The notes below the pieces were generated by a model. It saw nothing but the letters and a program-made list of their open reading frames with translations, had not been told where the DNA came from and searched no databases. This document shows positions 1-64,000 of a DNA stretch of 64,000 nt, in pieces. The stretch covers positions 28,050-92,049 of the forward strand of contig CAJOQM010000040.1 in NCBI GenBank assembly GCA_905236845.1. The letters are read 5' to 3'. The DNA is from an uncultured Lachnospiraceae bacterium. GTDB taxonomy: Bacteria > Bacillota > Clostridia > Lachnospirales > Lachnospiraceae. Both the position numbers and the translations under genes were made by a program. Within the stretch, counting starts at the first letter, position 1. Every line of letters begins with the position of its first letter.

Positions 1-518
1 AAAAAACAGACCTTCGCCATTCCCTCGGCATAGTCCTTCAGGATACTCACCTATTCACCGGGACTATCATGGAAAATATCCGCTACGGGCGTCTTGATGC
101 CACGGATGAAGAATGTATCGAGGCGGCAAAGCTTGCAAATGCTCATTATTTCATTGAAAATTTCCCTGACGGATATGATACTGTCATAGATAATGACGGC
201 GGAAATCTCTCCCAGGGACAGTGCCAGCTTCTTGCCATAGCAAGGGCTGCCGTAGCAGATCCTCCCGTACTCATCCTTGATGAAGCGACAAGCTCCATTG
301 ATACCCGTACGGAGAAGGTAATATCCGAGGGTATGGACAGGCTTATGGAGGGAAGGACTGTTTTTGTCATTGCCCACAGGCTTTCTACCGTGCAGAATGC
401 AGATGCCATCATGGTGCTTGACCAGGGCAGGATCATAGAACGGGGCGACCATGACGAGCTTATGGCGCAAAAGGGCGTATATTACAATCTCTATACCGGA
501 GCCCAGGAGCTGGCATAG
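1..518 (+). CDS. ABC transporter ATP-binding domain, C-terminal fragment (gene starts upstream of window)
   Basis: The frame is open from the window edge (..LGIVLQDTHLFTGTIMENIRYG..). It has an ABC signature-like LSQGQCQLLAIARA, Walker B VLILDEATSSID and H-loop VIAHRLSTV. Stop at 516-518. Confidence 0.9.
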   Translation, partial: KTDLRHSLGIVLQDTHLFTGTIMENIRYGRLDATDEECIEAAKLANAHYFIENFPDGYDTVIDNDGGNLSQGQCQLLAIARAAVADPPVLILDEATSSIDTRTEKVISEGMDRLMEGRTVFVIAHRLSTVQNADAIMVLDQGRIIERGDHDELMAQKGVYYNLYTGAQELA

Positions 519-619
519 TATTTATCCTGTCCGCTCTTTAAATTATCGTGGACATTTTCTGCCTTTTATGTTAACATACTTATACTGCGACTCCTTTTAG
601 TCCGACAGGGGAATAAAGT

Positions 620-3600
620 ATGAATATTGACAGAATGTCAGATGTGTCTTTGGACAGTCTTAACAAGATAAATGTAAGCTCCTCCGGCTATGATTCCATG
701 ACCGGTCTTTTGCATATGTCGCTGTTTATTGAAGAAGCCGAAAAGCTTATTTCTGAAAACAGCGGCAAAAGATATGATGTTCTTTATTTTGATATCGAAG
801 ATTTTAAGACTTTCAATCTGAATTATTCTTATGCCGGAGGAAATCGGCTCCTTAAAGATACTGCGGAATATATAAAAAGATATTTTGAAGGGGCTTTGAT
901 TTCAAGGCTTGCGGACGATCATTTTGCGGCGCTTTGCGAGCGTAGTGACAGCCTTATTCAAAAGGTTACGGATTTCCATGAAAGATTAAATAATTATTCT
1001 TCGGGAAGCAGAGTGGAGATCAAGGTGGGAATATGCCGCCTCGAAAAAAATCTTTTTATGACCGCTATGGATAATGCCCGTTATGCCTGCGGCCAGATAA
1101 AAGGTAATTACAGCGCATTTTATTATATATTTGATGACAGACTTTTACAGCAGATTGAAGATCAAAGATATATTCTTTCGCATATAGATGAGGCTCTAGA
1201 AAACGATTACGTACAGGTCTATTACCAGCCCATCGTCAGGGCATCTACGGAAAAGCTGTGCGTATGGGAGGCTCTGGCAAGGTGGATAGACCCTGTAAAG
1301 GGGATGATCACTCCTGATAAATTCATTAATATCCTTGAAGATTATCAGCTTATACATAAGCTTGACTCACATATAGTCCGCTCTGTTGCAAGCCATTACA
1401 AAGGCTCTGTTGACAGGTGGGGAGATACTGCCAATGTATCTATGAACTTTTCGCGTCTGGATTTTCATCTGTGTAATCTTTTTGAAGTCGTAGACGATGC
1501 TGCTAGAGAATTTGGCGTACCCCGGGAAAACCTGAAGATTGAAGTTACAGAGAGCGCTTTTATGAGTGATATAGATTTTGTCTACAACCAGTTGGACAAA
1601 TTCAGAAGCGCAGGGTACGATCTTTGGCTTGATGATTTCGGCAGCGGCTATTCCTCAATTAATGTCATTAAGGATTTTGATTTTGACCTTATGAAGCTTG
1701 ATATGACATTCCTTGATGAAATTGAGACAAGCGAAAGAGCCCGTCAGATGCTTATTTCTACTATCCGTATGGCAAAAGAACTGAACATACAGACTGTTTG
1801 CGAGGGAGTAGAGACAAAGGAGCAGGCGGAGCTTTTGCGCAGCTACGGCTGCGAAATGCTTCAGGGCTATTATTACGGAAAGCCTCTTCCGGTTGCGGAA
1901 TGCGAGCGTGTATTTTTCAGCAAGGGAAATCAGAAAGAAGAGAGGTCTTTGTACAAATATTACGGTACTTTGGGAAAGGTCAATCTTCTCAATACATTTC
2001 CTTTAAGACGTGTTCACCAAAAATCGTTAAGAGAAGAACTTAAAAGCTATCCTCCCAGAGCCGTATTTGAATATTGTGACGGGCGGGTTGGTATTATCCA
2101 GTCATCCGAAACATTCCTTAATTCCATTGCAAAGCTGGGGTTCTATTCGCTTTCGGATCTCGAAAACGCAATGAACAACAAAAAGCTCAAATCCATGAAC
2201 AGCCTTGAATCACTGAAGGAAAAGGCATACAGATCAAGGACTTTGGAAGAAATTGATTTTATTGTTGACGGATGCTATTGCATGGTAAGCTGCGAATATA
2301 TCACGCAGGCAAAAGATGCGCAAAGGGAAGCTTATCTTGTTACGTTTAATGTTTATAACGATATCATAAATACCGGTGATTTTGCTCCGAAAACAGACGG
2401 TTTGGAAGCCATAGCTTCTTTCTACAAGATTATTGTCTTTTTGAGTGACAGCGGTGATGCTATTAAGATTATACACAAGTCATCGAATGCTTTTGATGAT
2501 GCGTACGTAAAAGGCTCTGTATTAAAAACCATAAATAATTTTGCCAGGTTAAATGTGAATTTTGACCAAAGGAGTGAATTTATAACCTTTATGGACAACC
2601 TCACTCTTCCTGCACGCCTTAAAGCCTCGGGATCAAATTCTATATCCGGAAGATTTATGATGAAAGATGATAAAGGGGAATTCAGCCCTCATATTATAAA
2701 TCTTGCTCCGGCGACAGTTCATGGTCAAAACGGTATTATTGTCGGTATATTCATGCAGGATTCTGTCCTGGGAGAATATCTTGAGCAAAAAGACGATAAA
2801 TATTTCGGTGTTCCCGAAATCCTTAAAATTGATAATGAAGAATATTTGACAAATATTGTAAATTGCCTTCCCGGAGCCCTTTACTGGAAAGACAAAGAAA
2901 TGCGTTTTGCCGGCGCCAATCAGGCTTTTATGGATTTCTTCGGCTTTGTAAGTCCTGATGAATTTATGGGAAAGACTGATGATGATATTCAGTGGAAGCC
3001 TTATGTTCATGTGGACAGAGAGCTTGAAAGAGATATTCTTGACAAAGGGATTTTTGTTACGGATTTTTCTGAAACCTGTGTTTTTGACGGCGTACCCCAT
3101 GAGGTGCTTATAACTAAAAAACCATTTTATGTAAACGGAAAAATAGAAGGATTTATTGGCTGCTTTTTTGATAATACATTGCGGCTTCAGAAGTCAAAAG
3201 ATTTCGTTAATAAATACATTTTTGACAGCCAGACCGGTGTTGTAAGTAATGACAGCTATATTTATGCGCTTTCCCGTTATGAGGAAAAATATAAGGAAAA
3301 AGGAATTGATTTTGCCTTAATATATGTGGATTTTGTAAACTACATCGAGTATAAAGAAAAATTCGGAGAGGAATTCAGCTCTGAAATGTTGATGGCCTTT
3401 GTAGGACTTTTGCGTAAACATGCAGGAGACTACGGTGTCATAGTGCGAAACGGAGAAAAGACATTTGCGGTGGTTCTGGATGTAGAAAATATATCGGGAG
3501 CCGAGATTTTTATGGAAGGCGTGAAGATTGATTCGGCAGCCTGCACCAGCATAGACGGAGTTGAATGCAGATATGAACTTGCCTTTGGATATTCATTGTA

Positions 3601-3691
3601 TTCTTCCCGGGGGAATCTGAAGCGGCTTACTGACAGCGCAAAAAAACAGATGCGGACTCAAAGACATTCGATGCTGGAAAAGGGCTCCTGA
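620..3691 (+). CDS. Composite c-di-GMP protein: degenerate GGDEF - EAL phosphodiesterase - PAS-like - degenerate GGDEF
   Basis: 1023-aa ORF. EAL motifs are intact (YYQPIV, EALARW, KIEVTES, LWLDDFGSGYSS, MKLDMTF, CEGVETKEQ, QGYYYGKP). The N-terminal GGDEF-like fold has its motif replaced by ADDHF. The C-terminal GGDEF-like fold has its motif replaced by NGEKTF. A PAS-like stretch lies around LPGALYWKDKEMRFAGANQAF. Confidence 0.85.
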   Translation: MNIDRMSDVSLDSLNKINVSSSGYDSMTGLLHMSLFIEEAEKLISENSGKRYDVLYFDIEDFKTFNLNYSYAGGNRLLKDTAEYIKRYFEGALISRLADDHFAALCERSDSLIQKVTDFHERLNNYSSGSRVEIKVGICRLEKNLFMTAMDNARYACGQIKGNYSAFYYIFDDRLLQQIEDQRYILSHIDEALENDYVQVYYQPIVRASTEKLCVWEALARWIDPVKGMITPDKFINILEDYQLIHKLDSHIVRSVASHYKGSVDRWGDTANVSMNFSRLDFHLCNLFEVVDDAAREFGVPRENLKIEVTESAFMSDIDFVYNQLDKFRSAGYDLWLDDFGSGYSSINVIKDFDFDLMKLDMTFLDEIETSERARQMLISTIRMAKELNIQTVCEGVETKEQAELLRSYGCEMLQGYYYGKPLPVAECERVFFSKGNQKEERSLYKYYGTLGKVNLLNTFPLRRVHQKSLREELKSYPPRAVFEYCDGRVGIIQSSETFLNSIAKLGFYSLSDLENAMNNKKLKSMNSLESLKEKAYRSRTLEEIDFIVDGCYCMVSCEYITQAKDAQREAYLVTFNVYNDIINTGDFAPKTDGLEAIASFYKIIVFLSDSGDAIKIIHKSSNAFDDAYVKGSVLKTINNFARLNVNFDQRSEFITFMDNLTLPARLKASGSNSISGRFMMKDDKGEFSPHIINLAPATVHGQNGIIVGIFMQDSVLGEYLEQKDDKYFGVPEILKIDNEEYLTNIVNCLPGALYWKDKEMRFAGANQAFMDFFGFVSPDEFMGKTDDDIQWKPYVHVDRELERDILDKGIFVTDFSETCVFDGVPHEVLITKKPFYVNGKIEGFIGCFFDNTLRLQKSKDFVNKYIFDSQTGVVSNDSYIYALSRYEEKYKEKGIDFALIYVDFVNYIEYKEKFGEEFSSEMLMAFVGLLRKHAGDYGVIVRNGEKTFAVVLDVENISGAEIFMEGVKIDSAACTSIDGVECRYELAFGYSLYSSRGNLKRLTDSAKKQMRTQRHSMLEKGS

Positions 3692-3708
3692 AATAAAGAG
3701 CCTTTTTC
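3681..3708 (+). terminator. Weak hairpin plus T-run overlapping the stop codon of the upstream gene
   Basis: The stem is aGGGCTC..GAGCCt with a 10-nt loop, followed by TTTTT. The stem is short, so this is at best a partial terminator. Confidence 0.35.
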
Positions 3709-3723
3709 TATGAGGTTTTAAAT

Positions 3724-5511
3724 ATGATAAACGGAAAAGAAGATAAAATCACAATATCCGAATCGGATATAAAAATACTGGACAAAGATGGGATTAATTG
3801 GAGACCCTTTGGCTTTGTTTCTGTGCTTATATTGGTTTTGTGTCTGTGCGGCTGTGTTTTTTCTATTATCCGGCAGGGATATTTTAACAATTCGGATTTT
3901 GAAGCAGGTTTTTTCAATGACAGCTGGAAGGTATATTTAAACGGTGAGGAAATAGGTGAAGGAGCCCTTGATTCCGTGGGAATCCCCCGGCTCCTTGAAA
4001 AAGGCGATGTTATAACTATGGAAAATCATCTGCCTGACGGCGTAGATGCTTCAAATTTTATTTGCATAACCACATATCTGAGCTCTGTTAAAGTGACCGT
4101 TGACGATATGGAAGTATATAATTACGGAAGTGAGCTTATAGAAGGCGGTTATATGGCAGGCTCCGGAGTTCATTACATATCAATGCCGCCTAATGATATG
4201 GATTCTGATATACAGATTATAATTACAGCGTCAGAAGATGATGCCTTTACCAGTATTCCCGAGGTAAAGCTTATTAAAGCCATGTTTGCCACATCCGCCA
4301 TAGGTAATGTGAATGTCCCTGCGCTTTTTATGGGGAATTTCCTGGTCGTTTTCGGCGGTCTTATCTTTATATTCGGCATAGCCATGACCTTTATGGACAA
4401 GAGCGTAAATGTATTTGTGGAACTTTCTTTTGTCTCCTTTTTCGGGGGGTTTTGGATACTTTGTACAACCCACGCCATCCAGCTTGCTTTTCAGGATAAA
4501 TATTTTACAACGGTATGTGAATATCTGTCCCTTTATTTTCTTTCCGTTCCGGTGATTTTAATGCTTATGCGAAACAGGCGAAGCGACAGGGGATGGCGAA
4601 GGAAGGTCTTTGTAATTGCCCTTACTGTATTTGGTGCCTTTGATATACTGGCTGTACTTTTGCATTTTTCGAATGTCGCTCATTTGCCTGCTGTATTAAA
4701 GCTTTATCATGTGCTTGTACTTATAAGCGTTGTTCCTCTTATTGCGGCTTCATGGGCGCCTCTTAAAGGTGCAAAGATTACCCAATACATAGACACATTG
4801 TCTTTGATATCGCTGATTGCCGTAGGTTTCCTTGAGTGTGTTAATTTTATCTTTCAAAAATACGTCTTTGAAACAGAATCCTACTGGAGCGCCAGTATTT
4901 TGCCCTACGGAATATTTTGCTTTGTATCTCTTTCCATTATAAGCTTTACAGTGGATGCTTACGAGGGAATTCGGGGTATGGCCGAAAGAAAATTGTACCA
5001 AAAGATGGCTTACCACGATGAGATGACGGGGCTTTATAACAGAGCATACAGCGTGGAATATCTTGAAAGCCTTAACCGGGAAGAAGCCCGTATTGTGGCT
5101 CTTGCGGTGGATCTTAATGATTTAAAGATTACAAACGATACCAAGGGGCATATAGTAGGAGACGACCTTATAACATCTTTTGCGGGGATTTTAAAAGACA
5201 CCTTCGGAAGCATTGCGAAGGTCATGCGAATGGGGGGCGATGAATTTCTTGTAGTAGGAGATATCGAGCATAAGCACGATGTGGAAGCCGGCGCCGAATC
5301 CCTTATACAAAAGGAAAAGGAAGCTTCTGAAAACAAAGATTATGATATGAGCGCAGCTTTCGGCATGGCTTCTTCTGATGAAGCGGGGCTAAATGACATT
5401 TATGATGTATGCCGTGCCGCAGACGACAAAATGTACGCCCAAAAGACCAAAATGAAAGTAGCAAGACGCCTTGAAAAAGACAAGGCCTACTCGGACGATA
5501 ACGATGGATGA
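3724..5511 (+). CDS. Membrane-bound diguanylate cyclase (N-terminal extracytoplasmic domain, multi-TM region, GGDEF)
   Basis: GAGG RBS. There is one N-terminal TM, then about 8 hydrophobic helices. The C-terminal domain has YHDEMTGLYNR and RMGGDEFLVV (canonical GGDEF). Confidence 0.88.
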   Translation: MINGKEDKITISESDIKILDKDGINWRPFGFVSVLILVLCLCGCVFSIIRQGYFNNSDFEAGFFNDSWKVYLNGEEIGEGALDSVGIPRLLEKGDVITMENHLPDGVDASNFICITTYLSSVKVTVDDMEVYNYGSELIEGGYMAGSGVHYISMPPNDMDSDIQIIITASEDDAFTSIPEVKLIKAMFATSAIGNVNVPALFMGNFLVVFGGLIFIFGIAMTFMDKSVNVFVELSFVSFFGGFWILCTTHAIQLAFQDKYFTTVCEYLSLYFLSVPVILMLMRNRRSDRGWRRKVFVIALTVFGAFDILAVLLHFSNVAHLPAVLKLYHVLVLISVVPLIAASWAPLKGAKITQYIDTLSLISLIAVGFLECVNFIFQKYVFETESYWSASILPYGIFCFVSLSIISFTVDAYEGIRGMAERKLYQKMAYHDEMTGLYNRAYSVEYLESLNREEARIVALAVDLNDLKITNDTKGHIVGDDLITSFAGILKDTFGSIAKVMRMGGDEFLVVGDIEHKHDVEAGAESLIQKEKEASENKDYDMSAAFGMASSDEAGLNDIYDVCRAADDKMYAQKTKMKVARRLEKDKAYSDDNDG

Positions 5512-6856
5512 CAAGGAATTAATAATCGAAAATCTAAATGAGCTGCTTGAGGAAAAGAAATTTAAAGTAATGGCTCTTGAATTGCAACAGCTTAATGAAT
5601 TTGATATAGCCATGTACCTGGATTCCCTTGAACCGGAGCAGGTACTGGTTTTATTTCATATGCTTCCAAAAGACCTGTCCGCAGATGTGTTTTCCGAAAT
5701 GGAGATAGACACCCAGAGTCGGATTGTTGAGGCGGTGTCTGCTTCCGAGCTTAATGAAATCGTGGAAAACCTGGCTATGGACGATGCCGTGGACATGATA
5801 GAAGAGCTTCCCGCAAATCTTGTAAAGAAAGTACTCCGGGCTGCAAAAGAAGATACCAGGAAGGTTATAAACCAATATCTTATGTATCCCGAAAACTCCG
5901 CCGGCACCATTATGACGGCAGAGTATGTGGCTCTTAAAAAATGGATGAACGCCCGCCAGGCTCTGCAATATGTTAGGGAACACGGAGTCGATTCTGAGAC
6001 TATATATACCTGCTATGTTACAAGCTATACCCGTGAGCTTGAGGGTGTTGTGACGTTAAAGGATCTTGTTATGGCGGATCCCGAAACAGAGCTTTCCGAT
6101 ATTCTCGATGATAATGTTATAAGCGCATATACCACGGAAGACCAGGAGGACGTAGCCCAGATATTCAATAAATACGACCTTTTGGCGCTGCCTGTTGTAG
6201 ACCTTGAAAACAGGGTGGTAGGTATCATTACCGTAGATGATATGGTAGATGTTATGGAGCAGGAGGCTACGGAGGATATCGAGAAGATGGCAGCTCTTAA
6301 TCCTTCGGAAAAGCCGTATCTTTCCACCAGTGTATTTGAGCTTGCCAAAAACAGGATATTCTGGCTGCTTTTTCTTATGATAAGCTCCATGCTTACGGGA
6401 CATCTTCTTACTACATATGAAGACGCATTTACCGTTGTGCCTCTTCTTGTAACATTTATACCCATGATGACGGGTACCGGCGGAAATGCGGGAAGCCAGT
6501 CCGCAACACTTATTATCCGCGGTATGACGGTGGGAGATATAAAGACGGCAGACTTTCTTAAGGTGTGGTGGAAGGAAATCCGGGTAGCCTGCCTTTGCGG
6601 CGTTGTTCTTGCGGGAGTCAATTTCCTTCGCCTTACTTTGCAATATCCCGGAAATACCATGGTTTGCCTTACTGTGGTTTTAAGTATGTTTGGCACCATT
6701 ATAATAGCAAAATCCATAGGCTGCCTTTTGCCCATAGGAGCAAAGCTTATACATGTAGATCCTGCCATAATGGCAGCTCCTCTTATATCAACCATTGTGG
6801 ATGCCTGCAGTCTTATGCTTTATTTCCAGGTCGCATGCGCCATAATCGGGCTGTGA
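5504..6856 (+). CDS. mgtE: Magnesium transporter MgtE
   Basis: It has an MgtE N-domain, tandem CBS region, and a C-terminal TM domain with PMMTGTGGNAGSQSATL. I prefer the ATG at 5504 (ATGGATGA overlap with the upstream stop) over the ORF-track start at 5471. Confidence 0.9.
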   Translation: MDDKELIIENLNELLEEKKFKVMALELQQLNEFDIAMYLDSLEPEQVLVLFHMLPKDLSADVFSEMEIDTQSRIVEAVSASELNEIVENLAMDDAVDMIEELPANLVKKVLRAAKEDTRKVINQYLMYPENSAGTIMTAEYVALKKWMNARQALQYVREHGVDSETIYTCYVTSYTRELEGVVTLKDLVMADPETELSDILDDNVISAYTTEDQEDVAQIFNKYDLLALPVVDLENRVVGIITVDDMVDVMEQEATEDIEKMAALNPSEKPYLSTSVFELAKNRIFWLLFLMISSMLTGHLLTTYEDAFTVVPLLVTFIPMMTGTGGNAGSQSATLIIRGMTVGDIKTADFLKVWWKEIRVACLCGVVLAGVNFLRLTLQYPGNTMVCLTVVLSMFGTIIIAKSIGCLLPIGAKLIHVDPAIMAAPLISTIVDACSLMLYFQVACAIIGL

Positions 6857-6903
6857 CGGTTTGACTTTGCTTTATGCGCTTTTGCAATCTGAAAATCCGG
6901 GCA

Positions 6904-6941
6904 TAAAAAAAGGACTGCCCGGCTATGACACCGGACAATCC
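6904..6941 (-). terminator. Rho-independent terminator of the small minus-strand gene
   Basis: On the minus strand an 11-bp stem (6931-6941 / 6912-6922, two G-U pairs) is followed by TTTTTTT (6904-6910). Confidence 0.55.
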
Positions 6942-6974
6942 TAAATGAAGGGAATATAAGATTAAGGGCTTATA

Positions 6975-7280
6975 TCAAAAATCGATATAGCGCTGTTCTT
7001 CCTTATCATTTACTACATAATAAGCTCTGCGCTCGGAAAGATTAAGATAGGTGCGAAGAGATTTTATTGCACCGATTCTGTGACCTTCATCCTTATAGGT
7101 CTGCTTTATTCTTTCCACTAACGCTTCGGTATTTATCTGATCGCCGTTTACTTCGATAAAAGTCTCCTGAATCATAGCAACGGGCTTTTTCTTTGAGGTC
7201 TTTTTGCGAGTGGATTTTGCGGCAGATTTAACTGCGCTTACGGCTTTTTTGGCTGTTGATTTTGTATTACTTGTGCTCAT
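6975..7280 (-). CDS. Small protein of unknown function with a Lys/Ala/Ser/Thr-rich basic N-terminal tail
   Basis: An AGGAGG RBS lies upstream of the ATG at 7280 (MSTSNTKSTAKKAVSAVKSAAKSTRKKTSKKKP...), followed by a globular about 65-aa C-terminal part. The ORF-track start at 7343 lacks an RBS. Confidence 0.6.
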   Translation of the reverse strand: MSTSNTKSTAKKAVSAVKSAAKSTRKKTSKKKPVAMIQETFIEVNGDQINTEALVERIKQTYKDEGHRIGAIKSLRTYLNLSERRAYYVVNDKEEQRYIDF

Positions 7281-7421
7281 ATTATCCTCCTGTATTATTG
7301 ATTGAATTAATAGATAAATATCAACGCATTTATGAGTATACACCTGTTTTGATTTATTGTAAAGTTATGTTTAAATTTTTTTTATTATATTTTAATTTTT
7401 TGAAGGGATTTATCTTAAATT

Positions 7422-8420
7422 ATGACATCAAAACCGAAAGTAAGCGTTATTATTCCCGTATATAATGCATCAGAATATCTTGATAAAACTATTGATAATA
7501 TTATTAATCAAACACTTAATGATATAGAAATAATTTTTATAGATGATGCATCGGAAGATAACAGCCCGGATAAGCTTAAAGCTTATAAAGAAAAATATCC
7601 GGATAAGATTGTTTTAATAGAATCAAAAAAAAACCGGGGTGCGGGAGGCGCAAGAAACCTTGGGCTTGATGCCGCATCGGGGGAATATATTGCTTTTTAT
7701 GATGCGGATGATATTATAAAGCCGGATATATATGAAAAGCTTTATACAAAAGCCGTATCCGGAAATTATGATATGGTGGATACGGGATTTTATTACGAAA
7801 AGACGAAGGTATCTGCGTGTTATACTACAGACAATCTGACGGGGGACCTTGATGATAATAAACGCTCCGGTTTAATAGCAAAGGGCGGGTATCTTTGGAC
7901 AAAGCTTATACGAAAAAGCTGTATCTACGGTGAAAATAAAGTCCGTTTCAGGGAAGGAGTTATACTTGAAGATGCGGATTTTTTGTTTTATCTTTATGCA
8001 ACGATATCCCGTATGGGCGTTTTGAAAGAGACGCTTTATACATATTGTGACAGAGCATCTTCCGCATCAAAGCTTAAAGATCCTTATAAATATGCCGAAA
8101 ACGTCCAAAAATCCATGACAGCAATTTATGACAGGGTTAAAGATCTGCCGGATTATAAAGGAATACAACCGGCTGTCGAATATTCTGTTATTCAGCTTTA
8201 TAAATACGGGATTTTCTCCTGCATATCCTCTATGTGGGAAGGGGAATCCGATGAAAGCGTTATTAAACGCATAAAGGAATTTAAAGAAATAAAGGATAAA
8301 TTAATTAAAATCCCGTATAAAGCAAATAAATATGTTATGATAAATATTAACGATAATGATCTTGGCGTAATAGAAAGCTGCGACAAAGATATAACAGAAT
8401 TGATTGAAGCAAACAGATAA
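7422..8420 (+). CDS. Family 2 glycosyltransferase
   Basis: VSVIIPVYNASEYLDKTIDNIINQT, FIDDASEDNS and AFYDADD (DXD) are typical of the GT-A GT2 fold. Confidence 0.85.
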   Translation: MTSKPKVSVIIPVYNASEYLDKTIDNIINQTLNDIEIIFIDDASEDNSPDKLKAYKEKYPDKIVLIESKKNRGAGGARNLGLDAASGEYIAFYDADDIIKPDIYEKLYTKAVSGNYDMVDTGFYYEKTKVSACYTTDNLTGDLDDNKRSGLIAKGGYLWTKLIRKSCIYGENKVRFREGVILEDADFLFYLYATISRMGVLKETLYTYCDRASSASKLKDPYKYAENVQKSMTAIYDRVKDLPDYKGIQPAVEYSVIQLYKYGIFSCISSMWEGESDESVIKRIKEFKEIKDKLIKIPYKANKYVMININDNDLGVIESCDKDITELIEANR

Positions 8421-8428
8421 GGATTTTT

Positions 8429-9307
8429 ATGGATAACAAAAACAATAAAACAGAAAACAAAAAAGCAGGATTTAACTGGTATCCCGGACATATGACAAAG
8501 GCTAAACGAAGGATGCAGGAAGATATAAAACTGGTTGACATAATACTTGATATAAGGGATGCCAGAGCGCCTCTTTCAAGCACGAATCCCGATCTAAAGC
8601 AAATGTGCAACAACAAAGAACGGGTTATTTTGCTTAATAAATCAGACCTTTCGGATAAGAAGGTAAATGATGCCTGGATAGAATATTATGCCTCTAAAGG
8701 TATAAAGGTAATCTGCATAGACGCCAGGAAGAAAAATTATTTAAAGGATATAAGGAAGCTTATAGACGAGCGCTCCGCCGAAAAAAGGGAGCGGGATCTT
8801 AAGCGGGGCATTAAAAACCGCCAGATAAAGGTTATGGCGGCGGGCATACCGAATGTCGGAAAGTCTACCATCATAAACACCTTTGCAGGATCAAAGCGGG
8901 CAAAGACCGGGGATAAGCCGGGAGTAACCAGAGGGAACCAATGGATAAGCCTTGGCAAGGACATCCTGCTTCTTGATACTCCGGGAATATTATGGCCCAA
9001 ATTTGATAACGAAAAGACTGCCATGAATCTTTGCCTTATATCTTCCATAAGGGATGAAATCGCAGATCCTGAGGATATATTCAGGTTCTTTTATGAGGAG
9101 CTGTCAGAATCTTATCCTGACGCCTTAAAGGATAGATACGGCACCATACTTACTTCAAGCTGGGATGAAGTGCTTAGGGACATTGCGATATTGCGTAATT
9201 GCATTAAATCAAAGGGAGAGCCTGATACCCTGCGGGCGGCAATGCTTGTAATAGATGATTTTCGCTCGGGAGCGTTGGGAAATATATCATTGGAGAGGCC
9301 TAAATAG
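8429..9307 (+). CDS. rbgA: Ribosome biogenesis GTPase A (YlqF/RbgA)
   Basis: It shows the circularly permuted GTPase order: NWYPGHMTKAKRRM, LLNKSDL (G4), GIPNVGKSTIIN (G1), DTPGILWPKF (G3). Confidence 0.92.
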   Translation: MDNKNNKTENKKAGFNWYPGHMTKAKRRMQEDIKLVDIILDIRDARAPLSSTNPDLKQMCNNKERVILLNKSDLSDKKVNDAWIEYYASKGIKVICIDARKKNYLKDIRKLIDERSAEKRERDLKRGIKNRQIKVMAAGIPNVGKSTIINTFAGSKRAKTGDKPGVTRGNQWISLGKDILLLDTPGILWPKFDNEKTAMNLCLISSIRDEIADPEDIFRFFYEELSESYPDALKDRYGTILTSSWDEVLRDIAILRNCIKSKGEPDTLRAAMLVIDDFRSGALGNISLERPK

Positions 9308-9310
9308 ATT

Positions 9311-9970
9311 ATGACTGAAAAACAATTGGAAAAAGAAAGAAAAAAGCAGGAAAAGCTAAAGGCGGAAAGACAGCGCCTTTATATAATGACCGAGTATGAA
9401 CGAAAATACCCGGAATATTCTTTTATATGCGGTATCGATGAAGCGGGAAGGGGACCTTTGGCAGGGCCCGTGTGCGCAGGAGCGGTAATACTTCCGAAGG
9501 ATTGCGAGATATTGTATTTAAATGACTCAAAGAAGCTCTCAGAAAAAAGAAGAGATGCCCTTTATGATGAGATAAAAGAAAAGGCCATAGCCTGGGCTGT
9601 TGGCTTTGTAGACGAAAAACGCATTGATGAAATCAACATCCTTCAGGCGACCTACGAGGCTATGCGGGAAGCTATAAATAATTTGTCCCAAAAGCCCGAT
9701 ATATTATTAAATGACGCCCTTATTATTCCTGAGGTTAATATTCCCCAGGAAGAAATAATAAAAGGGGATGCAAAAAGCGTTTCCATAGCCGCAGCAAGCA
9801 TTATGGCAAAGGTTACCCGTGACAGGCTTATGGCTCAATATGACGAAAAATATCCTCAATACGGCTTTGCAAAGCACAAAGGATATGGCACAAAGCAGCA
9901 TATAGAGGCTATAAAACAATTTGGTCCTTGTCCGATCCACAGAATGACTTTTATAGGGAAATTTATTTAA
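9311..9970 (+). CDS. rnhB: Ribonuclease HII
   Basis: GIDEAGRGPLAGPV, DSKKLS and a KGDAKS..AAASI pattern. The position after rbgA matches Bacillus. Confidence 0.92.
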   Translation: MTEKQLEKERKKQEKLKAERQRLYIMTEYERKYPEYSFICGIDEAGRGPLAGPVCAGAVILPKDCEILYLNDSKKLSEKRRDALYDEIKEKAIAWAVGFVDEKRIDEINILQATYEAMREAINNLSQKPDILLNDALIIPEVNIPQEEIIKGDAKSVSIAAASIMAKVTRDRLMAQYDEKYPQYGFAKHKGYGTKQHIEAIKQFGPCPIHRMTFIGKFI

Positions 9971-11826
9971 TGCAGATAGGAAATATTTTTTCACAAATTC
10001 AAAATGCCATCTCAAATGATAATACCGCCGTTTCTTCTCCTGCGTCAAACGTAAGGACGGGGACTGCGGATACTTCAATGCTCTCTCGGGGGACGGTTTT
10101 TGAAGGAACCGTAACGAAGGATGCAAACGGCCAGCTGTCTATAAGCTTATCCAACGGACAGACCCTGAACGCTTCTCTCGATGCGGGGGTATCGGTCAAA
10201 GTAGGAGAGCCTCTTTTCTTTCAGGTGCTTGGGCAAAATGAGTCAAACCAGACACAGATACGTCTTTATCAGGGGCAGGTTACAAATAACGCTACCATAT
10301 CAAATGCTTTAAACGCCGCAGGTCTTGCCGTAAGCGCAAAGACCGTAAGCATGGTTGATTCCATGATGGCAAATCAGATGTCAATAGACAGAAATTCACT
10401 TCTTTCCATGGCCCATACTGTAGGCGACTTTCCGGGAACAACGGTAAATACCCTTGTTGATATGTCAAAGCTTGGGATACCCATCACAAGAGAAAATATA
10501 GCCCAGTTTGAAAATTATGCAAATGATAATGCGCAGGTTATATCCCGTATGGAGTCTGTTATTGACGAGCTTCCTAAGCTCCTTTCATCAGGAGACCTTA
10601 ATAAGGATGCGGCAGCTGCTCTTACAAGGGATATTATAGGGATATTCAAAGATACGGGCTTAAACGGTGAGGCGCTTGCGTCAGACGGTGCCCCGAATCC
10701 CGAAGCTTTGTTAAATGATTCCGGAGAGAGCACAGGGGATGAGACCGACAAATTGCAAAACACTCCGGATTTAAACGTTGTATTAAATCCTGCAGGAGAA
10801 AATACCGGAAAAGAAGCTGATATAACGGCTGAAAACCTTGTTTTAGGACAAGATAGCGCAGAAGCTAAAGCAGAAGTAAAGATAGCAACGATGACTGAAG
10901 GAGAAAATCCCGAAGCAAATCCCGGGGCTATAAAGGATGCGGAATATATTCCTTCAAGACAGAGCTTAGAGAGTGTGAATCTCCTTGAGCGCCCTGTTAA
11001 TGAATATATTTCTTCGGATGATATGAAGCAGTTATCCCAAACCCTTTCCCAAATAGCCGATAAAAGCGGGATTGCAGCTTCTTTGTTAGATGAAAACGGC
11101 AATATTTCCGGCAATGTAACAGGCGCAAAGCTTATGAACGCAATATGGGATATGCTTAAAACCCCTGATTCCTTTGATGCAAAAAGCCTGCAAAATCTTC
11201 TTTCAAATACCGGCTTTAAGACGACTCTTTCAAATATAATGCAGCGTCAGTGGATGGTTTCTCCAAAGGATGTTGCCACACCGGGGAGGATTAGCGACCT
11301 TTATGAAAGACTTAACGAGCAGGCAGGCCGCTTTGAGGAAGCGCTTGCAAAGGCAAATACACCCCAGACTGACGCATTGGCAAAGCAGATTACGGATTTA
11401 AAGGATAACATTTCCTTTATGAATGAGATAAACCAGAATTTTACATATGTTCAGATTCCTTTACGTATGCTTAATCAAAACGCAAATGCCGATCTTTATG
11501 TATATTCAAACAAAAAACATATGAATGACGACGGGGAGCTGTCGGCTTTTTTGCATCTTGATCTGGACAACCTGGGCTCTACCGATGTCTCCGTAAAAAT
11601 GAAAGATAAGAACGTAAGCACAAACTTCTTTATGGAAGATGAGGCGGCCCTTGATCTTATAGAAGAGCATATAGACGAATTAACCGCCAGGCTTAATGAT
11701 AAGGGGTATAATTGCACCGTTACGGTGTCAAACGATTCCAAGGATGTGGATTTTGTGGATGATTTCCTTAAGCAGGGGCAGTCCGTAGGGTCTTTGCACC
11801 GGTATTCCTTTGATGTTATGGCGTAA
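9970..11826 (+). CDS. YlqG-like protein with FliK (hook-length control)-like C-terminal domain
   Basis: The ATG at 9970 overlaps the rnhB stop (TAATG). The C-terminal segment FTYVQIPLRM..LSAFLHLDLDNLGSTDVSVKMKDKNVSTNFFMEDEAALDLIEEHIDELTARLNDKGY resembles the FliK C-domain. The rbgA-rnhB-ylqG-ylqH synteny is known from Bacillus subtilis. Confidence 0.65.
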   Translation: MQIGNIFSQIQNAISNDNTAVSSPASNVRTGTADTSMLSRGTVFEGTVTKDANGQLSISLSNGQTLNASLDAGVSVKVGEPLFFQVLGQNESNQTQIRLYQGQVTNNATISNALNAAGLAVSAKTVSMVDSMMANQMSIDRNSLLSMAHTVGDFPGTTVNTLVDMSKLGIPITRENIAQFENYANDNAQVISRMESVIDELPKLLSSGDLNKDAAAALTRDIIGIFKDTGLNGEALASDGAPNPEALLNDSGESTGDETDKLQNTPDLNVVLNPAGENTGKEADITAENLVLGQDSAEAKAEVKIATMTEGENPEANPGAIKDAEYIPSRQSLESVNLLERPVNEYISSDDMKQLSQTLSQIADKSGIAASLLDENGNISGNVTGAKLMNAIWDMLKTPDSFDAKSLQNLLSNTGFKTTLSNIMQRQWMVSPKDVATPGRISDLYERLNEQAGRFEEALAKANTPQTDALAKQITDLKDNISFMNEINQNFTYVQIPLRMLNQNANADLYVYSNKKHMNDDGELSAFLHLDLDNLGSTDVSVKMKDKNVSTNFFMEDEAALDLIEEHIDELTARLNDKGYNCTVTVSNDSKDVDFVDDFLKQGQSVGSLHRYSFDVMA

Positions 11827-11839
11827 ATGAGGTAGAATA

Positions 11840-12166
11840 ATGGCAAAGAAGCATGCCTCCAAAAACAACGTAATAAAAAAAGACGACCTTGATATAGAAA
11901 AGGTAAAAACCGCCGTCGCTATAGCTTATGAGCCCGGATCCATGGCGCCTACAATCCTTGCTACGGGAACCGGCAAAATGGCGGAAAGAATCGCAGAAGC
12001 GGGGTTAGAGGCGGACGTTCCTTTCTATAGCGACAATCAGCTGGCGGATACTCTTTCAAAGCTTGAAATAGGAGATGCGATTCCGCCGGAATTGTATGAG
12101 GTAGTGGCTGAAATACTTGTATTTGTAGATCAGATGGATAAACTTAAGGGGAAACTTGGCCTATGA
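11840..12166 (+). CDS. FlhB C-terminal domain-like protein (YlqH / EscU-YscU-HrcU family fragment)
   Basis: 108 aa. AVAIAYEPGSMAPTILATGTGKMAERI..ADVPFYSDNQLADTL..IPPELYEVVAEILVFV matches the soluble FlhB_C fold but lacks the NPTH autocleavage site. Confidence 0.8.
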   Translation: MAKKHASKNNVIKKDDLDIEKVKTAVAIAYEPGSMAPTILATGTGKMAERIAEAGLEADVPFYSDNQLADTLSKLEIGDAIPPELYEVVAEILVFVDQMDKLKGKLGL

Positions 12167-13611
12167 AATTTACGGCGATAGAAGATCTTCTGCCCGGAAT
12201 GAAGCTGGGGCGGGATATACAAAGTCCTGTTGTTTCTTTTTCATTGAAAAAGGGAGTCTTTTTGACAGATGATGATATAGCTCATCTAAAAGAAAAGGGA
12301 TATCTGGGAGCGTATATTTTTGAGCCCTGGACGGAGGATATTACTGTAGATGCTCCCATTTCCCAAAGAACATTTAATGAAGCCGTAAAAGCCGTAGGAG
12401 ATGTTGATGTGGACAGACTCCTTGGCAGCGCAGCGGCTATCGTAAAGGATGTATCTTCCATGAAAAGTCCTTATATAGATCTTATGGATCTTCGGTGCTA
12501 TGAGGATTATACTTTGCGCCACAGCGTAAATGTAGCGGTTTTTGCTGTTTTAGTTGCCAAATATATGGGATTTTCTGATGAAGACCTTTTAAACACGGCT
12601 ATCGCCGGTATCTGCCACGATCTTGGCAAATTGAAAATATCTCCTGATATTATAAACAAGCCCGGAAGGCTTACGGATGAAGAATTTGAAGAGATCAAAA
12701 AGCATCCGAAATATTCCTTTGATGCTCTGTACGGAAAGACAGAAGTATCCGCTACCATACGGCAGGCTATATTGTGCCATCACGAAAATGAAAACGGCAG
12801 CGGCTATCCATTGGGGAAAAAGGGTAAGGAGATCCCTGTTATGGCAAAAATTCTTCATGCTGTGGATGTGTATGATGCCCTTATCAGCAAGCGACCGTAT
12901 AAGCAGCCCCATACTCCCGCAGAAGCTTTTGAATACCTGACCGGAGGAAGATGGATACTTTTCGATCACGAAGTGGTAAATGCCATGCGCAACGTGATAC
13001 CCACATATCCCGTAGCTACGGATGTATATCTTTCCACGGGAGAGATAGCCGTTGTAAAAGCGCAGACAGAAGATCCGCTGCGTCCCGTAGTTCGTATTTT
13101 GGGAAGCGGCACAGATATAAATCTTTCCGATGTGAGATATATGGATATCCTTATAGAGTCTACGGGATTTGCGGCAACAGAGCATAAAGGAGTCCAGGAG
13201 CTTAATGAAAACAGGCTTAAGGAGCCGTTAGAGCCCAGAAAGATAATGCTGGTTGATGAATCCGTTGTGGCGCTGCAGGCTACAAAATCAGCTCTTTCAA
13301 AAGGTAATTACAAACTTATAACCCTGCAAAGCGGATTTGCCGCCATAAAATATATTAAAGAAAAGGGCGCCCCCAATCTTATCATTATTGATGTGGATAT
13401 GGAAACCATGGACGGAATGACAGCGGTTACGAAAATTCGTGAAATGGGATTTAAGGGAATCCCCGTGATTTTTCTTACCGCTAATACAAGGGAAAGTATT
13501 GTAAAAAAATGCATTGCCCTGGGGGCAAAGGATTTTATCGTAAAGCCGGCTCTTCCCGTGTATCTTCAGGAAAGAGTCGCAGTAGCCCTTGATGCGAGCC
13601 TTGAAAGATGA
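12163..13611 (+). CDS. HD-GYP c-di-GMP phosphodiesterase with C-terminal response-regulator receiver domain
   Basis: ATGA overlap with the upstream stop. HD-GYP motifs are HSVNV, HDLGKL, HPKYS and HHENENGSGYPLG. The C-terminal REC domain has IMLVDE, IIIDVDMETMDG, FLTA and FIVKP. Confidence 0.88.
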   Translation: MKFTAIEDLLPGMKLGRDIQSPVVSFSLKKGVFLTDDDIAHLKEKGYLGAYIFEPWTEDITVDAPISQRTFNEAVKAVGDVDVDRLLGSAAAIVKDVSSMKSPYIDLMDLRCYEDYTLRHSVNVAVFAVLVAKYMGFSDEDLLNTAIAGICHDLGKLKISPDIINKPGRLTDEEFEEIKKHPKYSFDALYGKTEVSATIRQAILCHHENENGSGYPLGKKGKEIPVMAKILHAVDVYDALISKRPYKQPHTPAEAFEYLTGGRWILFDHEVVNAMRNVIPTYPVATDVYLSTGEIAVVKAQTEDPLRPVVRILGSGTDINLSDVRYMDILIESTGFAATEHKGVQELNENRLKEPLEPRKIMLVDESVVALQATKSALSKGNYKLITLQSGFAAIKYIKEKGAPNLIIIDVDMETMDGMTAVTKIREMGFKGIPVIFLTANTRESIVKKCIALGAKDFIVKPALPVYLQERVAVALDASLER

Positions 13612-13650
13612 TAAAATAGGCGCAATAACACCACTTTAAGGAGGGCGGAT

Positions 13651-14757
13651 ATGGAAACAAGACCTTATATCGGATGGAAATTGGCGGGAGACTTTATGCG
13701 GGATGCGTTTATCGCAGCTGGTGTTCCGAAGGAAGATGCTGATATTTGTACAGAAGTCCTTTTGGAAAGCGACAGACGGGGCATAGAAAGCCACGGTACA
13801 AACCGTTTTAAGCCAATATATATAGACAGGATTAATGCGGGGATTTTAAACCCTGTTACGGAATATGAGATTATTAAGGAGACCCCGACGACGGAGGTTG
13901 CGGATGCCCATGACGGTATGGGTATGGTTGCGTCCTATAAGATGATGAAGTCTTTGATAAAAAAGGCAAAGGAGCACGGACTTGCAATGGGCGCCATAAG
14001 GAATTCTTCCCATTACGGTATTGCCGGCTATTGGGCTACCATGGCGACCGAAGAAGGACTTCTTGGAATAACCGGGACGAACGCAAGGGCATCTATCGCC
14101 CCTACATTCGGCGTTGAAAATATGATGGGCACAAACCCCCTTACCTTTGGATTCCCTACGGATGAGGATTTTCCCTTTGTACTTGACTGTGCTACATCCA
14201 TAGTGCAAAGAGGCCGCATAGAATATTATGCAAGAGAAGGAAAGGATACACCCGCAGGCACTGTTATAAGCGACAAGGGAGAGGCTCTTACGGACAGTGA
14301 ATATATTCTTGAGGCACTTGTAGATGGAACCGCAGCCCTTGCTCCTTTAGGTGGTATCGGAGAGGATCTTGCAGGATACAAAGGATACGGCTATGCGGCT
14401 GCCGTGGAGATTCTTTCAGCAGCCCTTGCCCAAAACCTTTTCCTTAAGGATCTTACAAATGTAGACGAAAACGGGGGAAAGCGCCCTTATCATCTGGGAC
14501 ATTTCTTCCTTGTGATTAATCCCGATTTCTTTATGGGACTTGATTCCTTTAAGAAGACTACGGGAGATATTTTGCGCTCTCTTCGCGCATCAAAGAAAGC
14601 CCCCGGGTGCGAGCGTATATTTACGGCCGGGGAAAAAGAGCACGATGCCTGGCTTGACAGAAAAGACAAAGGAATACCCGTAGGGGAGGGTGTCCAGAAG
14701 GATTTTAAAGAAGTCAGAGATAAATACAATCTGGACTATAGATTTCCGTTTGAATAA
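13651..14757 (+). CDS. Ldh_2 family (malate/L-lactate/ureidoglycolate dehydrogenase type 2) oxidoreductase
   Basis: AAGGAGGG RBS. ESHGTNRF, NSSHYGIAGYW, GTNPLTFGFP and GYKGYGYA are typical of the Ldh_2 family. Confidence 0.85.
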   Translation: METRPYIGWKLAGDFMRDAFIAAGVPKEDADICTEVLLESDRRGIESHGTNRFKPIYIDRINAGILNPVTEYEIIKETPTTEVADAHDGMGMVASYKMMKSLIKKAKEHGLAMGAIRNSSHYGIAGYWATMATEEGLLGITGTNARASIAPTFGVENMMGTNPLTFGFPTDEDFPFVLDCATSIVQRGRIEYYAREGKDTPAGTVISDKGEALTDSEYILEALVDGTAALAPLGGIGEDLAGYKGYGYAAAVEILSAALAQNLFLKDLTNVDENGGKRPYHLGHFFLVINPDFFMGLDSFKKTTGDILRSLRASKKAPGCERIFTAGEKEHDAWLDRKDKGIPVGEGVQKDFKEVRDKYNLDYRFPFE

Positions 14758-14786
14758 GTTTGCGTTAATATACACCGGGGAGGAAT

Positions 14787-16709
14787 ATGGTATATAACAT
14801 AGATTTTGACATAGCGGGTGGCTTGCTTTCGCTTTTCATAATCTTTTATCTATACGACAGGAAGGGCCTTAAAAGCGTCTCAAACAGGTTCTTCCTTGCT
14901 CTTGTGCTGTCTGATTTCCTTGCGGCTTTGTCGGATATCTTTAGCTCAATACACAATTCGTATCCTTCCCCGGGAAGCTTGTGGAGGCAGGATGTATGGA
15001 ATTATATATATCTTGCATCCCATAACGCCATGCCTCTTATGCTGCTTTTATATATTCTGTTTGTGCTGGGCGTTGGAAACAGAATAAAGGAAAGATACTT
15101 TGTTCTTATTTGCCTGCCTTTGATACTCGATTATATTCTTCTTGCCCTGAATCCTTTTAATAAGGGCATATTTTACTATGACAAAACAGGCTTATATCTC
15201 CACGGACCCTTATTTACCGTGTTTTGGGTCGTGGCATTTTGCTACATGCTCGCCTCGATTGTTGTAATAATATACAACAGAAAGACTCTTCCGCCCAGAA
15301 AGCTCAATCCCCTTGGGCTCTTCATAAGTATATGCATAGTTACCGTTCTTATCCAGATTATGAATCCTTATGTCCTTATAGAGGTGTTTGCCCAGACTCT
15401 GGGACTAATGGGGATATTGTTTTCTATCGAAAATCAGGATGATGTCATAAATCATGTATCCGGAGCTTACAACAGATATGCTTTTTTGGCAAATATGGGA
15501 AGTTACGGGGAATTTAAATCCCGGATGTTTATTGCGGTAAAGCTTACGGATCTTGCGTATTACAATACATCCTTAGGCGTTGAGAATACGAATGCTTTGC
15601 AAAAACAAATAGCCGGATATCTTACGTCTCTTGATAACGGCTTTATGTGTTATGACATTGGAGCCGGGCATTTTGTGCTTGTGGAATCAAATTCAAAAAG
15701 TAAAAATACAAGGGAGCTTTCGGATAAGATTATAAAGCGCTTTGAAAGTCCCTGGGGCAGGGGCAGCGGCAAAATGATAGTCCCTGTGCAGATCTGTGAA
15801 GGAATCCTGGGTGAGGATATCCTGAATATGGAGGATTTTCTTCTAGTCCTGGATTCGGAATACGATGCCCGGGGTGACGTGAGAGTAGACGGGGCGACGA
15901 TTGTGGAAGCCCACAGACGCCGGATTCTTGTTGAGCGCTTGATAGACGAGGCTTTGGAAAACAACGGTTTTTCCGTATATTACCAGCCTATCTGGGACAG
16001 AAAATCCGGGACTTTCCATTCTGCGGAGGCTCTTGTACGCCTTATATCCGGAGAATACGGATTTATATCGCCTGAAGAATTTATCCCTATATCAGAACAA
16101 AACGGCAAGATCGCCGAAATCGGAGAATTCGTATTTGATGAAGTATGCAGATTTTATATGTCTGCAAAGCTTAATACTTTTGGCGTCGAATATATTGAGG
16201 TAAACCTTTCTGCCGTTCAATGCATGAACAGGGAGCTTCCCGATATTTTCGGGAAGATCCTCAAAAAATACGATATGGATCCATCAAGGATAAATCTTGA
16301 AATCACCGAATCCGCATCAGCCGGAAACACAGCTTTGCTTAAGGATAATGTTTTAGCCCTTAAAAATATGGGATTTTCTTTTTCTCTCGATGACTACGGT
16401 ACCGGATATTCAAACTATTCTTATATGTTTGATATGCCGTTTTCCATTATAAAGCTTGACAAAAGTATTCTCTGGAACGCAATGGACCCAAATACATCGC
16501 AAGGTGATGAGAAATTTAGGCGTCTGCTTTCCGATACAGTTTCCATGTTCAAAAATATCGGATATAACACTTTGGTTGAAGGTGTCGAAAGTGTCGATCA
16601 GAAGATTTACCTGGAAGATTTGGGGTGTGATTATTTTCAGGGATATTATTTCTCAAAACCCGTTCCCGAAAATGTTTTTTTTGATTTCATTAAGGCGGTG
16701 AATGCGTGA
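14787..16709 (+). CDS. Membrane-anchored EAL phosphodiesterase with degenerate GGDEF domain
   Basis: About 6 N-terminal TM helices. The GGDEF-like domain has its motif replaced (IGAGHFVLV). EAL motifs are intact (YYQPIW, EALVRL, NLEITES, FSLDDYGTGYSN, IKLDKSI, VEGVESVDQ, QGYYFSKP). Confidence 0.88.
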   Translation: MVYNIDFDIAGGLLSLFIIFYLYDRKGLKSVSNRFFLALVLSDFLAALSDIFSSIHNSYPSPGSLWRQDVWNYIYLASHNAMPLMLLLYILFVLGVGNRIKERYFVLICLPLILDYILLALNPFNKGIFYYDKTGLYLHGPLFTVFWVVAFCYMLASIVVIIYNRKTLPPRKLNPLGLFISICIVTVLIQIMNPYVLIEVFAQTLGLMGILFSIENQDDVINHVSGAYNRYAFLANMGSYGEFKSRMFIAVKLTDLAYYNTSLGVENTNALQKQIAGYLTSLDNGFMCYDIGAGHFVLVESNSKSKNTRELSDKIIKRFESPWGRGSGKMIVPVQICEGILGEDILNMEDFLLVLDSEYDARGDVRVDGATIVEAHRRRILVERLIDEALENNGFSVYYQPIWDRKSGTFHSAEALVRLISGEYGFISPEEFIPISEQNGKIAEIGEFVFDEVCRFYMSAKLNTFGVEYIEVNLSAVQCMNRELPDIFGKILKKYDMDPSRINLEITESASAGNTALLKDNVLALKNMGFSFSLDDYGTGYSNYSYMFDMPFSIIKLDKSILWNAMDPNTSQGDEKFRRLLSDTVSMFKNIGYNTLVEGVESVDQKIYLEDLGCDYFQGYYFSKPVPENVFFDFIKAVNA

Positions 16710-17797
16710 TGGTTACAGGTTATTATTTCGCTATGGCGATATTGTCATTTTTGTGTTCATGTTTATATTTCAGAAAATGGAGCAGACATTTTGAGCTTTG
16801 TTTTACCCTGATTTATCTGCTTATTCCTTTTGTGAATGTGGGATATCTTCTTATGGCCGTATCAAAGGATGTGGGAGAAGCCGTTACCGCCATAAAAATC
16901 ACGTATCTTGGCGGATGCTATCTTTTACTTGTGGTAATGATAAGTATTTTTACGCTTTGCAAGATAAAAATATATCGCGGAGTATATTTTGTCCTTACCA
17001 TGGCAAGCACAGCCATATATTCATGCGTTCTTACCATAGGCCATCTGGACATATTTTATAAAGGAGTGGAAATATATATAAAAAACAGATCCTCTTATAT
17101 CGTAAAGGATTACGGTCCCGTACACAGTCTTTTTTATATAATGATTTTCGTATATCTTGGTCTTTCCGTAGGGGGTATTATCTACGGAGCAGCCACAAAA
17201 AAGGAAGTCTCTTTAAGAAATGTTATGCTGATTACCGTTTCTGAAATAAGTACTGTCTTTGCTTTTTTCTTTGGTAGGGCTCTTACGGGAAACATTGAAT
17301 GGATACCGGCAGCATATTTACTGGACGGAATTATATATCTTCTTATCGTTGAGAGGCTTGCTCTTTATGATGTCGCAAGTGTTGTTTCGGAGACTTTGGT
17401 TGTGCATGGGAAAATCGGATTTTTGTCCTTTGATCTTGATAAAAATTATCTGGGGGCAAATGAAACAGCAAAGCTTCTTTTGCCTGATATCAAGGAAGTG
17501 AGAGTAGACAGACCCGTAAGATCGGGCAGACTTAAAGAGCTTACGGATAAATGGATAGAAGATTTTAAGAAAGATGAGCTTACAAGAGACCTTTTTTATG
17601 AAAACGGCGGCGTAATATATAAGATAAAAGTGGGATATCTTTTTGACAAAATGAAGATAAGGGGATACCGTATATCAATAGAAGACGATACGGAGCACCA
17701 GCAATATTTAAAGACAATATCCCAGTATAATAAAAACCTTCGCAGAGAAAATGATGAGAAAACAAAAATAATTGCGAAAATGAGAAATGACCTATGA
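16709..17797 (+). CDS. 7TM sensor-type membrane protein (HisKA_7TM-like) without output domain
   Basis: The ATG at 16709 overlaps the upstream TGA (TGATG). Seven hydrophobic helices are followed by an about 150-aa soluble tail ending in a coiled-coil-like segment. I see no kinase, GGDEF or EAL motifs. Confidence 0.6.
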   Translation: MVTGYYFAMAILSFLCSCLYFRKWSRHFELCFTLIYLLIPFVNVGYLLMAVSKDVGEAVTAIKITYLGGCYLLLVVMISIFTLCKIKIYRGVYFVLTMASTAIYSCVLTIGHLDIFYKGVEIYIKNRSSYIVKDYGPVHSLFYIMIFVYLGLSVGGIIYGAATKKEVSLRNVMLITVSEISTVFAFFFGRALTGNIEWIPAAYLLDGIIYLLIVERLALYDVASVVSETLVVHGKIGFLSFDLDKNYLGANETAKLLLPDIKEVRVDRPVRSGRLKELTDKWIEDFKKDELTRDLFYENGGVIYKIKVGYLFDKMKIRGYRISIEDDTEHQQYLKTISQYNKNLRRENDEKTKIIAKMRNDL

Positions 17798-17814
17798 TTT
17801 TTCGTGTTTTTCTA

Positions 17815-17843
17815 TTGACTTTTAACCGCCTGTGTAGTATATT
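17815..17843 (+). promoter_or_regulatory. Sigma-A type promoter upstream of tRNA-Thr
   Basis: TTGACT (17815-17820), 17-nt spacer, TATATT (17838-17843), about 20 nt before the tRNA 5' end. Confidence 0.55.
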
Positions 17844-17862
17844 ATGCAAGTTGGTTTTTGAT

Positions 17863-17935
17863 GCTGCTGTGGCTCAGTCGGTAGAGCGTCGCATTGGTAG
17901 TGCGGAGGTCACGGGTCCGATTCCCGTCAGCAGCT
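17863..17935 (+). tRNA. tRNA-Thr (anticodon GGT)
   Basis: Manual cloverleaf: acceptor GCTGCTG/CAGCAGC, D arm GCTC-AGTCGGTA-GAGC, anticodon arm TCGCA-TTGGTAG-TGCGG, T arm ACGGG-TCCGATT-CCCGT. No encoded CCA. Confidence 0.9.
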
Positions 17936-17945
17936 TTTGCCACAG

Positions 17946-17972
17946 GGCTTCCCGTTGATCGGGGAGCCTTTG
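17946..17972 (+). terminator. Hairpin plus short T-run after tRNA-Thr
   Basis: GGCTTCCCG ttgat CGGGGAGCC (9 bp, one G-U) followed by TTTGC. It ends 18 nt before the ATG of the 1210-aa gene. Confidence 0.45.
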
Positions 17973-17990
17973 CTATAGGGAGGTTTATTA

Positions 17991-20900
17991 ATGAATAACC
18001 GCATCCTAAAGCTCGCTTCCGGCGACTTCAATGCCCCAAAACCTAAAATGAGCTTAAGCACCGACAGAATAGACGAGACTATTCGGGCGGGCTTGGTTTA
18101 TGAGGGCAATTTTTCCATAGAATCCGTAAACGGTGAACTGATGGAAGGCAATGTCTATTGCGACAACCATGGTATCACCATACTTACAAACTCTTTTTCC
18201 GGTCTTCGAACCACGATTTTTTATTCAGTAGATGCAAAGAAATTTAATCCGGGAGATTATATAAAGGGCAAAATATATCTTGTATGCTCCGGGGATGAGC
18301 TTGCTATACCTGCGTCTTTTAGCATAATGGCGGATTATCCCGGCATAGGAGATACAGTTATCCGTTCGCTTTCCGAATTTTACGACCTTTGCAGGGAGGA
18401 TTACGAAAAAGCCGCCATGGTTTTCGCATCTCCTTTGTTTAACAATATATTTGCCCATGACGAGGAAGCTATAAAGCTTATATATGAAGGTATTATCCGT
18501 AACGGCGGACCTACCGGCTATGCCATGGAGGAATTCCTTATTGCCTGCGGACAGAAGGAGCGCCTTGATTTTAGGGTTTCAGAAAACGAAAGAATGATCC
18601 GGGATGTCTCATCTGTCGTGAAAGATTATTTCCTTTTGTCAAAAGACGGCAAGGGGATGTTTGAGGTTGATATCAAAGCCCGGGGTGATTTTATCCGTCC
18701 CGAGAAATCTGTTGTCACAGACAAGGATTTTGTGGGTAATCAATGCGAGGTTATGTATTTTATTGAGCCTTCAAAGCTGCATTCGGGAAGAAATATAGGG
18801 GTTGTGACCGTCAGTTCTCCGTATTTTTCTTCGGAAGTACGCATTGAGGCGTATCTTTCCCCGGAATATGAGGCTGTGCCGGAGAATGCCGGTGTGCAAA
18901 AATCCGGAAAAAGGACTGCTGCCGTAAAGAAAAAGGTATCTGTCCGTAATACCGGAAAAAAAAGAGAGCGCATAAATCTTAGCAGGCTTATTTTAAATGA
19001 GCTTACTGGAGCGGAAAGATTGGGTGATTTTAAGGAGAGAGCCCTTAATCTTTGCGATAACATACTTTCGGAAAATTCCGAAGATCCATGGTATCTTTTG
19101 ATAAAAGCGCATATTTTTGTATATGACGGCGATATAGAAGGGGCAAAGGAGCTTTTTGCTCTTGCGGATACCAGAAGACTCGGGGAAGAGCCGGATCTTA
19201 TGGCGTATTCGGATTTGGTTAAATATCTTATTTATCCTACGACAAAGCTTGCAAGGGAATTGTCTGCGGAATTGCGTGAGCTTTCATCCAAATATCCTTC
19301 GGATAGCGCTATATTGTTTTCCCGATTGCAGCTTGACAGCGAGCTTTCCCGAAACAGTGCCCGGAAGCTTGATGTGATCCGTGATGGCTTTATGAGAGGG
19401 TCGTCATCTCCTTATGTATATCTTGAAGCCTGCCTGCTTTTCCAAAAAGAGCCTTATCTTATATCGGAGCTTTCGGAATTTGAGATAACCATACTTTCCT
19501 GGGGAGCCAGATACAATCTTATAACACGTGAAATAGCAGATCAGGTGTGCCGTTTTGCGTCTGCAAGACCTGTGTCATCAAACAGTCTTATCCGGCTTTT
19601 GATGCATATTGCAGATAAATATCCCTCAAAGGAATCCATAGGAGCTTTGTGTTCATATCTTGTGGAGAATCAGTCCGCTGGACGCAAATATGCTCCGTAT
19701 TATGCAAAGGGCATTGAGATGAAGGTTCGTATACCCGGGATATACGAGCTGTATCTTTTGTCGGAAGATACAAGGAATCTTTCCGGATTTACCCATGAAA
19801 TAAAGCTTTATTTTAGATATGCCCAGAATCTTCCCAACGACAAGGCTGCCATGCTTCTGTCCCAGATAGTAAAGGATGCGGATGAAAATCCGATAATGTA
19901 TTCCCAGTATCATCCCGTGCTTGATAATTTCTGCCGTAATATGCTTAAGGACAGGTTTGTGAACGATGATATGATCGGTCTTTATGAAGATTATTTTGTG
20001 CGCAACGGCTTTGATTCCCGGGAGGCATATGAATTTGCCGATATTTTGTATATGAGGAAGCTTATATTTGAAAATCCGGCTTCCATGCCAAAGCTTGTAG
20101 CTGTAAATTCAATGTTCTCCAAAGAGGAAATCTATCTCATAGACGGACCTGTGGTGTATATACCTTTCCCCTACGGAACAAATGTGCTTCTTTATGAGGA
20201 TGCATTGGGAAGACGCCATTCTTTTAATGATGACGTTGTTTCGCAGGATCTTTTTGCTGTATATAAATACAGACAAATTATTGCGGAAAAATGCCCGGAT
20301 CACCCTTATGTTCTTTTAAACAGCTTAAAAGTCCTTGATGAGGGGGGCGGGGAGATTTCGGAAGACGATTTTGCTTCGGTTTTTGAGCTTCTAAAAAGCG
20401 GAAGATTGAGAAATTCCGCCAAAAAAGACATACTTTCGGCACTTATTGAATGTATCTTTAAAGATGGAAGTGAAAATGTGCCCCGGATGCTTTTAGAGCT
20501 TGACACAAGTATTTTGGACACATCCCAAAACAATGATATTATAGAGCTTTGTATTAAATCCGGTCTTTATGATGAGGCGTTTAATCGCATCAAAAGCTAT
20601 GGCGTTATTTTCCCTGGAGCGCAAAAGCTGCTTTCTCTTTGTGATTATGCGGCGTCCGAACGCCCCGAGGATGAATTTACCCCTTATTTGCTTGCATATA
20701 CGGTAGACGGGGGCTATTATGATGATATTATCCTTAAATATCTGATAGAGCGCTTTGAAGGCTCTGTTAATTTTCTTTTAAAATTAAGGGAATATGCAGC
20801 AGGCTTTGATATAGATCCGGGAGTTGCGGATGCAAGGCTTCTTGAATATCTTATGTATACGGGGATATATGAAGCTGCGGGAGATGAGATATTTGAAAGC

Positions 20901-21623
20901 GCTGTAAGAGCCGGTCTTAACGACAATGTAAAGCATGCTTATATGACAGTCAGATCCAAGGAATATATCTTTGAAGACGAAGAAAATGTGGATTCCGTAT
21001 TTGCCCTTATGTATGCAAAGGAAAAAGTAAATATTTTTCTTTTGAATGATATCTGCAAGATTGCCCTTTTAAAATGGCTCATAAAGAGAAAGGATTCCGC
21101 AAAGCCCGCATATATTCTTATAGATGAGCTTATGGGGTATTTCGTCCGTAAGGGCATGTTCTTTGGTTTCTATAATGAGCTTGACAGCGCCATAAAAGGC
21201 AAATACAGGCTGCAGGAAATATCCGTTATAGAGCATATTACGATTCCGGGCGAGGGAAAACCCGTGTTTAAGTATCGCTACGAAAACAAAGATTCCGAAA
21301 AGGATGCGGATACGGAATATATGTCTATGGAGATGCGGATCATGATACCGGGGCTTTATTCCGTGGCGGTGCCTCTTTTCCCCGGAGAATCCGTGCAATA
21401 TTATATAGAAAGCGTAGGAGCGGATGAAAAAGACCGGGAATTTTCCGGAAGCGGCATAATGACAAAGGAAGCTGTTTATTATTCATCAGGGCACTCCCGG
21501 TACGACCTTATGCAGAATATGATTGCCGCTCTTAGCCTTAACGAAGAGGATGCATTTCTTAAGGCATATGAAGAAAACCGTAAATATGATATATTGACAA
21601 ATGAGCTTTTCAAGCTGAAATAA
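17991..21623 (+). CDS. Large (1210 aa) cytoplasmic protein of unknown function: N-terminal beta-sandwich-like modules, basic linker, long helical-repeat (TPR-like) body, C-terminal beta module
   Basis: AGGGAGG RBS. There is no signal peptide or TM and I recognise no catalytic motif. A Lys/Arg-rich linker (KSGKRTAAVKKKVSVRNTGKKRER) is present, and composition is alpha-helical over about aa 340-1080. Confidence 0.7.
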   Translation: MNNRILKLASGDFNAPKPKMSLSTDRIDETIRAGLVYEGNFSIESVNGELMEGNVYCDNHGITILTNSFSGLRTTIFYSVDAKKFNPGDYIKGKIYLVCSGDELAIPASFSIMADYPGIGDTVIRSLSEFYDLCREDYEKAAMVFASPLFNNIFAHDEEAIKLIYEGIIRNGGPTGYAMEEFLIACGQKERLDFRVSENERMIRDVSSVVKDYFLLSKDGKGMFEVDIKARGDFIRPEKSVVTDKDFVGNQCEVMYFIEPSKLHSGRNIGVVTVSSPYFSSEVRIEAYLSPEYEAVPENAGVQKSGKRTAAVKKKVSVRNTGKKRERINLSRLILNELTGAERLGDFKERALNLCDNILSENSEDPWYLLIKAHIFVYDGDIEGAKELFALADTRRLGEEPDLMAYSDLVKYLIYPTTKLARELSAELRELSSKYPSDSAILFSRLQLDSELSRNSARKLDVIRDGFMRGSSSPYVYLEACLLFQKEPYLISELSEFEITILSWGARYNLITREIADQVCRFASARPVSSNSLIRLLMHIADKYPSKESIGALCSYLVENQSAGRKYAPYYAKGIEMKVRIPGIYELYLLSEDTRNLSGFTHEIKLYFRYAQNLPNDKAAMLLSQIVKDADENPIMYSQYHPVLDNFCRNMLKDRFVNDDMIGLYEDYFVRNGFDSREAYEFADILYMRKLIFENPASMPKLVAVNSMFSKEEIYLIDGPVVYIPFPYGTNVLLYEDALGRRHSFNDDVVSQDLFAVYKYRQIIAEKCPDHPYVLLNSLKVLDEGGGEISEDDFASVFELLKSGRLRNSAKKDILSALIECIFKDGSENVPRMLLELDTSILDTSQNNDIIELCIKSGLYDEAFNRIKSYGVIFPGAQKLLSLCDYAASERPEDEFTPYLLAYTVDGGYYDDIILKYLIERFEGSVNFLLKLREYAAGFDIDPGVADARLLEYLMYTGIYEAAGDEIFESAVRAGLNDNVKHAYMTVRSKEYIFEDEENVDSVFALMYAKEKVNIFLLNDICKIALLKWLIKRKDSAKPAYILIDELMGYFVRKGMFFGFYNELDSAIKGKYRLQEISVIEHITIPGEGKPVFKYRYENKDSEKDADTEYMSMEMRIMIPGLYSVAVPLFPGESVQYYIESVGADEKDREFSGSGIMTKEAVYYSSGHSRYDLMQNMIAALSLNEEDAFLKAYEENRKYDILTNELFKLK

Positions 21624-21641
21624 CTGCCCCGGAGGATTGAA

Positions 21642-22877
21642 GTGGCTTACGAACTGGGTATAGATCTTAATAAAAACCATGCATTGGTGTCCATAGTGCT
21701 TCCAAACGAAGAGGAGCCGGTTACATTATCCATGACGGATGAGGATGATGTTTTTGTGATACCATATAATATCTGCCGCCTTTCCGACGGAAGGTGGGAG
21801 ATAGGATACCGTGCCGCAAATGAAAAGGACAGGGCTTTGTTTTTTGCGGATGATATTTTTGAAAAAGCGCTCGCACAAAAGACAGCTTCCATAGACGGGA
21901 AGCAATATTCTTATGTTGAGCTTTTTGGAATATACATGCAGAATATTTGCTCGTTTTTGCGTGTGAAATTCGGCTTTGACATATCCGACAGGGCTGTTGT
22001 TACTGTAAAGATAGTAAATGACGGGGTGCTTAAGCTTTTCGACGAAATAAAAAGCGCCCTGCCCATACAGGAAGTCCTGGTTCGGGATTTTAAGGAAACG
22101 TTTGCTGCGTATGTTATGGCGCAATCTCCCGGAATATACAATAAAGCAGTGTTTTTGTACGAATTTAACGGAAAGGATTTGACAAATCTTATACTATCTC
22201 TTGATACATCGTTGCGTCCGAATGTCGTAAAAGTCGAAGAGGATATAGAAAAGGGCTTTGGTGAGCGGCTTTTAAATGTAAAGAAAAGCGGCACCCAGAT
22301 GGATGTGGATTTCTTAAAAATCCTTGAAGAGGATTTCACATATATGGAAGCAAGCTCTGTATTCCTTACGGGAGACGGCTTTGAGGACAACTGGGCAAAA
22401 GAATCCGTTGAGTTTATATGCAAGGGCAGGAGGGCTTTTGCAGGGCAGAATCTTTTTTCCAAAGGCGCCTGCTATCTTTGCCTTGATATTGACAACGAAA
22501 ACAAATCCTATGTATATTTGGGAGAGTCCAAGACAAAGGCAAATCTATGTATAGAGATAAACAAAAATAAAAAAGCCGAAAAACTGACCCTGCTTTCCGC
22601 CGGTGAGAACTGGTACGAAACCGGGGCTTCCTACAGGATAGTCCTGGAGGAAGGAAACGAGCTTAATGTACTTTTGATTTCCCCTGACGGGACGCAAAGC
22701 CAGGAGAGGACTCTTACGCTTTCGGGCCTGCCCGAAAGACCAAAGCGTACCGGGAGGATTAATGTCAGTGCCAGGGCGCTTTCCGAGGATATGTTTATTT
22801 TGAATATAAAAGATCTTGGATTTGGGGAAATGTATCCTGCGTCGGAAAAAGAGTGGGAATACAAAATATCGCTTTAA
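21642..22877 (+). CDS. Degenerate Hsp70/actin (ASKHA)-fold protein with C-terminal beta-rich domain, unknown function
   Basis: GGAGG RBS and GTG start. Segments are co-linear with Hsp70 NBD motifs but lack catalytic residues: LGIDLNKNHA (vs GIDLGTTNS), AVVTVKIVND (vs AVITVPAYFND), DFKETFAAYV (vs NEPTAAALAY), FLYEFNGKDLTNLILSL (vs DLGGGTFDVSIL), VFLTGDGFED (vs VLVGGSTRIP). Confidence 0.6.
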   Translation: MAYELGIDLNKNHALVSIVLPNEEEPVTLSMTDEDDVFVIPYNICRLSDGRWEIGYRAANEKDRALFFADDIFEKALAQKTASIDGKQYSYVELFGIYMQNICSFLRVKFGFDISDRAVVTVKIVNDGVLKLFDEIKSALPIQEVLVRDFKETFAAYVMAQSPGIYNKAVFLYEFNGKDLTNLILSLDTSLRPNVVKVEEDIEKGFGERLLNVKKSGTQMDVDFLKILEEDFTYMEASSVFLTGDGFEDNWAKESVEFICKGRRAFAGQNLFSKGACYLCLDIDNENKSYVYLGESKTKANLCIEINKNKKAEKLTLLSAGENWYETGASYRIVLEEGNELNVLLISPDGTQSQERTLTLSGLPERPKRTGRINVSARALSEDMFILNIKDLGFGEMYPASEKEWEYKISL

Positions 22878-22893
22878 GGAGGAGATACAAGAT

Positions 22894-23718
22894 ATGAAAC
22901 TTCCTGTGCTTTGTAAGGGAGAAATCTCCGAAAAACCGTATATATTTAAAAGCATAAGCATAAGAGTTTTTTCTCTCGAAGAAATCTGCCGTGTCTTTAT
23001 GGAGCATACATCCATGCCTCCGGAGGATTTTTACTGCGTGGAATTATGCGATTATATAAGCCTTGAATTAAAGCTGAAGGATCTTGGCGATGCACTAAAG
23101 GAAAGCCTCATGAAAAAAACCGGGGGCCAGAGCGAATTTATCGTAAGAGTACTTATGTATTCCGGATATGCCGATAATGTTGAGACAGAAAAGATCCGTA
23201 AACAGATATCAATGCTTGAAAATCTGCCGCCTCTTTTGAGGATGAAAAGCTATGCAGACAGTATGGTTTCTTCCGGAAGGCTGTATGGCGCTTTTGATAT
23301 ATATAACGAGATATTGCCGAAGATAAAGGGAAAAGATCCTGCCCTTGAAGCTTCCATATATCATAACTGCGGTGTCGTGTATGCAAAGATGTTTTTCTTT
23401 GAAGCGGCTGCTGCGCAATTTAAGGAAGCATATGTGATTTCCCGGGATGAGGAGTCCTTAAGGGCGTACAAGGCGGCGGCTTTGTTTAGCGATGATGATA
23501 CGGAAAACCTTATTAAAGAGAGGATCATAACACCCAAGGATGCTGAAGAAATCGGCAGGATAAAGGAAAAAATCCTTGAAGGAGCCGCAGGAGATGTGGG
23601 AGATATAGATTTTGCAAATGACGCAAAGAGGATCGTTAAAGAGATAAAGAAGGATTATTTAAAGAGGATAGAAAATGGGATTATTTCAGCGGATATTTGG
23701 GGGCGGCAAAGCGCATAA
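22894..23718 (+). CDS. TPR-like helical protein of unknown function (274 aa)
   Basis: An AAGGAGGAG RBS lies 10 nt before the ATG at 22894. The ORF-track start at 22816 lies inside the upstream gene. TPR-like pairs occur around GRLYGAFDIYNEIL..EASIYHNCGVVYAKMFFFEAAAAQFKEAY. Confidence 0.6.
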   Translation: MKLPVLCKGEISEKPYIFKSISIRVFSLEEICRVFMEHTSMPPEDFYCVELCDYISLELKLKDLGDALKESLMKKTGGQSEFIVRVLMYSGYADNVETEKIRKQISMLENLPPLLRMKSYADSMVSSGRLYGAFDIYNEILPKIKGKDPALEASIYHNCGVVYAKMFFFEAAAAQFKEAYVISRDEESLRAYKAAALFSDDDTENLIKERIITPKDAEEIGRIKEKILEGAAGDVGDIDFANDAKRIVKEIKKDYLKRIENGIISADIWGRQSA

Positions 23719-24892
23719 AAAACCTGAGAGCGCACCTTTCCCCGAAGAAGAGATTTTTTACAACAAAAGAGATATTCCTCCCCGGGGAGCCATAGATATA
23801 TCCGCTTTCGAAAATATTGATTCGAGGCAGGAGATAATATCCTGCTGCGAACGCATTATGGCTCACTCTGCCACCATGAAGGACGAAAAGAATGAGTATG
23901 ACGTCGTAACGGGGTATCTGAACGATTCAAAACTTCTTGAGGAGATTCCGAAGGAGGAGCGAAGCGAGATAGACGCTACTGCATCAAGGATTCTTGAAAT
24001 ATCAAAACAAAGGGAGGGCATCCTTAACCAAAAGCAGCGCCTTCCCGAGGACAGGATAAATGATTTTGATGCGGCATTCGAGGATATTCCCTCACAGATA
24101 AACAATTTGCGTAACAATGAGGCGTATCAGTCTGTTGTAAAGCGTGACATGGAATATCTCGAAGGGGAAAAGGCGGCCTGGGCTGCTGATCTTCGAAGGA
24201 TAAAGCATGAAAACTCTCTTTTTGCAAAGATTGCCATTGCTGCGGCTGTTCTTTACGGTATATGGACCATAGCAAGTGTTTTTATAAAGATGCGCCTTGA
24301 TATTGACCTTACGGTCGTAAATATTATTGTAAGCGTGGTTGTGGTAGCTGTTGCTTTCGGGTCATTTATAAGGCTGTATTCAAACAGGCGGGGGAACCGT
24401 TATGCGGAAGCTGCCCTCAACAAGTCTGTTGTCATGCAAAACAGGATGAAGACAAAATATGTATCCGTTACAAATGCCGTAGATTATGTTTATGACAGAT
24501 ACGGGGTGCATTCGTCGTACGAGCTTAATTACCTCTGGGAGCAATACCTTTTGGCAAAAAAGGAGAGGGAAGCTGCCGCAAGAGCAGGAGACGAGCTTGA
24601 TTACCAAAAGCGTATCCTTGTGCGCCAGCTTCTTAAATTTGAACTTTCCGACCCCAGTATCTGGGTTAATCAATGCAGGGCGCTCATTGACCCCAGGGAG
24701 ATGGTAGAGGTCCGCCACAGGATGATAGAATCCCGCCAGAAGATAAGGGCGAGAATGTCTTCTGAGCTTGATGAGATCAAAAACGAAAGAAAAGATCTTG
24801 ATCTTTTGCTTTCTTCGGGGCACAAGTTTCCTCCCGAGATAAATCAGGTAATTGATGCCATAGACAGATTTATAGAAAGTCTTGAGCAATAG
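23675..24892 (+). CDS. Two-TM membrane protein with long cytoplasmic coiled-coil regions, unknown function
   Basis: An AGAGGA RBS precedes the ATG at 23675, which overlaps the upstream gene by 44 nt. The N-terminus is MGLFQRIFGGGK. Two adjacent hydrophobic helices (IAIAAAVLYGIWTIASVFI and VVNIIVSVVVVAVAFGSFI) are flanked by heptad-rich charged segments. Confidence 0.6.
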   Translation: MGLFQRIFGGGKAHKKPESAPFPEEEIFYNKRDIPPRGAIDISAFENIDSRQEIISCCERIMAHSATMKDEKNEYDVVTGYLNDSKLLEEIPKEERSEIDATASRILEISKQREGILNQKQRLPEDRINDFDAAFEDIPSQINNLRNNEAYQSVVKRDMEYLEGEKAAWAADLRRIKHENSLFAKIAIAAAVLYGIWTIASVFIKMRLDIDLTVVNIIVSVVVVAVAFGSFIRLYSNRRGNRYAEAALNKSVVMQNRMKTKYVSVTNAVDYVYDRYGVHSSYELNYLWEQYLLAKKEREAAARAGDELDYQKRILVRQLLKFELSDPSIWVNQCRALIDPREMVEVRHRMIESRQKIRARMSSELDEIKNERKDLDLLLSSGHKFPPEINQVIDAIDRFIESLEQ

Positions 24893-24901
24893 GAGAGTTT
24901 T

Positions 24902-26089
24902 ATGTTAGAAGGAAAAACAGTTATTTTGGGCGTAAGCGGAAGTATCGCCGCTTATAAAACCGCATATCTTGCCAGCGCTTTGGTCAAATTACACGCTGAT
25001 GTTCATGTGATCATGACAAAAAACGCCGAAAATTTTATTAATCCCATTACTTTTGAGACGCTTACTGGAAATAAATGCCTTACAGACACATTTGACAGGG
25101 ATTTTGAATTTGACGTAAAGCATGTGTCATTGGGGCAAAAGGCGGATATAATGATTATAGCTCCCGCAAGCGCAAATGTCATAGGAAAGATGGCGCACGG
25201 AATAGCGGATGATATGCTGACTACCACTGTTTTATCCGCAACCTGCCCTATTTATGTCTCTCCTGCCATGAATACAAAAATGTATGAAAAGGCAATCGTG
25301 CAGGAAAACCTGCAAAAATTAAAAGAAAATAAAATTAATGTAATAGAGCCTGCGTCCGGCTATCTTGCCTGCGGTGATACGGGGAAAGGCAAGATGCCCG
25401 AGCCTGATATTCTTAAAGAATACATACTTATGGAAATAGGAGCGGATAAAGACCTTGCGGGAAAGAATATCCTTATAAGCGCAGGTCCTACCCGGGAAGC
25501 AGTAGATCCCGTCCGGTTTATATCAAACCATTCAACGGGCAAGATGGGCTATGCTTTATCGCATGAAGCTGCCATGAGAGGGGCGAATGTTACTCTTGTT
25601 ACGGGACCTGTTTCCTTTGAGCCGCCTATCGGCATAGAGGTTATTAATGTAACTTCCGCTAAGGAAATGCATGACGGCTTGATGGATACCTATGACAAGG
25701 CGGATGCTGTCATAATGGCAGCTGCCGTAGCAGACTACAGGCCAAAGACCGTTTCTTCGGAGAAAATAAAGAAATCAGACGACAGCGCTGCTATAGAGCT
25801 TGAGCGCACAGACGATATCCTTATGGAAATGGGGCAGAAGAAGATGCATCAGATTCTTTGCGGATTTTCCATGGAAACGGAAAATGTCATTGAAAATTCC
25901 AGAGGGAAGCTTGAAAAGAAGAACCTTGATATGATAGTGGTAAACAACCTTCGCACAGAAGGGGCCGGCTTTGGCACCGATACAAATGTGGTCACGATCA
26001 TTGATAAAAACGGGGAAAATCCCCTTCCTAAAGCATCAAAACACGAAGTTTCAAAAAAAGTACTTGACCGCATTGCCCAAATGTTGTAA
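24902..26089 (+). CDS. coaBC: Bifunctional phosphopantothenoylcysteine decarboxylase / phosphopantothenate-cysteine ligase
   Basis: The N-terminal flavoprotein has ILGVSGSIAAYK and PAMN. The CoaB part has ISAGPTREAVDPVRFISNHSTGKMG and AAAVADYRP. Confidence 0.93.
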   Translation: MLEGKTVILGVSGSIAAYKTAYLASALVKLHADVHVIMTKNAENFINPITFETLTGNKCLTDTFDRDFEFDVKHVSLGQKADIMIIAPASANVIGKMAHGIADDMLTTTVLSATCPIYVSPAMNTKMYEKAIVQENLQKLKENKINVIEPASGYLACGDTGKGKMPEPDILKEYILMEIGADKDLAGKNILISAGPTREAVDPVRFISNHSTGKMGYALSHEAAMRGANVTLVTGPVSFEPPIGIEVINVTSAKEMHDGLMDTYDKADAVIMAAAVADYRPKTVSSEKIKKSDDSAAIELERTDDILMEMGQKKMHQILCGFSMETENVIENSRGKLEKKNLDMIVVNNLRTEGAGFGTDTNVVTIIDKNGENPLPKASKHEVSKKVLDRIAQML

Positions 26090-26148
26090 AATAGCCGTCG
26101 GCTGTTCAAACAGCCGTAACTAAATACCAGGCCGATTGGTATTTAAAT

Positions 26149-26222
26149 CGGGGTGTGGCGTAGTTTGGTAGCGCGCTTGACTGGGGGTCAAGAGGTCGTG
26201 GGTTCAAATCCCGTCACCCCGA
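26149..26222 (+). tRNA. tRNA-Pro (anticodon GGG)
   Basis: Manual cloverleaf: acceptor CGGGGTG/CACCCCG, D arm GCGT-AGTTTGGTA-GCGC, anticodon arm CTTGA-CTGGGGG-TCAAG (G37), T arm GTGGG-TTCAAAT-CCCGT. No encoded CCA. Confidence 0.88.
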
Positions 26223-26258
26223 TTGTTTTATTTAAAGCAGTCCTTTTGGGCGGCTTTT

Positions 26259-26714
26259 TCAGTTATCATCCGGAAGACCGTTTTCGGAGATTTCTTCGAG
26301 ATTTTCGCTTATTAGGGACAGGGCATCCTGCATGATGTGCCTGTCTTTTTCGGATAAGCCTTCTCCCGCCAGAACTAGAGCAAGACTTGCACGCTTGTTT
26401 ATCTGGGATGCTGTGTTTTTGCCTTCTTCCGTAAGCAATATGGGAGCCCGGTATGCTCCCTTTGGGTACGGCTTTATAAAGCCTTTTTTCTGAAGGGTGG
26501 AGATTGCCCTTGATACATCGGCCTTGTCCCTTGCGCAGGCTTTTGCAAGCATGGCGGCTGTCATTTCATCTTCGGAATTTGACAATGTAACGAAATAAAG
26601 GGCATAGGAACCCTTAAGCCCGTGCTTTTTCATTTCCTCTGAAGCAAGCTTTCTCCAGTAATGGGTGATTTTAAAAATTGCCGATGAGAACCGTTCGAAT
26701 CTGTCTGTTTTCAT
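26259..26714 (-). CDS. MarR family transcriptional regulator
   Basis: 151 aa. The winged-helix core is MTAAMLAKACARDKADVSRAISTLQKKGFI..TEEG. ATGA overlap with the upstream degV-like stop. Confidence 0.85.
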   Translation of the reverse strand: MKTDRFERFSSAIFKITHYWRKLASEEMKKHGLKGSYALYFVTLSNSEDEMTAAMLAKACARDKADVSRAISTLQKKGFIKPYPKGAYRAPILLTEEGKNTASQINKRASLALVLAGEGLSEKDRHIMQDALSLISENLEEISENGLPDDN

Positions 26715-27553
26715 AAATTTTCTCCGAAAAATGCCACGGCTACCGCGCCGGGTCCTGCGTGTGTGCCGACTACGGTGCCTATTTGAGAGGCGTAAAGTCT
26801 ATCCACCTTATCAACCCATAAATGCCGGCTGTCCTGTATGTATGTGTTCAGCATTTCGTCCGATACACCCGTATATCCTAACAAAATGGGCATGGAATAA
26901 TCAACCCCTGTTCTTTTGACTTCGTCATTAAGGAAGTTGTTTGCTTTCTTGGAGCCCCTTGCTTTCCCGAGGAGAGATATTTCTCCGTTATATACGGTTA
27001 TTACAGGTTTAATACTTAGCATATTTCCCGCAACAGATACCGTTTTGGAGATACGGCCGCCTTTTTGCAGATATGTAAGGGTATCAAGGCAGGCAAGTAT
27101 TGTTACTTTTTCTTTTTTTCTTTCGACTGCCTCGAGTACCTCATTTGCAGACTTACCCTCATCCATAAGGCTAAGAGCGTATTTTGCAAGGATGGCGGTG
27201 CCTATGGCGACGCTTTTTCCGTCTATGACATGTATGTTTTCGTATTGCTCTGCTGCAATGCAGGCGCTTTGGTATGTTCCGGAAAATTTTGCGGAAACCG
27301 TGATAACGATGGCTTCGTCTCCCTGCGCCGTTACACGGGAAAATACTTTGTCGAAGGCAGCGGGGGATGGCTGGCTTGTACGGGGGAGCTTTTTGCTGTT
27401 TACAAGCTTCGTATAAAAATCATCCCTTGATAAATCTATTCCGTCTAAATATTCCGTCTCGACAAAGAATACGGAAAGCGGTATGATTTCGCATCTATCC
27501 GCCATATCCTCAAAAATATCCGTTGTTGAATCCAGTATCAGTTTAAGTGACAT
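26711..27553 (-). CDS. DegV family fatty-acid-binding protein
   Basis: GGAGGA RBS before the ATG at 27553 (MSLKLILDSTTD...). PRTSQPSP, the SAKFSGTYQSA pattern, and the LGYTG..GTHAGPGAVAVAFF C-terminus. The ORF-track start at 27700 is an unsupported extension. Confidence 0.88.
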   Translation of the reverse strand: MSLKLILDSTTDIFEDMADRCEIIPLSVFFVETEYLDGIDLSRDDFYTKLVNSKKLPRTSQPSPAAFDKVFSRVTAQGDEAIVITVSAKFSGTYQSACIAAEQYENIHVIDGKSVAIGTAILAKYALSLMDEGKSANEVLEAVERKKEKVTILACLDTLTYLQKGGRISKTVSVAGNMLSIKPVITVYNGEISLLGKARGSKKANNFLNDEVKRTGVDYSMPILLGYTGVSDEMLNTYIQDSRHLWVDKVDRLYASQIGTVVGTHAGPGAVAVAFFGENL

Positions 27554-27604
27554 AATAATCCTCCGTGTAAATGTTTTTTGCGATGATGAAAAATCAACTT
27601 TTAG

Positions 27605-27638
27605 ATTATACACGGAAGATGTTGAAATGTCAACATCT
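27605..27638 (-). promoter_or_regulatory. Consensus-like promoter of the degV-marR operon overlapped by a 9-bp/9-bp palindrome (candidate MarR operator)
   Basis: Minus strand: TTGACA (27628-27633), 17-nt spacer, TATAAT (27605-27610). The palindrome AGATGTTGA-N4-TCAACATCT (27617-27638) covers the -35 box. Confidence 0.55.
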
Positions 27639-27858
27639 AAAAATTTAAGGAGATGATGGAATGAAGCGTGGAGAGATATGGGCATTACGAATAATCGCAA
27701 TGCCCTTGGATGCGTGATTTGTATGTGTTTTTATTTTACTTTTTCAGTACCTTAATTCTGTTGCGACAGGTTTTATTCGATTTTTTTGCCGAAATAGTAT
27801 ATAATAATCCCTGACAGGTTCTTGCCTTTTATTTGCGGTATAAATAAATTTTCGGAGT

Positions 27859-28932
27859 ATGCATATGCAGTGGTTCTATCCCCGATATATCGAAAAGAAC
27901 GAACGGGAAAACTTTTATCAGGAAAAATTTGAATATAACAAAAATGTGTTCAGGTGGGTTGTGATTTTACTTTCACTTTCGGAAATCACTTATTTTTTCA
28001 CTGACTGTCAGATATTCGGACGTTTTGCCTATGAGACGGTGATTCCCAGATTTATTGTCCTTGTGCCCCTTGCAATCTTTTTGGTATACGAAAAAATACA
28101 TAAAAGATATTTTGGGAATATAGTTTTCAGCTATATGCTCATGCATATTTGCATGTGGTGCACGATTTGGAGCATATGGTTCCTTCCCAACAGGGATTTT
28201 TCAAGGGAAGGCTTTCTTGCCATGCAGTTTGGATTCCTTGCCCTGGGAATTTCTTCTCCATATTATCTTTCCACGCTGCTTCACGCTCTGATGTTTGCAA
28301 ACCTTTTTGTTTCAAATACTTTTATTCATTATGAGCATTTTGATATGATACTTACCCTGGGGCTTCCTATATTTGCCGGGATTACACTTCTTTTAAAGGT
28401 TCTGGAGAATAATTATATCGATCATTATATGGATGAAAAGAAGCTGGTAGAGCTTTCTTTCCACGACCAGCTGACAGGTGTATACAGCCGTAATATCCTT
28501 GATAAGATACTTCTTCCCGGCACCATGCAGCTTGACTTTGCCTCTGCAAAGCGGGTATGGGTGCTTCTTTTTGATATAGATTATTTTAAGCAGGTTAATG
28601 ATAACTACGGTCATGAAACCGGAGATAAGGTTCTTGTGATGGTTTCTGGAATAATTAATGAAAATATAAAGGATACGGATTATTGCCTTCGCTGGGGCGG
28701 AGAAGAATTTGTCGTGTTTTTGCAGGATGCTTCAAAGGAATCTGCAGCTGATATTGCGGAAAATGTACGCATAGCCGTATCGGAAAGCAGAAAGCTTGAT
28801 TGCGCTATTACCATATCCTGCGGCATCGCCCAATATCTGGGAAATGATTATCACCAGGCTATAAACGATGCCGACAAGGCTCTTTACAGGGCAAAAGAAA
28901 ACGGAAGAAACCGGATTGAGATGAAAGGCTGA
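27859..28932 (+). CDS. Membrane-bound diguanylate cyclase (GGEEF)
   Basis: About 6 TM helices, then FHDQLTGVYSRN, FDIDYFKQVNDNYGH, RWGGEEFVVFL and YRAKENGRNR. Confidence 0.88.
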   Translation: MHMQWFYPRYIEKNERENFYQEKFEYNKNVFRWVVILLSLSEITYFFTDCQIFGRFAYETVIPRFIVLVPLAIFLVYEKIHKRYFGNIVFSYMLMHICMWCTIWSIWFLPNRDFSREGFLAMQFGFLALGISSPYYLSTLLHALMFANLFVSNTFIHYEHFDMILTLGLPIFAGITLLLKVLENNYIDHYMDEKKLVELSFHDQLTGVYSRNILDKILLPGTMQLDFASAKRVWVLLFDIDYFKQVNDNYGHETGDKVLVMVSGIINENIKDTDYCLRWGGEEFVVFLQDASKESAADIAENVRIAVSESRKLDCAITISCGIAQYLGNDYHQAINDADKALYRAKENGRNRIEMKG

Positions 28933-28934
28933 AA

Positions 28935-30893
28935 ATGGATAAAAAACAACAACGAATGAAAGAGCTTGTTAAGACGCTTTCAGATGCCTCCCGGGCTTAT
29001 TATCAGGAAAGCCGGGAAATAATGAGCAATTTTGAATATGATAAGCTCTATGATGAGCTGCTTTTGCTGGAAGAAGAGACCAAAATCGTATTTGCCGGGA
29101 GCCCTACACAGAAGGTTGGTTATGAGATTTTAAGCGAGCTTCCCAAGGAAAGGCATGAAAAACCTATGCTTTCCCTTGATAAGACAAAGAGCGTAGAAGA
29201 GCTTCAGGAATGGCTTGGCGAGCAAAAGGGGCTTTTGTCATGGAAAATGGACGGGCTTACCGTAGTTCTTACATATGAAGACGGCAGGCTTAATAAAGCC
29301 GTCACCCGCGGAAACGGCGAAATCGGCGAAGTCATTACACCAAACGCAGGCACCTTTGTAAATATTCCTACTACAATTCCGTATTCAAACAGGCTTATTC
29401 TCCGCGGTGAAGCCATTATTACGTACTCTGATTTTGAGAAGCTTAATGCGGCAATTCCCGATGTGGATGCAAAATACAAAAATCCAAGGAACCTTTGCAG
29501 CGGCTCCGTCCGGCAGTTAAACAGCAAGGTTACGGCGGAGCGAAATGTCCGGTTTATTGCGTTTTCTCTTGTGGAAGCTTCAGGAGTTGATTTTAAAAAT
29601 TCCAGGAAAGAGCAATTTTCCTGGCTTAAATCCCTTGGCTTTGATGTGGTTGAATATACGGAAGTTACGAGGGAGAGCCTTCCTGATGCGGTGGAGGGAT
29701 TTGCAAAAAAGATTGAAAATTATGATATTCCTTCGGATGGTCTTGTGCTTTTGTATGATGATATTGACTATGGCAGGTCTTTGGGGCGTACAGCCAAATT
29801 CCCCCGGGATTCCATTGCGTTTAAATGGGCGGATGAAATATGCGAAACAACCCTTTCGTACATTGAGTGGAGCGCATCAAGAACTGGGCTTATAAATCCC
29901 GTAGCGGTCTTTGAACCTGTGGAGCTTGAAGGAACTACCGTAAGCCGTGCCAGCGTCCATAATATAAGCATAATGGAAGGATTGCAGCTGGGTGAAGGAG
30001 ATACGATAACTGTCTATAAGGCAAATATGATCATTCCCCAGATAGCCGATAACCTTACCAGAAGCAGCTCTTGCGCAATACCGGGCAAATGTCCTGTCTG
30101 CGGCAAAGATACGCAGATAAGGGACGTTACCGGGGTAAAAAGCCTTTATTGTACAAATCCCGATTGCCAGGCGAAGAAGATAAAGCGCTTTGTATTGTTT
30201 GTAAGCAGGGATGCATTAAATATCGACGGGCTTTCGGAAATGACTCTGGAAAAATTCATTGCATGCGGCTTTATTCACGAGTTTTGCGATATATTCCATC
30301 TGGACCGGCACAAGGACAGCATTATCGCTATGGAAGGATTTGGGGAGAAATCTTATGTAAACCTTATCTCCGCAACAAAAAAAGCCTCCGAAACCACATT
30401 GACCCGTGTTATATACGGTCTTGGCATAGAGGGCATAGGTCTTGCCAATGCCAAGATGATCTGCAAATATTTTAATAACGACCCAGACAAAATGCGCCGG
30501 GCAGATAAAGAAGAATTGTGCGCTATAGAGGGCATAGGAGATGTGCTTGCGCAAGCCTGGGTTAAATATTTCTCGTCGGAAAGCAATAATGTTGAGCTTG
30601 ATAATCTGCTAAAGGATCTTACTTTTGCTGAAGAATCCGCAAATGACAGGGAGCAGATTTTTGAAGGGAAGACCTTCGTAGTCACCGGATCTTTAAACCA
30701 TTTTATAAACCGCAAGGAATTGCAAAGCCTCATAGAAAGCCTGGGAGGAAAGGTGACAGGCTCAGTTTCTGCAAAGACCGACTACCTTATAAATAATGAT
30801 GTCACATCAAATTCCTCCAAAAACAAAACTGCCAAAAGCCTCGGCATTCCCATTATTTCTGAAGAGGAATTTTTGGAGTTGGAAGGGGGATGA
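28935..30893 (+). CDS. ligA: NAD-dependent DNA ligase
   Basis: Adenylation motif SWKMDGLT, OB fold, Zn finger CPVCG..CTNPDC, HhH repeats and a C-terminal BRCT (GKTFVVTGSL..). Confidence 0.95.
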   Translation: MDKKQQRMKELVKTLSDASRAYYQESREIMSNFEYDKLYDELLLLEEETKIVFAGSPTQKVGYEILSELPKERHEKPMLSLDKTKSVEELQEWLGEQKGLLSWKMDGLTVVLTYEDGRLNKAVTRGNGEIGEVITPNAGTFVNIPTTIPYSNRLILRGEAIITYSDFEKLNAAIPDVDAKYKNPRNLCSGSVRQLNSKVTAERNVRFIAFSLVEASGVDFKNSRKEQFSWLKSLGFDVVEYTEVTRESLPDAVEGFAKKIENYDIPSDGLVLLYDDIDYGRSLGRTAKFPRDSIAFKWADEICETTLSYIEWSASRTGLINPVAVFEPVELEGTTVSRASVHNISIMEGLQLGEGDTITVYKANMIIPQIADNLTRSSSCAIPGKCPVCGKDTQIRDVTGVKSLYCTNPDCQAKKIKRFVLFVSRDALNIDGLSEMTLEKFIACGFIHEFCDIFHLDRHKDSIIAMEGFGEKSYVNLISATKKASETTLTRVIYGLGIEGIGLANAKMICKYFNNDPDKMRRADKEELCAIEGIGDVLAQAWVKYFSSESNNVELDNLLKDLTFAEESANDREQIFEGKTFVVTGSLNHFINRKELQSLIESLGGKVTGSVSAKTDYLINNDVTSNSSKNKTAKSLGIPIISEEEFLELEGG

Positions 30894-30973
30894 CTTTACT
30901 TCAAAAATAATTTGGCAAAGATATACTTTGTGTGGTAAGATGTTAGGCGTTTGAAATTCAGACCAGGGAAACG

Positions 30974-33667
30974 TTGAACCGAAAGATTATTAACATGCCG
31001 AATTTATCCAAAGACGAACTTAAATCTCTTTCTCCCATGATGAAAGAATATCTGAAGACGAAGAATGAGAACCCGGGCTGTATAATATTTTACAGGCTGG
31101 GTGATTTTTATGAGATGTTCTTTGAGGATGCTGAGTTGGTATCGAGGGAGCTTGAGCTTACGCTGACCGGCAAAAGCTGCGGTCTTCCCGAACGGGCGCC
31201 TATGTGCGGCGTGCCTTTTCATGCCTGTGATACGTATCTGGATCTGCTTATAGAAAAGGGATACCGGGTGGCTATCTGTGAGCAGGTAGAAGACCCGAGG
31301 GAGGCAAAGGGACTGGTAAAGCGGGAAGTGATCCGCATCGTAAGCCCCGGCACCAATATCGCAACATCTGCTCTTGATGAAGACAAAAATAATTATATAT
31401 GCTGTGCGGCTGCGGCGCCTTCCGGAGCCTGCGCCCTGGCTGCAGCAGATGTTCTTACGGGGGATTTTTTCGTAGCTGCAAGGCAGGATTCCTCCGGTCT
31501 TTTGGAGGATATTTACAGGATTTCCCCGTCTGAAGTTATATTAAATCAGACGCTTTTTGATAATGAAGAATTTATACAGGGATTAAAGAGCCTTGATATA
31601 ATGATTACTCCGGGTGACAAGGGAATGTATGATGCGGCCCTTGCCATAGAAGAGCTCAAAAGCCATTTTAAGACGTATTCCACGAAGGCTTTGGGGATTG
31701 ATGAAGACGATCTTGAAGCTGTATGCGCAGGGTCTTTGCTAAAAAATCTTAAGTTTACCCAGAAAAACGACCTTTCCCATATTACGATAATCCGGAAAAA
31801 CTCCTTTGACAACAGGATGATTTTAGACCGTGCCACGGTTAGGAATCTCGAACTTTCCGAAACTATGAGAGAAAAGAAAAAGAAAGGTTCCCTTCTGGGA
31901 GTTCTCGACAGGACAAAGACTGCCATGGGAGCCCGTCTTCTTCGCAAGAGTGTTACTTCTCCTCTGACTGATAAAGTCCGCATAGAAAGGCGTCTTGACG
32001 GGATTTCGGATCTTCTTAGGGATATGATTACCCGGGAGGAGCTTCGGGAATATTTAAATTGCGTATATGACCTGGAGCGCCTTTTGGGGAAGGTTATATA
32101 CGGCAGCGCAAATCCCAGGGATTTAAACGCTTTTGCAGGTTCTCTAAAATATATTCCCGACATAAAGATCCAGCTTGAAAATTTTGACAGTGAGATCATA
32201 AAGGATATAAACAGCGGTCTTGATCCGCTTACGGATATATATTCTCTTATAGAAAACGCTATAAGGGAAGATCCTCCCGTTACCATCCGTGAGGGCGGTA
32301 TAATTAATGACGGGTATTCCCAAAGGATAGACGAATACAGAAAGGCGTCAACAGAGGGGAAGAGCTGGCTTGCACAGGTGGAGGAAGAAGAGCGGGAAAA
32401 GACCGGCATTAAGAACCTTAAGATAAAATACAACAAGGTCTTCGGATATTTTCTAGAAGTGACGAATTCATATCTTGATCTTGTACCGGATTATTTCATG
32501 CGTAAGCAGACCCTGACAGGATCCGAGCGATTTATTACGCCCCGGCTTAAGGAGCTCGAAGATACTATACTTGGAGCAAACGACCGTCTGACGGCTCTGG
32601 AATATGAGATTTATATGCAGGTCGTAGACAAAATAAAGGAAGCTTCCGGAAGAATCCGGCAAAGTGCGGACGCTCTGGCACGCCTTGATGTATTGTGCTC
32701 TTTGGCATATGTAGCCGAAAAGAATCATTATGTACGTCCGAAGATCAGCAATGATGATATTCTGGATATAAAAGGCGGGCGCCATCCTGTTGTGGAAAAC
32801 ATGAAAGGCGGAGAGCTATTCGTTGAAAACGATACCTATCTTGATGATAAGGATAACCGGATAGCTATAATAACGGGACCTAATATGGCGGGTAAATCCA
32901 CATATATGCGTCAAAGCGCCCTTATTACCCTTATGGCGCAGATGGGCTCTTATGTTCCTGCCGCATCGGCTGTGATAGGGATCTGCGACAGGATATTTAC
33001 AAGGGTAGGGGCATCCGACGACCTTTCAAGCGGTCAGAGTACATTTATGCTGGAAATGACGGAAGTCGCAAATATCCTTAGAAATGCCACTAATAAAAGT
33101 CTTATCATACTTGATGAAATCGGCCGTGGCACAAGCACATATGACGGTCTTTCCATAGCCTGGGCTGTTGCAGAATATATCAGCAGATCTGATAAACGCT
33201 GCGCAAAGACGCTTTTTGCAACGCATTATCACGAAATGACAAGCCTTCCCGATGTGCTGCCAAATGTAAAGAATTATAATATCCTGGTAAAGGAAAATGC
33301 TGCGGGTATAGTGTTCCTTCGAAGGATTGCACCCGGGGGCGCAGATAGAAGCTACGGTATACAGGTGGCAGAGCTCGCGGGAGTCCCGGATGAAGTAACA
33401 AAGCGCGCAAGAGTCATACTTTCGGGCATTATATCAGATAAAGAAAAAACGGGGCAGACTTCTGAAAGCCTTCGGGATATTTCCAAAGCATATGACTTAA
33501 AGCCCGGAGATACCATGGATAAACCATCGCCCGATGATGAACTTACACCTGAAATATTTGCGTGTGCAGACAAGATAAAAAACGCAGACCTTTCCCGTCT
33601 TACGCCCCTTGATGCAATAAATTTCTTATACGAATTGCAGGATAGTTTAAATCATGATAAAAATTAA
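30974..33667 (+). CDS. mutS: DNA mismatch repair protein MutS
   Basis: SPMMKEYLKTK, FYRLGDFYEMFFEDA, Walker A GPNMAGKSTYMRQ and DEIGRGTSTYDG. The start is ambiguous: TTG at 30974 or ATG at 30995. Confidence 0.95.
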   Translation: MNRKIINMPNLSKDELKSLSPMMKEYLKTKNENPGCIIFYRLGDFYEMFFEDAELVSRELELTLTGKSCGLPERAPMCGVPFHACDTYLDLLIEKGYRVAICEQVEDPREAKGLVKREVIRIVSPGTNIATSALDEDKNNYICCAAAAPSGACALAAADVLTGDFFVAARQDSSGLLEDIYRISPSEVILNQTLFDNEEFIQGLKSLDIMITPGDKGMYDAALAIEELKSHFKTYSTKALGIDEDDLEAVCAGSLLKNLKFTQKNDLSHITIIRKNSFDNRMILDRATVRNLELSETMREKKKKGSLLGVLDRTKTAMGARLLRKSVTSPLTDKVRIERRLDGISDLLRDMITREELREYLNCVYDLERLLGKVIYGSANPRDLNAFAGSLKYIPDIKIQLENFDSEIIKDINSGLDPLTDIYSLIENAIREDPPVTIREGGIINDGYSQRIDEYRKASTEGKSWLAQVEEEEREKTGIKNLKIKYNKVFGYFLEVTNSYLDLVPDYFMRKQTLTGSERFITPRLKELEDTILGANDRLTALEYEIYMQVVDKIKEASGRIRQSADALARLDVLCSLAYVAEKNHYVRPKISNDDILDIKGGRHPVVENMKGGELFVENDTYLDDKDNRIAIITGPNMAGKSTYMRQSALITLMAQMGSYVPAASAVIGICDRIFTRVGASDDLSSGQSTFMLEMTEVANILRNATNKSLIILDEIGRGTSTYDGLSIAWAVAEYISRSDKRCAKTLFATHYHEMTSLPDVLPNVKNYNILVKENAAGIVFLRRIAPGGADRSYGIQVAELAGVPDEVTKRARVILSGIISDKEKTGQTSESLRDISKAYDLKPGDTMDKPSPDDELTPEIFACADKIKNADLSRLTPLDAINFLYELQDSLNHDKN

Positions 33668-35576
33668 TTTATTAGACCAAAATACAATAGATAAAATCGC
33701 AGCGGGAGAAGTAGTAGACCGCCCGTCTTCAGTCGTCAAGGAGCTGTGTGAGAACGCAATAGACGCCGGAGCTACCATGATTACAGCAGAGCTTAAATCC
33801 GGCGGTACAAGGCTTATACGTATTACGGATAACGGCTGCGGTATAGCAAAAGAAGACGTAAAGGATGCATTTTTGCGGCATTCCACCAGCAAATTAAGCT
33901 CCATAGAAGATCTGCTTACAATAGGGACTCTGGGCTTTCGGGGAGAGGCGTTATCAAGCATAAGCGCCGTTTCAAAGGTGACTCTGCTCACAAAGACAAA
34001 AGAAAGCCTTGTGGGCGTCCGATATATCATAGACGGCGGCAATGAGACTGCTTTTGAGGATGCCGGGGTGCCGGACGGGACGACTATTATGGTGGAAAAT
34101 ATTTTCCAAAATGTCCCGGCCCGTCTTAAATTCCTAAAATCCGCAAGGACAGAAGAGAGCGCCTGCAAAAATATTTTTGACAGGCTTGCCATGTCTCATC
34201 CCCATATAGCTTTTCGGCTGATATGCGACGGAAGGACTCTTCTTAATACTCCGGGAAGCGGAAAGCTTATAGATATCCTGTATTCCCTGTATGGCAAGGA
34301 CGTAACGGGGCATCTTTTGCGTATAGATAAGACAGATGGCGATATGTCCGTTAGCGGATATGTGGGAGACCCGGGTTCATGCAGGGGGAACAGACAGTAT
34401 GAGATATTTTTTGTAAACGGACGTTATGTAAACTGCAATACAATATCAAAAGCGGCAGAAGAAGCCTTTAAACCATATCTTATGAATCATCAGTTCCCGG
34501 TGGCGGTATTGTTTTTAAATCTTCCGGGTGACCGGGTGGATGTAAATGTGCATCCTGCAAAGGCCGAGGTTCGTTTTACGGATGAAAAGTACGTATATGA
34601 TTTTGCAAAGGATGCAGTCTTAGATATATTGTCCCACAGAGAACTTATCCCGAAGCTTACGGCTGAAGATAAAAAGCTGCCTCCTGGATTTGCTGCCTCT
34701 TATGTGACAGAGGATAATGCCGCAGATGAACCTGCATCAAAGCCCTATGCGGAGCCTCTTTCCCAAAAGGCTCCATATGAAGATCTTGCCTATTCCATAG
34801 CAGAAACCTCGGCGCCTATTATAGAATCAGACATTACCGTAAGCGCTCCCGAAAGCCCGGAGGTCACACCGTATTTTATGCCCCGGGAAAATAAGCGGGA
34901 TATAGAAAAGCAGATTAGCGCAGGGGAATTCTTCGGAAGGGATAAAGATGAGAATCCGGATAAGGACGAACCTTCCGTGGAATCTTATTTTAAGCCGCAG
35001 ATCCGCGTGATCGGCTGCGTCTTTGATACATACTGGCTTATAGAATACGACGGAAAATTCTATATGTGCGACCAGCATGCGGCTCACGAAAAGGTGAATT
35101 ATGAGCGTTTTTTGAAGCGATTTCGGGAAAGAAGCTTCGATGCCCAGAGGATTATGCCCCCTATGATAGTAACGCTTTCAAACGACGAAAAAAATCTTGT
35201 GGACAATGCCCTTGATTTGTTTAATGATTTTGGATTTGAGATAGCTCCTTTTGGGGAAAACGAATATGCGATTTATACCGTGCCTGCTGATGCATATGGT
35301 ATGGACGGAAAGACCTTCTTTACGGCGCTTCTTGATGAATTCGGGGACAAGATACGTCTTGATACGGAGCCTGACCTGATATTGCAAAAATTGGCGACTG
35401 CCGCCTGCAAGGCTTCCGTAAAGGGCGGGGATAAGATTTCGTATTCAGACGCCGTTGCCCTGCTTAACGACCTTTTTGCGTTGGAAAATCCCTATAACTG
35501 CCCTCACGGAAGACCTACGATGATCTCCTTTGAAAAGACAGAGATAGAAAAGATGTTTAAGAGGATTGTTTCATGA
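33654..35576 (+). CDS. mutL: DNA mismatch repair protein MutL
   Basis: IDKIAAGEVVDRPSSVVKELCENAIDAG, GFRGEALSSI, and a C-terminal dimerisation/endonuclease region with DQHAAHEK. It overlaps the mutS end by 14 nt. Confidence 0.95.
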   Translation: MIKINLLDQNTIDKIAAGEVVDRPSSVVKELCENAIDAGATMITAELKSGGTRLIRITDNGCGIAKEDVKDAFLRHSTSKLSSIEDLLTIGTLGFRGEALSSISAVSKVTLLTKTKESLVGVRYIIDGGNETAFEDAGVPDGTTIMVENIFQNVPARLKFLKSARTEESACKNIFDRLAMSHPHIAFRLICDGRTLLNTPGSGKLIDILYSLYGKDVTGHLLRIDKTDGDMSVSGYVGDPGSCRGNRQYEIFFVNGRYVNCNTISKAAEEAFKPYLMNHQFPVAVLFLNLPGDRVDVNVHPAKAEVRFTDEKYVYDFAKDAVLDILSHRELIPKLTAEDKKLPPGFAASYVTEDNAADEPASKPYAEPLSQKAPYEDLAYSIAETSAPIIESDITVSAPESPEVTPYFMPRENKRDIEKQISAGEFFGRDKDENPDKDEPSVESYFKPQIRVIGCVFDTYWLIEYDGKFYMCDQHAAHEKVNYERFLKRFRERSFDAQRIMPPMIVTLSNDEKNLVDNALDLFNDFGFEIAPFGENEYAIYTVPADAYGMDGKTFFTALLDEFGDKIRLDTEPDLILQKLATAACKASVKGGDKISYSDAVALLNDLFALENPYNCPHGRPTMISFEKTEIEKMFKRIVS

Positions 35577-36559
35577 CAGATGATGCGTTAAATACCGGAA
35601 AACCTCCCCTGATAATTATCGGAGGACCTACTGCCTGCGGAAAGACAGCAGTATCCGTAGCTTTGGCAAAGAAAATAAATTCCGGGATAATAAGTGCGGA
35701 TTCCGTTCAGGTATACCGGCATATGGATATTGGCTCTGCCAAGGTGACAAAGGATGAAATGCAGGGGATCATTCATTATCTTATTGATATTAAAGACCCG
35801 GATGAGGATTTTGATGTAACGGAATTTGTCCGTCTTGCAAAAGAAGCCGCCCTTAAATGCAAGGAAAATGCCTGTGTCCCTGTAATTGCAGGAGGCACGG
35901 CTTTTTATGTACAGGCTCTTATTAAAGACATTGATTTTGAAGAAGAGATTATTGACGAAAAATACAGAGATAAATTAAATGAAATCGCCGAGGAAAAGGG
36001 GGCGGACGCTCTTATAAATGAGCTTTCAATAACAGATCCGGTATCGGCAGATTCTATTGACCCCAAAAACACAAAGCGCATTATCCGCGCCCTGGAATTC
36101 TACAAAAACAACGGCTATCCTATTTCAGAGCATAATGCAAACATGCGCAAAAAAGAGCCGGCCTTTAACTATATTTATTTTGTGCTTACAGGGGACAGGA
36201 AAGAAATCTACGAAAGAATAAACCGCAGGGTAGATGAAATGATTAAAGACGGGCTTGTTGATGAAGTAAAAGCTTTGCGGGAGCGTGGATACGGAGCCTG
36301 CCTTAAGTCTATGAAATCACTTGGTTATGCCCAGATAAACGATTATCTTGACGGGAAATATGACCTTGATGAAGCCATCCGCCTTATAAAGCGCGACACC
36401 CGGCATTTTGCCAAAAGGCAGCTTACATGGTACAGAAACGAAAATATGGCCTACGGACTTAGGACTACGGAGATTAATTCCGGAGATTTTGATTACGATC
36501 CGGATAAAATTTCGGATTATATGATAGAAATATGCAAAGAAAAAGGGATGTTACAATGA
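35573..36559 (+). CDS. miaA: tRNA dimethylallyltransferase
   Basis: P-loop GGPTACGKTAVS, DSVQVYRHMDIGSAK and IAGGTAFY. ATGA overlap with the mutL stop. Confidence 0.93.
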   Translation: MTDDALNTGKPPLIIIGGPTACGKTAVSVALAKKINSGIISADSVQVYRHMDIGSAKVTKDEMQGIIHYLIDIKDPDEDFDVTEFVRLAKEAALKCKENACVPVIAGGTAFYVQALIKDIDFEEEIIDEKYRDKLNEIAEEKGADALINELSITDPVSADSIDPKNTKRIIRALEFYKNNGYPISEHNANMRKKEPAFNYIYFVLTGDRKEIYERINRRVDEMIKDGLVDEVKALRERGYGACLKSMKSLGYAQINDYLDGKYDLDEAIRLIKRDTRHFAKRQLTWYRNENMAYGLRTTEINSGDFDYDPDKISDYMIEICKEKGMLQ

Positions 36560-37851
36560 ATGATAAAGCAATTGAAATATATAAGGAATTCGGCATAGAT
36601 GAGGATGTTGTTCTTTATGTGAAAGATAAGGAAAGAGATCTTTGTGACAGATTTAACGCTATTGACGAAATGGCGGATTACAACCAGCTTCGGGTTATTA
36701 AAGCCATGCAAAATAACAAAGTATCGTCGGAATGCTTTAATACATCTACGGGCTACGGATATGACGACTATGGCAGGGATACTTTGGAAAAGATTTATGC
36801 GGAGGTTTTCCATACGGAAGATGCCCTCGTGCGTCCCCAGATAACCTGCGGCACCCATGCTTTGGGGATAGCGCTTTTTAGCCAGCTTCGCCCCGGTGAT
36901 GAGCTGTATTGTCCGGCGGGCTCTCCTTATGATACTTTGGAAGAAGTCATTGGTATATGCGGCGAAGGGAAGGATAGCGGTTCATTAAAAGACTATGGGA
37001 TTTCCTATGCAAAGACAGACCTTCTTCCCGATGGCTCGTTTGATTTTGATGAAATCCCGTCGAAAATAAATGACAAAACAAAGCTTATCGCCATACAGCG
37101 CTCAAAAGGCTATGCTGACAGGCTTTCATTTACTGTTGAACGCATAGCGGATCTGATAAAATTTATCCGCAATATAAAGCCGGATGTAACAATAATGGTA
37201 GATAATTGCTATGGCGAATTTGCGGAATATATAGAGCCTTCAGAAGTCGGGGCGGATATTATAGCAGGCTCTCTCATAAAAAACCCCGGAGGAGGGCTTT
37301 GCGAAACGGGCGGCTATATCTGCGGTACAAAGGAATGCATAGAAAAAGCAGCATCAAGGATGACTGTGCCGGGGCTTGGACGGGAGGTTGGTCCTTCTCT
37401 TGGGATAATCCGTTCTATGTATCAGGGTCTTTTCCTTGCGCCTTCAGTTACTGCAAGCGCTATGAAAGGAGCCATACTTTCCGCAGCTGTATATGAAGGT
37501 CTGGGCTTTAAATGCCTGCCTTCATCAACAGATGAAAGGACGGATATCATACAGGCAATCACTTTGAAATCCCCGGAAGCTCTAAACGCATTTTGCGCCG
37601 GCATACAGGCCGCAAGCGCTGTAGAGGGGTATGTGACGCCCTCCGCCTGGGATATGCCGGGGTACGACGATCCCGTGATCATGGCGGCGGGAGCCTTCGT
37701 ACAGGGCTCATCCATAGAGCTTTCTGCTGACGGACCCATGCGAGAGCCCTATAACGTATATCTCCAGGGCGGCCTTACCTACTCCCACGCAAGACTCGGC
37801 GTACTTTCAAGTCTTTCGAGGATGAAAGTAGAAGGTCTTGCAAACATTTAA
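36556..37851 (+). CDS. PLP-dependent YnbB-like (methionine gamma-lyase / aluminium-resistance family) protein
   Basis: The ATG at 36556 overlaps the miaA stop. IAIQRSKGY and GSLIKNPGG (candidate PLP lysine). The position after mutSL-miaA is typical for Firmicutes. Confidence 0.75.
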   Translation: MNDKAIEIYKEFGIDEDVVLYVKDKERDLCDRFNAIDEMADYNQLRVIKAMQNNKVSSECFNTSTGYGYDDYGRDTLEKIYAEVFHTEDALVRPQITCGTHALGIALFSQLRPGDELYCPAGSPYDTLEEVIGICGEGKDSGSLKDYGISYAKTDLLPDGSFDFDEIPSKINDKTKLIAIQRSKGYADRLSFTVERIADLIKFIRNIKPDVTIMVDNCYGEFAEYIEPSEVGADIIAGSLIKNPGGGLCETGGYICGTKECIEKAASRMTVPGLGREVGPSLGIIRSMYQGLFLAPSVTASAMKGAILSAAVYEGLGFKCLPSSTDERTDIIQAITLKSPEALNAFCAGIQAASAVEGYVTPSAWDMPGYDDPVIMAAGAFVQGSSIELSADGPMREPYNVYLQGGLTYSHARLGVLSSLSRMKVEGLANI

Positions 37852-37996
37852 GGAAACGCATAATATGGATTAATTAAAATTATTCAGCGTTTCCTTGTAA
37901 AAGTTATATCAATTTATATTTTACACTGCGCCAAAAATATGATAAGATAAAAATTGCGCTTTTTAGATTTGTTACTTACTGAAAGGAATATGAAAG

Positions 37997-39019
37997 ATGG
38001 CTTCAACCATATTGGGAATTGACATGGGTACGCAGAATATTAAGATTTCCTCCAAGGGGGGCAAATCAATTATCTGCGAAAAAAACGTTATCGCCATGAA
38101 CGGCACATCTATGTATGCCTTTGGCGATGATGCCTATGATATGTTTGAAAAAACTCCGGATAATATAACGGTTTCTTTCCCTGTAAAAGACGGCGTTATA
38201 GCAGACTACAGGAATATGAGAGATGAGCTTATCGCTTTTATTCACAAATATTTCCCCCAGGGAATCAAGGATTCAACTGTAATCGTTGCTATCCCCACGG
38301 ATATATCCGAAGTAGAGAAAAGATCTTATTTTGAGCTTGTGGAAAGCTGCAAATTTAAGCTTTCGAGCGTCCGTGTCTGTGAGATACCCTTAGCTTGCGC
38401 AATAGGCCTGGGGCTTCCCGTAAATGATGCTACGGGAATGATGGTCATTGATTTTGGCGCAGATACAACGGAAATATCTGTTATATCCCTGGGCGGACTT
38501 GTGTTAAGCAAGCTTGTAAAGACAGGCGGCAACAAAATGGCCGAATGCATAGCTTCATACGTAAAGGAAAACAAAAGTCTTTACATCGGAGCAAAGTCCG
38601 CAGAGAGCCTTCTTTGCAATATCGGTTTTGCCACGGAGCCTGATGAGAGTGTTATGAAGACTATCGGCAGGAATATGCTTACAGGGTATCCCGTTACTCT
38701 TGAAATATCCGCAGCGGAAGTATACGAAGCCATAAAAGACCAGTTTGATATGATTTCCGAAGCCATACTCTATATTCTTGAGCGTACGCCGCCCGAGCTG
38801 TCAAGCGATATTATAGAAAACGGCATATATCTTACCGGAGGTGTGTCGAAAATCAAAAATCTTGATAAATTTATAACAGGGGAGACGGAATTAAGTGTAA
38901 ATCTTTCAGGTTCTCCTATAGAGAATGCAGCCAAAGGTCTCGAAAAAATCGCATCGGACAAGGAGCTTTCGCAGCTTGCTTACACCATAGACAGCCCCAA
39001 AAACAGGTTTTTCAGATAA
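37997..39019 (+). CDS. mreB: Rod shape-determining actin homologue MreB (divergent)
   Basis: LGIDMGTQNIKI, VIVAIPTDISEVEKR, MVIDFGADTTEISVISLGG and IYLTGGVSKIKNL. It is followed by mreC and mreD. Confidence 0.85.
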   Translation: MASTILGIDMGTQNIKISSKGGKSIICEKNVIAMNGTSMYAFGDDAYDMFEKTPDNITVSFPVKDGVIADYRNMRDELIAFIHKYFPQGIKDSTVIVAIPTDISEVEKRSYFELVESCKFKLSSVRVCEIPLACAIGLGLPVNDATGMMVIDFGADTTEISVISLGGLVLSKLVKTGGNKMAECIASYVKENKSLYIGAKSAESLLCNIGFATEPDESVMKTIGRNMLTGYPVTLEISAAEVYEAIKDQFDMISEAILYILERTPPELSSDIIENGIYLTGGVSKIKNLDKFITGETELSVNLSGSPIENAAKGLEKIASDKELSQLAYTIDSPKNRFFR

Positions 39020-39022
39020 AAT

Positions 39023-39904
39023 ATGATAAGAAGAAACAACAACAATTCAAAAAAGCCGGGAAACGGTCTGGTCTTTATGATATCCGTTTTTTGCTGCATA
39101 GGTCTTATTATCCTTGTGAGTGCCTTTAATACCGCAAGAGTGCCGTTTAGTTTTGTGGCAGACTATGTCTTTGTGCCTGTACAAAACGGCATAAATGCCG
39201 TAAGCACAGCAATTATCGACTTTTCAGATAATTTCAAGAGCAAGCAGGAGCTTCTTGCGGAAAACGAAGCGCTGCAGGAAGAGGTAGATGAGCTTACAAC
39301 ACAAAACTCTACCCTCGTCCTTGATACATACAGACTTTCCGAGCTTGAAGAGCTTTATGAGCTTGATTCTTTGTATACGGATTATGAAAAGACGGGAGCG
39401 TATGTTATCTCAAAGGATTCCGGCAACTGGTTTTCTACATTTACGATAAACAAAGGCTCTGACGACGGCATAAAAGTAGACATGAACGTAGTATCGGGAA
39501 GCGGTCTTGTGGGGATAGTTACATCTGTAGGGAAGCATTATGCCACTGTCCGCTCTATAATAGATGATACAAACGCTGTATCTGCTATGATCCTGGATAC
39601 TTCGGACAATTTTATCGTAAGCGGGTCGCTTACCATGATGAGCTCGGATAAGGTTTTGCCTTTTACGTCATTGCAGGATACGGATGATGAAGTAGAGGCG
39701 GGCGATGCCGTTGTGACCAGCTATATAAGCCAAAAATATCTGCCGGGGCTATTGGTGGGCTATATATCCGAAATCGGCACGGACTCAAACGAGATTACAA
39801 AATCCGGCACCATCACGCCGGTAGTTGATTTTGAGCATTTGCAGGAAGTCCTGGTTATACTTGAAACAAAGCAGCAGGCAGGAGATGACGAAGATGAAAC
39901 ATAG
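39023..39904 (+). CDS. mreC: Rod shape-determining protein MreC
   Basis: N-terminal TM, a coiled coil (ELLAENEALQEEVDELT), and a beta domain with GLVGIVTSVGKHYATVRSI. Confidence 0.88.
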   Translation: MIRRNNNNSKKPGNGLVFMISVFCCIGLIILVSAFNTARVPFSFVADYVFVPVQNGINAVSTAIIDFSDNFKSKQELLAENEALQEEVDELTTQNSTLVLDTYRLSELEELYELDSLYTDYEKTGAYVISKDSGNWFSTFTINKGSDDGIKVDMNVVSGSGLVGIVTSVGKHYATVRSIIDDTNAVSAMILDTSDNFIVSGSLTMMSSDKVLPFTSLQDTDDEVEAGDAVVTSYISQKYLPGLLVGYISEIGTDSNEITKSGTITPVVDFEHLQEVLVILETKQQAGDDEDET

Positions 39905-40412
39905 GCTGGTCTCTTTGATTGTCATTTTCATATTTGCCCTGCTTCAGCATTGCGTTTTTCCCGTGATTACGCTTATATCCATTACTCCGAACCTCCTTAT
40001 GGGAGCGACTGCGGCATATGCCATAATGAGAGGACCCAAAGAAGGAATCCTTGTGGGACTTATTTGCGGACTTATCGTTGATGTGTTTTCGGGTAATTTG
40101 ATCGGCACATTTATGCTGATATACTCTGTTACGGGCTTTTTTATGGGATTTTTCAACAGACTGTTTTTCCCCGAGGAAGTGCTGCTTCCTCTGGGCGGCA
40201 TTGCAGTGGGTGACATAATATACGGCATAGTTGTATATTTGGGCTTCTTTTTCATAAGAGGTAATCTTAATTTCGGAGAATATTTACTTAATATAATTCT
40301 TCCCGAAGCCTTATATACTCTGGTTTGTATGATTTTATTCTATCCTCTTATCTTGAGAATAGAGCAGCGATTTATCGAAAGAGACAAGGGTAATGCGAAT
40401 AAATTTGCCTGA
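39894..40412 (+). CDS. mreD: Rod shape-determining protein MreD
   Basis: AGGAG RBS 9 nt before the ATG at 39894. It is a small protein with five hydrophobic helices, positioned between mreC and PBP2. Confidence 0.8.
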   Translation: MKHRLVSLIVIFIFALLQHCVFPVITLISITPNLLMGATAAYAIMRGPKEGILVGLICGLIVDVFSGNLIGTFMLIYSVTGFFMGFFNRLFFPEEVLLPLGGIAVGDIIYGIVVYLGFFFIRGNLNFGEYLLNIILPEALYTLVCMILFYPLILRIEQRFIERDKGNANKFA

Positions 40413-43254
40413 AAAAATAAAAGAGCTTATCTTAAGATATTATCATTCCCGCATAGCAGTGGTTACTACTATTGTATGTGCGCTTTTTTGCATATTGGTC
40501 GGAAGGATATTCTATCTCCAGATACTGCACGGCGAAGAGTATCAAAATGAACATACATTGACCATATTAAAGACACGTACAAAAAACGCTACCAGGGGTA
40601 CCATCTATGACAGGAACGGAAATGTCCTTGCGTATGACAAGCTTGCATATGCCGTGACGTTTGAAGACACGGGAGATTATACTACAAACGATCAGATGAA
40701 CGAGAAAATCGTCATGATCATTGATATGATAGAGGAAAACGGCGACAGTATTGATGATAATGATTTTAAGATAAAGTATACGGACGGGGAATTTGAATTT
40801 ACTGTTTTGGGAACTTCCCTTGAACGCTTTAAGGCGGATATTTACGGATATTCCAGTACAGAGAGCCTAAACGCCGCCCAGCTTAAAGCGGACGCAGAGG
40901 ATATTTTCCTTTATCTTTGCGATAAATATGACATATATTGTAATTTGAACAGCGATGATGCTGATGATGTCGATGCGGTATATGATATGGATATGGCTAT
41001 GAAGCTTCTTACCGTGCGTTATGCCATGTCTTCAAACAGCTATCAGAAATATATCCAGACCACCATAGCTTCCGATGTCAGTGAGCAGACAGTAGCAGAT
41101 ATATCCGAAAATTCCGCAGATATCCTGGGTCTTGAAATCGCCGAAAACACTGTACGAGTATATAACGAAAGCGAATATTTCGCCCACATCATAGGATATA
41201 CCGGGACTATTTCCGATGATGAATATGAGGAGCTTTCCGAAGAAAGGGATGACTATTCATTAAACGACAAGGTGGGCAAATCCGGAATCGAGGAATACTA
41301 CGAAACATATCTGCAGGGGATAAAGGGCTCTGAAGAAGTCTATGTAGACAATGTGGGTACAGTCCTTGAAGTAGCAAGCAGTACCGATCCTACGGCAGGT
41401 AACGATGTTTATCTTACCATAGACATGGATCTGCAGATTGCGGTTTATGATCTGCTCGAAGAGGAGCTGGCTTCTATTTTGTATTACAAGATAGAGGATG
41501 TAGATGACTATGATGCATCTTCGGCTTCTTCATCGAGTGATATCATTATTCCCATAAATGATGTCTATGTCGCTCTTATTGACAACAGCGTAATAGATGT
41601 AAGCCATTTTGCGGAATCTGATGCGGGGACATACGAAAAAGAGCTGCAAAGCGCCTATGAAAAATACAGTTCTTCCGCAAGCTCAACCATTATAAACGAG
41701 CTTACCGGTTCGTCCCCTACGGCTTTTGCAGATCTTACTGACGAAATGGCTGAATACGAAAACTACATAATGGACAGCCTTTACACTGACAGTATAGTAG
41801 ACAAGAAAGCCGTGGATACATCTTCGGAAGAATATATTGCCTGGAAAGAAGGCACCGGTACCCTGGCTGATTACCTGCTTTATAATATTTCCCTGGATAA
41901 TCTTGATGTGACCGGCTTTGAAATAGAAGATAAATACGCAGACAAAGACGAGATATACGACGCCCTTGTTGAATATATCAGGGATTCAGTCCTTACGGAC
42001 ACAGGCTTTGAGAAGCTTATTTTTAAGTATATGATAGAAAACGGATATGTGGGAGGACGGGAAATCTGTCTAACGCTCTACGAACAGGGTATTCTGGAGG
42101 AAGATGATAATTATACGGCTTTAAACAGCGGAAGTGTTTCTGCGTATGAATTTATCCGGGAACGCATCCGGAATCTGGACATTACTCCGGCGCAGCTTGC
42201 CCTGGATCCCTGCAATGCATCCTGTGTTATCGTAGACCCCAATAACGGAGAAGTCCTTGCCTGTGTCACATATCCGGGCTATGACAACAACAAGATGGCA
42301 AATTCTGTAGACAGCGATTATTATGCATCTCTTACGGAGGATCTGTCCTATCCTTTGCTTAATTACGCCACACAGCAAAAGACGGCGCCCGGATCCACGT
42401 TTAAGATGATTACAGCGACCGCTGCCCTTACGGAAGGTTTTGTTACTACGGATGAAGAGATTGAAGACGAAGGTATATTTGAGAATATTTCACCTTCACC
42501 CCAATGCTGGATTTATCCTTCGACTCACGGCACCATAAATATATCCGAAGCCATCCGGGATTCATGCAACTATTTCTTTTATGAAATGGGTTACAGGATG
42601 AGCACAAATAATGAAACAACGACATATAACGACAACGAGGGTCTTTCTATCCTCGAAAAATATGCGTCTTTATACGGACTTGATGCAAATACGGGTATAG
42701 AAATCCCGGAGGCGACGCCGGAAATATCAGACAGTGATGCGGTCCGCTCTTCCATAGGACAAGGAACCGCAAACTATACGACCACACAGCTTGCCCGTTA
42801 TGTATCTACAATAGCAAACAGCGGGACATGCTATAATCTTACTCTTGTATCAAAAGTTACGGATAAAGATGCAAATATTATTGAAGAACATGCTTCTTCG
42901 GTATACAATACCTTAAGCGAAGTCGCAAAGACATCCTGGAAAGCTATCCAGAAGGGAATGCATATGGATATTGAGACTCTGGATGTATTTGACGACGTTA
43001 CCGTAACCGCTGCCGGAAAGACCGGTACGGCGCAGGAGAGGGAAAACCGGGCAAACCATGCGCTGTTTGTGTGCTATGCTCCCTATTCAAGCCCCGATAT
43101 TGCTGTTGCGACCCGTATTCCCTACGGATATACATCGGCAAACGCCGCAGAGGTTACATCATATATTTTGAAATATTACTTTGAGCAGGAGAGCATAGAC
43201 GAAATAAAACAAGAGCTTTCATCAAACGGCGGAAGTTCTTATGTAAACGACTAA
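40393..43254 (+). CDS. mrdA: Penicillin-binding protein 2 (class B transpeptidase) with long acidic insertions
   Basis: TM anchor, RGTIYDRNGNVLA, active-site motifs PGSTFKM (SxxK), DSCN (SxN) and GKTGTAQ (KTG). At 953 aa it is much longer than a minimal PBP2. Confidence 0.9.
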   Translation: MRINLPEKIKELILRYYHSRIAVVTTIVCALFCILVGRIFYLQILHGEEYQNEHTLTILKTRTKNATRGTIYDRNGNVLAYDKLAYAVTFEDTGDYTTNDQMNEKIVMIIDMIEENGDSIDDNDFKIKYTDGEFEFTVLGTSLERFKADIYGYSSTESLNAAQLKADAEDIFLYLCDKYDIYCNLNSDDADDVDAVYDMDMAMKLLTVRYAMSSNSYQKYIQTTIASDVSEQTVADISENSADILGLEIAENTVRVYNESEYFAHIIGYTGTISDDEYEELSEERDDYSLNDKVGKSGIEEYYETYLQGIKGSEEVYVDNVGTVLEVASSTDPTAGNDVYLTIDMDLQIAVYDLLEEELASILYYKIEDVDDYDASSASSSSDIIIPINDVYVALIDNSVIDVSHFAESDAGTYEKELQSAYEKYSSSASSTIINELTGSSPTAFADLTDEMAEYENYIMDSLYTDSIVDKKAVDTSSEEYIAWKEGTGTLADYLLYNISLDNLDVTGFEIEDKYADKDEIYDALVEYIRDSVLTDTGFEKLIFKYMIENGYVGGREICLTLYEQGILEEDDNYTALNSGSVSAYEFIRERIRNLDITPAQLALDPCNASCVIVDPNNGEVLACVTYPGYDNNKMANSVDSDYYASLTEDLSYPLLNYATQQKTAPGSTFKMITATAALTEGFVTTDEEIEDEGIFENISPSPQCWIYPSTHGTINISEAIRDSCNYFFYEMGYRMSTNNETTTYNDNEGLSILEKYASLYGLDANTGIEIPEATPEISDSDAVRSSIGQGTANYTTTQLARYVSTIANSGTCYNLTLVSKVTDKDANIIEEHASSVYNTLSEVAKTSWKAIQKGMHMDIETLDVFDDVTVTAAGKTGTAQERENRANHALFVCYAPYSSPDIAVATRIPYGYTSANAAEVTSYILKYYFEQESIDEIKQELSSNGGSSYVND

Positions 43255-43276
43255 GGCATTACAGAAAGAAAAGAGT

Positions 43277-43945
43277 ATGAAACAAAATTCCGATCCCGTA
43301 ATTATTAAAAGCTACAAAAACGGAATTAAGCTAAAGCTTAACGAGGATAGTTCCCTTGATGAGATTAAAGAGGATCTAAAAGAAAAAATCACAAAATCGG
43401 CTAAGTTTTACAACGATGCCATGCTTGGGCTTTCATTTGAGGGTAAAATAATCTCGGATGACGACAGGATAGCCCTGGCTGATATTATAGAGGAGGTTTC
43501 CTCTGCCAAAATCGTATCTGTAGAATGCGAAGATGAGAACGAATACGAAAGCTTTGACCTTATGATGCAGCGGGCAAAAGCTATGGCCTCAAAGAATATG
43601 GCTGAAGTCTATGTTGGAAATATACGTTCCGGCCAGGTGGTTAAAACCGACAGGAGCATCGTTATCATAGGAGATGTGCATACGGGAGGCTTTGTATATG
43701 CCGGATACAGCATTATCGTAATGGGAGCTCTTTTGGGAAGCGCCAAGGCAGGTCTTAATGACGATGCGACGGAATCTTTTGTATGCGCCGTAAGGATGCA
43801 TCCTTTTGAGCTTGCCATAGACGGGGTCGGACTTAAGGAAACCCAAAGAGATATAATGGATACTGTAAAGAGGGGAAAACCCGATCCGGTCATTTCATAT
43901 GTCGCAAACGGCGAGATTGCCATTGATAATTTGTTTAATAATTAA
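43277..43945 (+). CDS. minC: Septum site-determining protein MinC
   Basis: C-terminal beta-helix GNIRSGQVVKTDRSIVIIGDVHTGGFVYAGYSIIVMGALLGSAKAG. It precedes minD and minE. Confidence 0.88.
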   Translation: MKQNSDPVIIKSYKNGIKLKLNEDSSLDEIKEDLKEKITKSAKFYNDAMLGLSFEGKIISDDDRIALADIIEEVSSAKIVSVECEDENEYESFDLMMQRAKAMASKNMAEVYVGNIRSGQVVKTDRSIVIIGDVHTGGFVYAGYSIIVMGALLGSAKAGLNDDATESFVCAVRMHPFELAIDGVGLKETQRDIMDTVKRGKPDPVISYVANGEIAIDNLFNN

Positions 43946-43971
43946 TTTCACATATATAACAGGAGGAAAAC

Positions 43972-44781
43972 ATGAGCGAAGTAATAGTAATCACATCAGG
44001 AAAAGGCGGAGTAGGAAAGACCACATCTACCGCAAATCTGGGCACGGGTCTTGCCATGCTTGGGAAAAAGGTGGTTTTGGTAGATACGGATATAGGTCTT
44101 CGCAACCTTGATGTTGTAATGGGCCTTGAAAACCGTATCGTATACAATCTTGTAGACGTTGTAGAGGGAAATTGCAAATTAAAGCAGGCTCTAATCAAGT
44201 CAAAGGCATATCAGGATAACCTTTGTCTTCTTGCAACAGCCCAGACAAGGGACAAATCTGCTGTAAATCCCGACCAGATGAAGAAGCTTATAGAAGAACT
44301 TCGTAAGGAATTTGATTATGTCATCCTGGATTGCCCCGCAGGTATAGAGCAGGGATTCCAAAACGCCATAGCCGGAGCCGACAGGGCAATCGTTATTACG
44401 ACTCCTGAAGTCTCCGCTATCCGCGATGCAGACCGTATCATAGGCCTTCTTGAAGCTTCGGAAATCGGCCAGATAGACCTTGTTGTAAACAGGGTAAGGA
44501 CAGATATGGTAAAACGAGGCGATATGATGACCATAGAGGATGTAGTGGATATTCTTTCCGTACATCTTATCGGCGCTGTGCCTGACGATGAGCAGATTGT
44601 AGTATCCACAAACAAGGGAGAACCTCTTGTGGGGACATCCAGCATGGCAGGAAAAGCGTTTATGAATATCTGCCACAGAATCCTGGGCGAAGATGTGCCT
44701 CTGCTTGATTTTGAAGAAGGCGGCGGATTCTGGGCAAAGCTTAAGGGATTCTTTGGGAAAAGCTCACAGAAAGGAGCATAA
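43972..44781 (+). CDS. minD: Septum site-determining ATPase MinD
   Basis: Deviant Walker A SGKGGVGKTT, DCPAGIE, and a C-terminal amphipathic helix (WAKLKGFFGK). Confidence 0.95.
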   Translation: MSEVIVITSGKGGVGKTTSTANLGTGLAMLGKKVVLVDTDIGLRNLDVVMGLENRIVYNLVDVVEGNCKLKQALIKSKAYQDNLCLLATAQTRDKSAVNPDQMKKLIEELRKEFDYVILDCPAGIEQGFQNAIAGADRAIVITTPEVSAIRDADRIIGLLEASEIGQIDLVVNRVRTDMVKRGDMMTIEDVVDILSVHLIGAVPDDEQIVVSTNKGEPLVGTSSMAGKAFMNICHRILGEDVPLLDFEEGGGFWAKLKGFFGKSSQKGA

Positions 44782-44783
44782 TA

Positions 44784-45056
44784 ATGGCTTTATTTGATTT
44801 TTTTAAAAAGAAAAATTCCGGAAATATAGCAAGAGACAGGCTTAAACTTGTCCTTGTATCCGACAGGGCAGACTGCTCCCAGGATGTTATGGAAAGGATT
44901 AAAAACGAGATTATCGAAGTGATCTCAAAATACATGGAAATAGATACGGACGGGCTGGACATCCAGCTTACTACCACCGAGTCTGACGGAGGCAACGGCG
45001 AAGTGCCGGCGCTTTTTGCAAATATTCCCATACGCCAGATGAAGCATAACGCCTGA
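44784..45056 (+). CDS. minE: Cell division topological specificity factor MinE
   Basis: 90 aa. MALFDFFKKK membrane-targeting start and RDRLKLVLVSDR. Confidence 0.9.
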   Translation: MALFDFFKKKNSGNIARDRLKLVLVSDRADCSQDVMERIKNEIIEVISKYMEIDTDGLDIQLTTTESDGGNGEVPALFANIPIRQMKHNA

Positions 45057-45059
45057 TAT

Positions 45060-46181
45060 ATGGATTTTCTTACTGTAATCAGGCGAAAATACAGGATTAA
45101 CGACTATTTCTTTCCCTTGGTTATGTGCCTGATTGCCATTACCGTAGTCGGGATCCTCGTCATAGGAAGCGCAAACGAATCCTACAGAAACAAACAGATA
45201 CTTGGGCTTGTTCTGGGGCTTATAGTTATGGCTTTTGTTTCTTTGGTGGATTATGAATATATCCTCAAATACTACTGGGTGCTCTACGGCATATTGATAC
45301 TGGGGCTTCTTTTGGTTTTGGTGTTCGGATATACCACAGGCGGCGCTACCCGGTGGATAGACCTCAAGGTAATACGTTTCCAGCCCTCGGAGCTTGCAAA
45401 AATATTTATGATCATATTTCTTGCGGGATATCTGACTTCCCACAAGGAAAACATGAATAAGCCAAAGGAAGTGCTTAAGATCCTGGCTTTTATGTTTTTG
45501 CCTGTTCTCCTTATTCAAAAAGAGCCGGATCTATCAACAAGTATCGTGTTTCTTTTGGTATGCATGTTTATTTTCTTCCTTGCGGGAGTCTCCGCAAAGC
45601 TTGTGGGAGGCGTGCTTGCCGTTGGTATACCCGCCGTGATCATAGGATGGCATATGATACTTACAAAAGGCGAGGAAATATTAAGCTCATACCAGTATAT
45701 GCGTATTATGGCGTGGCTCCACCCCGAAGATTATCCGAACGGCGCATATCAGCAGCAAAATTCCATAACCGCCGTGGGAAGCGGCATGCTCCTTGGAAAA
45801 GGACTGTATAATACTGATGTGGATTCCGCAAAGAACGGTAATTTTATTTCTGAGCCCCAGACAGATTTTATATTTGCTGTAACGGGAGAGGAACTTGGTT
45901 TTGTGGGCGGATGCCTTGTTATCGGGCTTTTGCTTTTGATATGCCTGCTTTGCATTTATATAGGCTTTAAGGCAAAAGACGAAAAGGGCGCTCTTATAGC
46001 ATATGGAATGGGGCTTTTGATAGGGATCCAAAGCTTTGTGAATATCTGCGTTGTAACGGGGCTTTTGCCAAATACGGGACTTCCCCTTCCTTTTGTAAGC
46101 TACGGTCTTACATCTCTTGTTACACTGTTTTTCGGAATGGGAGTAGTGCTGAACGTAGGTCTGCAAAGAGACAGACATTAG
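45060..46181 (+). CDS. rodA: Rod shape-determining protein RodA (SEDS family)
   Basis: QPSELAKI, QKEPDLSTS, TDFIFAVTGEELGFVGG and PNTGLPLPFVSYGLTS. Confidence 0.92.
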   Translation: MDFLTVIRRKYRINDYFFPLVMCLIAITVVGILVIGSANESYRNKQILGLVLGLIVMAFVSLVDYEYILKYYWVLYGILILGLLLVLVFGYTTGGATRWIDLKVIRFQPSELAKIFMIIFLAGYLTSHKENMNKPKEVLKILAFMFLPVLLIQKEPDLSTSIVFLLVCMFIFFLAGVSAKLVGGVLAVGIPAVIIGWHMILTKGEEILSSYQYMRIMAWLHPEDYPNGAYQQQNSITAVGSGMLLGKGLYNTDVDSAKNGNFISEPQTDFIFAVTGEELGFVGGCLVIGLLLLICLLCIYIGFKAKDEKGALIAYGMGLLIGIQSFVNICVVTGLLPNTGLPLPFVSYGLTSLVTLFFGMGVVLNVGLQRDRH

Positions 46182-46191
46182 AGGTTTATTT

Positions 46192-47178
46192 ATGAAATTA
46201 AAGTTATTCGGAAAAAAATCTATAGCGGCACTTTCTGTTGTATTCTGCCTTGCTGCAGGATGCGGCTTTTCAAGCGTTACCCTTGATGACGCATATGATG
46301 TATTTGACACTTCCTCTGCATACGGCATAGGATCGGAGCCTGTTGCGGTATTTGGATTCTCTTCGGATATCGCTGTTCCCGAAAGCGATACTATTGACAA
46401 CGATGCCGTAGATACGGGATTGGCGGAGGCTTCTTTAATTTGTGATCTTAGTACAAATAATATACTTTGTTCAAAAAATGTATATGAACAGCTTTATCCC
46501 GCCAGCACCACAAAGATTCTGACAGCCCTTGTGGTATTGCGGAATTGTTCGGACCTTGATGCGACGCTTACGGTAAGCGAAAACGCCCTTGCCCTCGAAA
46601 CAGGCTCCTCCGTAGCCGGGCTTGCAGTAGGAGATGTGATCACCGTACGGGACGCCTTATACGGGATGATGATGGCTTCGGGTAATGACGCCGCCGTAGC
46701 TCTTGCGGAATATATAAGCGGTACAACATCTGCATTTGCAGACCTTATGAACGATACCGCAAACAGCATAGGCGCTACGAATTCACATTTCGTAAACCCG
46801 AACGGACTTCATGACGCAGATCACTATACAACAGCATACGATCTCTATCTTATATTTAACGAAGCCATTAAGAACGAAACATTTTACGATATAGTAACAT
46901 GCAGGGAATATTCCGCATCATATCAGGATTCGACGGGAGCTTCGGTGTCAAAGACCTGGAATTCCACCTGCAGATATATGGCAGGTACTGCCACAGCCCC
47001 GGATAATGTAACTGTCCTTGGGGCAAAGACCGGTACAACCAGTACAGCCGGATCCTGCCTTGTGCTGCTTTCGGAAAATGCCTCCGGAAAGAAATATATA
47101 AGCGTAGCTCTTGGCGCCACCACAAGGGATGATGTATATTCCCTTATGAATCAGCTTATGTCGCTGGAAAATGAGTAA
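46192..47178 (+). CDS. D-alanyl-D-alanine carboxypeptidase (serine-type, PBP5-like) lipoprotein
   Basis: Lipobox LAAGC. SxxK PASTTKI, SxN ASGNDAA and KTG GAKTGTT. Confidence 0.9.
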   Translation: MKLKLFGKKSIAALSVVFCLAAGCGFSSVTLDDAYDVFDTSSAYGIGSEPVAVFGFSSDIAVPESDTIDNDAVDTGLAEASLICDLSTNNILCSKNVYEQLYPASTTKILTALVVLRNCSDLDATLTVSENALALETGSSVAGLAVGDVITVRDALYGMMMASGNDAAVALAEYISGTTSAFADLMNDTANSIGATNSHFVNPNGLHDADHYTTAYDLYLIFNEAIKNETFYDIVTCREYSASYQDSTGASVSKTWNSTCRYMAGTATAPDNVTVLGAKTGTTSTAGSCLVLLSENASGKKYISVALGATTRDDVYSLMNQLMSLENE

Positions 47179-47184
47179 ATTAAC
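47176..47184. repeat. Left copy of the 9-bp direct repeat TAAATTAAC (target-site-duplication-like), containing the dac stop codon
   Basis: It is identical to 47453-47461 and abuts the left inverted repeat. Confidence 0.6.
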
Positions 47185-47452
47185 CGGATGAACGCATCAA
47201 CTTCTCCGGGTGGTTATAATATTTAATCACTTCGTATAAATAATATGACACCAACCCGCTTCACTACCTTTCTCTCGCAGTGTCGCATTCGGACGGTGCT
47301 TTGGCTCGCATTGCCCCGTAGCTTCGCGTCGCACCGCCGCACGACCCTGCGAGAGTGCAGTCGTTCGCAGCGGTTGCCGTCATATTATTTATACGAAGCC
47401 ATTTATATTTTGATTGATTACCGCCCGGAGAGGTTGATGCGTTTGTCCCGAA
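47185..47452. mobile_element. MITE-like non-coding element / long rod-like structured RNA
   Basis: Terminal inverted repeats 47185-47215 vs 47420-47450, with 25 contiguous pairs at 47190-47214/47420-47444. A perfect 20-bp inner stem at 47230-47249/47379-47398. A GC-rich core with nested stems 47272-47280/47347-47355 and 47294-47299/47330-47335. Flanked by the 9-bp direct repeats. No ORF with an RBS. Confidence 0.55.
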
Positions 47453-47461
47453 TAAATTAAC
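47453..47461. repeat. Right copy of the 9-bp direct repeat TAAATTAAC
   Basis: Identical to 47176-47184. Confidence 0.6.
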
Positions 47462-47548
47462 TTTTATCTTGTGTTTTGTCTGAAAAAAATATATAATGAT
47501 TGTGATAACTTTAGCAAGGGGAAACCTGCACACAAGGAGGGTACTGCC

Positions 47549-47968
47549 ATGGTTCAATTAATCATCGGTGCAAAAGGAAAAGGAAAGACAACATACCTGT
47601 TGGATGTTGTGAGCAACAATCTGGACAAATCCACAGGCAATTGCGTTTACATCGACAATTCTCAAAAACACATGTATGATCTTTCAAACAAGATACGTCT
47701 TATCAATTCCAGCGAATATTCCCTTAAAAATAAATACGAATTTATGGGTTTTATATGCGGCATAGCATCCGCCGATAATGACCTTGAATATATATATATT
47801 GATAATTTGTGCGTTCAGGCTTCTATGGCCGTGGATGAACTTGAAGGAATCGTCCTTCGAATGGATGAAATAGGCAAGCTTTTTGATATTAATTTCGTTG
47901 CTACTGTAAGCGCTACGGAAGATCAGATTACGGAGACTGTAAAGCCTTTCCTTTTTAAATCACTTTAA
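47549..47968 (+). CDS. Small (139 aa) P-loop NTPase of unknown function
   Basis: AAGGAGG RBS (47534-47540) before the ATG at 47549. Walker A GAKGKGKTT and Walker B-like YIYIDNL. No other recognisable domain. Confidence 0.65.
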   Translation: MVQLIIGAKGKGKTTYLLDVVSNNLDKSTGNCVYIDNSQKHMYDLSNKIRLINSSEYSLKNKYEFMGFICGIASADNDLEYIYIDNLCVQASMAVDELEGIVLRMDEIGKLFDINFVATVSATEDQITETVKPFLFKSL

Positions 47969-47983
47969 GATTCTTTAAATATA

Positions 47984-49366
47984 ATGGCTGATAACGAAAA
48001 TAAAAACGTTGTAAAAATGAGACCCCGGTTTCGGTTTAATATTGGGGTTCTCATTTTTTTGATAATATTTGTCTATGTGATGTATTTTATCGTTTCATAT
48101 TTTACCGCAAAGCATGTCCGGGCCTATATGGTAGATAACGGCTCATTGGTACAGGAAGATACATATACCGGGCTTTGTGTACGGGATGAGACGGTTTCTT
48201 ATGCAGGAAAATCCGGCATGATCATATATTATGCAACAGCAGGAGAGCGGGTAGGGGCTCATACCCTTGTTTATTCACTTGATTCTGACGGCGTAATAAA
48301 TTCATTGATAGATTCAGATGATGCGGGGAAATATATTTACGATTCGGATTATAATGATATCGCAAATACAATAAAATCTTATGATCTTGCATATAATCCC
48401 ATGTCTTTTGATACGGTTTACAACCTTAAAAGCACCGTAAACAGCGCTTTGAGAGAGGCTATGAATACCAATGCTTTAGATGCCCTTACATCATCCGGAG
48501 ATGCGGCGGGGGCTCTTTCTTTAAGCTATGCCAATAGAGACGGCATTGTCGAATATTATACCGACGGCTACGAGACTTTGACTGCCGAAAATGTGTCTGT
48601 GGATATGCTTGATGAGACGTCATACTCATCGATAAATCTTGAAAGTAATGTGGGTATAGAATCCGGGGATGCGGTTTATAAGCTCGTTACGGATGAAAGC
48701 TGGTCTGTCGCCGTGGCGGTATCCGATGAAACGGCAGCGACCCTTGAAGAAATGGGGACAGTAAACGTTACATTTCAATCGGATCATCAAAGCGCTTATG
48801 CTAAAGTTTCCTTTAATGATACATCTGACGGCAGGATTGCGATTTTGACCTTTTCAAATTCCATGGAAAGATACGCATCGATGCGTTATGTCGATATTAG
48901 GCTTAATCTTGATGCTGTAACAGGGCTCAAAATTCCGAATTCTGCTATTATTGATAAGGAATTTATAGTTATTCCCGAAGAATGTGCCACAAAAGGCGGA
49001 AATTCTTTCGATACGGGATTTTTAGTGCGGGAAGAAGACGAAGAAGGAAATGAAAGCGCCGTATTTAAGACACCGACCATAAGCTATGAATCCGACGGCT
49101 ATTATTATATAGATAAAAGCGAGCTTGATCTTGGCAGCGTTATATATAAACCGGATTCTTCGGATACATATACGGCAAATGAAACCATGACTTTATCCGG
49201 CGCCTATTGTATAAACAAGGGCTATGCGGTTTTTAAAAAAATAAATATACTGTACAGTAATGATGAGTATTCAATCGTGGAAGCCGGGCTTTCATACGGT
49301 CTGTCCCTGTATGATTATATAGCCCTTGACGCAACAGCCGTTACGGAAGGAGTGATCATAAATTGA
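47984..49366 (+). CDS. Membrane-anchored HlyD/membrane-fusion-protein-like (barrel-sandwich) protein
   Basis: Short cytoplasmic N-terminus and a single TM (IGVLIFLIIFVYVMYFIVSYF). A lipoyl-like beta segment (GMIIYYATAGERVGAHTLVYSLD) and a beta-rich C-terminus. No cognate transporter gene is adjacent. Confidence 0.6.
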   Translation: MADNENKNVVKMRPRFRFNIGVLIFLIIFVYVMYFIVSYFTAKHVRAYMVDNGSLVQEDTYTGLCVRDETVSYAGKSGMIIYYATAGERVGAHTLVYSLDSDGVINSLIDSDDAGKYIYDSDYNDIANTIKSYDLAYNPMSFDTVYNLKSTVNSALREAMNTNALDALTSSGDAAGALSLSYANRDGIVEYYTDGYETLTAENVSVDMLDETSYSSINLESNVGIESGDAVYKLVTDESWSVAVAVSDETAATLEEMGTVNVTFQSDHQSAYAKVSFNDTSDGRIAILTFSNSMERYASMRYVDIRLNLDAVTGLKIPNSAIIDKEFIVIPEECATKGGNSFDTGFLVREEDEEGNESAVFKTPTISYESDGYYYIDKSELDLGSVIYKPDSSDTYTANETMTLSGAYCINKGYAVFKKINILYSNDEYSIVEAGLSYGLSLYDYIALDATAVTEGVIIN

Positions 49367-50061
49367 TGCTTGGCGATAATTATATTAAAGTAATGGAAAA
49401 CATAAAAGCTGCCTGCAAAAGGGCAGGAAGGGATGAATCGGAGGTTACTCTTATAAGCGTAAGCAAAACAAAACCCGTAAGCGATATAGAAGAAGTCTAC
49501 AAAGCGGGGAGCAGGGATTTCGGAGAAAACAAAGTCCAGGAAATATTGGAAAAGACACCGGTTTTGCCTGATGATATAAACTGGCATATGATAGGGCATT
49601 TGCAGACAAATAAGGTAAAGCAGGTGATTGATAAGACTGTTTTGATTCATTCCGTGGATTCTTTGCATCTGGCAAAAGAAATAGAAAAACAGGCCGCAAA
49701 AAAAGATATTATTGTAAACATACTTCTTGAAGTAAATGTGGCAAAGGAGGATTCAAAGTTTGGTCTTTATGATAATGAATCCGTATACGAGCTTGCGGAA
49801 GAATGCGCCAAAATGCCTCATTTAAAGGTGCAGGGGCTTATGACAATAGCTCCGTATACAGACAATCCCGATTCAAACAGACCATATTTTAAAAAACTTA
49901 AAGAATTGTCTGTTGACATAATGAGAAAAAACATTGATAATATATCAATGGATGTGCTTTCCATGGGTATGACAGGGGACTATGAAGTCGCCATAGAAGA
50001 GGGTGCCACCATGGTTCGTGTCGGTACCGGGATATTTGGAGAGCGCAATTACGCAATATAA
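49366..50061 (+). CDS. YggS/YlmE family pyridoxal-phosphate homeostasis protein
   Basis: LISVSKTKP (PLP lysine), HMIGHLQTNKV and SMGMTGDYEVAIEEGATMVRVGT. The ATG at 49366 overlaps the upstream TGA. Confidence 0.92.
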   Translation: MLGDNYIKVMENIKAACKRAGRDESEVTLISVSKTKPVSDIEEVYKAGSRDFGENKVQEILEKTPVLPDDINWHMIGHLQTNKVKQVIDKTVLIHSVDSLHLAKEIEKQAAKKDIIVNILLEVNVAKEDSKFGLYDNESVYELAEECAKMPHLKVQGLMTIAPYTDNPDSNRPYFKKLKELSVDIMRKNIDNISMDVLSMGMTGDYEVAIEEGATMVRVGTGIFGERNYAI

Positions 50062-50070
50062 GGAGGCCAT

Positions 50071-50613
50071 ATGAGCTTTATGGATAAGTTCCTCAAGGTT
50101 ATGGCTTTAAACCCTGAGGGAGAAGAAGACGGATACTACGATGAATATGAAGAGGGGGATTCTTCCTACGAAGAAGAGGAAGAGGAAGAAAAGCCCAAAA
50201 GGCGTCTTTTCGGGAGAAAGAAAGAAGCTGATTCTGAAGATACTGACGCCGAAGAGAGCAAATCCACAAAGATACTGCCCATGAGACAGTCCTCAAAAAC
50301 AGCTACCAGGAGGCAGAATGTAAAAGATATGGAAGTATGCATTATAAAACCCAATTCAATAGAAGACGGAAGAGAGATTGCCGAGACTTTGTTAAGCGGA
50401 AGGACAGTGCTTCTTAACATGGAAGGTATAAATCTTGACGTTGCCCAGAGGGTAACTGATTTTACCTCCGGCGTATGTTTTGCGTTAGGCGGCATGCTCC
50501 AGAAAGTTTCAAACTATATCTTTATCGTAACTCCTCCCAATGTAGAAATATCCGGAGATTTCCAGGAAATATTGGATGCCTTCGGAGAATCACCGATTAA
50601 AATGGATATATAA
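50071..50613 (+). CDS. sepF: Cell division protein SepF
   Basis: AAGGAGG RBS. N-terminal MSFMDKFLKVM helix, an acidic linker, and the conserved C-domain (IIKPNSIEDGREIAETLLSGRTVLLNMEG..AQRVTDFTSG). Confidence 0.9.
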   Translation: MSFMDKFLKVMALNPEGEEDGYYDEYEEGDSSYEEEEEEEKPKRRLFGRKKEADSEDTDAEESKSTKILPMRQSSKTATRRQNVKDMEVCIIKPNSIEDGREIAETLLSGRTVLLNMEGINLDVAQRVTDFTSGVCFALGGMLQKVSNYIFIVTPPNVEISGDFQEILDAFGESPIKMDI

Positions 50614-50614
50614 A

Positions 50615-51724
50615 ATGGACTCACAGATAATTCATGTAAATAATGATGGAAAGGCCGCATACGACATTATTTTAAGCCGTGACTTTGCGGCCTTTGATTA
50701 TGGAAATAAGGATAAGAGGCTTTGCATTGTTACGGATTCAAATGTGGCAAAATATTGTCTTAACGATACCGTAGCTTCTTTGTCCCGTCATTTTAAGGAT
50801 ATTATTACTTTTACCTTTGATGCGGGAGAGGAAAACAAGAATTTAGAGACCGTGCAGGATCTTTATGCCTTTTTGATAGAAAATCATTTTGACAGGAAAT
50901 GCGTCCTTGGGGCGTTAGGGGGCGGCGTAGTCGGAGATCTGACAGGATTTGCCGCTGCCACATATCTTCGTGGAATTCCCTTTATACAGATTCCCACATC
51001 CCTTTTGGCATGTGTGGACAGCTCCGTAGGAGGAAAGACCGGCGTAGACTTCAGGCGATACAAAAACATGGTTGGAGCCTTTAATATGCCGGAGCTTGTC
51101 TATATGAATACGTCCCTTATGGCGACTTTGCCTGACCGGGAGGTCTCCTGCGGCATGGCAGAAGTCATTAAATACGGATATATTATGGACAGGGATTTTC
51201 TTGATATAATATCTCAAAATTCCGGTGCTCTTCTTGCAAAAGACCCGGAGGCTCTTGGTGCCATCGTTAAGCGATGCTGCGAATGCAAAAAAGAAGTCGT
51301 GGAAGAAGATCCCTATGAAAAAGGGCGCAGAGCCATTTTAAATTTCGGTCATACAGCAGGGCACGCCGTAGAAAAAGCTGCGGGCTTTAAGCTAAACCAC
51401 GGAGAATGCGTAGCCATAGGCATGAACGCTGCCTTATATATATCGGAAAACCGGGGCTATATATCTTCATCAGACAGAGAAAAAGCTCTTGAATTAATGA
51501 TATGCTTTAACCTGCCCGTTACGGTGCCAAAGGAAATTAAATCGGCTCCGGAGCTGTCAAGCGCCCTTACAAATCAGGCTTTAATTGATAATATGCGCTC
51601 CGATAAAAAGACGTTGGACGGAAATATCCGCTTTGTGCTTTTAAAGGAAACGGGGGAAGCCTTTGTTTGCGGCGATGTATCGGAAGATGAGATAAATATA
51701 GCCCTTGAGGTAGTTTTATCATGA
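50615..51724 (+). CDS. aroB: 3-dehydroquinate synthase
   Basis: GGGVVGDLTGFAAATYLRGIPFIQIPTSLLA, DSSVGGKTGV and LNFGHTAGHA..HGECVAIG. ATG at 50615. Confidence 0.9.
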   Translation: MDSQIIHVNNDGKAAYDIILSRDFAAFDYGNKDKRLCIVTDSNVAKYCLNDTVASLSRHFKDIITFTFDAGEENKNLETVQDLYAFLIENHFDRKCVLGALGGGVVGDLTGFAAATYLRGIPFIQIPTSLLACVDSSVGGKTGVDFRRYKNMVGAFNMPELVYMNTSLMATLPDREVSCGMAEVIKYGYIMDRDFLDIISQNSGALLAKDPEALGAIVKRCCECKKEVVEEDPYEKGRRAILNFGHTAGHAVEKAAGFKLNHGECVAIGMNAALYISENRGYISSSDREKALELMICFNLPVTVPKEIKSAPELSSALTNQALIDNMRSDKKTLDGNIRFVLLKETGEAFVCGDVSEDEINIALEVVLS

Positions 51725-52260
51725 CGGAAAACAAAAATAAATTTAATATAAAAAGTCTTGTAACAGGCTTAGTAAGCGTTATTGCCCTGACAATTATCGA
51801 TCAGCTTCTTAAATTGTGGTCGGTTAGCACCCTTATGAATAAGGAGCCTATTGTAATTATAGACGGAGTCCTCGAGCTTCGCTATCTTGAAAATAACGGC
51901 GCAGCCTTTGGCATGCTCCAAAACGCAACTGTATTTTTTCTTATATTGACGGTTGTTATTCTTGCAGTTGCCGTAGTTGTCTACATTAAGACGCCTTATG
52001 AAAAGAGATTTGATTTTCTTCGACTTACTCTTATTTTACTTACCGCAGGGGCTATAGGCAATTTTATTGACAGAGCAGTGCATACTTATGTAGTGGACTT
52101 TATATATTTTCGTCTTATTGATTTTCCTATATTTAATTTTGCGGATATCTGCGTGACCTTTGCGGAAATCTTTCTTGTTATAGCCATTATCTTTGTATAT
52201 AAAGAAGATGACTATAAGAAAATCTTTAATTCTAAAGAAAAATCTGTGGAAAACAAGTAA
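51721..52260 (+). CDS. lspA: Lipoprotein signal peptidase (signal peptidase II)
   Basis: LENNGAAFGML, GAIGNFIDR and FNFADICV. ATGA overlap with the aroB stop. Confidence 0.9.
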   Translation: MTENKNKFNIKSLVTGLVSVIALTIIDQLLKLWSVSTLMNKEPIVIIDGVLELRYLENNGAAFGMLQNATVFFLILTVVILAVAVVVYIKTPYEKRFDFLRLTLILLTAGAIGNFIDRAVHTYVVDFIYFRLIDFPIFNFADICVTFAEIFLVIAIIFVYKEDDYKKIFNSKEKSVENK

Positions 52261-52276
52261 ATTTACATAAAACATA

Positions 52277-52305
52277 TTGACAATATGATGGTATAAGAAT
52301 ATAAA
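52277..52305 (+). promoter_or_regulatory. Sigma-A type promoter for the FeoA-like ORF
   Basis: TTGACA (52277-52282), 17-nt spacer, TATAAA (52300-52305). It leaves an about 100-nt leader. Confidence 0.5.
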
Positions 52306-52410
52306 TTTTCGGACTTGGGTTAGGGCTTGCTAATAAATGTTAGCTTTGCTTTATTAAAAGTTGTTTATACTAACCGCTATATTGTTGGCACAAAAGGACG
52401 GAATTAAAAT

Positions 52411-52698
52411 ATGACATTAAACGAGGCAGAATTTGGAAAAGAGTACACTGTGACCAAAGTAGATGTGGGAGATGACGAAGAGCTTAAGGGCTTTCTTTTT
52501 TCTCTTGGCTGCTATGAGGGCGAAAAGATAACGGTGGTTGATAAGAAGAAAAATCTTGTGGTTTCCATTAATGATGAATATGACTATGAAAACGATTTTT
52601 ACAATATGATTAAAAATATCCAAAAGACAGAATCTGGAGATAGTCAAGACGATATCGATGATGATCAGGATAATAGCATAAGCGATAAAGAAAAGTAG
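52411..52698 (+). CDS. FeoA-like small protein with C-terminus replaced by an acidic tail (possibly disrupted)
   Basis: The first about 55 aa (EFGKEYTVTKVDVGDDEELKGFLFSLGCYEGEKITVV..LVVSIND) match the FeoA SH3-like domain. The last FeoA strands are replaced by a DE-rich tail that ends at TAG. Confidence 0.55.
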   Translation: MTLNEAEFGKEYTVTKVDVGDDEELKGFLFSLGCYEGEKITVVDKKKNLVVSINDEYDYENDFYNMIKNIQKTESGDSQDDIDDDQDNSISDKEK

Positions 52699-53017
52699 GA
52701 AATAATTGACAACGCCTCATCGAATTTTGATATTGACTATGATAAAGTGACCGGTATCTCATGGTATACACCAAAAGAAACGCCGAAATATATTGATGAA
52801 CGATGCTACATTATTCCTTACATAGGCGTTAATGAAGACATATGATGAATGTAATGGAAATTCTGGTGAAAATATTGAGATGTTGTGTAAAATAGCTGAC
52901 TCCGAGGAGACAATAATACGATTTATTGGAGATGATTATAAATATGATTATACCGTTACATCGGACGATAAAACGGCGATAAAACATGTTTTGGAATTGT
53001 ATGATGCGTTAAATTAA
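52699..53017 (+). pseudogene. Probable decayed gene remnant (open frame continuing after the in-frame TAG, then a +1 shift into the 61-aa ORF)
   Basis: The frame of the FeoA-like ORF stays open for 48 codons after TAG 52696-52698 with no start codon. The 52832-53017 ORF overlaps its end in the +1 frame and has no RBS. Confidence 0.4.
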
Positions 53018-53037
53018 ATATTTTCAATAAATTATTT

Positions 53038-53074
53038 AAGGGCATCATCTTATTGGTGTTGCCCTTTTGTTTTG
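53038..53074 (+). terminator. Rho-independent terminator
   Basis: AAGGGCA (53038-53044) pairs with TGCCCTT (53060-53066), followed by TTGTTTT. Confidence 0.55.
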
Positions 53075-53115
53075 GCAGGATTGTAAACGGTGCATTTATA
53101 TGATAGAATGCTTTT

Positions 53116-54054
53116 ATGGATTATGACAATACCGTGGAGCATACAATTGATTTAATCGTAGATGATAATACATGCGGTGTTCGCCTTGACAGGTTCATAA
53201 GCGATGGTGCGCCGGAGCTTTCCAGAAGCTATATAAAGGGGCTTGTATCCGAAGGAAAAGTCTTGGTAAACGGAAGAACGCAAAAGCCTTCGTATATAGT
53301 GGCGGCAGGAGATGAGATTACTGTAAACGTGCCGCCACCAGTTGATATTACACCTGAACCCGAAAATATTCCCCTTGATATTTTGTACGAAGATAATGAT
53401 ATTATTATCGTAAATAAGCCAAAGGGCATGGTAGTTCATCCTGCGGCGGGTCACAGCCACGGGACATTGGTAAATGCGCTTCTTTATCATTGCAAAGATT
53501 CCTTATCCGGCATAAACGGAATAATCCGCCCGGGGATTGTTCATCGCATAGATGCTGATACCACAGGATCCTTAATTGTATGCAAAAATGATATCGCCCA
53601 CAGAAATATAGCAGAGCAAATAGCAAAGCACAGCATAAACCGTATTTACGAGGGTTTTGTTTACGGAAATGTAAAAGAAGATACCGGACGTATAGATGAG
53701 CCCATAGGCCGTCACCCAAAGAACAGAAAGAAAATGGCGGTGGTCCGGGGCGGCAAGGAAGCAATTACGGAATACAGCGTATTGGAGCGCTTTGATTCGG
53801 GACGGGCCTGCCGTATGGAATTTAAGCTCTATACCGGCCGCACCCACCAGATCCGCGTGCATATGGCGCATATAGGGCATCCGCTTTTGGGAGATACGGT
53901 CTACGGTTCTGCAAAGAACCCGTATCATCTGCAAGGGCAGGCACTGCACGCACGCGTAATCGGTTTCGTTCATCCTGCCACAGGGGAATATATGGAGGTC
54001 GAGGCACCGGCACCGGAGTATTTTAAAGAGCTTTGCAAGAAACTTAAAGCATAA
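53116..54054 (+). CDS. rluD: 23S rRNA pseudouridine synthase, RluA family (RluD-like)
   Basis: N-terminal S4 domain (RLDRFI..), the catalytic HRIDADTTGSLIV, and GRTHQIRVHMAHIGHPLLGD. Confidence 0.92.
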   Translation: MDYDNTVEHTIDLIVDDNTCGVRLDRFISDGAPELSRSYIKGLVSEGKVLVNGRTQKPSYIVAAGDEITVNVPPPVDITPEPENIPLDILYEDNDIIIVNKPKGMVVHPAAGHSHGTLVNALLYHCKDSLSGINGIIRPGIVHRIDADTTGSLIVCKNDIAHRNIAEQIAKHSINRIYEGFVYGNVKEDTGRIDEPIGRHPKNRKKMAVVRGGKEAITEYSVLERFDSGRACRMEFKLYTGRTHQIRVHMAHIGHPLLGDTVYGSAKNPYHLQGQALHARVIGFVHPATGEYMEVEAPAPEYFKELCKKLKA

Positions 54055-54089
54055 TATAACAACCGACATTAAGGCTGGTATTAAACGCT

Positions 54090-55139
54090 TCAGCTATCAT
54101 ACAGCTTAACCCCCGCAGCCTTTCTTCTGTGTTCGTCCTCCATGGCCGCATAATGCTTGGCTGTGGTGTTTATGTCCGAGTGACCGAGAACGTCGGCCAC
54201 AAGGCGGATATCACCGGTATTTTTGTAAAGAGCGGTGCCGTAGGTGCTTCTCATCTTATGAGGTGAGATTTTCTTATCTGGTACGGCGACCTGACCGTAT
54301 TTTTTTACCATATTTTGGATGCTGCGAACTGACATACGCCGCTTTTGCCCGGAGAGGAAGAGGGCTTTTTCATCCTGTGACGTGCAATAAGCCGGGCGTT
54401 CATTTTCCATGTAATCTATGAGGGCTTCGTGCACAGCATCATTAAAATAAAGCTGTGCTATATTTCCACCTTTTCTGGTTACCTGAAATGATTTTTCTTT
54501 AAAGTTTATATCATCCGTATTAAGACCTGCGCACTCGGATACGCGAATGCCGGTATTAAGCAGCAGAGTAAGAATAGCTCTGTCACGCAGTCGGGTGCGG
54601 GTGCAAAAAGCTCTCTGACGTTCCGACCCCACGGCGCTTTCGTCTATTACCCTCATAAATTCATTTATTTCATCGTTATTAAGACGCACAATATCTTTCT
54701 TTGGCATCTTTTTGCGTTTGGCAGCGCCTATGGTAGGGTTGTTCTTCAGATAATGATGTGTCGTAGCAAATTCAAAATACCCCCTTAATGCCGCCATACG
54801 CCGGGCTATTCCCTTGTCCTCGTTCATATGGGTATATACGCCGTCGTTATACGAAAGATACCGTTGATATTCATTGATATCCTCAAAAGTCAGCTCTTCT
54901 AATAGCTCTGACGGTATGTCTTTTATGTCAAGATTCTTTGCCATGGGATTTTCTTCCTGAAGAAAAGAAAAAAAGGTAATAAGGTCATATGCATAGGAAA
55001 TTACCGTGTTTATCTGGCTAACCAGCTCCTTTTCATCCAGAAAAGGCTTCACATATACAGGAAGCTTCTTTTCGAGAATTTTAAGTTTTTTCTTTCTCTT
55101 CTCGCGAAGGGATTTTGTATATTCAGATACTTCAGCCAT
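54090..55139 (-). CDS. Tyrosine site-specific recombinase (XerC/XerD-like integrase family)
   Basis: RAILTLLLNTGIRVSE (Arg I), HKMRSTYGT (H-x-x-R) and LGHSDINTTAKHY (His and the catalytic Tyr). I prefer the ATG at 55139. The ORF track uses the GTG at 55148. Confidence 0.88.
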   Translation of the reverse strand: MAEVSEYTKSLREKRKKKLKILEKKLPVYVKPFLDEKELVSQINTVISYAYDLITFFSFLQEENPMAKNLDIKDIPSELLEELTFEDINEYQRYLSYNDGVYTHMNEDKGIARRMAALRGYFEFATTHHYLKNNPTIGAAKRKKMPKKDIVRLNNDEINEFMRVIDESAVGSERQRAFCTRTRLRDRAILTLLLNTGIRVSECAGLNTDDINFKEKSFQVTRKGGNIAQLYFNDAVHEALIDYMENERPAYCTSQDEKALFLSGQKRRMSVRSIQNMVKKYGQVAVPDKKISPHKMRSTYGTALYKNTGDIRLVADVLGHSDINTTAKHYAAMEDEHRRKAAGVKLYDS

Positions 55140-55410
55140 ATTTAACACCGTTGGAATATTTAGTGCCTTAGTCGCACAAAAACAACTTCATATTGTATAT
55201 TTTACTCCTTAAAGCACAAATATGCAAGTGTTATGTAAAGTTAAAATTATTTTTTATAAATATCAAATAGAAACTGTATTTTCTTCAAGATTCCTTAAAT
55301 ATAAATAAAATCATCTGATTTTACTTGATTTTATGGGCATATGATGATATGCTTACACTGAAGGAAAAGGATTTCAACATACTCGTTTGATTTAACACGG
55401 AGGTATTTTT

Positions 55411-56184
55411 ATGAGCGTATCAGGAGTAGGTTCTTCATCAAATATTTACAGTCAGCTTGCAAGCGGAAGCCAGCTTATGACGGCTGCCGACAATGCTGCA
55501 GGAGTAGCCATCACGGAGCAGATGGAAGCGCAGATAAACGGCTATGATGCAGGCACACAAAATCTGGAGTCGCAGCAGGACGCATTAAATATCGCAGACG
55601 GTGCGACCCAGTCCATAATTGATTACGTACAGCGTATAAGAGAACTGGCTTTGCAGGCATCAAACAGTGCGCTTATGAGCTCTTCCGATCTTGATGCGAT
55701 TCAGACGGAGATAGACCAGCTTAAGCAGGGCATTAGCGATGTAGCATCCCAGACTTCGTATAATACGAACAGTCTCCTGGATGAGGACACATCCTTTGAT
55801 GCCGCCACAAGTGCAAGCGGATCATCAAACACCATAAGCACGTACAATTCCACTTTAGAGGCTCTTGGTCTTGCGGATTTTGATGTGACGGGTGATTTTG
55901 ATATTTCGGTTCTTGATGATGCATTGGAGACTCTGACAAGCAGCCTTTCAAGCTATGGCGCACAGAGCAACGCCATTGACTATACTACGCTTTACAATTC
56001 AAGCACTGCTTACAACACGGCGTCGGCTCAAAGCCGTATAGAGGATCTTGACTATCCCCAGGCTGTATCCGAAAAGGAAAAGGAGAGACTCCTTCAGGCG
56101 TATACCTATATGGTTGAGAAGCACAAGAGAGAAGATAAAGAGAACGAAGTCAGGAATATTCTTGATACAAGCTGGGTTAAGTAA
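55411..56184 (+). CDS. Short, atypical flagellin homologue
   Basis: GGAGG RBS. N-domain TAADNAAGVAITEQMEAQINGYDAGTQNL..ALNIADGA..IQRIRELALQASN. C-domain YGAQSNAIDY..SAQSRIEDLDY. It has no variable domain. The extreme N- and C-terminal D0 segments are short and charged. Confidence 0.75.
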   Translation: MSVSGVGSSSNIYSQLASGSQLMTAADNAAGVAITEQMEAQINGYDAGTQNLESQQDALNIADGATQSIIDYVQRIRELALQASNSALMSSSDLDAIQTEIDQLKQGISDVASQTSYNTNSLLDEDTSFDAATSASGSSNTISTYNSTLEALGLADFDVTGDFDISVLDDALETLTSSLSSYGAQSNAIDYTTLYNSSTAYNTASAQSRIEDLDYPQAVSEKEKERLLQAYTYMVEKHKREDKENEVRNILDTSWVK

Positions 56185-56187
56185 GGA

Positions 56188-57219
56188 TTAAAAATCAGGA
56201 ATATAGCGGTTTTTATCAGATATATACAGTCTGTTTACAATGGCGTTTTCCCCGGAATATTTAAGGGAAAGCACTGTTTTTTGCTTATCCGACATATCAA
56301 CGGAGGTATCAGTCAAATCTCCGGGTTCGTCTGTTAAATTACCGATGGCTGTAAGCTTCCCGAGAAATTCCGGATCAAAAGCTTTTTCCGGAGGAACGAA
56401 ACGATGTATGAATTGAAGCATCTGCCTTGATAAAGAAGAGTTCCGGGCATTTGCTCCGGGCATATCATAGTTTTCCTCTATTCTGTCTGTATCAGCACCT
56501 GCAATGCGTAAAACATCATGAATCTGCACGTTTGAATCTATAGGATTATATCCGTATACGGTAAGATTTGCACCAGGATATGAGGATTTAATTAAATCTA
56601 AAATAGATTTATATGATAGGGTTTGATTATAACGCATATATAACTCATCAAATGAAGGCATATGGGGGAAATTATCCTCCGGCCATGGGGCTTTCATATA
56701 TTGATTATACATAGATTTAACATACTCATCCTGGCGCCTTAAATATATAATAATGCTAATCTTATCAAATTTCGATTTAAGAATATTATTAAGGCGCTCA
56801 TGAAGAGATTTTGCAATTGTATCAAAGACAGCCTGATCCGGGAGCCCGCCTTTATAGTTATTTCCGTATAGTCCGACAGCTGTTCTGAACACTTCACTAA
56901 ATAAACCTTCATGTGAGATAATAATAGTATTTGATGATTTATTTAATGCATGATTTAACATTTGTGCAAGTAATCTTTCAGTTTCGTCTTTTATCCGGCG
57001 GCATATTGAACTGCTTGAAAGATTGTCTATAAGCCCCATATTTTCCAGGGTTTCTCTTAAAAGAGCATAGGAAAATATAACATGAGAATAAAAGGGAGCC
57101 TCATATGCTCCTGTATAAGAAATACCATTTTCCTCCAGTTTTTCCCGGTTTTTGTAAAGAAAATTTTGAAGATAGGTAGAGCCTGTTTTCATATTTCCCA
57201 TATGTAATATAATATTCAT
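56188..57219 (-). CDS. Sulfotransferase-fold protein (putative), unknown substrate
   Basis: N-terminal HMGNMKTGSTYLQ resembles the 5'-PSB loop. IIIYLRRQDEYVKSMYNQ resembles the 3'-PB motif. No TM is present. Its stop lies 3 nt from the flagellin stop. Confidence 0.45.
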   Translation of the reverse strand: MNIILHMGNMKTGSTYLQNFLYKNREKLEENGISYTGAYEAPFYSHVIFSYALLRETLENMGLIDNLSSSSICRRIKDETERLLAQMLNHALNKSSNTIIISHEGLFSEVFRTAVGLYGNNYKGGLPDQAVFDTIAKSLHERLNNILKSKFDKISIIIYLRRQDEYVKSMYNQYMKAPWPEDNFPHMPSFDELYMRYNQTLSYKSILDLIKSSYPGANLTVYGYNPIDSNVQIHDVLRIAGADTDRIEENYDMPGANARNSSLSRQMLQFIHRFVPPEKAFDPEFLGKLTAIGNLTDEPGDLTDTSVDMSDKQKTVLSLKYSGENAIVNRLYISDKNRYIPDF

Positions 57220-57283
57220 GGTTTTATTTTATACATAATATGATAGAATAACAAGTGCAAAATATAGATAAAGGAGAATTGCT

Positions 57284-58477
57284 ATGAGCCTTAATGAAAC
57301 GCCTTCAGGCGAAAGAGTCCATATTTCTTTTTTTGGATGCAGGAATGCGGGGAAGTCGAGTCTTGTAAACGCTGTTACAAACCAGGAGCTGTCCGTTGTT
57401 TCTGATGTCCGGGGTACGACTACAGATCCGGTACGTAAAGCCATGGAGCTGCTTCCAATAGGACCTGTTCTTATAATAGATACTCCTGGATTTGACGACG
57501 AAGGCTCTCTGGGAGAACTCCGTATTATAAAAACAAAGCAAATTCTTAATAAAACAGATATTGCTGTATTAGTAACGGATGCCGCTTTTCCTTTAAATGA
57601 CACCGATAATGAATTAATCGCCCTTTTTAAGGAAAAAGAAATTCCTTATATAATCGCACATAATAAATCCGATTTATTGGATAATATTCCAAACGCTTCA
57701 GATAACGAGATCTGGACAAGCGCCCTAAAAAAAGATAATATCGACGATTTAAAAGAAATGATAGGACGTCTGTCTAAATCGGATAAAAAGGAAAATCCTC
57801 TTGTGTCTGATTTAATTAAGCCCGGAAGCTTTGTGGTACTTGTGATTCCCATTGATAAATCCGCACCCAAAGGCCGCCTTATATTGCCACAGCAACAGGT
57901 GATCAGGGATATATTAGATCATGGCTCAATCGCAGTCTGTCTGCAGGAGCCTGAGCTTGCAAATGTGCTGAATAATCCGGATTTAAAGATAGATCTTGTA
58001 ATTACAGACAGCCAGATATTTGGTTCAGTATCAAAAATTGTGCCCGAAAGAATACATTTGACCTCGTTTTCAATTTTGATGGCAAGATACAAAGGCTTGC
58101 TTAACACAGCGGTAAAGGGTGTAAAAGCCATAGAAAGCATTAAGGACGGCGATTGCATCCTGATATCCGAGGGCTGTACCCATCACAGGCAATGCGAAGA
58201 TATAGGCACTGTAAAGATACCTAAATGGCTAAAAGAATCTACCGGAAAAGATATAAAGATTGAAACATCCTCCGGTCAGGGGTTCCCGGAAGATCTTTCA
58301 AAATATGCATTGATAATCCATTGCGGAGGATGTATGTTAAATCAGCGTGAAGTATTATACAGAATGAAATGCGCCGAAGATCAAAATATCCCCATAACGA
58401 ATTATGGAACAGCAATTGCATATATGAAAGGAATATTGGAAAGATCTGTTGCGATGCTTGAAATCCCCGGAAAATAG
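57284..58477 (+). CDS. hydF: [FeFe]-hydrogenase H-cluster maturation GTPase HydF
   Basis: GTPase motifs GCRNAGKSSLVN, DTPGFDD and HNKSD. The C-terminal FeS ligand pattern is CTHH...HCGGC. Confidence 0.88.
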   Translation: MSLNETPSGERVHISFFGCRNAGKSSLVNAVTNQELSVVSDVRGTTTDPVRKAMELLPIGPVLIIDTPGFDDEGSLGELRIIKTKQILNKTDIAVLVTDAAFPLNDTDNELIALFKEKEIPYIIAHNKSDLLDNIPNASDNEIWTSALKKDNIDDLKEMIGRLSKSDKKENPLVSDLIKPGSFVVLVIPIDKSAPKGRLILPQQQVIRDILDHGSIAVCLQEPELANVLNNPDLKIDLVITDSQIFGSVSKIVPERIHLTSFSILMARYKGLLNTAVKGVKAIESIKDGDCILISEGCTHHRQCEDIGTVKIPKWLKESTGKDIKIETSSGQGFPEDLSKYALIIHCGGCMLNQREVLYRMKCAEDQNIPITNYGTAIAYMKGILERSVAMLEIPGK

Positions 58478-58488
58478 GGGATTTTTTG
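58463..58488 (+). terminator. Rho-independent terminator of hydF
   Basis: AATCCCC (58463-58469) pairs with GGGGATT (58478-58484), running into TTTTTT. The stop codon sits in the loop. Confidence 0.6.
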
Positions 58489-58532
58489 CTATTTCTTTTC
58501 GTTAAAGCAGGATTTAACGCATAAATAGATGC

Positions 58533-58548
58533 CGCTCTTACCCGGTTT
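58533..58548. repeat. Left copy of the 16-bp direct repeat CGCTCTTACCCGGTTT
   Basis: Identical to 60943-60958. The pair brackets the Fic gene and the IS30 remnant. Confidence 0.6.
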
Positions 58549-58655
58549 GTTAATTGAAATATTAAATGCTCATGTGCATAATTTAATGCAATAATGTAGC
58601 ATTTACTCTTTCTTAAAAAAGCAAATGCTACCCTTATTACTTTTTATAACAGTTT

Positions 58656-59789
58656 TTATAAAAGTTTTAAGATTGATGGACAATAATAGGTCGTATTTCT
58701 CGTTTTTTCATCTTTTTCCAAGATTCCATTATCTATAAAATCATCTAATATGTTATATAAAGTTGCTTTGCTTCCGGGAATCGAATTTTGCATTTGTTTA
58801 GCCTTAAATGCAGGCTTTTTAAATATTTCGTCTAGTAGGGTTATAGCATATTTTGAACTCATCTCATTTATACATATTTCTTTATATTCATTATATTTAT
58901 ATAGTATAGTTTGAGCTTTTAAAGTATTAAGTTCCGCTTGTTGTATTACGCCTTCAAGAAAATATATAATCCATTCGATGTAATTGTCTGACCTTGAAAC
59001 ATCTGATAGTTTATTTAAATACAAATTTCTGTCTTTTTCAAAATAAGCACTCATGTAAAATGTTGGAACAGGAAGCATATCTCTATAATATAAAAATAAC
59101 GGAATCATCAACCTGCCTATTCTTCCGTTTCCGTCTTTAAACGGGTGTATCATTTCAAATTGGCAATGTATTAAAGCTGCTTGTATCAATATATCAATTT
59201 CTTCGTAGTGAATATAATTTTCTAAATTTGTCATATATTCTAATGTCAATTCTGGAGGAAGCGGTGTAAAAGTTATCGTTTCAGCATTTCCAATATAGTT
59301 CTGCTCTTTTTTGAATTCTCCCGGGCTTTTGCTTTGCCCTCTAACATTATCTAAAAGTATTTTATGCATTTCTTTTATAAGCCGAGAGCTAAGAGGTAAT
59401 TTGTGAACCCCTTCTTCTGAACTATCAGATATTGTAGACATTTTATCTAAAGCAAAAAATAGAGCTGAACGATAATTCATTATCTCCTGCATTTCATCTT
59501 TTGAAATAGAAACATTATTTCCGGCATCATAGTTTATAAAATCCTCTATTGTTGCGTGTGTTCCTTCTAATTTTGATGATAACACAGCTTCTTGTGAAAC
59601 TAGTGGTGACATTAAAAGCATAGGATTTATTGTATTTATTAGAAATCCTCTATATGCTCCCATTGCATTGTTTGCTTTTGAAATAAGCCTTATAATTCTT
59701 GTGTCACATAGTATATCAGACAAATCCAATGGTAAATTGCTAGGAATGTGAGGCGACGGCATAGAAAATTCATTTAATTCGATATTCAT
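58656..59789 (-). CDS. Fic family protein (AMPylase-type) with N-terminal inhibitory motif and C-terminal winged-helix
   Basis: Fic motif HPFKDGNGRIGR. N-terminal SSKLEG fits the (S/T)xxxE(G/N) auto-inhibition helix. GGAGG RBS. The gene is visibly more AT-rich than its neighbours. Confidence 0.88.
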   Translation of the reverse strand: MNIELNEFSMPSPHIPSNLPLDLSDILCDTRIIRLISKANNAMGAYRGFLINTINPMLLMSPLVSQEAVLSSKLEGTHATIEDFINYDAGNNVSISKDEMQEIMNYRSALFFALDKMSTISDSSEEGVHKLPLSSRLIKEMHKILLDNVRGQSKSPGEFKKEQNYIGNAETITFTPLPPELTLEYMTNLENYIHYEEIDILIQAALIHCQFEMIHPFKDGNGRIGRLMIPLFLYYRDMLPVPTFYMSAYFEKDRNLYLNKLSDVSRSDNYIEWIIYFLEGVIQQAELNTLKAQTILYKYNEYKEICINEMSSKYAITLLDEIFKKPAFKAKQMQNSIPGSKATLYNILDDFIDNGILEKDEKTRNTTYYCPSILKLL

Positions 59790-59870
59790 GTTAAACCTCC
59801 TTAGTTTAATGAATAGGATATTATTAGAACAAATAATTTTTAGTCTAAAAAAAACAATATTTTTAGATTA

Positions 59871-59899
59871 TAATATCTCACAGTCTAAAAAATGTCAAA
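59871..59899 (-). promoter_or_regulatory. Promoter of the fic gene with repeated TTTTTTAGAC motifs
   Basis: Minus strand: TTGACA (59894-59899), 17-nt spacer, TATTAT (59871-59876). AGTCTAAAAAA occurs at 59843-59853 and 59883-59893, and an inverted GTCTAAA lies near 59927. Confidence 0.45.
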
Positions 59900-59964
59900 T
59901 ATTTAAACTTAAAGTCAAATGAAAATTTAGACAATTCAACAATAATGATTTAATATAAATCAAA

Positions 59965-60750
59965 ACATTTCTTTACTCCTGCAGGTTAATGTAATCAAGG
60001 AGGTGCGCTATGAAGAATAAGCATTTAACCCTTAGTGACCGTATCACTATTCAAGAGATGTTAGAACGAAACCAGAGTTTCAGAGCTATAGCAAAAGCTC
60101 TTGACAAGTCAGTAACCTCAATTAGCCGTGAAATCAGGCGAAACCGCTATAAAAAGTCAAAAGCAAACTTCCGTGCGCTATGTGTAAAAACCACAGATTG
60201 CAGGCTGACGCATCTGTGTGGTGATGATTCCTGCCGTAATTTTTGCGCTCAATGCATGGAGGTCTGCAACACGGATAAATGTCCTGAATACGAGCCAAGA
60301 ATATGTCCCAACCACAACAACGCTCCTTTCGTATGTAATGGCTGTGATGAGGAAAAGCGTAGGCAATGCCGCTACGAACGCTACTACTACGATGCCCGGT
60401 TAGCACAATCTGCATACGAAAAGACATTAAGCTCATCAAGAGAAGGCGTATCCCTGTCGGTTGATGAAATGGAGCGCATAATACCACAGGGAAAGAATTT
60501 CGATATCCTTCAACAATCCGATGCTGATTTGATAGCCAATAACATAAATAGCTATCCGAGAGTAAATCTTAACAATACTACTCCATACAAACTTGCCGAA
60601 CTATTGATAGGAAAACCATTTTTAGAAAATCTTGGGTACTATGAAATAAGTAGAGATGAGGTTATCTTAAAGCCCTCACTACTGGATAAAAGATTAAGAT
60701 AGTCAAAAAACTAATAACTACCGATAATCTTGCAGGAGTAAATGAAACAT
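59965..60750 (+). mobile_element. Internally deleted IS30-family insertion sequence (non-autonomous derivative)
   Basis: Inverted repeats TTTACTCCTGCAGG (59972-59985) and CTTGCAGGAGTAAA (60729-60742) flank a 230-aa ORF that has the IS30 N- and C-termini but no DDE core. The outer boundaries are approximate. Confidence 0.6.
60010..60702 (+). pseudogene. IS30-family transposase lacking the catalytic DDE domain (in-frame internal deletion)
   Basis: N-terminal HTH (LTLSDRITIQEMLERNQSFRAIAKALDKSVTSISREIRRN), a Cys-rich segment, then a direct jump to the family C-terminus (IPQGKNFD..INSYPRVNLNNTTPYKL..ILKPSLL). Confidence 0.6.
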
Positions 60751-60942
60751 ATCCTTATAAATAACAGGGATGTTGCATTTATTTTTTCAAGAAAATATCG
60801 ACATCCTCGCTTAAAATGCGCCTTTCTTAAAATTGTTCCCCGATATCTATAGTAAACACATCCCTATAAAATGCCATTGTGCTGCACTTACCGTTTCATA
60901 AAACATTCTGTTTCAAAGTGTAGCATTTAGTTCTGCAAGTAA

Positions 60943-60958
60943 CGCTCTTACCCGGTTT
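60943..60958. repeat. Right copy of the 16-bp direct repeat CGCTCTTACCCGGTTT
   Basis: Identical to 58533-58548. It is followed by a partial tandem ACCCGGCTTT. Confidence 0.6.
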
Positions 60959-61082
60959 ACCCGGCTTTGCACACGCTCATCCTCGCATCATTCTCTCGAA
61001 AATATCGACGGCAAAGCAACCAAATACATACTAACGCACGCAACAACAAAGTCCGGGCATCAAAACAATCCTTCAATCAATA

Positions 61083-61397
61083 TCATTTTCTGTACGGAAG
61101 GCACAGATAAGCCCCTGCGGTTATGTTGTCCGGGGAATCCAGTCTGTTAATATATACGATTTCATCTATATATTCATCCAATGTATCATAACCTTTATTC
61201 ATATGATCGGATGCGATTTGTGTCAGAGTCTGCCCTTCCTGTATTCTTACCGAGGTATATCTAACTTTTGAGGCGTTTGTATCAGCTAAGGTTCTTAATG
61301 CAAAAAATCCCATCATTAAGACAAAAATCAACGTAAATCCAATTATTGCCCGTAATACTTTTCTTTTGTAATCCGATACTGATGCAAATCTTCTCAT
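61083..61397 (-). CDS. YneA-like LysM-domain SOS cell-division inhibitor
   Basis: 104 aa. N-terminal TM plus LysM (YTSVRIQEGQTLTQIASDH..INRL..ITAGAYLCLPY). It is divergent from lexA and has LexA boxes in its promoter. Confidence 0.75.
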   Translation of the reverse strand: MRRFASVSDYKRKVLRAIIGFTLIFVLMMGFFALRTLADTNASKVRYTSVRIQEGQTLTQIASDHMNKGYDTLDEYIDEIVYINRLDSPDNITAGAYLCLPYRK

Positions 61398-61437
61398 AAC
61401 AAAACCTCCTCGTACCTCTTAAAAAAAATCATATAGC

Positions 61438-61497
61438 GAACATCTATTCCGAACGACTGTTCTCGAACATATTATCACCCGAACGATTGTTTGTCAA
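61438..61497 (-). promoter_or_regulatory. yneA-like promoter with four tandem LexA (Cheo) boxes
   Basis: Minus strand: TTGACA (61492-61497), 17-nt spacer, TAATAT (61469-61474). GAAC-N4-GTTC-type boxes: GAACATCTATTC at 61438-61449, GAACGACTGTTC (perfect) at 61451-61462, GAACATATTATC at 61465-61476, and GAACGATTGTTT at 61481-61492. Confidence 0.75.
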
Positions 61498-61517
61498 TAG
61501 TTTTTGCAAAAATTTTC

Positions 61518-61569
61518 GAACAAAATTTCGGAATATATGTTTGCTTTTTCTCCGAACATATGTTATAAT
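61518..61569 (+). promoter_or_regulatory. lexA promoter with two LexA boxes (autoregulation)
   Basis: TTGCTT (61541-61546), 17-nt spacer, TATAAT (61564-61569). Boxes GAACAAAATTTC (61518-61529) and CGAACATATGTTA (61553-61565), the second overlapping the -10. Confidence 0.75.
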
Positions 61570-61610
61570 GCATTTGTATTTATTTTTTCTGTAAGCAAAG
61601 GAGGTTTTAT

Positions 61611-62228
61611 ATGGCCGGAAACGGAAAAATCACAAAAAAACAATCCGAAATATTGGAATGTCTCAAAAATCATATTTTAAGCAAGGGCTACCCTCCCACT
61701 GTCAGGGAGATTTGTGAAGCTGTGGATCTGCGCTCTACTTCTTCTGTACATGCCCATCTTGAAACGCTGGAGAAGAACGGATACATCACCCGGGATCCTA
61801 CAAAGCCCAGGGCTATCGAGATTAATGATGATGCATTCAATCTTACCCGCCGTGAAGTGGTAAATGTACCCCTGGTAGGACAGGTTGCTGCGGGTATGCC
61901 TATTCTTGCTACGGAAAATATCGAAAATTATTTTCCCATTCCCTCCGAATATATGCCGAATGCCCAGACTTTTATGCTTAAAGTCAAGGGTGAAAGCATG
62001 ATTAACGCCGGAGTTATGGACGGAGACATTATTATAGTCCAGCAAGCTGATGTGGCGAGAAACGGTGATATGGTGGTTGCCCTGGTGGAGGATTCTGCTA
62101 CCGTAAAGACGTTCTATAAAGAAGAAGGCCATATCAGACTTCAGCCCGAGAATGACACCATGGATCCCATTATAGTCGATGACGTGGCTATTATGGGCAA
62201 GGTGATCGGACTGCTCAGATTTTATTAA
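61611..62228 (+). CDS. lexA: LexA repressor
   Basis: N-terminal wHTH (GYPPTVREICEAVDLRSTSSVHAHLETLEKNGYI), cleavage site VAAGMP, and catalytic GESM and ATVKTF (Ser/Lys). Confidence 0.95.
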   Translation: MAGNGKITKKQSEILECLKNHILSKGYPPTVREICEAVDLRSTSSVHAHLETLEKNGYITRDPTKPRAIEINDDAFNLTRREVVNVPLVGQVAAGMPILATENIENYFPIPSEYMPNAQTFMLKVKGESMINAGVMDGDIIIVQQADVARNGDMVVALVEDSATVKTFYKEEGHIRLQPENDTMDPIIVDDVAIMGKVIGLLRFY

Positions 62229-62260
62229 AAATGTTATAATGCGTTCCCCATAACGCAAAT

Positions 62261-62303
62261 ATACCCTGCGGCAATCAGGATTTCCCGATAAACCGCAGGG
62301 TAT
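62261..62303. terminator. 11-bp hairpin between convergent lexA and ACP genes (possible bidirectional terminator, no clear T-run)
   Basis: ATACCCTGCGG (62261-62271) pairs with CCGCAGGGTAT (62293-62303), with a 21-nt loop. Confidence 0.3.
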
Positions 62304-62352
62304 AATTATAAGAAGGGTTTATGTGATTTTTCTATAATGCGTTTGTATAGAT

Positions 62353-62580
62353 TTATTCATCCTGCAGGCGCTGAATCATATCCCACATACCTTCTACGCT
62401 GTTAAAGTTTGCGGGAATGATTTCCTCGGCAGGAACGCTTATATCATATTCATCGTTAATCTCTGCTATGATCTGAAGGACGGTAAGTGAATCAATATAT
62501 TTACCGTCTACAAGATCCTTTGTGTTTTCGAAATCAACGTCGTCTCTGATGTCAGCTAAAATTTCAAGTAAAGTATCCAT
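62353..62580 (-). CDS. Acyl/peptidyl carrier protein (phosphopantetheine attachment site)
   Basis: 75 aa, acidic. The DSL motif (YIDSLTVLQIIAEI) is at the start of helix 2. GGAG RBS. Confidence 0.75.
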   Translation of the reverse strand: MDTLLEILADIRDDVDFENTKDLVDGKYIDSLTVLQIIAEINDEYDISVPAEEIIPANFNSVEGMWDMIQRLQDE

Positions 62581-62604
62581 GTCTGTTCTCCTTTCAAAAA
62601 CAAT

Positions 62605-64000
62605 TTAAAATGCAAAGGGTATAACCCACATTATTAATAATATCACAAATTCGGCAATTCCTAAAGCCATTGCATATTTTGCAGCCCGCAAAACCCCTCT
62701 TCTGTTTTCGGGAGTCTTTTCGGATTCGGGCATTACAAAAAGGGAATCGAAGGCAGTTTCCTGCTTTACGGTTCCTTTTGCAAAGAACGAGACTCCCACC
62801 ATAAACAGAACATTTACTACCATTCCCACAAAAGCATGGTCAAACCATACGGGAAGAGATGCGCCGGATATGGCGGTATATAGGCGGATGGTAAAGCAGG
62901 TCACAAAGCCCGAAAGCATACCGGCAAAAGCTGCCTGGGGGGAAATCTTCTTAAAGAAAATGCTTGCTATAACCACAGGCATCCAGGACGCCGCAACTAT
63001 AGCCCCTCCAAAGAGCATTATCCAAAAAAGCGCCGGTGGATTAATTATACAAAAAGCCAATACCGCAAGGGATGTAATTATCATTGTAATCTGCCCTACT
63101 CTAATAGGATTCTTACTCTTCTTTCCAACTATATCGTTGGAGAAAGTGGCTCCTATAAGGGAAAGAAAAGTTGTCGCAGATGATATACCCGCAGCAAGAA
63201 CTCCGGTAAGCAGGATTACCCCAAGGATCTTCGGCATCATATTCATAGCCGCCCAGATAAGTACCTTGGATGAATCCTCTAAATTAGGATTAACAAGATT
63301 CACAAATACGCAAATTATGGCAACGATAAATTCTATAAGAAATATTCCCAAAGCTGCAGGCACACAGGAAGAAACAACGGTCCTTTCATCCTTTGCCATA
63401 AGGTAACGGCTCGACTGCCAGGGTCCTACCATGGCAACGCTCATCCAGACAATACCGTTTATAAAGCCCCAGATAATGCTTTGGATGCTGCTTCCCGCAA
63501 GGACGCCAACGACTCCTTCCCAGGAAAGATAATTGTGTAGCGTAGGGCTCTTGGAAATAGTTTCTATGGATGTAAACCATCCGCCTGTCTTCGCAGCGAT
63601 AAAACAAGCTCCAATTATAAGAGCTATGGTAAAAAACGAAGCCATTATGGTATCCGTTATCAAGACGCCGCTTGAGCCTGCAATAACTGTTATAAATGTA
63701 AAGACTATCATTGCAATGAAAATACAAAGATTATAGTCAAGCTCAGTTACTGCGCTCATAAGAGTTCCTATGCCCTGCATTACGGATATAAGATAAACAA
63801 ACATCATAATCAAAGCCGTAACGGTCGCCAGATTCTTAAGAGCCTTTGAGCCAAATCTTTTTTCGAAGAATTCGGGAATCGTCATTACTCCGGATCGCCT
63901 TAAATATCTTCCGAAAAAAACGCTTCCGAATATGTAGCCCGTTGAAGCCATAAGGCCACAGATAATAAGTCCGTTAAATCCGCCTTCGTAAAAGCATCCC
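62605..64000 (-). CDS. Sodium:solute symporter family (SSF) transporter, N-terminus outside window
   Basis: The frame stays open upstream of M63951 to the window edge. It is polytopic, with SSF-like segments (GSSGVLITD, GPWQSSRYLMAKDE, GISSATTFLSL). Confidence 0.8.
   Translation of the reverse strand, partial: GCFYEGGFNGLIICGLMASTGYIFGSVFFGRYLRRSGVMTIPEFFEKRFGSKALKNLATVTALIMMFVYLISVMQGIGTLMSAVTELDYNLCIFIAMIVFTFITVIAGSSGVLITDTIMASFFTIALIIGACFIAAKTGGWFTSIETISKSPTLHNYLSWEGVVGVLAGSSIQSIIWGFINGIVWMSVAMVGPWQSSRYLMAKDERTVVSSCVPAALGIFLIEFIVAIICVFVNLVNPNLEDSSKVLIWAAMNMMPKILGVILLTGVLAAGISSATTFLSLIGATFSNDIVGKKSKNPIRVGQITMIITSLAVLAFCIINPPALFWIMLFGGAIVAASWMPVVIASIFFKKISPQAAFAGMLSGFVTCFTIRLYTAISGASLPVWFDHAFVGMVVNVLFMVGVSFFAKGTVKQETAFDSLFVMPESEKTPENRRGVLRAAKYAMALGIAEFVILLIMWVIPFAF

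Follow-up and report, generated by a model that had tools for sequence, protein, structure and literature searches.

Within the window, a stretch of 64,000 nucleotides from an uncultured Lachnospiraceae bacterium, positions 17991-24892 hold a four-gene unit on the + strand that is chromosomal and, as far as seen, occurs only in Lachnospiraceae, and we give slightly less than an even chance to the reading that its products form a non-enzymatic, membrane-tethered scaffold complex which includes a pseudo-Hsp70/TPR clamp and serves the organisation of the vegetative cell. The genes, all on the + strand, encode a giant cytoplasmic scaffold of 1210 aa (ORF1, 17991..21623), a degenerate Hsp70 of 411 aa (ORF2, 21642..22877), a TPR protein of 274 aa (ORF3, 22894..23718) and a hairpin membrane anchor of 405 aa (ORF4, 23675..24892). 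A previous sequence-only reading had described four tightly coupled ORFs, each with an SD sequence, and we confirmed the spacing of 18 nt, 16 nt and a 44-nt overlap, with the genes beginning with ATG, GTG, ATG and ATG and preceded by GGGAGG, GGAGG, AAGGAGG and AGAGGA, respectively. The mechanical ORF for ORF3 opens with TTG at 22816; a start at ATG 22894, which follows an SD sequence and was also chosen by independent gene calls on identical metagenome contigs, yields the 274-aa product that ends at 23718. The GC content of the four-gene region (0.41-0.44) is that of the remaining window, in line with the native composition noted before. As also noted before, the unit runs into coaBC (24902..26089, + strand; TIGR00521, E = 7e-142) after a gap of 9 nt, and the SD sequence of coaBC (AGGAGA) overlaps the ORF4 stop codon. 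This part of the arrangement was not conserved elsewhere: coaBC lay beside the unit at 0/80 other loci, the linkage is peculiar to this genome, and coaBC is a neighbour outside the conserved module.

Matches were found in at least 577 species genomes, and the phyletic range and colinearity of the unit were established on the best 80 of these matches, with loci from different species. The carriers comprise hundreds of Lachnospiraceae species from gut and rumen, and every taxonomically informative record title among the matches named this family. Wherever the contig was long enough, the order ORF1-ORF2-ORF3-ORF4 and the strand were the same in 80/80 related loci, with median gaps of 19.5, 14 and 10 nt, at a protein identity between genera of just 23-35%; the genes flanking the unit at these loci are variable housekeeping genes. 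The notion that four unrelated hypothetical genes are adjacent by chance, or that some were mis-called, is favoured by nothing except the absent functional annotation, and is refuted by colinearity at such low identity, by the conserved short gaps, by the existence of ORF2-ORF3 fusions (see below), by the Pfam families to which two of the proteins belong and by the conserved columns in each family; we consider its probability to be negligible. The sequence-only reading had made its proposal depend on the four genes being conserved together and on sensitive homology searches placing none of them in a characterised family, and it held on both counts: no characterised functional family was found for any of the four proteins in NCBIfam, PADLOC, PHROGs, PDB sequences or the literature, and no literature on these protein families was found. 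Its broader statement that no family could be assigned does not extend to ORF1 and ORF2, which belong to DUF5717 and DUF5716, two families already catalogued in Pfam, yet uncharacterised. None of the four products contains a recognisable enzyme domain, in agreement with the earlier remark that none shows a catalytic motif.

The fast protein evolution evident from the identity of 23-35% between genera also bears on a different reading, that of a conflict or anti-phage system in which ORF1 would be a sensor, ORF2/ORF3 a switch and ORF4 an abortive-infection effector. Some defence systems likewise combine a large repeat-type sensor and a small membrane protein, and five GenBank records titled 'Bacteriophage sp.' contain genes of the unit. 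However, these records are unverified virome scaffolds that we take to be bacterial chromosomal sequence; the three inspected (L085-L087) carry the complete four-gene unit, and the one such scaffold with scanned flanks has ValRS, MgsA and MoxR genes beside it. Each locus carries the unit at one site, surrounded by housekeeping genes, in what the informative titles give as one family; 0 PADLOC families and no PHROGs family were matched, a search of a plasmid collection gave no match, and neither Pfam nor Foldseek revealed a nuclease, protease, TIR or other effector domain. We therefore regard an anti-phage role as very improbable, and the earlier remark on missing mobile-element signatures is borne out by the fact that no phage or plasmid association was found.

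ORF1 matches Pfam DUF5717 (PF18984, PF18983) with E-values of 2e-181 (DUF5717_N) and 1e-54 (DUF5717), and it passes both gathering thresholds (605 and 186 bits, respectively, each with a 25-bit cut-off). Its AF2 model has a mean pLDDT of 79.7 and a pTM of 0.40, and because it was built from 12 sequences and has this pTM, the arrangement of the domains relative to each other is unreliable. The predicted domains themselves agree with the beta-sandwich modules at both ends and the ~700-aa helical-repeat body that had been recognised from the sequence, as judged by AF2 and Foldseek. The N-terminal tail (aa 1-19, 17991..18047) has the consensus MRKRIxQLARGKFEYxxP and is conserved in 77 sequences though its pLDDT is just 40-57, which makes it a candidate partner-binding peptide. 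It is followed by tandem Ig-like (ASH/PapD-like) beta-sandwiches (aa 20-113 and 193-289, 18048..18857) which, according to DSSP of the AF2 model, are separated by a helical insert (aa 127-185); this segment contains many invariant residues. Foldseek matches of ~290 columns, to ciliary central-pair proteins, the CEP192 SPD-2 domain, 2qsv and titin Z1Z2, probably belong to the Ig-like segment, given their length. A basic disordered linker (aa 291-321, 18861..18953) that is Lys/Arg-rich, with pLDDT 30-39 and low alignment occupancy, leads into TPR-like alpha-solenoid 1 (aa 319-686, 18945..20048), a small central beta-domain (aa 688-753, 20052..20249) and alpha-solenoid 2 (aa 761-1071, 20271..21203), the segment with the lowest conservation in ORF1, which gives a weak match, below the cut-off, to the Pfam Clathrin/VPS repeat (E = 0.0065). 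The chain is completed by a C-terminal beta-sandwich (aa 1077-1158) and two helices (aa 1170-1199; together 21219..21587), with aa 1121-1140 among the best-conserved blocks of the alignment. For ORF1, Foldseek returned only scaffold folds, including matches of 800-950 columns to Ski3, Ctr9, IFT-A, Naa15 and PPR10. With its TPR-like solenoids and Ig-like sandwiches, ORF1 is like the solenoid-plus-beta scaffolds (Ski3, Ctr9, IFT-A, the adaptins and coat proteins, and bacterial scaffolds of the PflA/PflB type), although over those 800-950 columns TM-scores of 0.07-0.13 and an identity of 9-12% denote similarity of fold class and not membership; unlike them, ORF1 has no beta-propeller.

ORF2 belongs to a family of 1863 representatives (clustered at 50% identity) and matches Pfam DUF5716_C (PF18980, E = 3e-83) over residues 119-411, with 280 bits against a gathering threshold of 34.7 bits. 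The sequence-only reading had seen an ASKHA-fold protein with degenerate nucleotide-binding motifs and a beta-rich C-domain; AF2, Foldseek and profile comparisons concur and specify this fold as the two-domain fold of Hsp70, in which a reduced, actin-like NBD (aa 1 to ~288, 21642..22505) precedes an SBD-beta-like sandwich (aa ~289-411, 22506..22877). The AF2 model (pLDDT 90, pTM 0.83) gave as its top 50 Foldseek matches only chains of the Hsp70 superfamily (Hsp70, Hsp110, Ssz1), nearly all with NBD and SBD, and the best match was full-length DnaK (E = 6e-22). A profile search reached DnaK at E = 0.016, and hhalign aligned ORF2 end to end with a real Lachnospiraceae DnaK (P = 1.3e-4), while no Pfam HSP70, MreB or FtsA model matched ORF2 at E <= 0.1. 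In addition, the motif LxLTDLPxRPxRTTRLRITAxPxSDDKIxIxIKDLGFG aligns with the hallmark segment (38 residues) of the DnaK SBD-beta. ORF2 is a true but very divergent Hsp70 derivative: like canonical Hsp70 proteins (DnaK/HscA/HscC) it has the actin-fold NBD, linker and SBD-beta, the GIDL start, the connect-2 helix and an adenosine motif, GGxxR in Hsp70, that is partly kept as LxGDGF. In contrast to them, it has no full IIB, with an NBD of ~290 aa and a single helix (aa 217-234) in its place, and no alpha-helical lid, as the last SBD-beta strand (aa 404-410) completes the chain. Column counts over 49 sequences showed that the canonical ATPase elements of Hsp70 are not maintained as a set in this family: D8 is kept in 48/49 sequences and an acidic residue (E152) stands at or next to the E171 position in 46/49, but N-D-x stands in place of the phosphate-1 GTT loop, Leu occupies the K70 position in 39/49, just 31/49 have E or D at the D194 position, and the phosphate-2 DxGGG loop is lost, with Gly in 14/49. 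From this loss of motifs, ORF2 is probably inactive as an ATPase; D8, E152 and LxGDGF are retained, and unusual nucleotide binding therefore stays conceivable.

In ORF3, a conserved N-domain (aa 1-110) is followed by TPR repeats (aa ~120-190) and then by a helical tail. The TPR-like adaptor of the sequence-only reading proved to have genuine TPR repeats: TPR_2 was found in 37/40 homologues (best E = 1.6e-7) and the ORF3 profile matches consensus TPR proteins, whereas ORF3 of this window alone scored E = 0.069 against TPR models. The fusion of full ORF2 to full ORF3 in 8 of the best 150 ORF2-family representatives indicates that the two proteins work physically together. These fusions, whose ORF3 part has HMM E-values of 1e-51 to 1e-75, occur in several lineages and follow the gene order, with ORF3 attached behind the ORF2 C-terminus; one of them, from the cultured Butyrivibrio sp. 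NC3005, lies between homologues of ORF1 and ORF4.

A degenerate Hsp70 with a dedicated TPR partner could also be an active, specialised chaperone, in which ORF2 binds and hydrolyses nucleotide in a non-canonical manner and, with ORF3 as TPR co-chaperone, folds, holds or assembles a client, which might be the giant ORF1 or else membrane proteins that arrive at ORF4. Such a role would draw on the Hsp70 descent of ORF2, on the conservation of SBD-beta and the interdomain linker region in its family, and on the retained D8, E152 and LxGDGF. It would also draw on a weak profile match of ORF3 to Tah1 (E about 0.02); as a short TPR module devoted to an Hsp70-family protein, ORF3 is like the TPR co-chaperones (Hop, CHIP, Tah1, SGT), but differs from them in having about two TPR motifs and a conserved N-domain of its own, and in that its gene fuses with that of its partner. 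Against activity as a chaperone stand the family-wide loss of both phosphate loops and the K70 position, the missing IIB and lid, and the C-terminus of ORF2, where the family columns read K-x-W-x-Y-T/V-M/I-x-x (consensus end ...KxWxYTMxx) and the EEVD-type acidic TPR-ligand tail is absent. Canonical Hsp70 proteins act with a J-protein and GrpE, whereas the proteins encoded alongside ORF2 are a giant scaffold, a TPR protein and a membrane hairpin protein: hhalign profiles of ORF1, ORF3 and ORF4 against real DnaJ and GrpE gave probabilities of at most 0.7%, no conserved column of these three families holds an HPD motif, and the four-gene unit thus lacks a J-domain or nucleotide-exchange factor. 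A further point in favour of a chaperone is the genomic context of a minority of loci: htpG adjoins the unit in Butyrivibrio sp. NC3005 and lies within 10 kb in 5/80 loci, and the dnaK operon adjoins it at locus L041. Chaperone neighbours nevertheless occur in just ~7/81 loci overall. We consider the chaperone reading unlikely on balance.

ORF4 is, as had been recognised, a protein with a two-TM hairpin between helical arms. It comprises an N-terminal tail (MGLFQRIFGGGKAHKK here; hydrophobic-then-polybasic throughout the family), a helical N-arm, TM1 (aa 182-204, 24218-24286), TM2 (aa 212-234, 24308-24376) and a conserved helical C-arm. Because basic residues flank both TM helices on their N- and C-terminal sides, the topology is predicted to be N-in/C-in, and the long helical arms would lie in the cytoplasm. 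We infer, as the sequence-only reading did, an assembly or anchoring machine, in which the four proteins would assemble into one membrane-tethered structural complex. The ORF2/ORF3 pair would not undergo chaperone cycling and may instead be a permanent peptide clamp, in the way of Ssz1 or of PilM, which binds the tail of PilN. The clamp would take hold of either or both of the basic-hydrophobic N-terminal tails, MRKRIxQLARGKFEY of ORF1 and MGFF followed by KKKK of ORF4, and would thereby attach the giant ORF1 scaffold to the membrane on its cytoplasmic side; this suggestion draws on the conservation of the tails and on a composition resembling that of DnaK-binding peptides. In the Ssz1-Zuo1 ribosome-associated complex (RAC), an Hsp70 with impaired ATPase is a stable subunit whose SBD keeps part of its partner bound as a pseudo-substrate. 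RAC structures (6sr6, 7x3k) are among the ORF2 Foldseek matches, but RAC is eukaryotic and ribosome-bound and has a J-protein partner, Ssz1 has a full-size NBD, and homology to ORF2 was shown no further than the shared Hsp70 fold. In PilM-PilN/FtsA-type pairs, a cytoplasmic assembly is tied to the membrane by the principle proposed here, and here too an actin-superfamily protein (ORF2) is encoded beside a membrane protein (ORF4) with a short conserved cytoplasmic N-terminal motif; unlike in those pairs, the actin-fold protein is of the Hsp70 and not the FtsA/PilM type, the membrane protein forms a two-TM hairpin, and pilus and division genes are not linked. The likely role of the scaffold complex would be in vegetative cell organisation, for example in positioning, in morphogenesis or as a membrane-domain scaffold. 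That it is a hitherto unrecognised cell-organising machine of bacteria, built as a membrane-anchored, coat- or cytoskeleton-like lattice of solenoids and Ig-like domains, with the Hsp70 paralogue as its permanent structural clamp, we hold to be doubtful; if true, it would represent a new bacterial use of the Hsp70 fold and a factor, specific to Lachnospiraceae, that determines cell architecture in terms of shape, polarity or membrane domains.

The promoters of the unit bear on whether it could instead belong to an apparatus specific to a cell-cycle stage or organelle, such as an accessory complex of sporulation, flagellar placement or cell division. Many of the genera that carry the unit (Roseburia, Agathobacter, Butyrivibrio, Pseudobutyrivibrio) consist of curved rods with flagella, and polar and flagellar systems typically employ TPR scaffolds as well as landmark proteins of the hairpin or TM coiled-coil type. 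The flagellar motor scaffold of C. jejuni (9hmf_K) is among the Foldseek matches of ORF1, albeit as one generic TPR match among many, and CotJC-like and CotJB-like genes lie downstream of the unit in 19/80 and 11/80 loci, respectively. Nevertheless, no flagellar, division or sporulation genes were consistently linked among the 80 loci, and a TTGNNN-16-18-TATA[AC]T site was present 24-164 nt upstream of ORF1 in 69/75 other loci (1.3 in shuffles), compared with 0-4 matches to sigma-D, E, F/G, K or H patterns in the same survey. At most loci the unit thus has its own predicted vegetative sigma-A-type promoter, and we judge an apparatus of this kind to be distinctly improbable. In this genome, the sole good candidate promoter for the four-gene unit is a sigma-70-type site, TTGACT-17-TATATT (17815..17843, + strand), located upstream of a tRNA-Thr(GGU) gene (17863..17935, + strand); ORF1 begins 55 nt downstream of the tRNA gene, and a weak hairpin (17949-17966) lies between the two.

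The cassette has the gene map proposed by the sequence-only reading: ORF calls agree on four consecutive + strand genes, ORF1 (17991-21623, ATG start, 1210 aa), ORF2 (21642-22877, GTG start, 411 aa), ORF3 (22894-23718, ATG start, 274 aa) and ORF4 (23675-24892, ATG start, 405 aa), followed on the same strand by coaBC (24902-26089, ATG start, 395 aa; TIGR00521, E = 7e-142). The gaps of 18 nt and 16 nt, the 44-nt overlap of ORF3 with ORF4, the 9 nt that separate ORF4 from coaBC, the SD sequence before each cassette gene and the native composition (the GC of the cassette region equals that of the rest of the window) likewise held. The longest mechanical reading frame of ORF3 opens at TTG 22816; AAGGAGG precedes the ATG at 22894, and gene calls made independently for identical metagenome contigs use the same start. 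Within the stretch 24880-26223, the SD sequence of coaBC overlaps the ORF4 stop codon. A profile search with ORF2 homologues detected a relative in at least 577 species-level genomes, the best 80 of which were used for locus comparisons. These 80 loci are named Lachnospiraceae or unclassified, and their carriers include Roseburia, Agathobacter, Butyrivibrio, Pseudobutyrivibrio, Lachnobacterium, Kineothrix and rumen 'Eubacterium'. As the proposal of a conserved lineage-specific system had implied, the order ORF1-ORF2-ORF3-ORF4 and the strand were kept in all sufficiently long loci of the 80 (tblastn), at a protein identity of just 23-38% and with median intergenic gaps of 19.5, 14 and 10 nt. 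The run-on into coaBC did not prove to be a shared feature: none of the 80 other loci links coaBC to the cassette, and the linkage is unique to the window lineage.

The neighbours of the cassette are housekeeping genes that vary between loci: a divergent aminotransferase-like gene in 34/80, a CotJC-like gene in 19/80, and gltD-like, gltX and uvrD-like genes. Chaperone genes lie nearby in a minority of genomes (~7/81 loci), with htpG directly upstream of the cassette in Butyrivibrio sp. NC3005 (locus L088, 1-5919) and no more than 10 kb away in five further loci (L027, L054, L055, L063, L067), and hrcA-grpE-dnaK-dnaJ directly upstream in locus L041 (1311-6266). Upstream of ORF1, a TTGNNN-16-18-TATA[AC]T site, often reading AAATAGTTTATAAT, occurs at a distance of 24-164 nt in 69/75 loci compared with 1.3 expected from shuffled sequences; the 69 come from related loci and are not independent events, but the pattern spans several genera. 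Sigma-D, E, F/G, K and H patterns upstream of ORF1 were at background level in the same 75 loci. These promoter data, sigma-A-type with the other sigma patterns at background, weaken the reading in which the cassette encodes a stage-specific apparatus for flagella, division or sporulation, which we regard as quite improbable. Taken together, the colinearity, the varied flanks and the sigma-A-type promoter pattern of the aligned loci indicate that the cassette is a self-contained, vegetatively expressed chromosomal operon. Where the aminotransferase-like gene is present (34/80 loci), its start lies no more than about 15 nt from the cassette -10 box, its CAT...CTCC abutting TAGTTTATAAT about 60-130 nt upstream of ORF1 (L012, L017, L020, L022 and similar loci), and its promoter and that of the cassette must overlap back to back. 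In one locus (L078), the usual promoter is missing, and the region upstream of ORF1 (130 nt) is made up of an (ACAGAA)n-like tandem repeat. A terminator scan did not discriminate, being positive after ORF4 in 25/75 loci vs 22/76 inside the ORF1 coding sequence.

ORF1 of the window lacks the dedicated promoter of the 69/75 other loci. A tRNA-Thr(GGU) lies 55 nt upstream of ORF1, and the sole good promoter-like candidate in 17815-17990 is a TTGACT-17-TATATT site upstream of this tRNA; because the only such site precedes the tRNA, the cassette may be co-transcribed with tRNA-Thr in the window genome. The cassette appears to borrow the tRNA-Thr promoter in this genome and to run on into coaBC. A weak hairpin (17949-17966) lies between tRNA-Thr and ORF1, and a tRNA-Pro(GGG) is found downstream of coaBC; the two tRNAs were the only Rfam matches.

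Library searches placed none of the four proteins in a characterised functional family, as the sequence-only reading had anticipated, with ORF1 and ORF2 matching Pfam DUFs only and ORF3 and ORF4 having no family of their own. No useful match came from comparing the single cassette proteins with NCBIfam, PADLOC, PHROGs and PDB sequences, and a literature search on DUF5716 and DUF5717 (PF18980, PF18983, PF18984) or on Hsp70-like proteins in Lachnospiraceae returned nothing relevant. The earlier view that the region carries no mobile-element signature was borne out (0 plasmid matches and no PADLOC or PHROGs families). The missing PADLOC and PHROGs families and plasmid matches led us to reject the cassette as a defence system, and we consider any conflict-system reading very improbable. 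We also rejected it as a phage gene set, since all five 'Bacteriophage sp.' hits come from virome scaffolds that are unverified. The three examined (MT835486.1, MT835719.1 and MT835988.1; loci L085-L087; 'UNVERIFIED: Bacteriophage sp.', human faecal virome) contain the whole cassette. MT835486.1, the one whose flanks were scanned, has ValRS, MgsA, MoxR and glycosyltransferase neighbours; because these are bacterial housekeeping genes, the record has the look of a piece of bacterial chromosome contaminating the phage collection.

The clearest structural relationship was obtained for ORF2, whose sole Pfam match is DUF5716_C. An AF2 model built with 49 homologues (pLDDT 90, pTM 0.83) returned Hsp70-superfamily chains (DnaK, BiP, Hsc70, Hsp110, Ssz1) as all of its 50 best PDB matches, nearly all holding both the nucleotide-binding domain (NBD) and the substrate-binding domain (SBD), spanning the whole query and with E down to 6e-22. 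The ORF2 family profile reached DnaK sequences at E = 0.016, aligning GIDLNDxYAMIS with DnaK GIDLGTTNSVVS and LELTDLPeRPdRTTRLRITAkPlSDDKIeIeIKDLGFG with a 38-residue Hsp70 SBD-beta segment, and hhalign aligned ORF2 end to end with a genuine Lachnospiraceae DnaK (L041:3045-4928; P = 1.3e-4). As judged from these fold matches and alignments, ORF2 is a derived Hsp70. Column counts over 49 ORF2-family sequences showed that D8 is retained in 48/49, that the phosphate-1 GTT loop is replaced by N-D-x, that Leu occupies the K70 position and that an acidic residue near E171 is present as E152 in 46/49; the phosphate-2 DxGGG loop is lost (E/D174 in 31/49, G177 in 14/49), the adenosine motif is an invariant LxGDGF, and the connect-2 segment reads CxGRRAFxGxNLFSKGACYAA, with 11/21 positions invariant and 5 more at least 90% conserved. 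In the model the NBD comprises about 290 residues with a single helix at the position of subdomain IIB, and there is no lid because the chain stops at SBD-beta. The model superposes on docked, ATP-like DnaK at an RMSD of ~8-11 Å and on undocked ADP states at ~15-20 Å, and the better docked-state superposition hints at a fixed compact conformation. An active specialised chaperone machine would be an alternative account of such a protein, and the presence of htpG or the dnaK operon near the cassette in some loci speaks for it; neither a J-domain nor GrpE likeness nor a conserved HPD motif was found in ORF2's partner proteins, and we consider this account unlikely.

For ORF3, the window protein alone gave TPR_12 at only E = 0.069, and TPR_2 was matched by 37/40 of its homologues. 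With the family profile, consensus TPR proteins align to residues ~120-190 (centre WHNLGxAYxxLFLFEEAxxCFxKAY), and a separate N-domain is conserved at C7, E29, E30 and Y92. Evidence connecting ORF3 to ORF2 came from an exhaustive ORF2 profile search (1863 representatives at E <= 1e-3, 693 at E <= 1e-30), in which 8 of the best 150 representatives were 684-765 aa long, all eight consisting of full-length ORF2 followed by full-length ORF3 (ORF3-part HMM E 1e-51 to 1e-75). One fusion is encoded by the cultured Butyrivibrio sp. NC3005 (WP_026504008.1), where the fused gene is flanked by homologues of ORF1 (1217 aa) and ORF4 (422 aa; E = 6.6e-87), and another fusion cluster has 17 members, one of these on 38 contigs. 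Given the occurrence in a cultured strain and on many contigs, the fusions are therefore genuine, and they are found in several lineages. They provide Rosetta-stone evidence that ORF2 and ORF3 are physical partners, ORF3 being regarded as an obligate one.

ORF1 matches Pfam DUF5717_N and DUF5717. Its AF2 model covers the first 1200 aa and was built from 12 sequences (11 homologues, even with a profile query); at pLDDT 79.7 and pTM 0.40, the single domains are credible and their mutual arrangement is not. The model contains an N-terminal tail of low confidence (aa 1-19), a beta-sandwich (20-113), a helical insert (127-185), a second beta-sandwich (193-289), a basic disordered linker (291-321), alpha-solenoid 1 (319-686), a small beta-domain (688-753), alpha-solenoid 2 (761-1071), a C-terminal beta-sandwich (1077-1158) and two C-terminal helices (1170-1199). 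Foldseek returned two classes of match, at TM-scores of 0.07-0.13, so that the likeness is one of fold class only. Matches of ~290 columns were tandem Ig/ASH-like proteins (ciliary central-pair proteins, the CEP192 SPD-2 domain, P. gingivalis 2qsv, titin Z1Z2), which by their length fit the N-terminal tandem sandwiches, the Foldseek output carrying no query coordinates; those of 800-950 columns were TPR-like superhelices (Ski3, Ctr9, IFT-A, Naa15, PPR10 and a C. jejuni flagellar scaffold). No enzyme fold was among the ORF1 matches, and ORF1 is predicted to be cytoplasmic, since no signal peptide could be read from its sequence. Over 77 sequences, conservation is highest in the N-terminal module, solenoid 1 and the C-terminal sandwich and lowest in solenoid 2; despite its low model confidence, the tail MRKRIxQLARGKFEYxxP is strikingly conserved. 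A Clathrin/VPS repeat was discarded (Pfam E = 0.0065, 16.6 bits, below the 29.6-bit cut-off). The split ORF1 (803-822 aa and 405 aa pieces) on some metagenome contigs was dismissed as an artefact of N-run scaffold gaps beside the G-rich run GAGGGGGGCGGGGAG (20340-20355); at this run, three independent same-organism metagenome assemblies (L081, L083, L084) show N runs or end their contigs, hence the false 'split' calls.

ORF4 is spanned by no Pfam family. It has two hydrophobic helices (aa 182-204 and 212-234) separated by an 8-residue loop, with basic residues on the N- and C-terminal sides of both, an arrangement that should place the two long helical arms in the cytoplasm. Its profile matched coiled-coil proteins only (keratin, E ~0.03), and 9/37 homologues touched DUF2207_C via the TM region; we attribute both matches to composition and not to homology. 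At its extreme N-terminus ORF4 bears a conserved M-[G]-[FL]-[FLW] motif, after which comes a polybasic run. One ORF4 homologue (L009, 12105-15005) reaches 967 aa through a ~560-aa low-complexity, highly charged C-terminal extension.

The four products are non-enzymatic, ORF1 being made of scaffold folds and ORF4 a membrane hairpin, and the component folds (Hsp70, TPR, Ig) are already known. We propose that the products would assemble into one membrane-tethered complex in which the pseudo-Hsp70/TPR pair of ORF2 and ORF3 would act as a static peptide clamp. The clamp may hold the N-terminal tail of ORF1, of ORF4 or of both. The two tails are basic-hydrophobic, a composition that resembles what DnaK is known to prefer, namely a hydrophobic core with basic residues on its flanks. 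Ssz1 in RAC and PilM-PilN are known analogies of a static clamp, and we regard the tethered complex with its clamped tails as a tentative reading, somewhat short of an even chance; that the whole cassette is a new type of cell-organising machine has a low but real probability. Should ORF2 indeed clamp statically, bacteria would have in it an equivalent of structural pseudo-Hsp70s, Ssz1 being one example. The Lachnospiraceae, to which Roseburia, Agathobacter rectalis and Butyrivibrio belong, rank with the most abundant butyrate producers in human gut and rumen, and to our knowledge their cell biology is almost unexplored; a module with relatives in at least 577 species-level genomes, devoting ~2300 codons to non-enzymatic protein under a housekeeping-type promoter, likely matters for their physiology. 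The interest of the system lies in its prevalence in a dominant gut family, an unusual Hsp70 derivative and its experimental handles, and is limited by the function being inferred; the question is now testable, since the four components are defined down to their domain boundaries and there are two candidate ligand peptides, natural fusions and cultured carriers, among them Butyrivibrio sp. NC3005, Pseudobutyrivibrio xylanivorans DSM 14809, Kineothrix alysoides KNHs209 and an Agathobacter sp.

Two further features of the window were observed. Genes for c-di-GMP signalling lie on both sides of the cassette region (14787-17797 and 27859-28932), namely a 7TM-EAL protein, a 7TM-only protein (HisKA_7TM) that overlaps by 4 nt and has no recognised output domain, and a downstream GGDEF protein. 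At the far end of the window (54000-64000), GC skew flips from positive to negative at ~54-60 kb, GC falls to 0.316 at 58-60 kb, and gene orientation becomes mixed; the segment may represent an island or a replication-terminus-like switch.

Follow-up and report, generated by a model that had tools for sequence, protein, structure and literature searches.

The rod-shaped element that follows the D-Ala-D-Ala carboxypeptidase gene (dac) is likely to be an inserted copy of a foldback repeat of the MITE / ERIC type, a mobile DNA element that is non-coding and non-autonomous. The insertion at the dac stop codon was shown to have occurred in an A+T-rich target, to have duplicated 9 bp (TAAATTAAC) and to have left both the dac ORF and the downstream promoter intact. 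The element is a small mobile palindromic repeat of one uncultured rumen Lachnospiraceae species, previously undescribed, and not a dedicated regulator. Selection on a strand-specific RNA was not indicated.

Structure of the element at the dac locus

The element lies at positions 47185-47452 of the window, the 64,000-nt stretch of DNA that was analysed, and its 268 nt form a near-perfect, almost unbranched rod (Table 1). Folded as RNA, the + strand reached -135.3 kcal/mol (z = -14.0) and the - strand -139.2 kcal/mol (z = -13.0), with 0/200 shuffles equalling the element on either strand. An earlier reading made from the sequence alone had described identical 9-mers on both sides, a 25-pair outer stem, a 20-bp inner stem and nested stems in a GC-rich core, and had suggested folding as a check. 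The stems were all recovered where this sequence-only reading had placed them, the rod was found to be far beyond chance, and the 9-mer TAAATTAAC was indeed identical at 47176-47184 and 47453-47461. The flanking repeat extends beyond the 9-mer (GAGTAAATTAAC / GAATAAATTAAC, 11/12 identical). In the outer stem 47190-47214 pairs with 47420-47444 in 25 contiguous pairs, exactly three of which are non-Watson-Crick, all of them G-U on the + strand. The nested core stem is formed by CTCTCGCAG and CTGCGAGAG. The core was also confirmed to be GC-rich, with 64% G+C as compared to 38% in the arms.

Table 1. Features of the dac locus and of the element inserted in it (positions in the window)
Feature	Position	Strand	Description
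D-Ala-D-Ala carboxypeptidase gene (dac)	46192..47178	+	Pfam Peptidase_S11, E = 7e-48
Left TSD copy TAAATTAAC	47176..47184	.	Contains the dac TAA stop; motif single-copy at this site in congeners
Foldback (rod) element, form A of the family	47185..47452	+	Sense relative to dac; from the fold and ~20 related loci
Left terminal inverted repeat and outer helix arm	47185..47216	+	Terminus fits family consensus YRGGAYAAAYGCATCAAY, then a variable, compensated segment
Inner helix, left arm	47230..47249	+	Perfect 20-bp A+T-rich stem with 47379-47398; 12-15% divergence across copies
G+C-rich asymmetric core/apex	47257..47371	+	64% G+C; best-conserved part of the family (0-10% divergence); ~100 or ~235 extra apical bases in longer copies
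Inner helix, right arm	47379..47398	+	Partner of 47230-47249
Right terminal inverted repeat and outer helix arm	47417..47452	+	Pairs with the left arm
Right TSD copy TAAATTAAC	47453..47461	.	Read from sequence
Promoter-like TTGTGT-17-TATAAT of the downstream operon	47469..47497	+	Read from sequence; intact just outside the right duplication
139-aa P-loop protein gene	47549..47968	+	Downstream; same position in all 10 congeners

The left flanking repeat includes the TAA stop codon of dac (47176-47178), and the insertion left the ORF unaltered; at this stop the congener G003 reads GAGTAAATT. The layout of the spacer around the downstream promoter is the same in congeners.

MAG contigs often break inside the repeat family, which could speak for the palindrome being an artefact of assembly, or else a feature that arose by chance. 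However, the same 268-nt sequence was found with 0-1 SNP at the same site in four other, independently assembled metagenome contigs (ENA), and the focal copy is therefore not an assembly artefact. The z-score of -14 and the copies at other loci with different flanks also count against an artefact or a chance feature, to which we give practically no probability.

A repeat family in the genome

The genome searched was a 94.6%-complete MAG of 1.96 Mb in 135 contigs, in which the window belongs to contig C40. The named genomes closest to it are rumen MAGs filed as "Eubacterium sp." or Lachnospiraceae. BLAST with the element, a reconstructed long form and the terminal motif revealed ~20 related loci (15 BLAST matches) with differing flanks, so that the multicopy state that had been proposed as a check was found. 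As had been noted before, the window itself holds no second copy; the related loci are in the rest of the genome. Full copies were detected at C40 (268 nt), C98 (268 nt), C86 (176 nt), C2+C56 (367 nt) and C46+C101 (~470 nt, joined through the overlap of the contig ends). An independent ENA scaffold spans the 367-nt copy. C12 has an even shorter copy of ~105 nt; left or right half copies are present at C78, C77, C93, C74, C31, C112, C58, C27, C105, C87 and C94, and solo termini at C32, C54 and C84. Many of the copies are located at contig ends, and the repeat therefore breaks the assembly; the ~20 loci account for many of the points at which contigs end in MAGs of this rumen species.

The size classes correspond to nested apical losses whose junctions carry short direct repeats, such as TCGCA in C86, and this is the pattern expected from deletion at the tips of long palindromes. 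The terminal motif YRGGAYAAAYGCATCAAY was found on >12 termini, with those of the C46/C101 subfamily diverged, and the arms pair over 31 bp. No ORF was conserved between copies, the stop-to-stop frames differing from copy to copy, which agrees with the earlier impression that the internal ORFs look random.

Empty sites and target duplications

The dac and P-loop orthologues are adjacent in all 10 other species of the genus. The spacer between them measures 370 nt here vs ~85-120 nt in most congeners and ~230 nt in G009. Removal of 277 nt (the element and one 9-mer) leaves 93 nt. In G003, a nearer relative, the spacer reads GAGTAAATTGTCTTG, with a single target motif followed by the same promoter region. 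A second empty site was found between rpsT and a gene for a 267-aa protein, where the spacer of 604 nt minus 376 nt (the 367-nt copy and 9 bp) gives 228 nt, as compared to ~229 nt in G006. The search for empty sites in relatives, which had been suggested earlier, hence gave congeners with sites of matching size at two loci. For annotation, the 370-nt dac spacer is to be read as an insertion and not as a regulatory leader or sRNA gene.

The 9-bp flanking repeats are identical at 9/9 positions at C40 and at 8/9 at C98 (ATTTCAAAA / ATTCCAAAA). At C2/C56 the match of 7/9 is weak, being a T-run, and C86 has none; these last two cases count against a mobile DNA element. The sequence-only reading had proposed a non-autonomous transposon with a 9-bp target-site duplication, and this proposal is supported by the multicopy loci, the two empty sites and the further 9-bp repeats (C98, C2/C56). 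Among the three copies with recognisable TSDs, which were selected by that property, the duplications differ at 3/27 positions, fewer than expected had the 35% divergence between copies arisen in place (p ~0.009).

Look-ups of the flanking proteins gave either the same insertion or no record, and the few strains available, all near-clonal, showed no difference in insertion. The focal copy is fixed in the strains on record. The lack of polymorphism among these strains also counts against mobility.

Distribution and search for a mobilising partner

The family was not found by blastn against 40 relatives. A covariance model of the left half, built from sequence only, gave chance-level matches only in 140 genera of the bacterial family and 10 congeners, and the best of them (G009:C84) falls in coding-like sequence. 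When exact 18- to 22-mers from core and terminus were searched for in JGI metagenomes, IMG/VR and a genome collection of 185,579 species, there were chance matches or none; neither the 22-nt terminus nor the 20-nt core was matched exactly in the genome, metagenome or viral collections. Plasmid and phage collections likewise had no match to the family, and neither did 5,426 complete E. coli genomes searched with blastn in distant mode. As judged from these searches, one species alone among those covered has the family.

Rfam, which had been named as a further check, was scanned in release 15 at permissive E-values with the focal copy and six loci with other forms; nothing was found on the element, and it has no match to any Rfam family. 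The only matches were to an RNase P RNA, a TPP riboswitch and a tRNA nearby.

Nine transposase families, IS4/5, IS256, ISL3, rve, IS1595, Y1, IS630 and IS1 among them, were searched in the assembly. PF01609, PF00872, PF01610, PF00665, PF12762, PF01797, PF13358 and PF03400 had no match; the ninth, PF06782 (ISLre2/UPF0236), had none either, nor did it have any in the control genomes, so that this one negative is uninformative. A longer element with the same termini spaced further apart was not found in the assembly, the search giving only solo termini. A parental IS with matching termini and a transposase was thus not detected in the MAG, and these negatives rest on a 94.6%-complete MAG, a kind of genome from which IS copies can be missing. 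Copies were not seen on both sides of any candidate partner gene. Among the neighbours of copies, the four scanned with Pfam carried no recombinase or nuclease domain (DUF5662, VTC, DUF4186 and one without match), and the others read as ordinary housekeeping genes. That no autonomous partner was found counts against a mobile element.

Position and orientation relative to genes

Positions relative to stop codons were taken from simple ORF calls, with the real genes checked by eye. Copies and half copies begin no more than ~10 nt from a stop codon at C40, C98, C46, C77, C112, C58, C12, C27 and C94, and ~45 nt past it at C31. The left arm at C46 and C77 includes the end of the upstream ORF, with its last codons and stop. 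Three loci are in divergent promoter regions. With respect to flanking transcription, 12 of the 14 scorable loci are sense and 2 antisense (C86 and C74; p = 0.013). Against local GC skew the orientation was 11:9, and a replication-linked orientation was rejected on this basis. The modest transcription-linked bias could mean that the antisense form is selected against, or could stem from an effect at the transcript level, as has been reported for ERIC and other MITEs (PMC3184786). It adds the Lachnospiraceae to the lineages with palindromic repeats on stop codons. Such a sense bias is not predicted by purely selfish DNA, and together with the 11:9 ratio for GC skew it hints at a transcript-level constraint.

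These positions bring in another explanation, namely that the element is primarily a selected cis-acting structured RNA, a long 3'-UTR hairpin that would protect transcript ends, be a site of processing, or work as a terminator or insulator between dac and the operon after it, with mobility only as its means of spread. It would account for copies and half copies that begin within ~10 nt of the stops of real genes and for the sense orientation that GC skew does not share, and there are published precedents in the effects that co-transcribed MITE, ERIC and bcr1 repeats have on the stability of mRNA (PMC3184786). The conserved core and the compensated helices described below fit it as well. We nevertheless regard such a role as unlikely. 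The family is missing from all 10 congeners, whose orthologous spacers work without the element, and the nested deletions, half copies and solo termini resemble decay. The stem is not followed by a U-tract (47445-47461), and Rfam has no family for the element. Inside the focal copy no promoter-like or terminator-like site was detected with a consensus scan, which also missed the promoter-like TTGTGT-17-TATAAT, as its first hexamer matches at only 3/6 positions. The changes in the arms, given next, bear on the same question.

Covariation and divergence of the arms

Arms-only versions of the five full copies were aligned, and RNAalifold predicted 65 pairs. Standard pairs were found in 92.7% of the cells of these pairs. 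Covariation, which had been listed among the earlier checks, was strong: 22/65 pairs were changed on both sides between copies, a number reached by 0/500 shuffles, whereas slid controls were 35-44% paired with 3-9 both-side-changed pairs. In the outer helix 18/31 pairs were compensated.

Copy-to-copy divergence was 31-40% in the outer helix, 35-37% in the internal loops, 12-15% in the inner helix and 0-10% in the apex/core. The outer helix therefore keeps pace with unpaired sequence in its rate of change, and yet only ~6% of its positions are unpaired within one copy. That the centre and not the termini is best conserved is unusual for DDE-type MITEs and counts against a mobile repeat of the MITE kind.

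Selection on RNA from one strand is expected to tolerate G:U and avoid A:C, with evolution mostly via transition intermediates, and an A:C on the sense strand is a G:U on the other strand. On the sense strand of the five copies, the imperfect helix pairs were 10 G:U vs 11 A:C in 313 helix cells, and over the whole arms 26 G:U vs 35 A:C (p = 0.31). Transversion pairs (e.g. G-C to C-G, C-G to A-U) made up ~10/17 of the compensated swaps. Neither G:U tolerance nor transition-dominated change is seen in the family. The three G-U pairs of the focal outer stem, which the sequence-only reading had taken as a sign of + strand RNA, are real, but they are not a trait of the family. Strand-neutral wobbles, transversions in about half of the swaps and a loop-like divergence of the outer helix point to a palindrome kept at the DNA level and not to a strand-specific RNA. 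All three argue against a selected 3'-UTR hairpin, and for the transversion pairs no G:U intermediate is possible.

Arm haplotypes recur in separate copies (C98 and C87; C78, C74 and C86), so each variant of the arms was passed on by transposition instead of arising again wherever a copy inserted. An asymmetry of 5-7 nt between the arms is kept in all copies, so the arms have not been re-copied wholesale from one another. The family offers a clean and quantifiable case in which foldback arms evolve about neutrally yet stay paired, with a strand-neutral mismatch spectrum. The maintenance of a palindrome at the DNA level can here be separated from selection on RNA structure, which has seldom been tested for bacterial MITEs.

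The conserved centre, together with termini and an outer helix that vary freely as long as they pair, would also be explained if a recombinase or nuclease bound folded single-stranded DNA via the conserved apex (cf. integron attC, IS200/IS605 ends) instead of a DDE enzyme acting at the termini. The genome search, in which no DDE transposase was found, is in agreement with this, with the reservation that PF06782 had no match in the controls either. The 9-bp direct repeats at three copies, on the other hand, fit staggered-cut transposition, and Y1 transposase was not found. No partner gene was seen between copies, and the four neighbours scanned with Pfam are without a recombinase or nuclease domain, the others looking like housekeeping genes. 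The 5-7 nt asymmetry inherited by all copies speaks against wholesale re-templating. We consider this mode of recognition improbable, more so than a selected RNA. It is equally doubtful that the family stands for a hairpin mobile element with a new mechanism, in which folded DNA (single-stranded or cruciform) would be recognised by its apex and inner helix and the outer arms would need only to pair. If this were true, it would explain why the termini drift at a neutral rate with perfect compensation, why a DDE transposase is missing and why copies settle on stop codons in the sense orientation, and the partner enzyme would be novel.

Proposed origin and maintenance

For a MITE / ERIC-type foldback repeat, which we prefer, we infer that the arms are kept complementary by a process at the DNA level. 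Mobilisation may need a folded or paired form of the DNA, quasi-palindromes may be corrected from a template, or both may apply. Active lineages would have had to retain the conserved G+C-rich apex and the inner helix as the part that works in cis. The enzyme for mobilisation would act in trans and may be absent from this genome or unassembled in it, and for this reason the copies would now look fixed. Diversification in the active lineages would have been bound to keep paired arms and an intact apex, and the present insertions may be younger and decaying neutrally. Because most copies are behind stop codons in sense, they are predicted to be co-transcribed, probably into 3' UTRs as long hairpins. 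Such hairpins could affect transcript ends as a by-product.

Comparison with known systems

The family resembles MITEs in several ways. The full copies are 176-470 nt, below ~500 bp, and have no transposase or conserved ORF; terminal inverted repeats are common to the copies, which occupy many unrelated loci with empty sites in relatives and a TSD at the focal copy. Bacterial MITEs are described as multicopy elements with terminal inverted repeats, flanking direct repeats, no transposase and a long stem-loop, often at gene 3' ends (PMC3184786, PMC10969869). A difference is that no parental IS with the same termini was found here. As compared to classical MITEs (Correia/NEMIS, RUP, Nezha, Chunjie), conservation is higher in the centre than at the termini, and the whole length, not only the ends, forms the rod.

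With ERIC / IRU the family shares an imperfect palindrome that gives a long hairpin, dispersal in intergenic regions near gene 3' ends, and size variants through internal insertions or deletions. A conserved central part, as found here, was reportedly described for ERIC by Hulton et al. in 1991. Orientation-dependent effects on mRNA have been reported for ERIC, and a TA target dinucleotide flanks both of its termini (PMC3184786). The flanks here are instead 9-bp repeats (TAAATTAAC, ATTTCAAAA, ATTTTTTGC) and not TA. There is also no sequence similarity to ERIC, with no match in the 5,426 E. coli genomes. Furthermore, the element measures 268-470 nt vs ~127 nt, and its host is a Firmicute, with the family restricted to one species among those searched.

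The bcr1 repeat is ~155 bp, has 5-bp repeats and is known to be transcribed. In the Bacillus cereus group it forms a lineage-restricted interspersed repeat with flanking direct repeats, in which compensatory changes keep the double-stranded structure (PMC3184786). The family described here is similar in its Firmicute host, flanking direct repeats, lineage restriction and compensated pairs, and differs in the 9-bp duplication and the strand-neutral mismatch spectrum. In behaviour it is closest to ERIC/IRU and bcr1, and it is unrelated to ERIC in sequence and target duplication. Our verdict is a new, species-restricted repeat among the MITE/ERIC-like foldback repeats. Since this kind of element is already well known, the impact of the finding is modest.

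REP / BIME sequences are palindromes of 20-40 nt without target duplications that accompany a Y1 (RAYT) gene. Palindromes behind stop codons, an orientation bias and possible hairpin effects at 3' ends are common to them and the present family. The element is, however, ten times longer at 176-470 nt, and the assembly is without a match to Y1_Tnp (PF01797); a REP/RAYT system was rejected on both grounds.

Integron attC sites are 57-141 nt long, with conserved R''/R' boxes at the ends, and form cassette arrays next to an integrase. The likeness is in a paired structure that is kept while the stem sequence is free, as recognition of folded DNA would give. The ends found here (...GCATCAAC / GTTGATGC...) do not fit RYYYAAC / GTTRRRY, and the attC reading was rejected based on these terminal motifs and the housekeeping gene context. 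Two features of the present family are mildly unusual: its centre is better conserved than its ends, and its arms change together at roughly the neutral rate, without a preference for either strand.

Copies at gene boundaries

A second copy of the foldback element, identical in length to the one behind the D-Ala-D-Ala carboxypeptidase gene dac, was located in the MAG assembly; the RNase P RNA gene lies 57 nt downstream of its end. A shorter copy of 176 nt on contig C86 is antisense and is flanked by a gene end and the promoter of a TPP riboswitch, which lies about 80 nt past it. On two further contigs (C77 and C46) the upstream ORF runs on into the left arm of the element, and its final codons and stop lie there. 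Since the ORFs end within the arm, their C-termini may have been rewritten by the insertion.

Features associated with copies of the element and with dac
Feature	Location	Remarks
Second element copy, 268 nt	C98:46494-46761	between 359-aa gene and RNase P RNA gene
RNase P RNA gene	C98:46818-47162 (locus L002 1786-2130)	Rfam RF00010, 291 bits
TPP riboswitch	C86:10047-10154 (locus L011 1310-1417)	63 bits
ORF end inside left arm	C77:16850-16880	346-aa ORF
ORF end inside left arm	C46:31450-31470	480-aa ORF
Half copy	C112:5243-5480	core-side end cut off, at stop codon
Half copy	C58:22524-22590	core-side end cut off, at stop codon
Half copy	C27:14146-14227	core-side end cut off, at stop codon
Half copy	C74:1861-1978	core-side end cut off, at stop codon
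139-aa P-loop protein gene	window 47549-47968	Pfam: only sub-threshold matches (AAA_14, ATPase_2)

Truncated and diverged relatives

In the four half copies the truncated core-side end lies 2-7 nt from the stop codon, with the outer terminus directed away from it. The deletions in these copies stop regularly at the gene boundary.

In a left-half copy (C31:57900-58030), TTCCTCCCC, the complement of GGGGAGGAA directly upstream of its arm, follows a truncated core, and thus the fragment and its flanking DNA still form a closed hairpin. At a solo right terminus (C32:2150-2190) GATGCGTTT is duplicated in tandem. Behind a DUF4186 gene, C94:1-170 (GACAGGCGTCGTACGGGCTCG...) is related to the apex of the long-form element but strongly diverged from it, and may represent an older or sister subfamily.

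Transposases and the dac neighborhood

A search of the 1.96-Mb assembly for nine common transposase Pfam families gave no match; that with PF06782 is uninformative, as control genomes gave none either. The rve domain is among the families not found, in agreement with the sequence-only reading of window 59965-60750 as an IS30 remnant that lacks its catalytic core. As assembled, the genome looks nearly devoid of IS elements.

Downstream of dac, the P-loop protein gene is kept beside it in all 10 congeneric species, with 45-80% identity.
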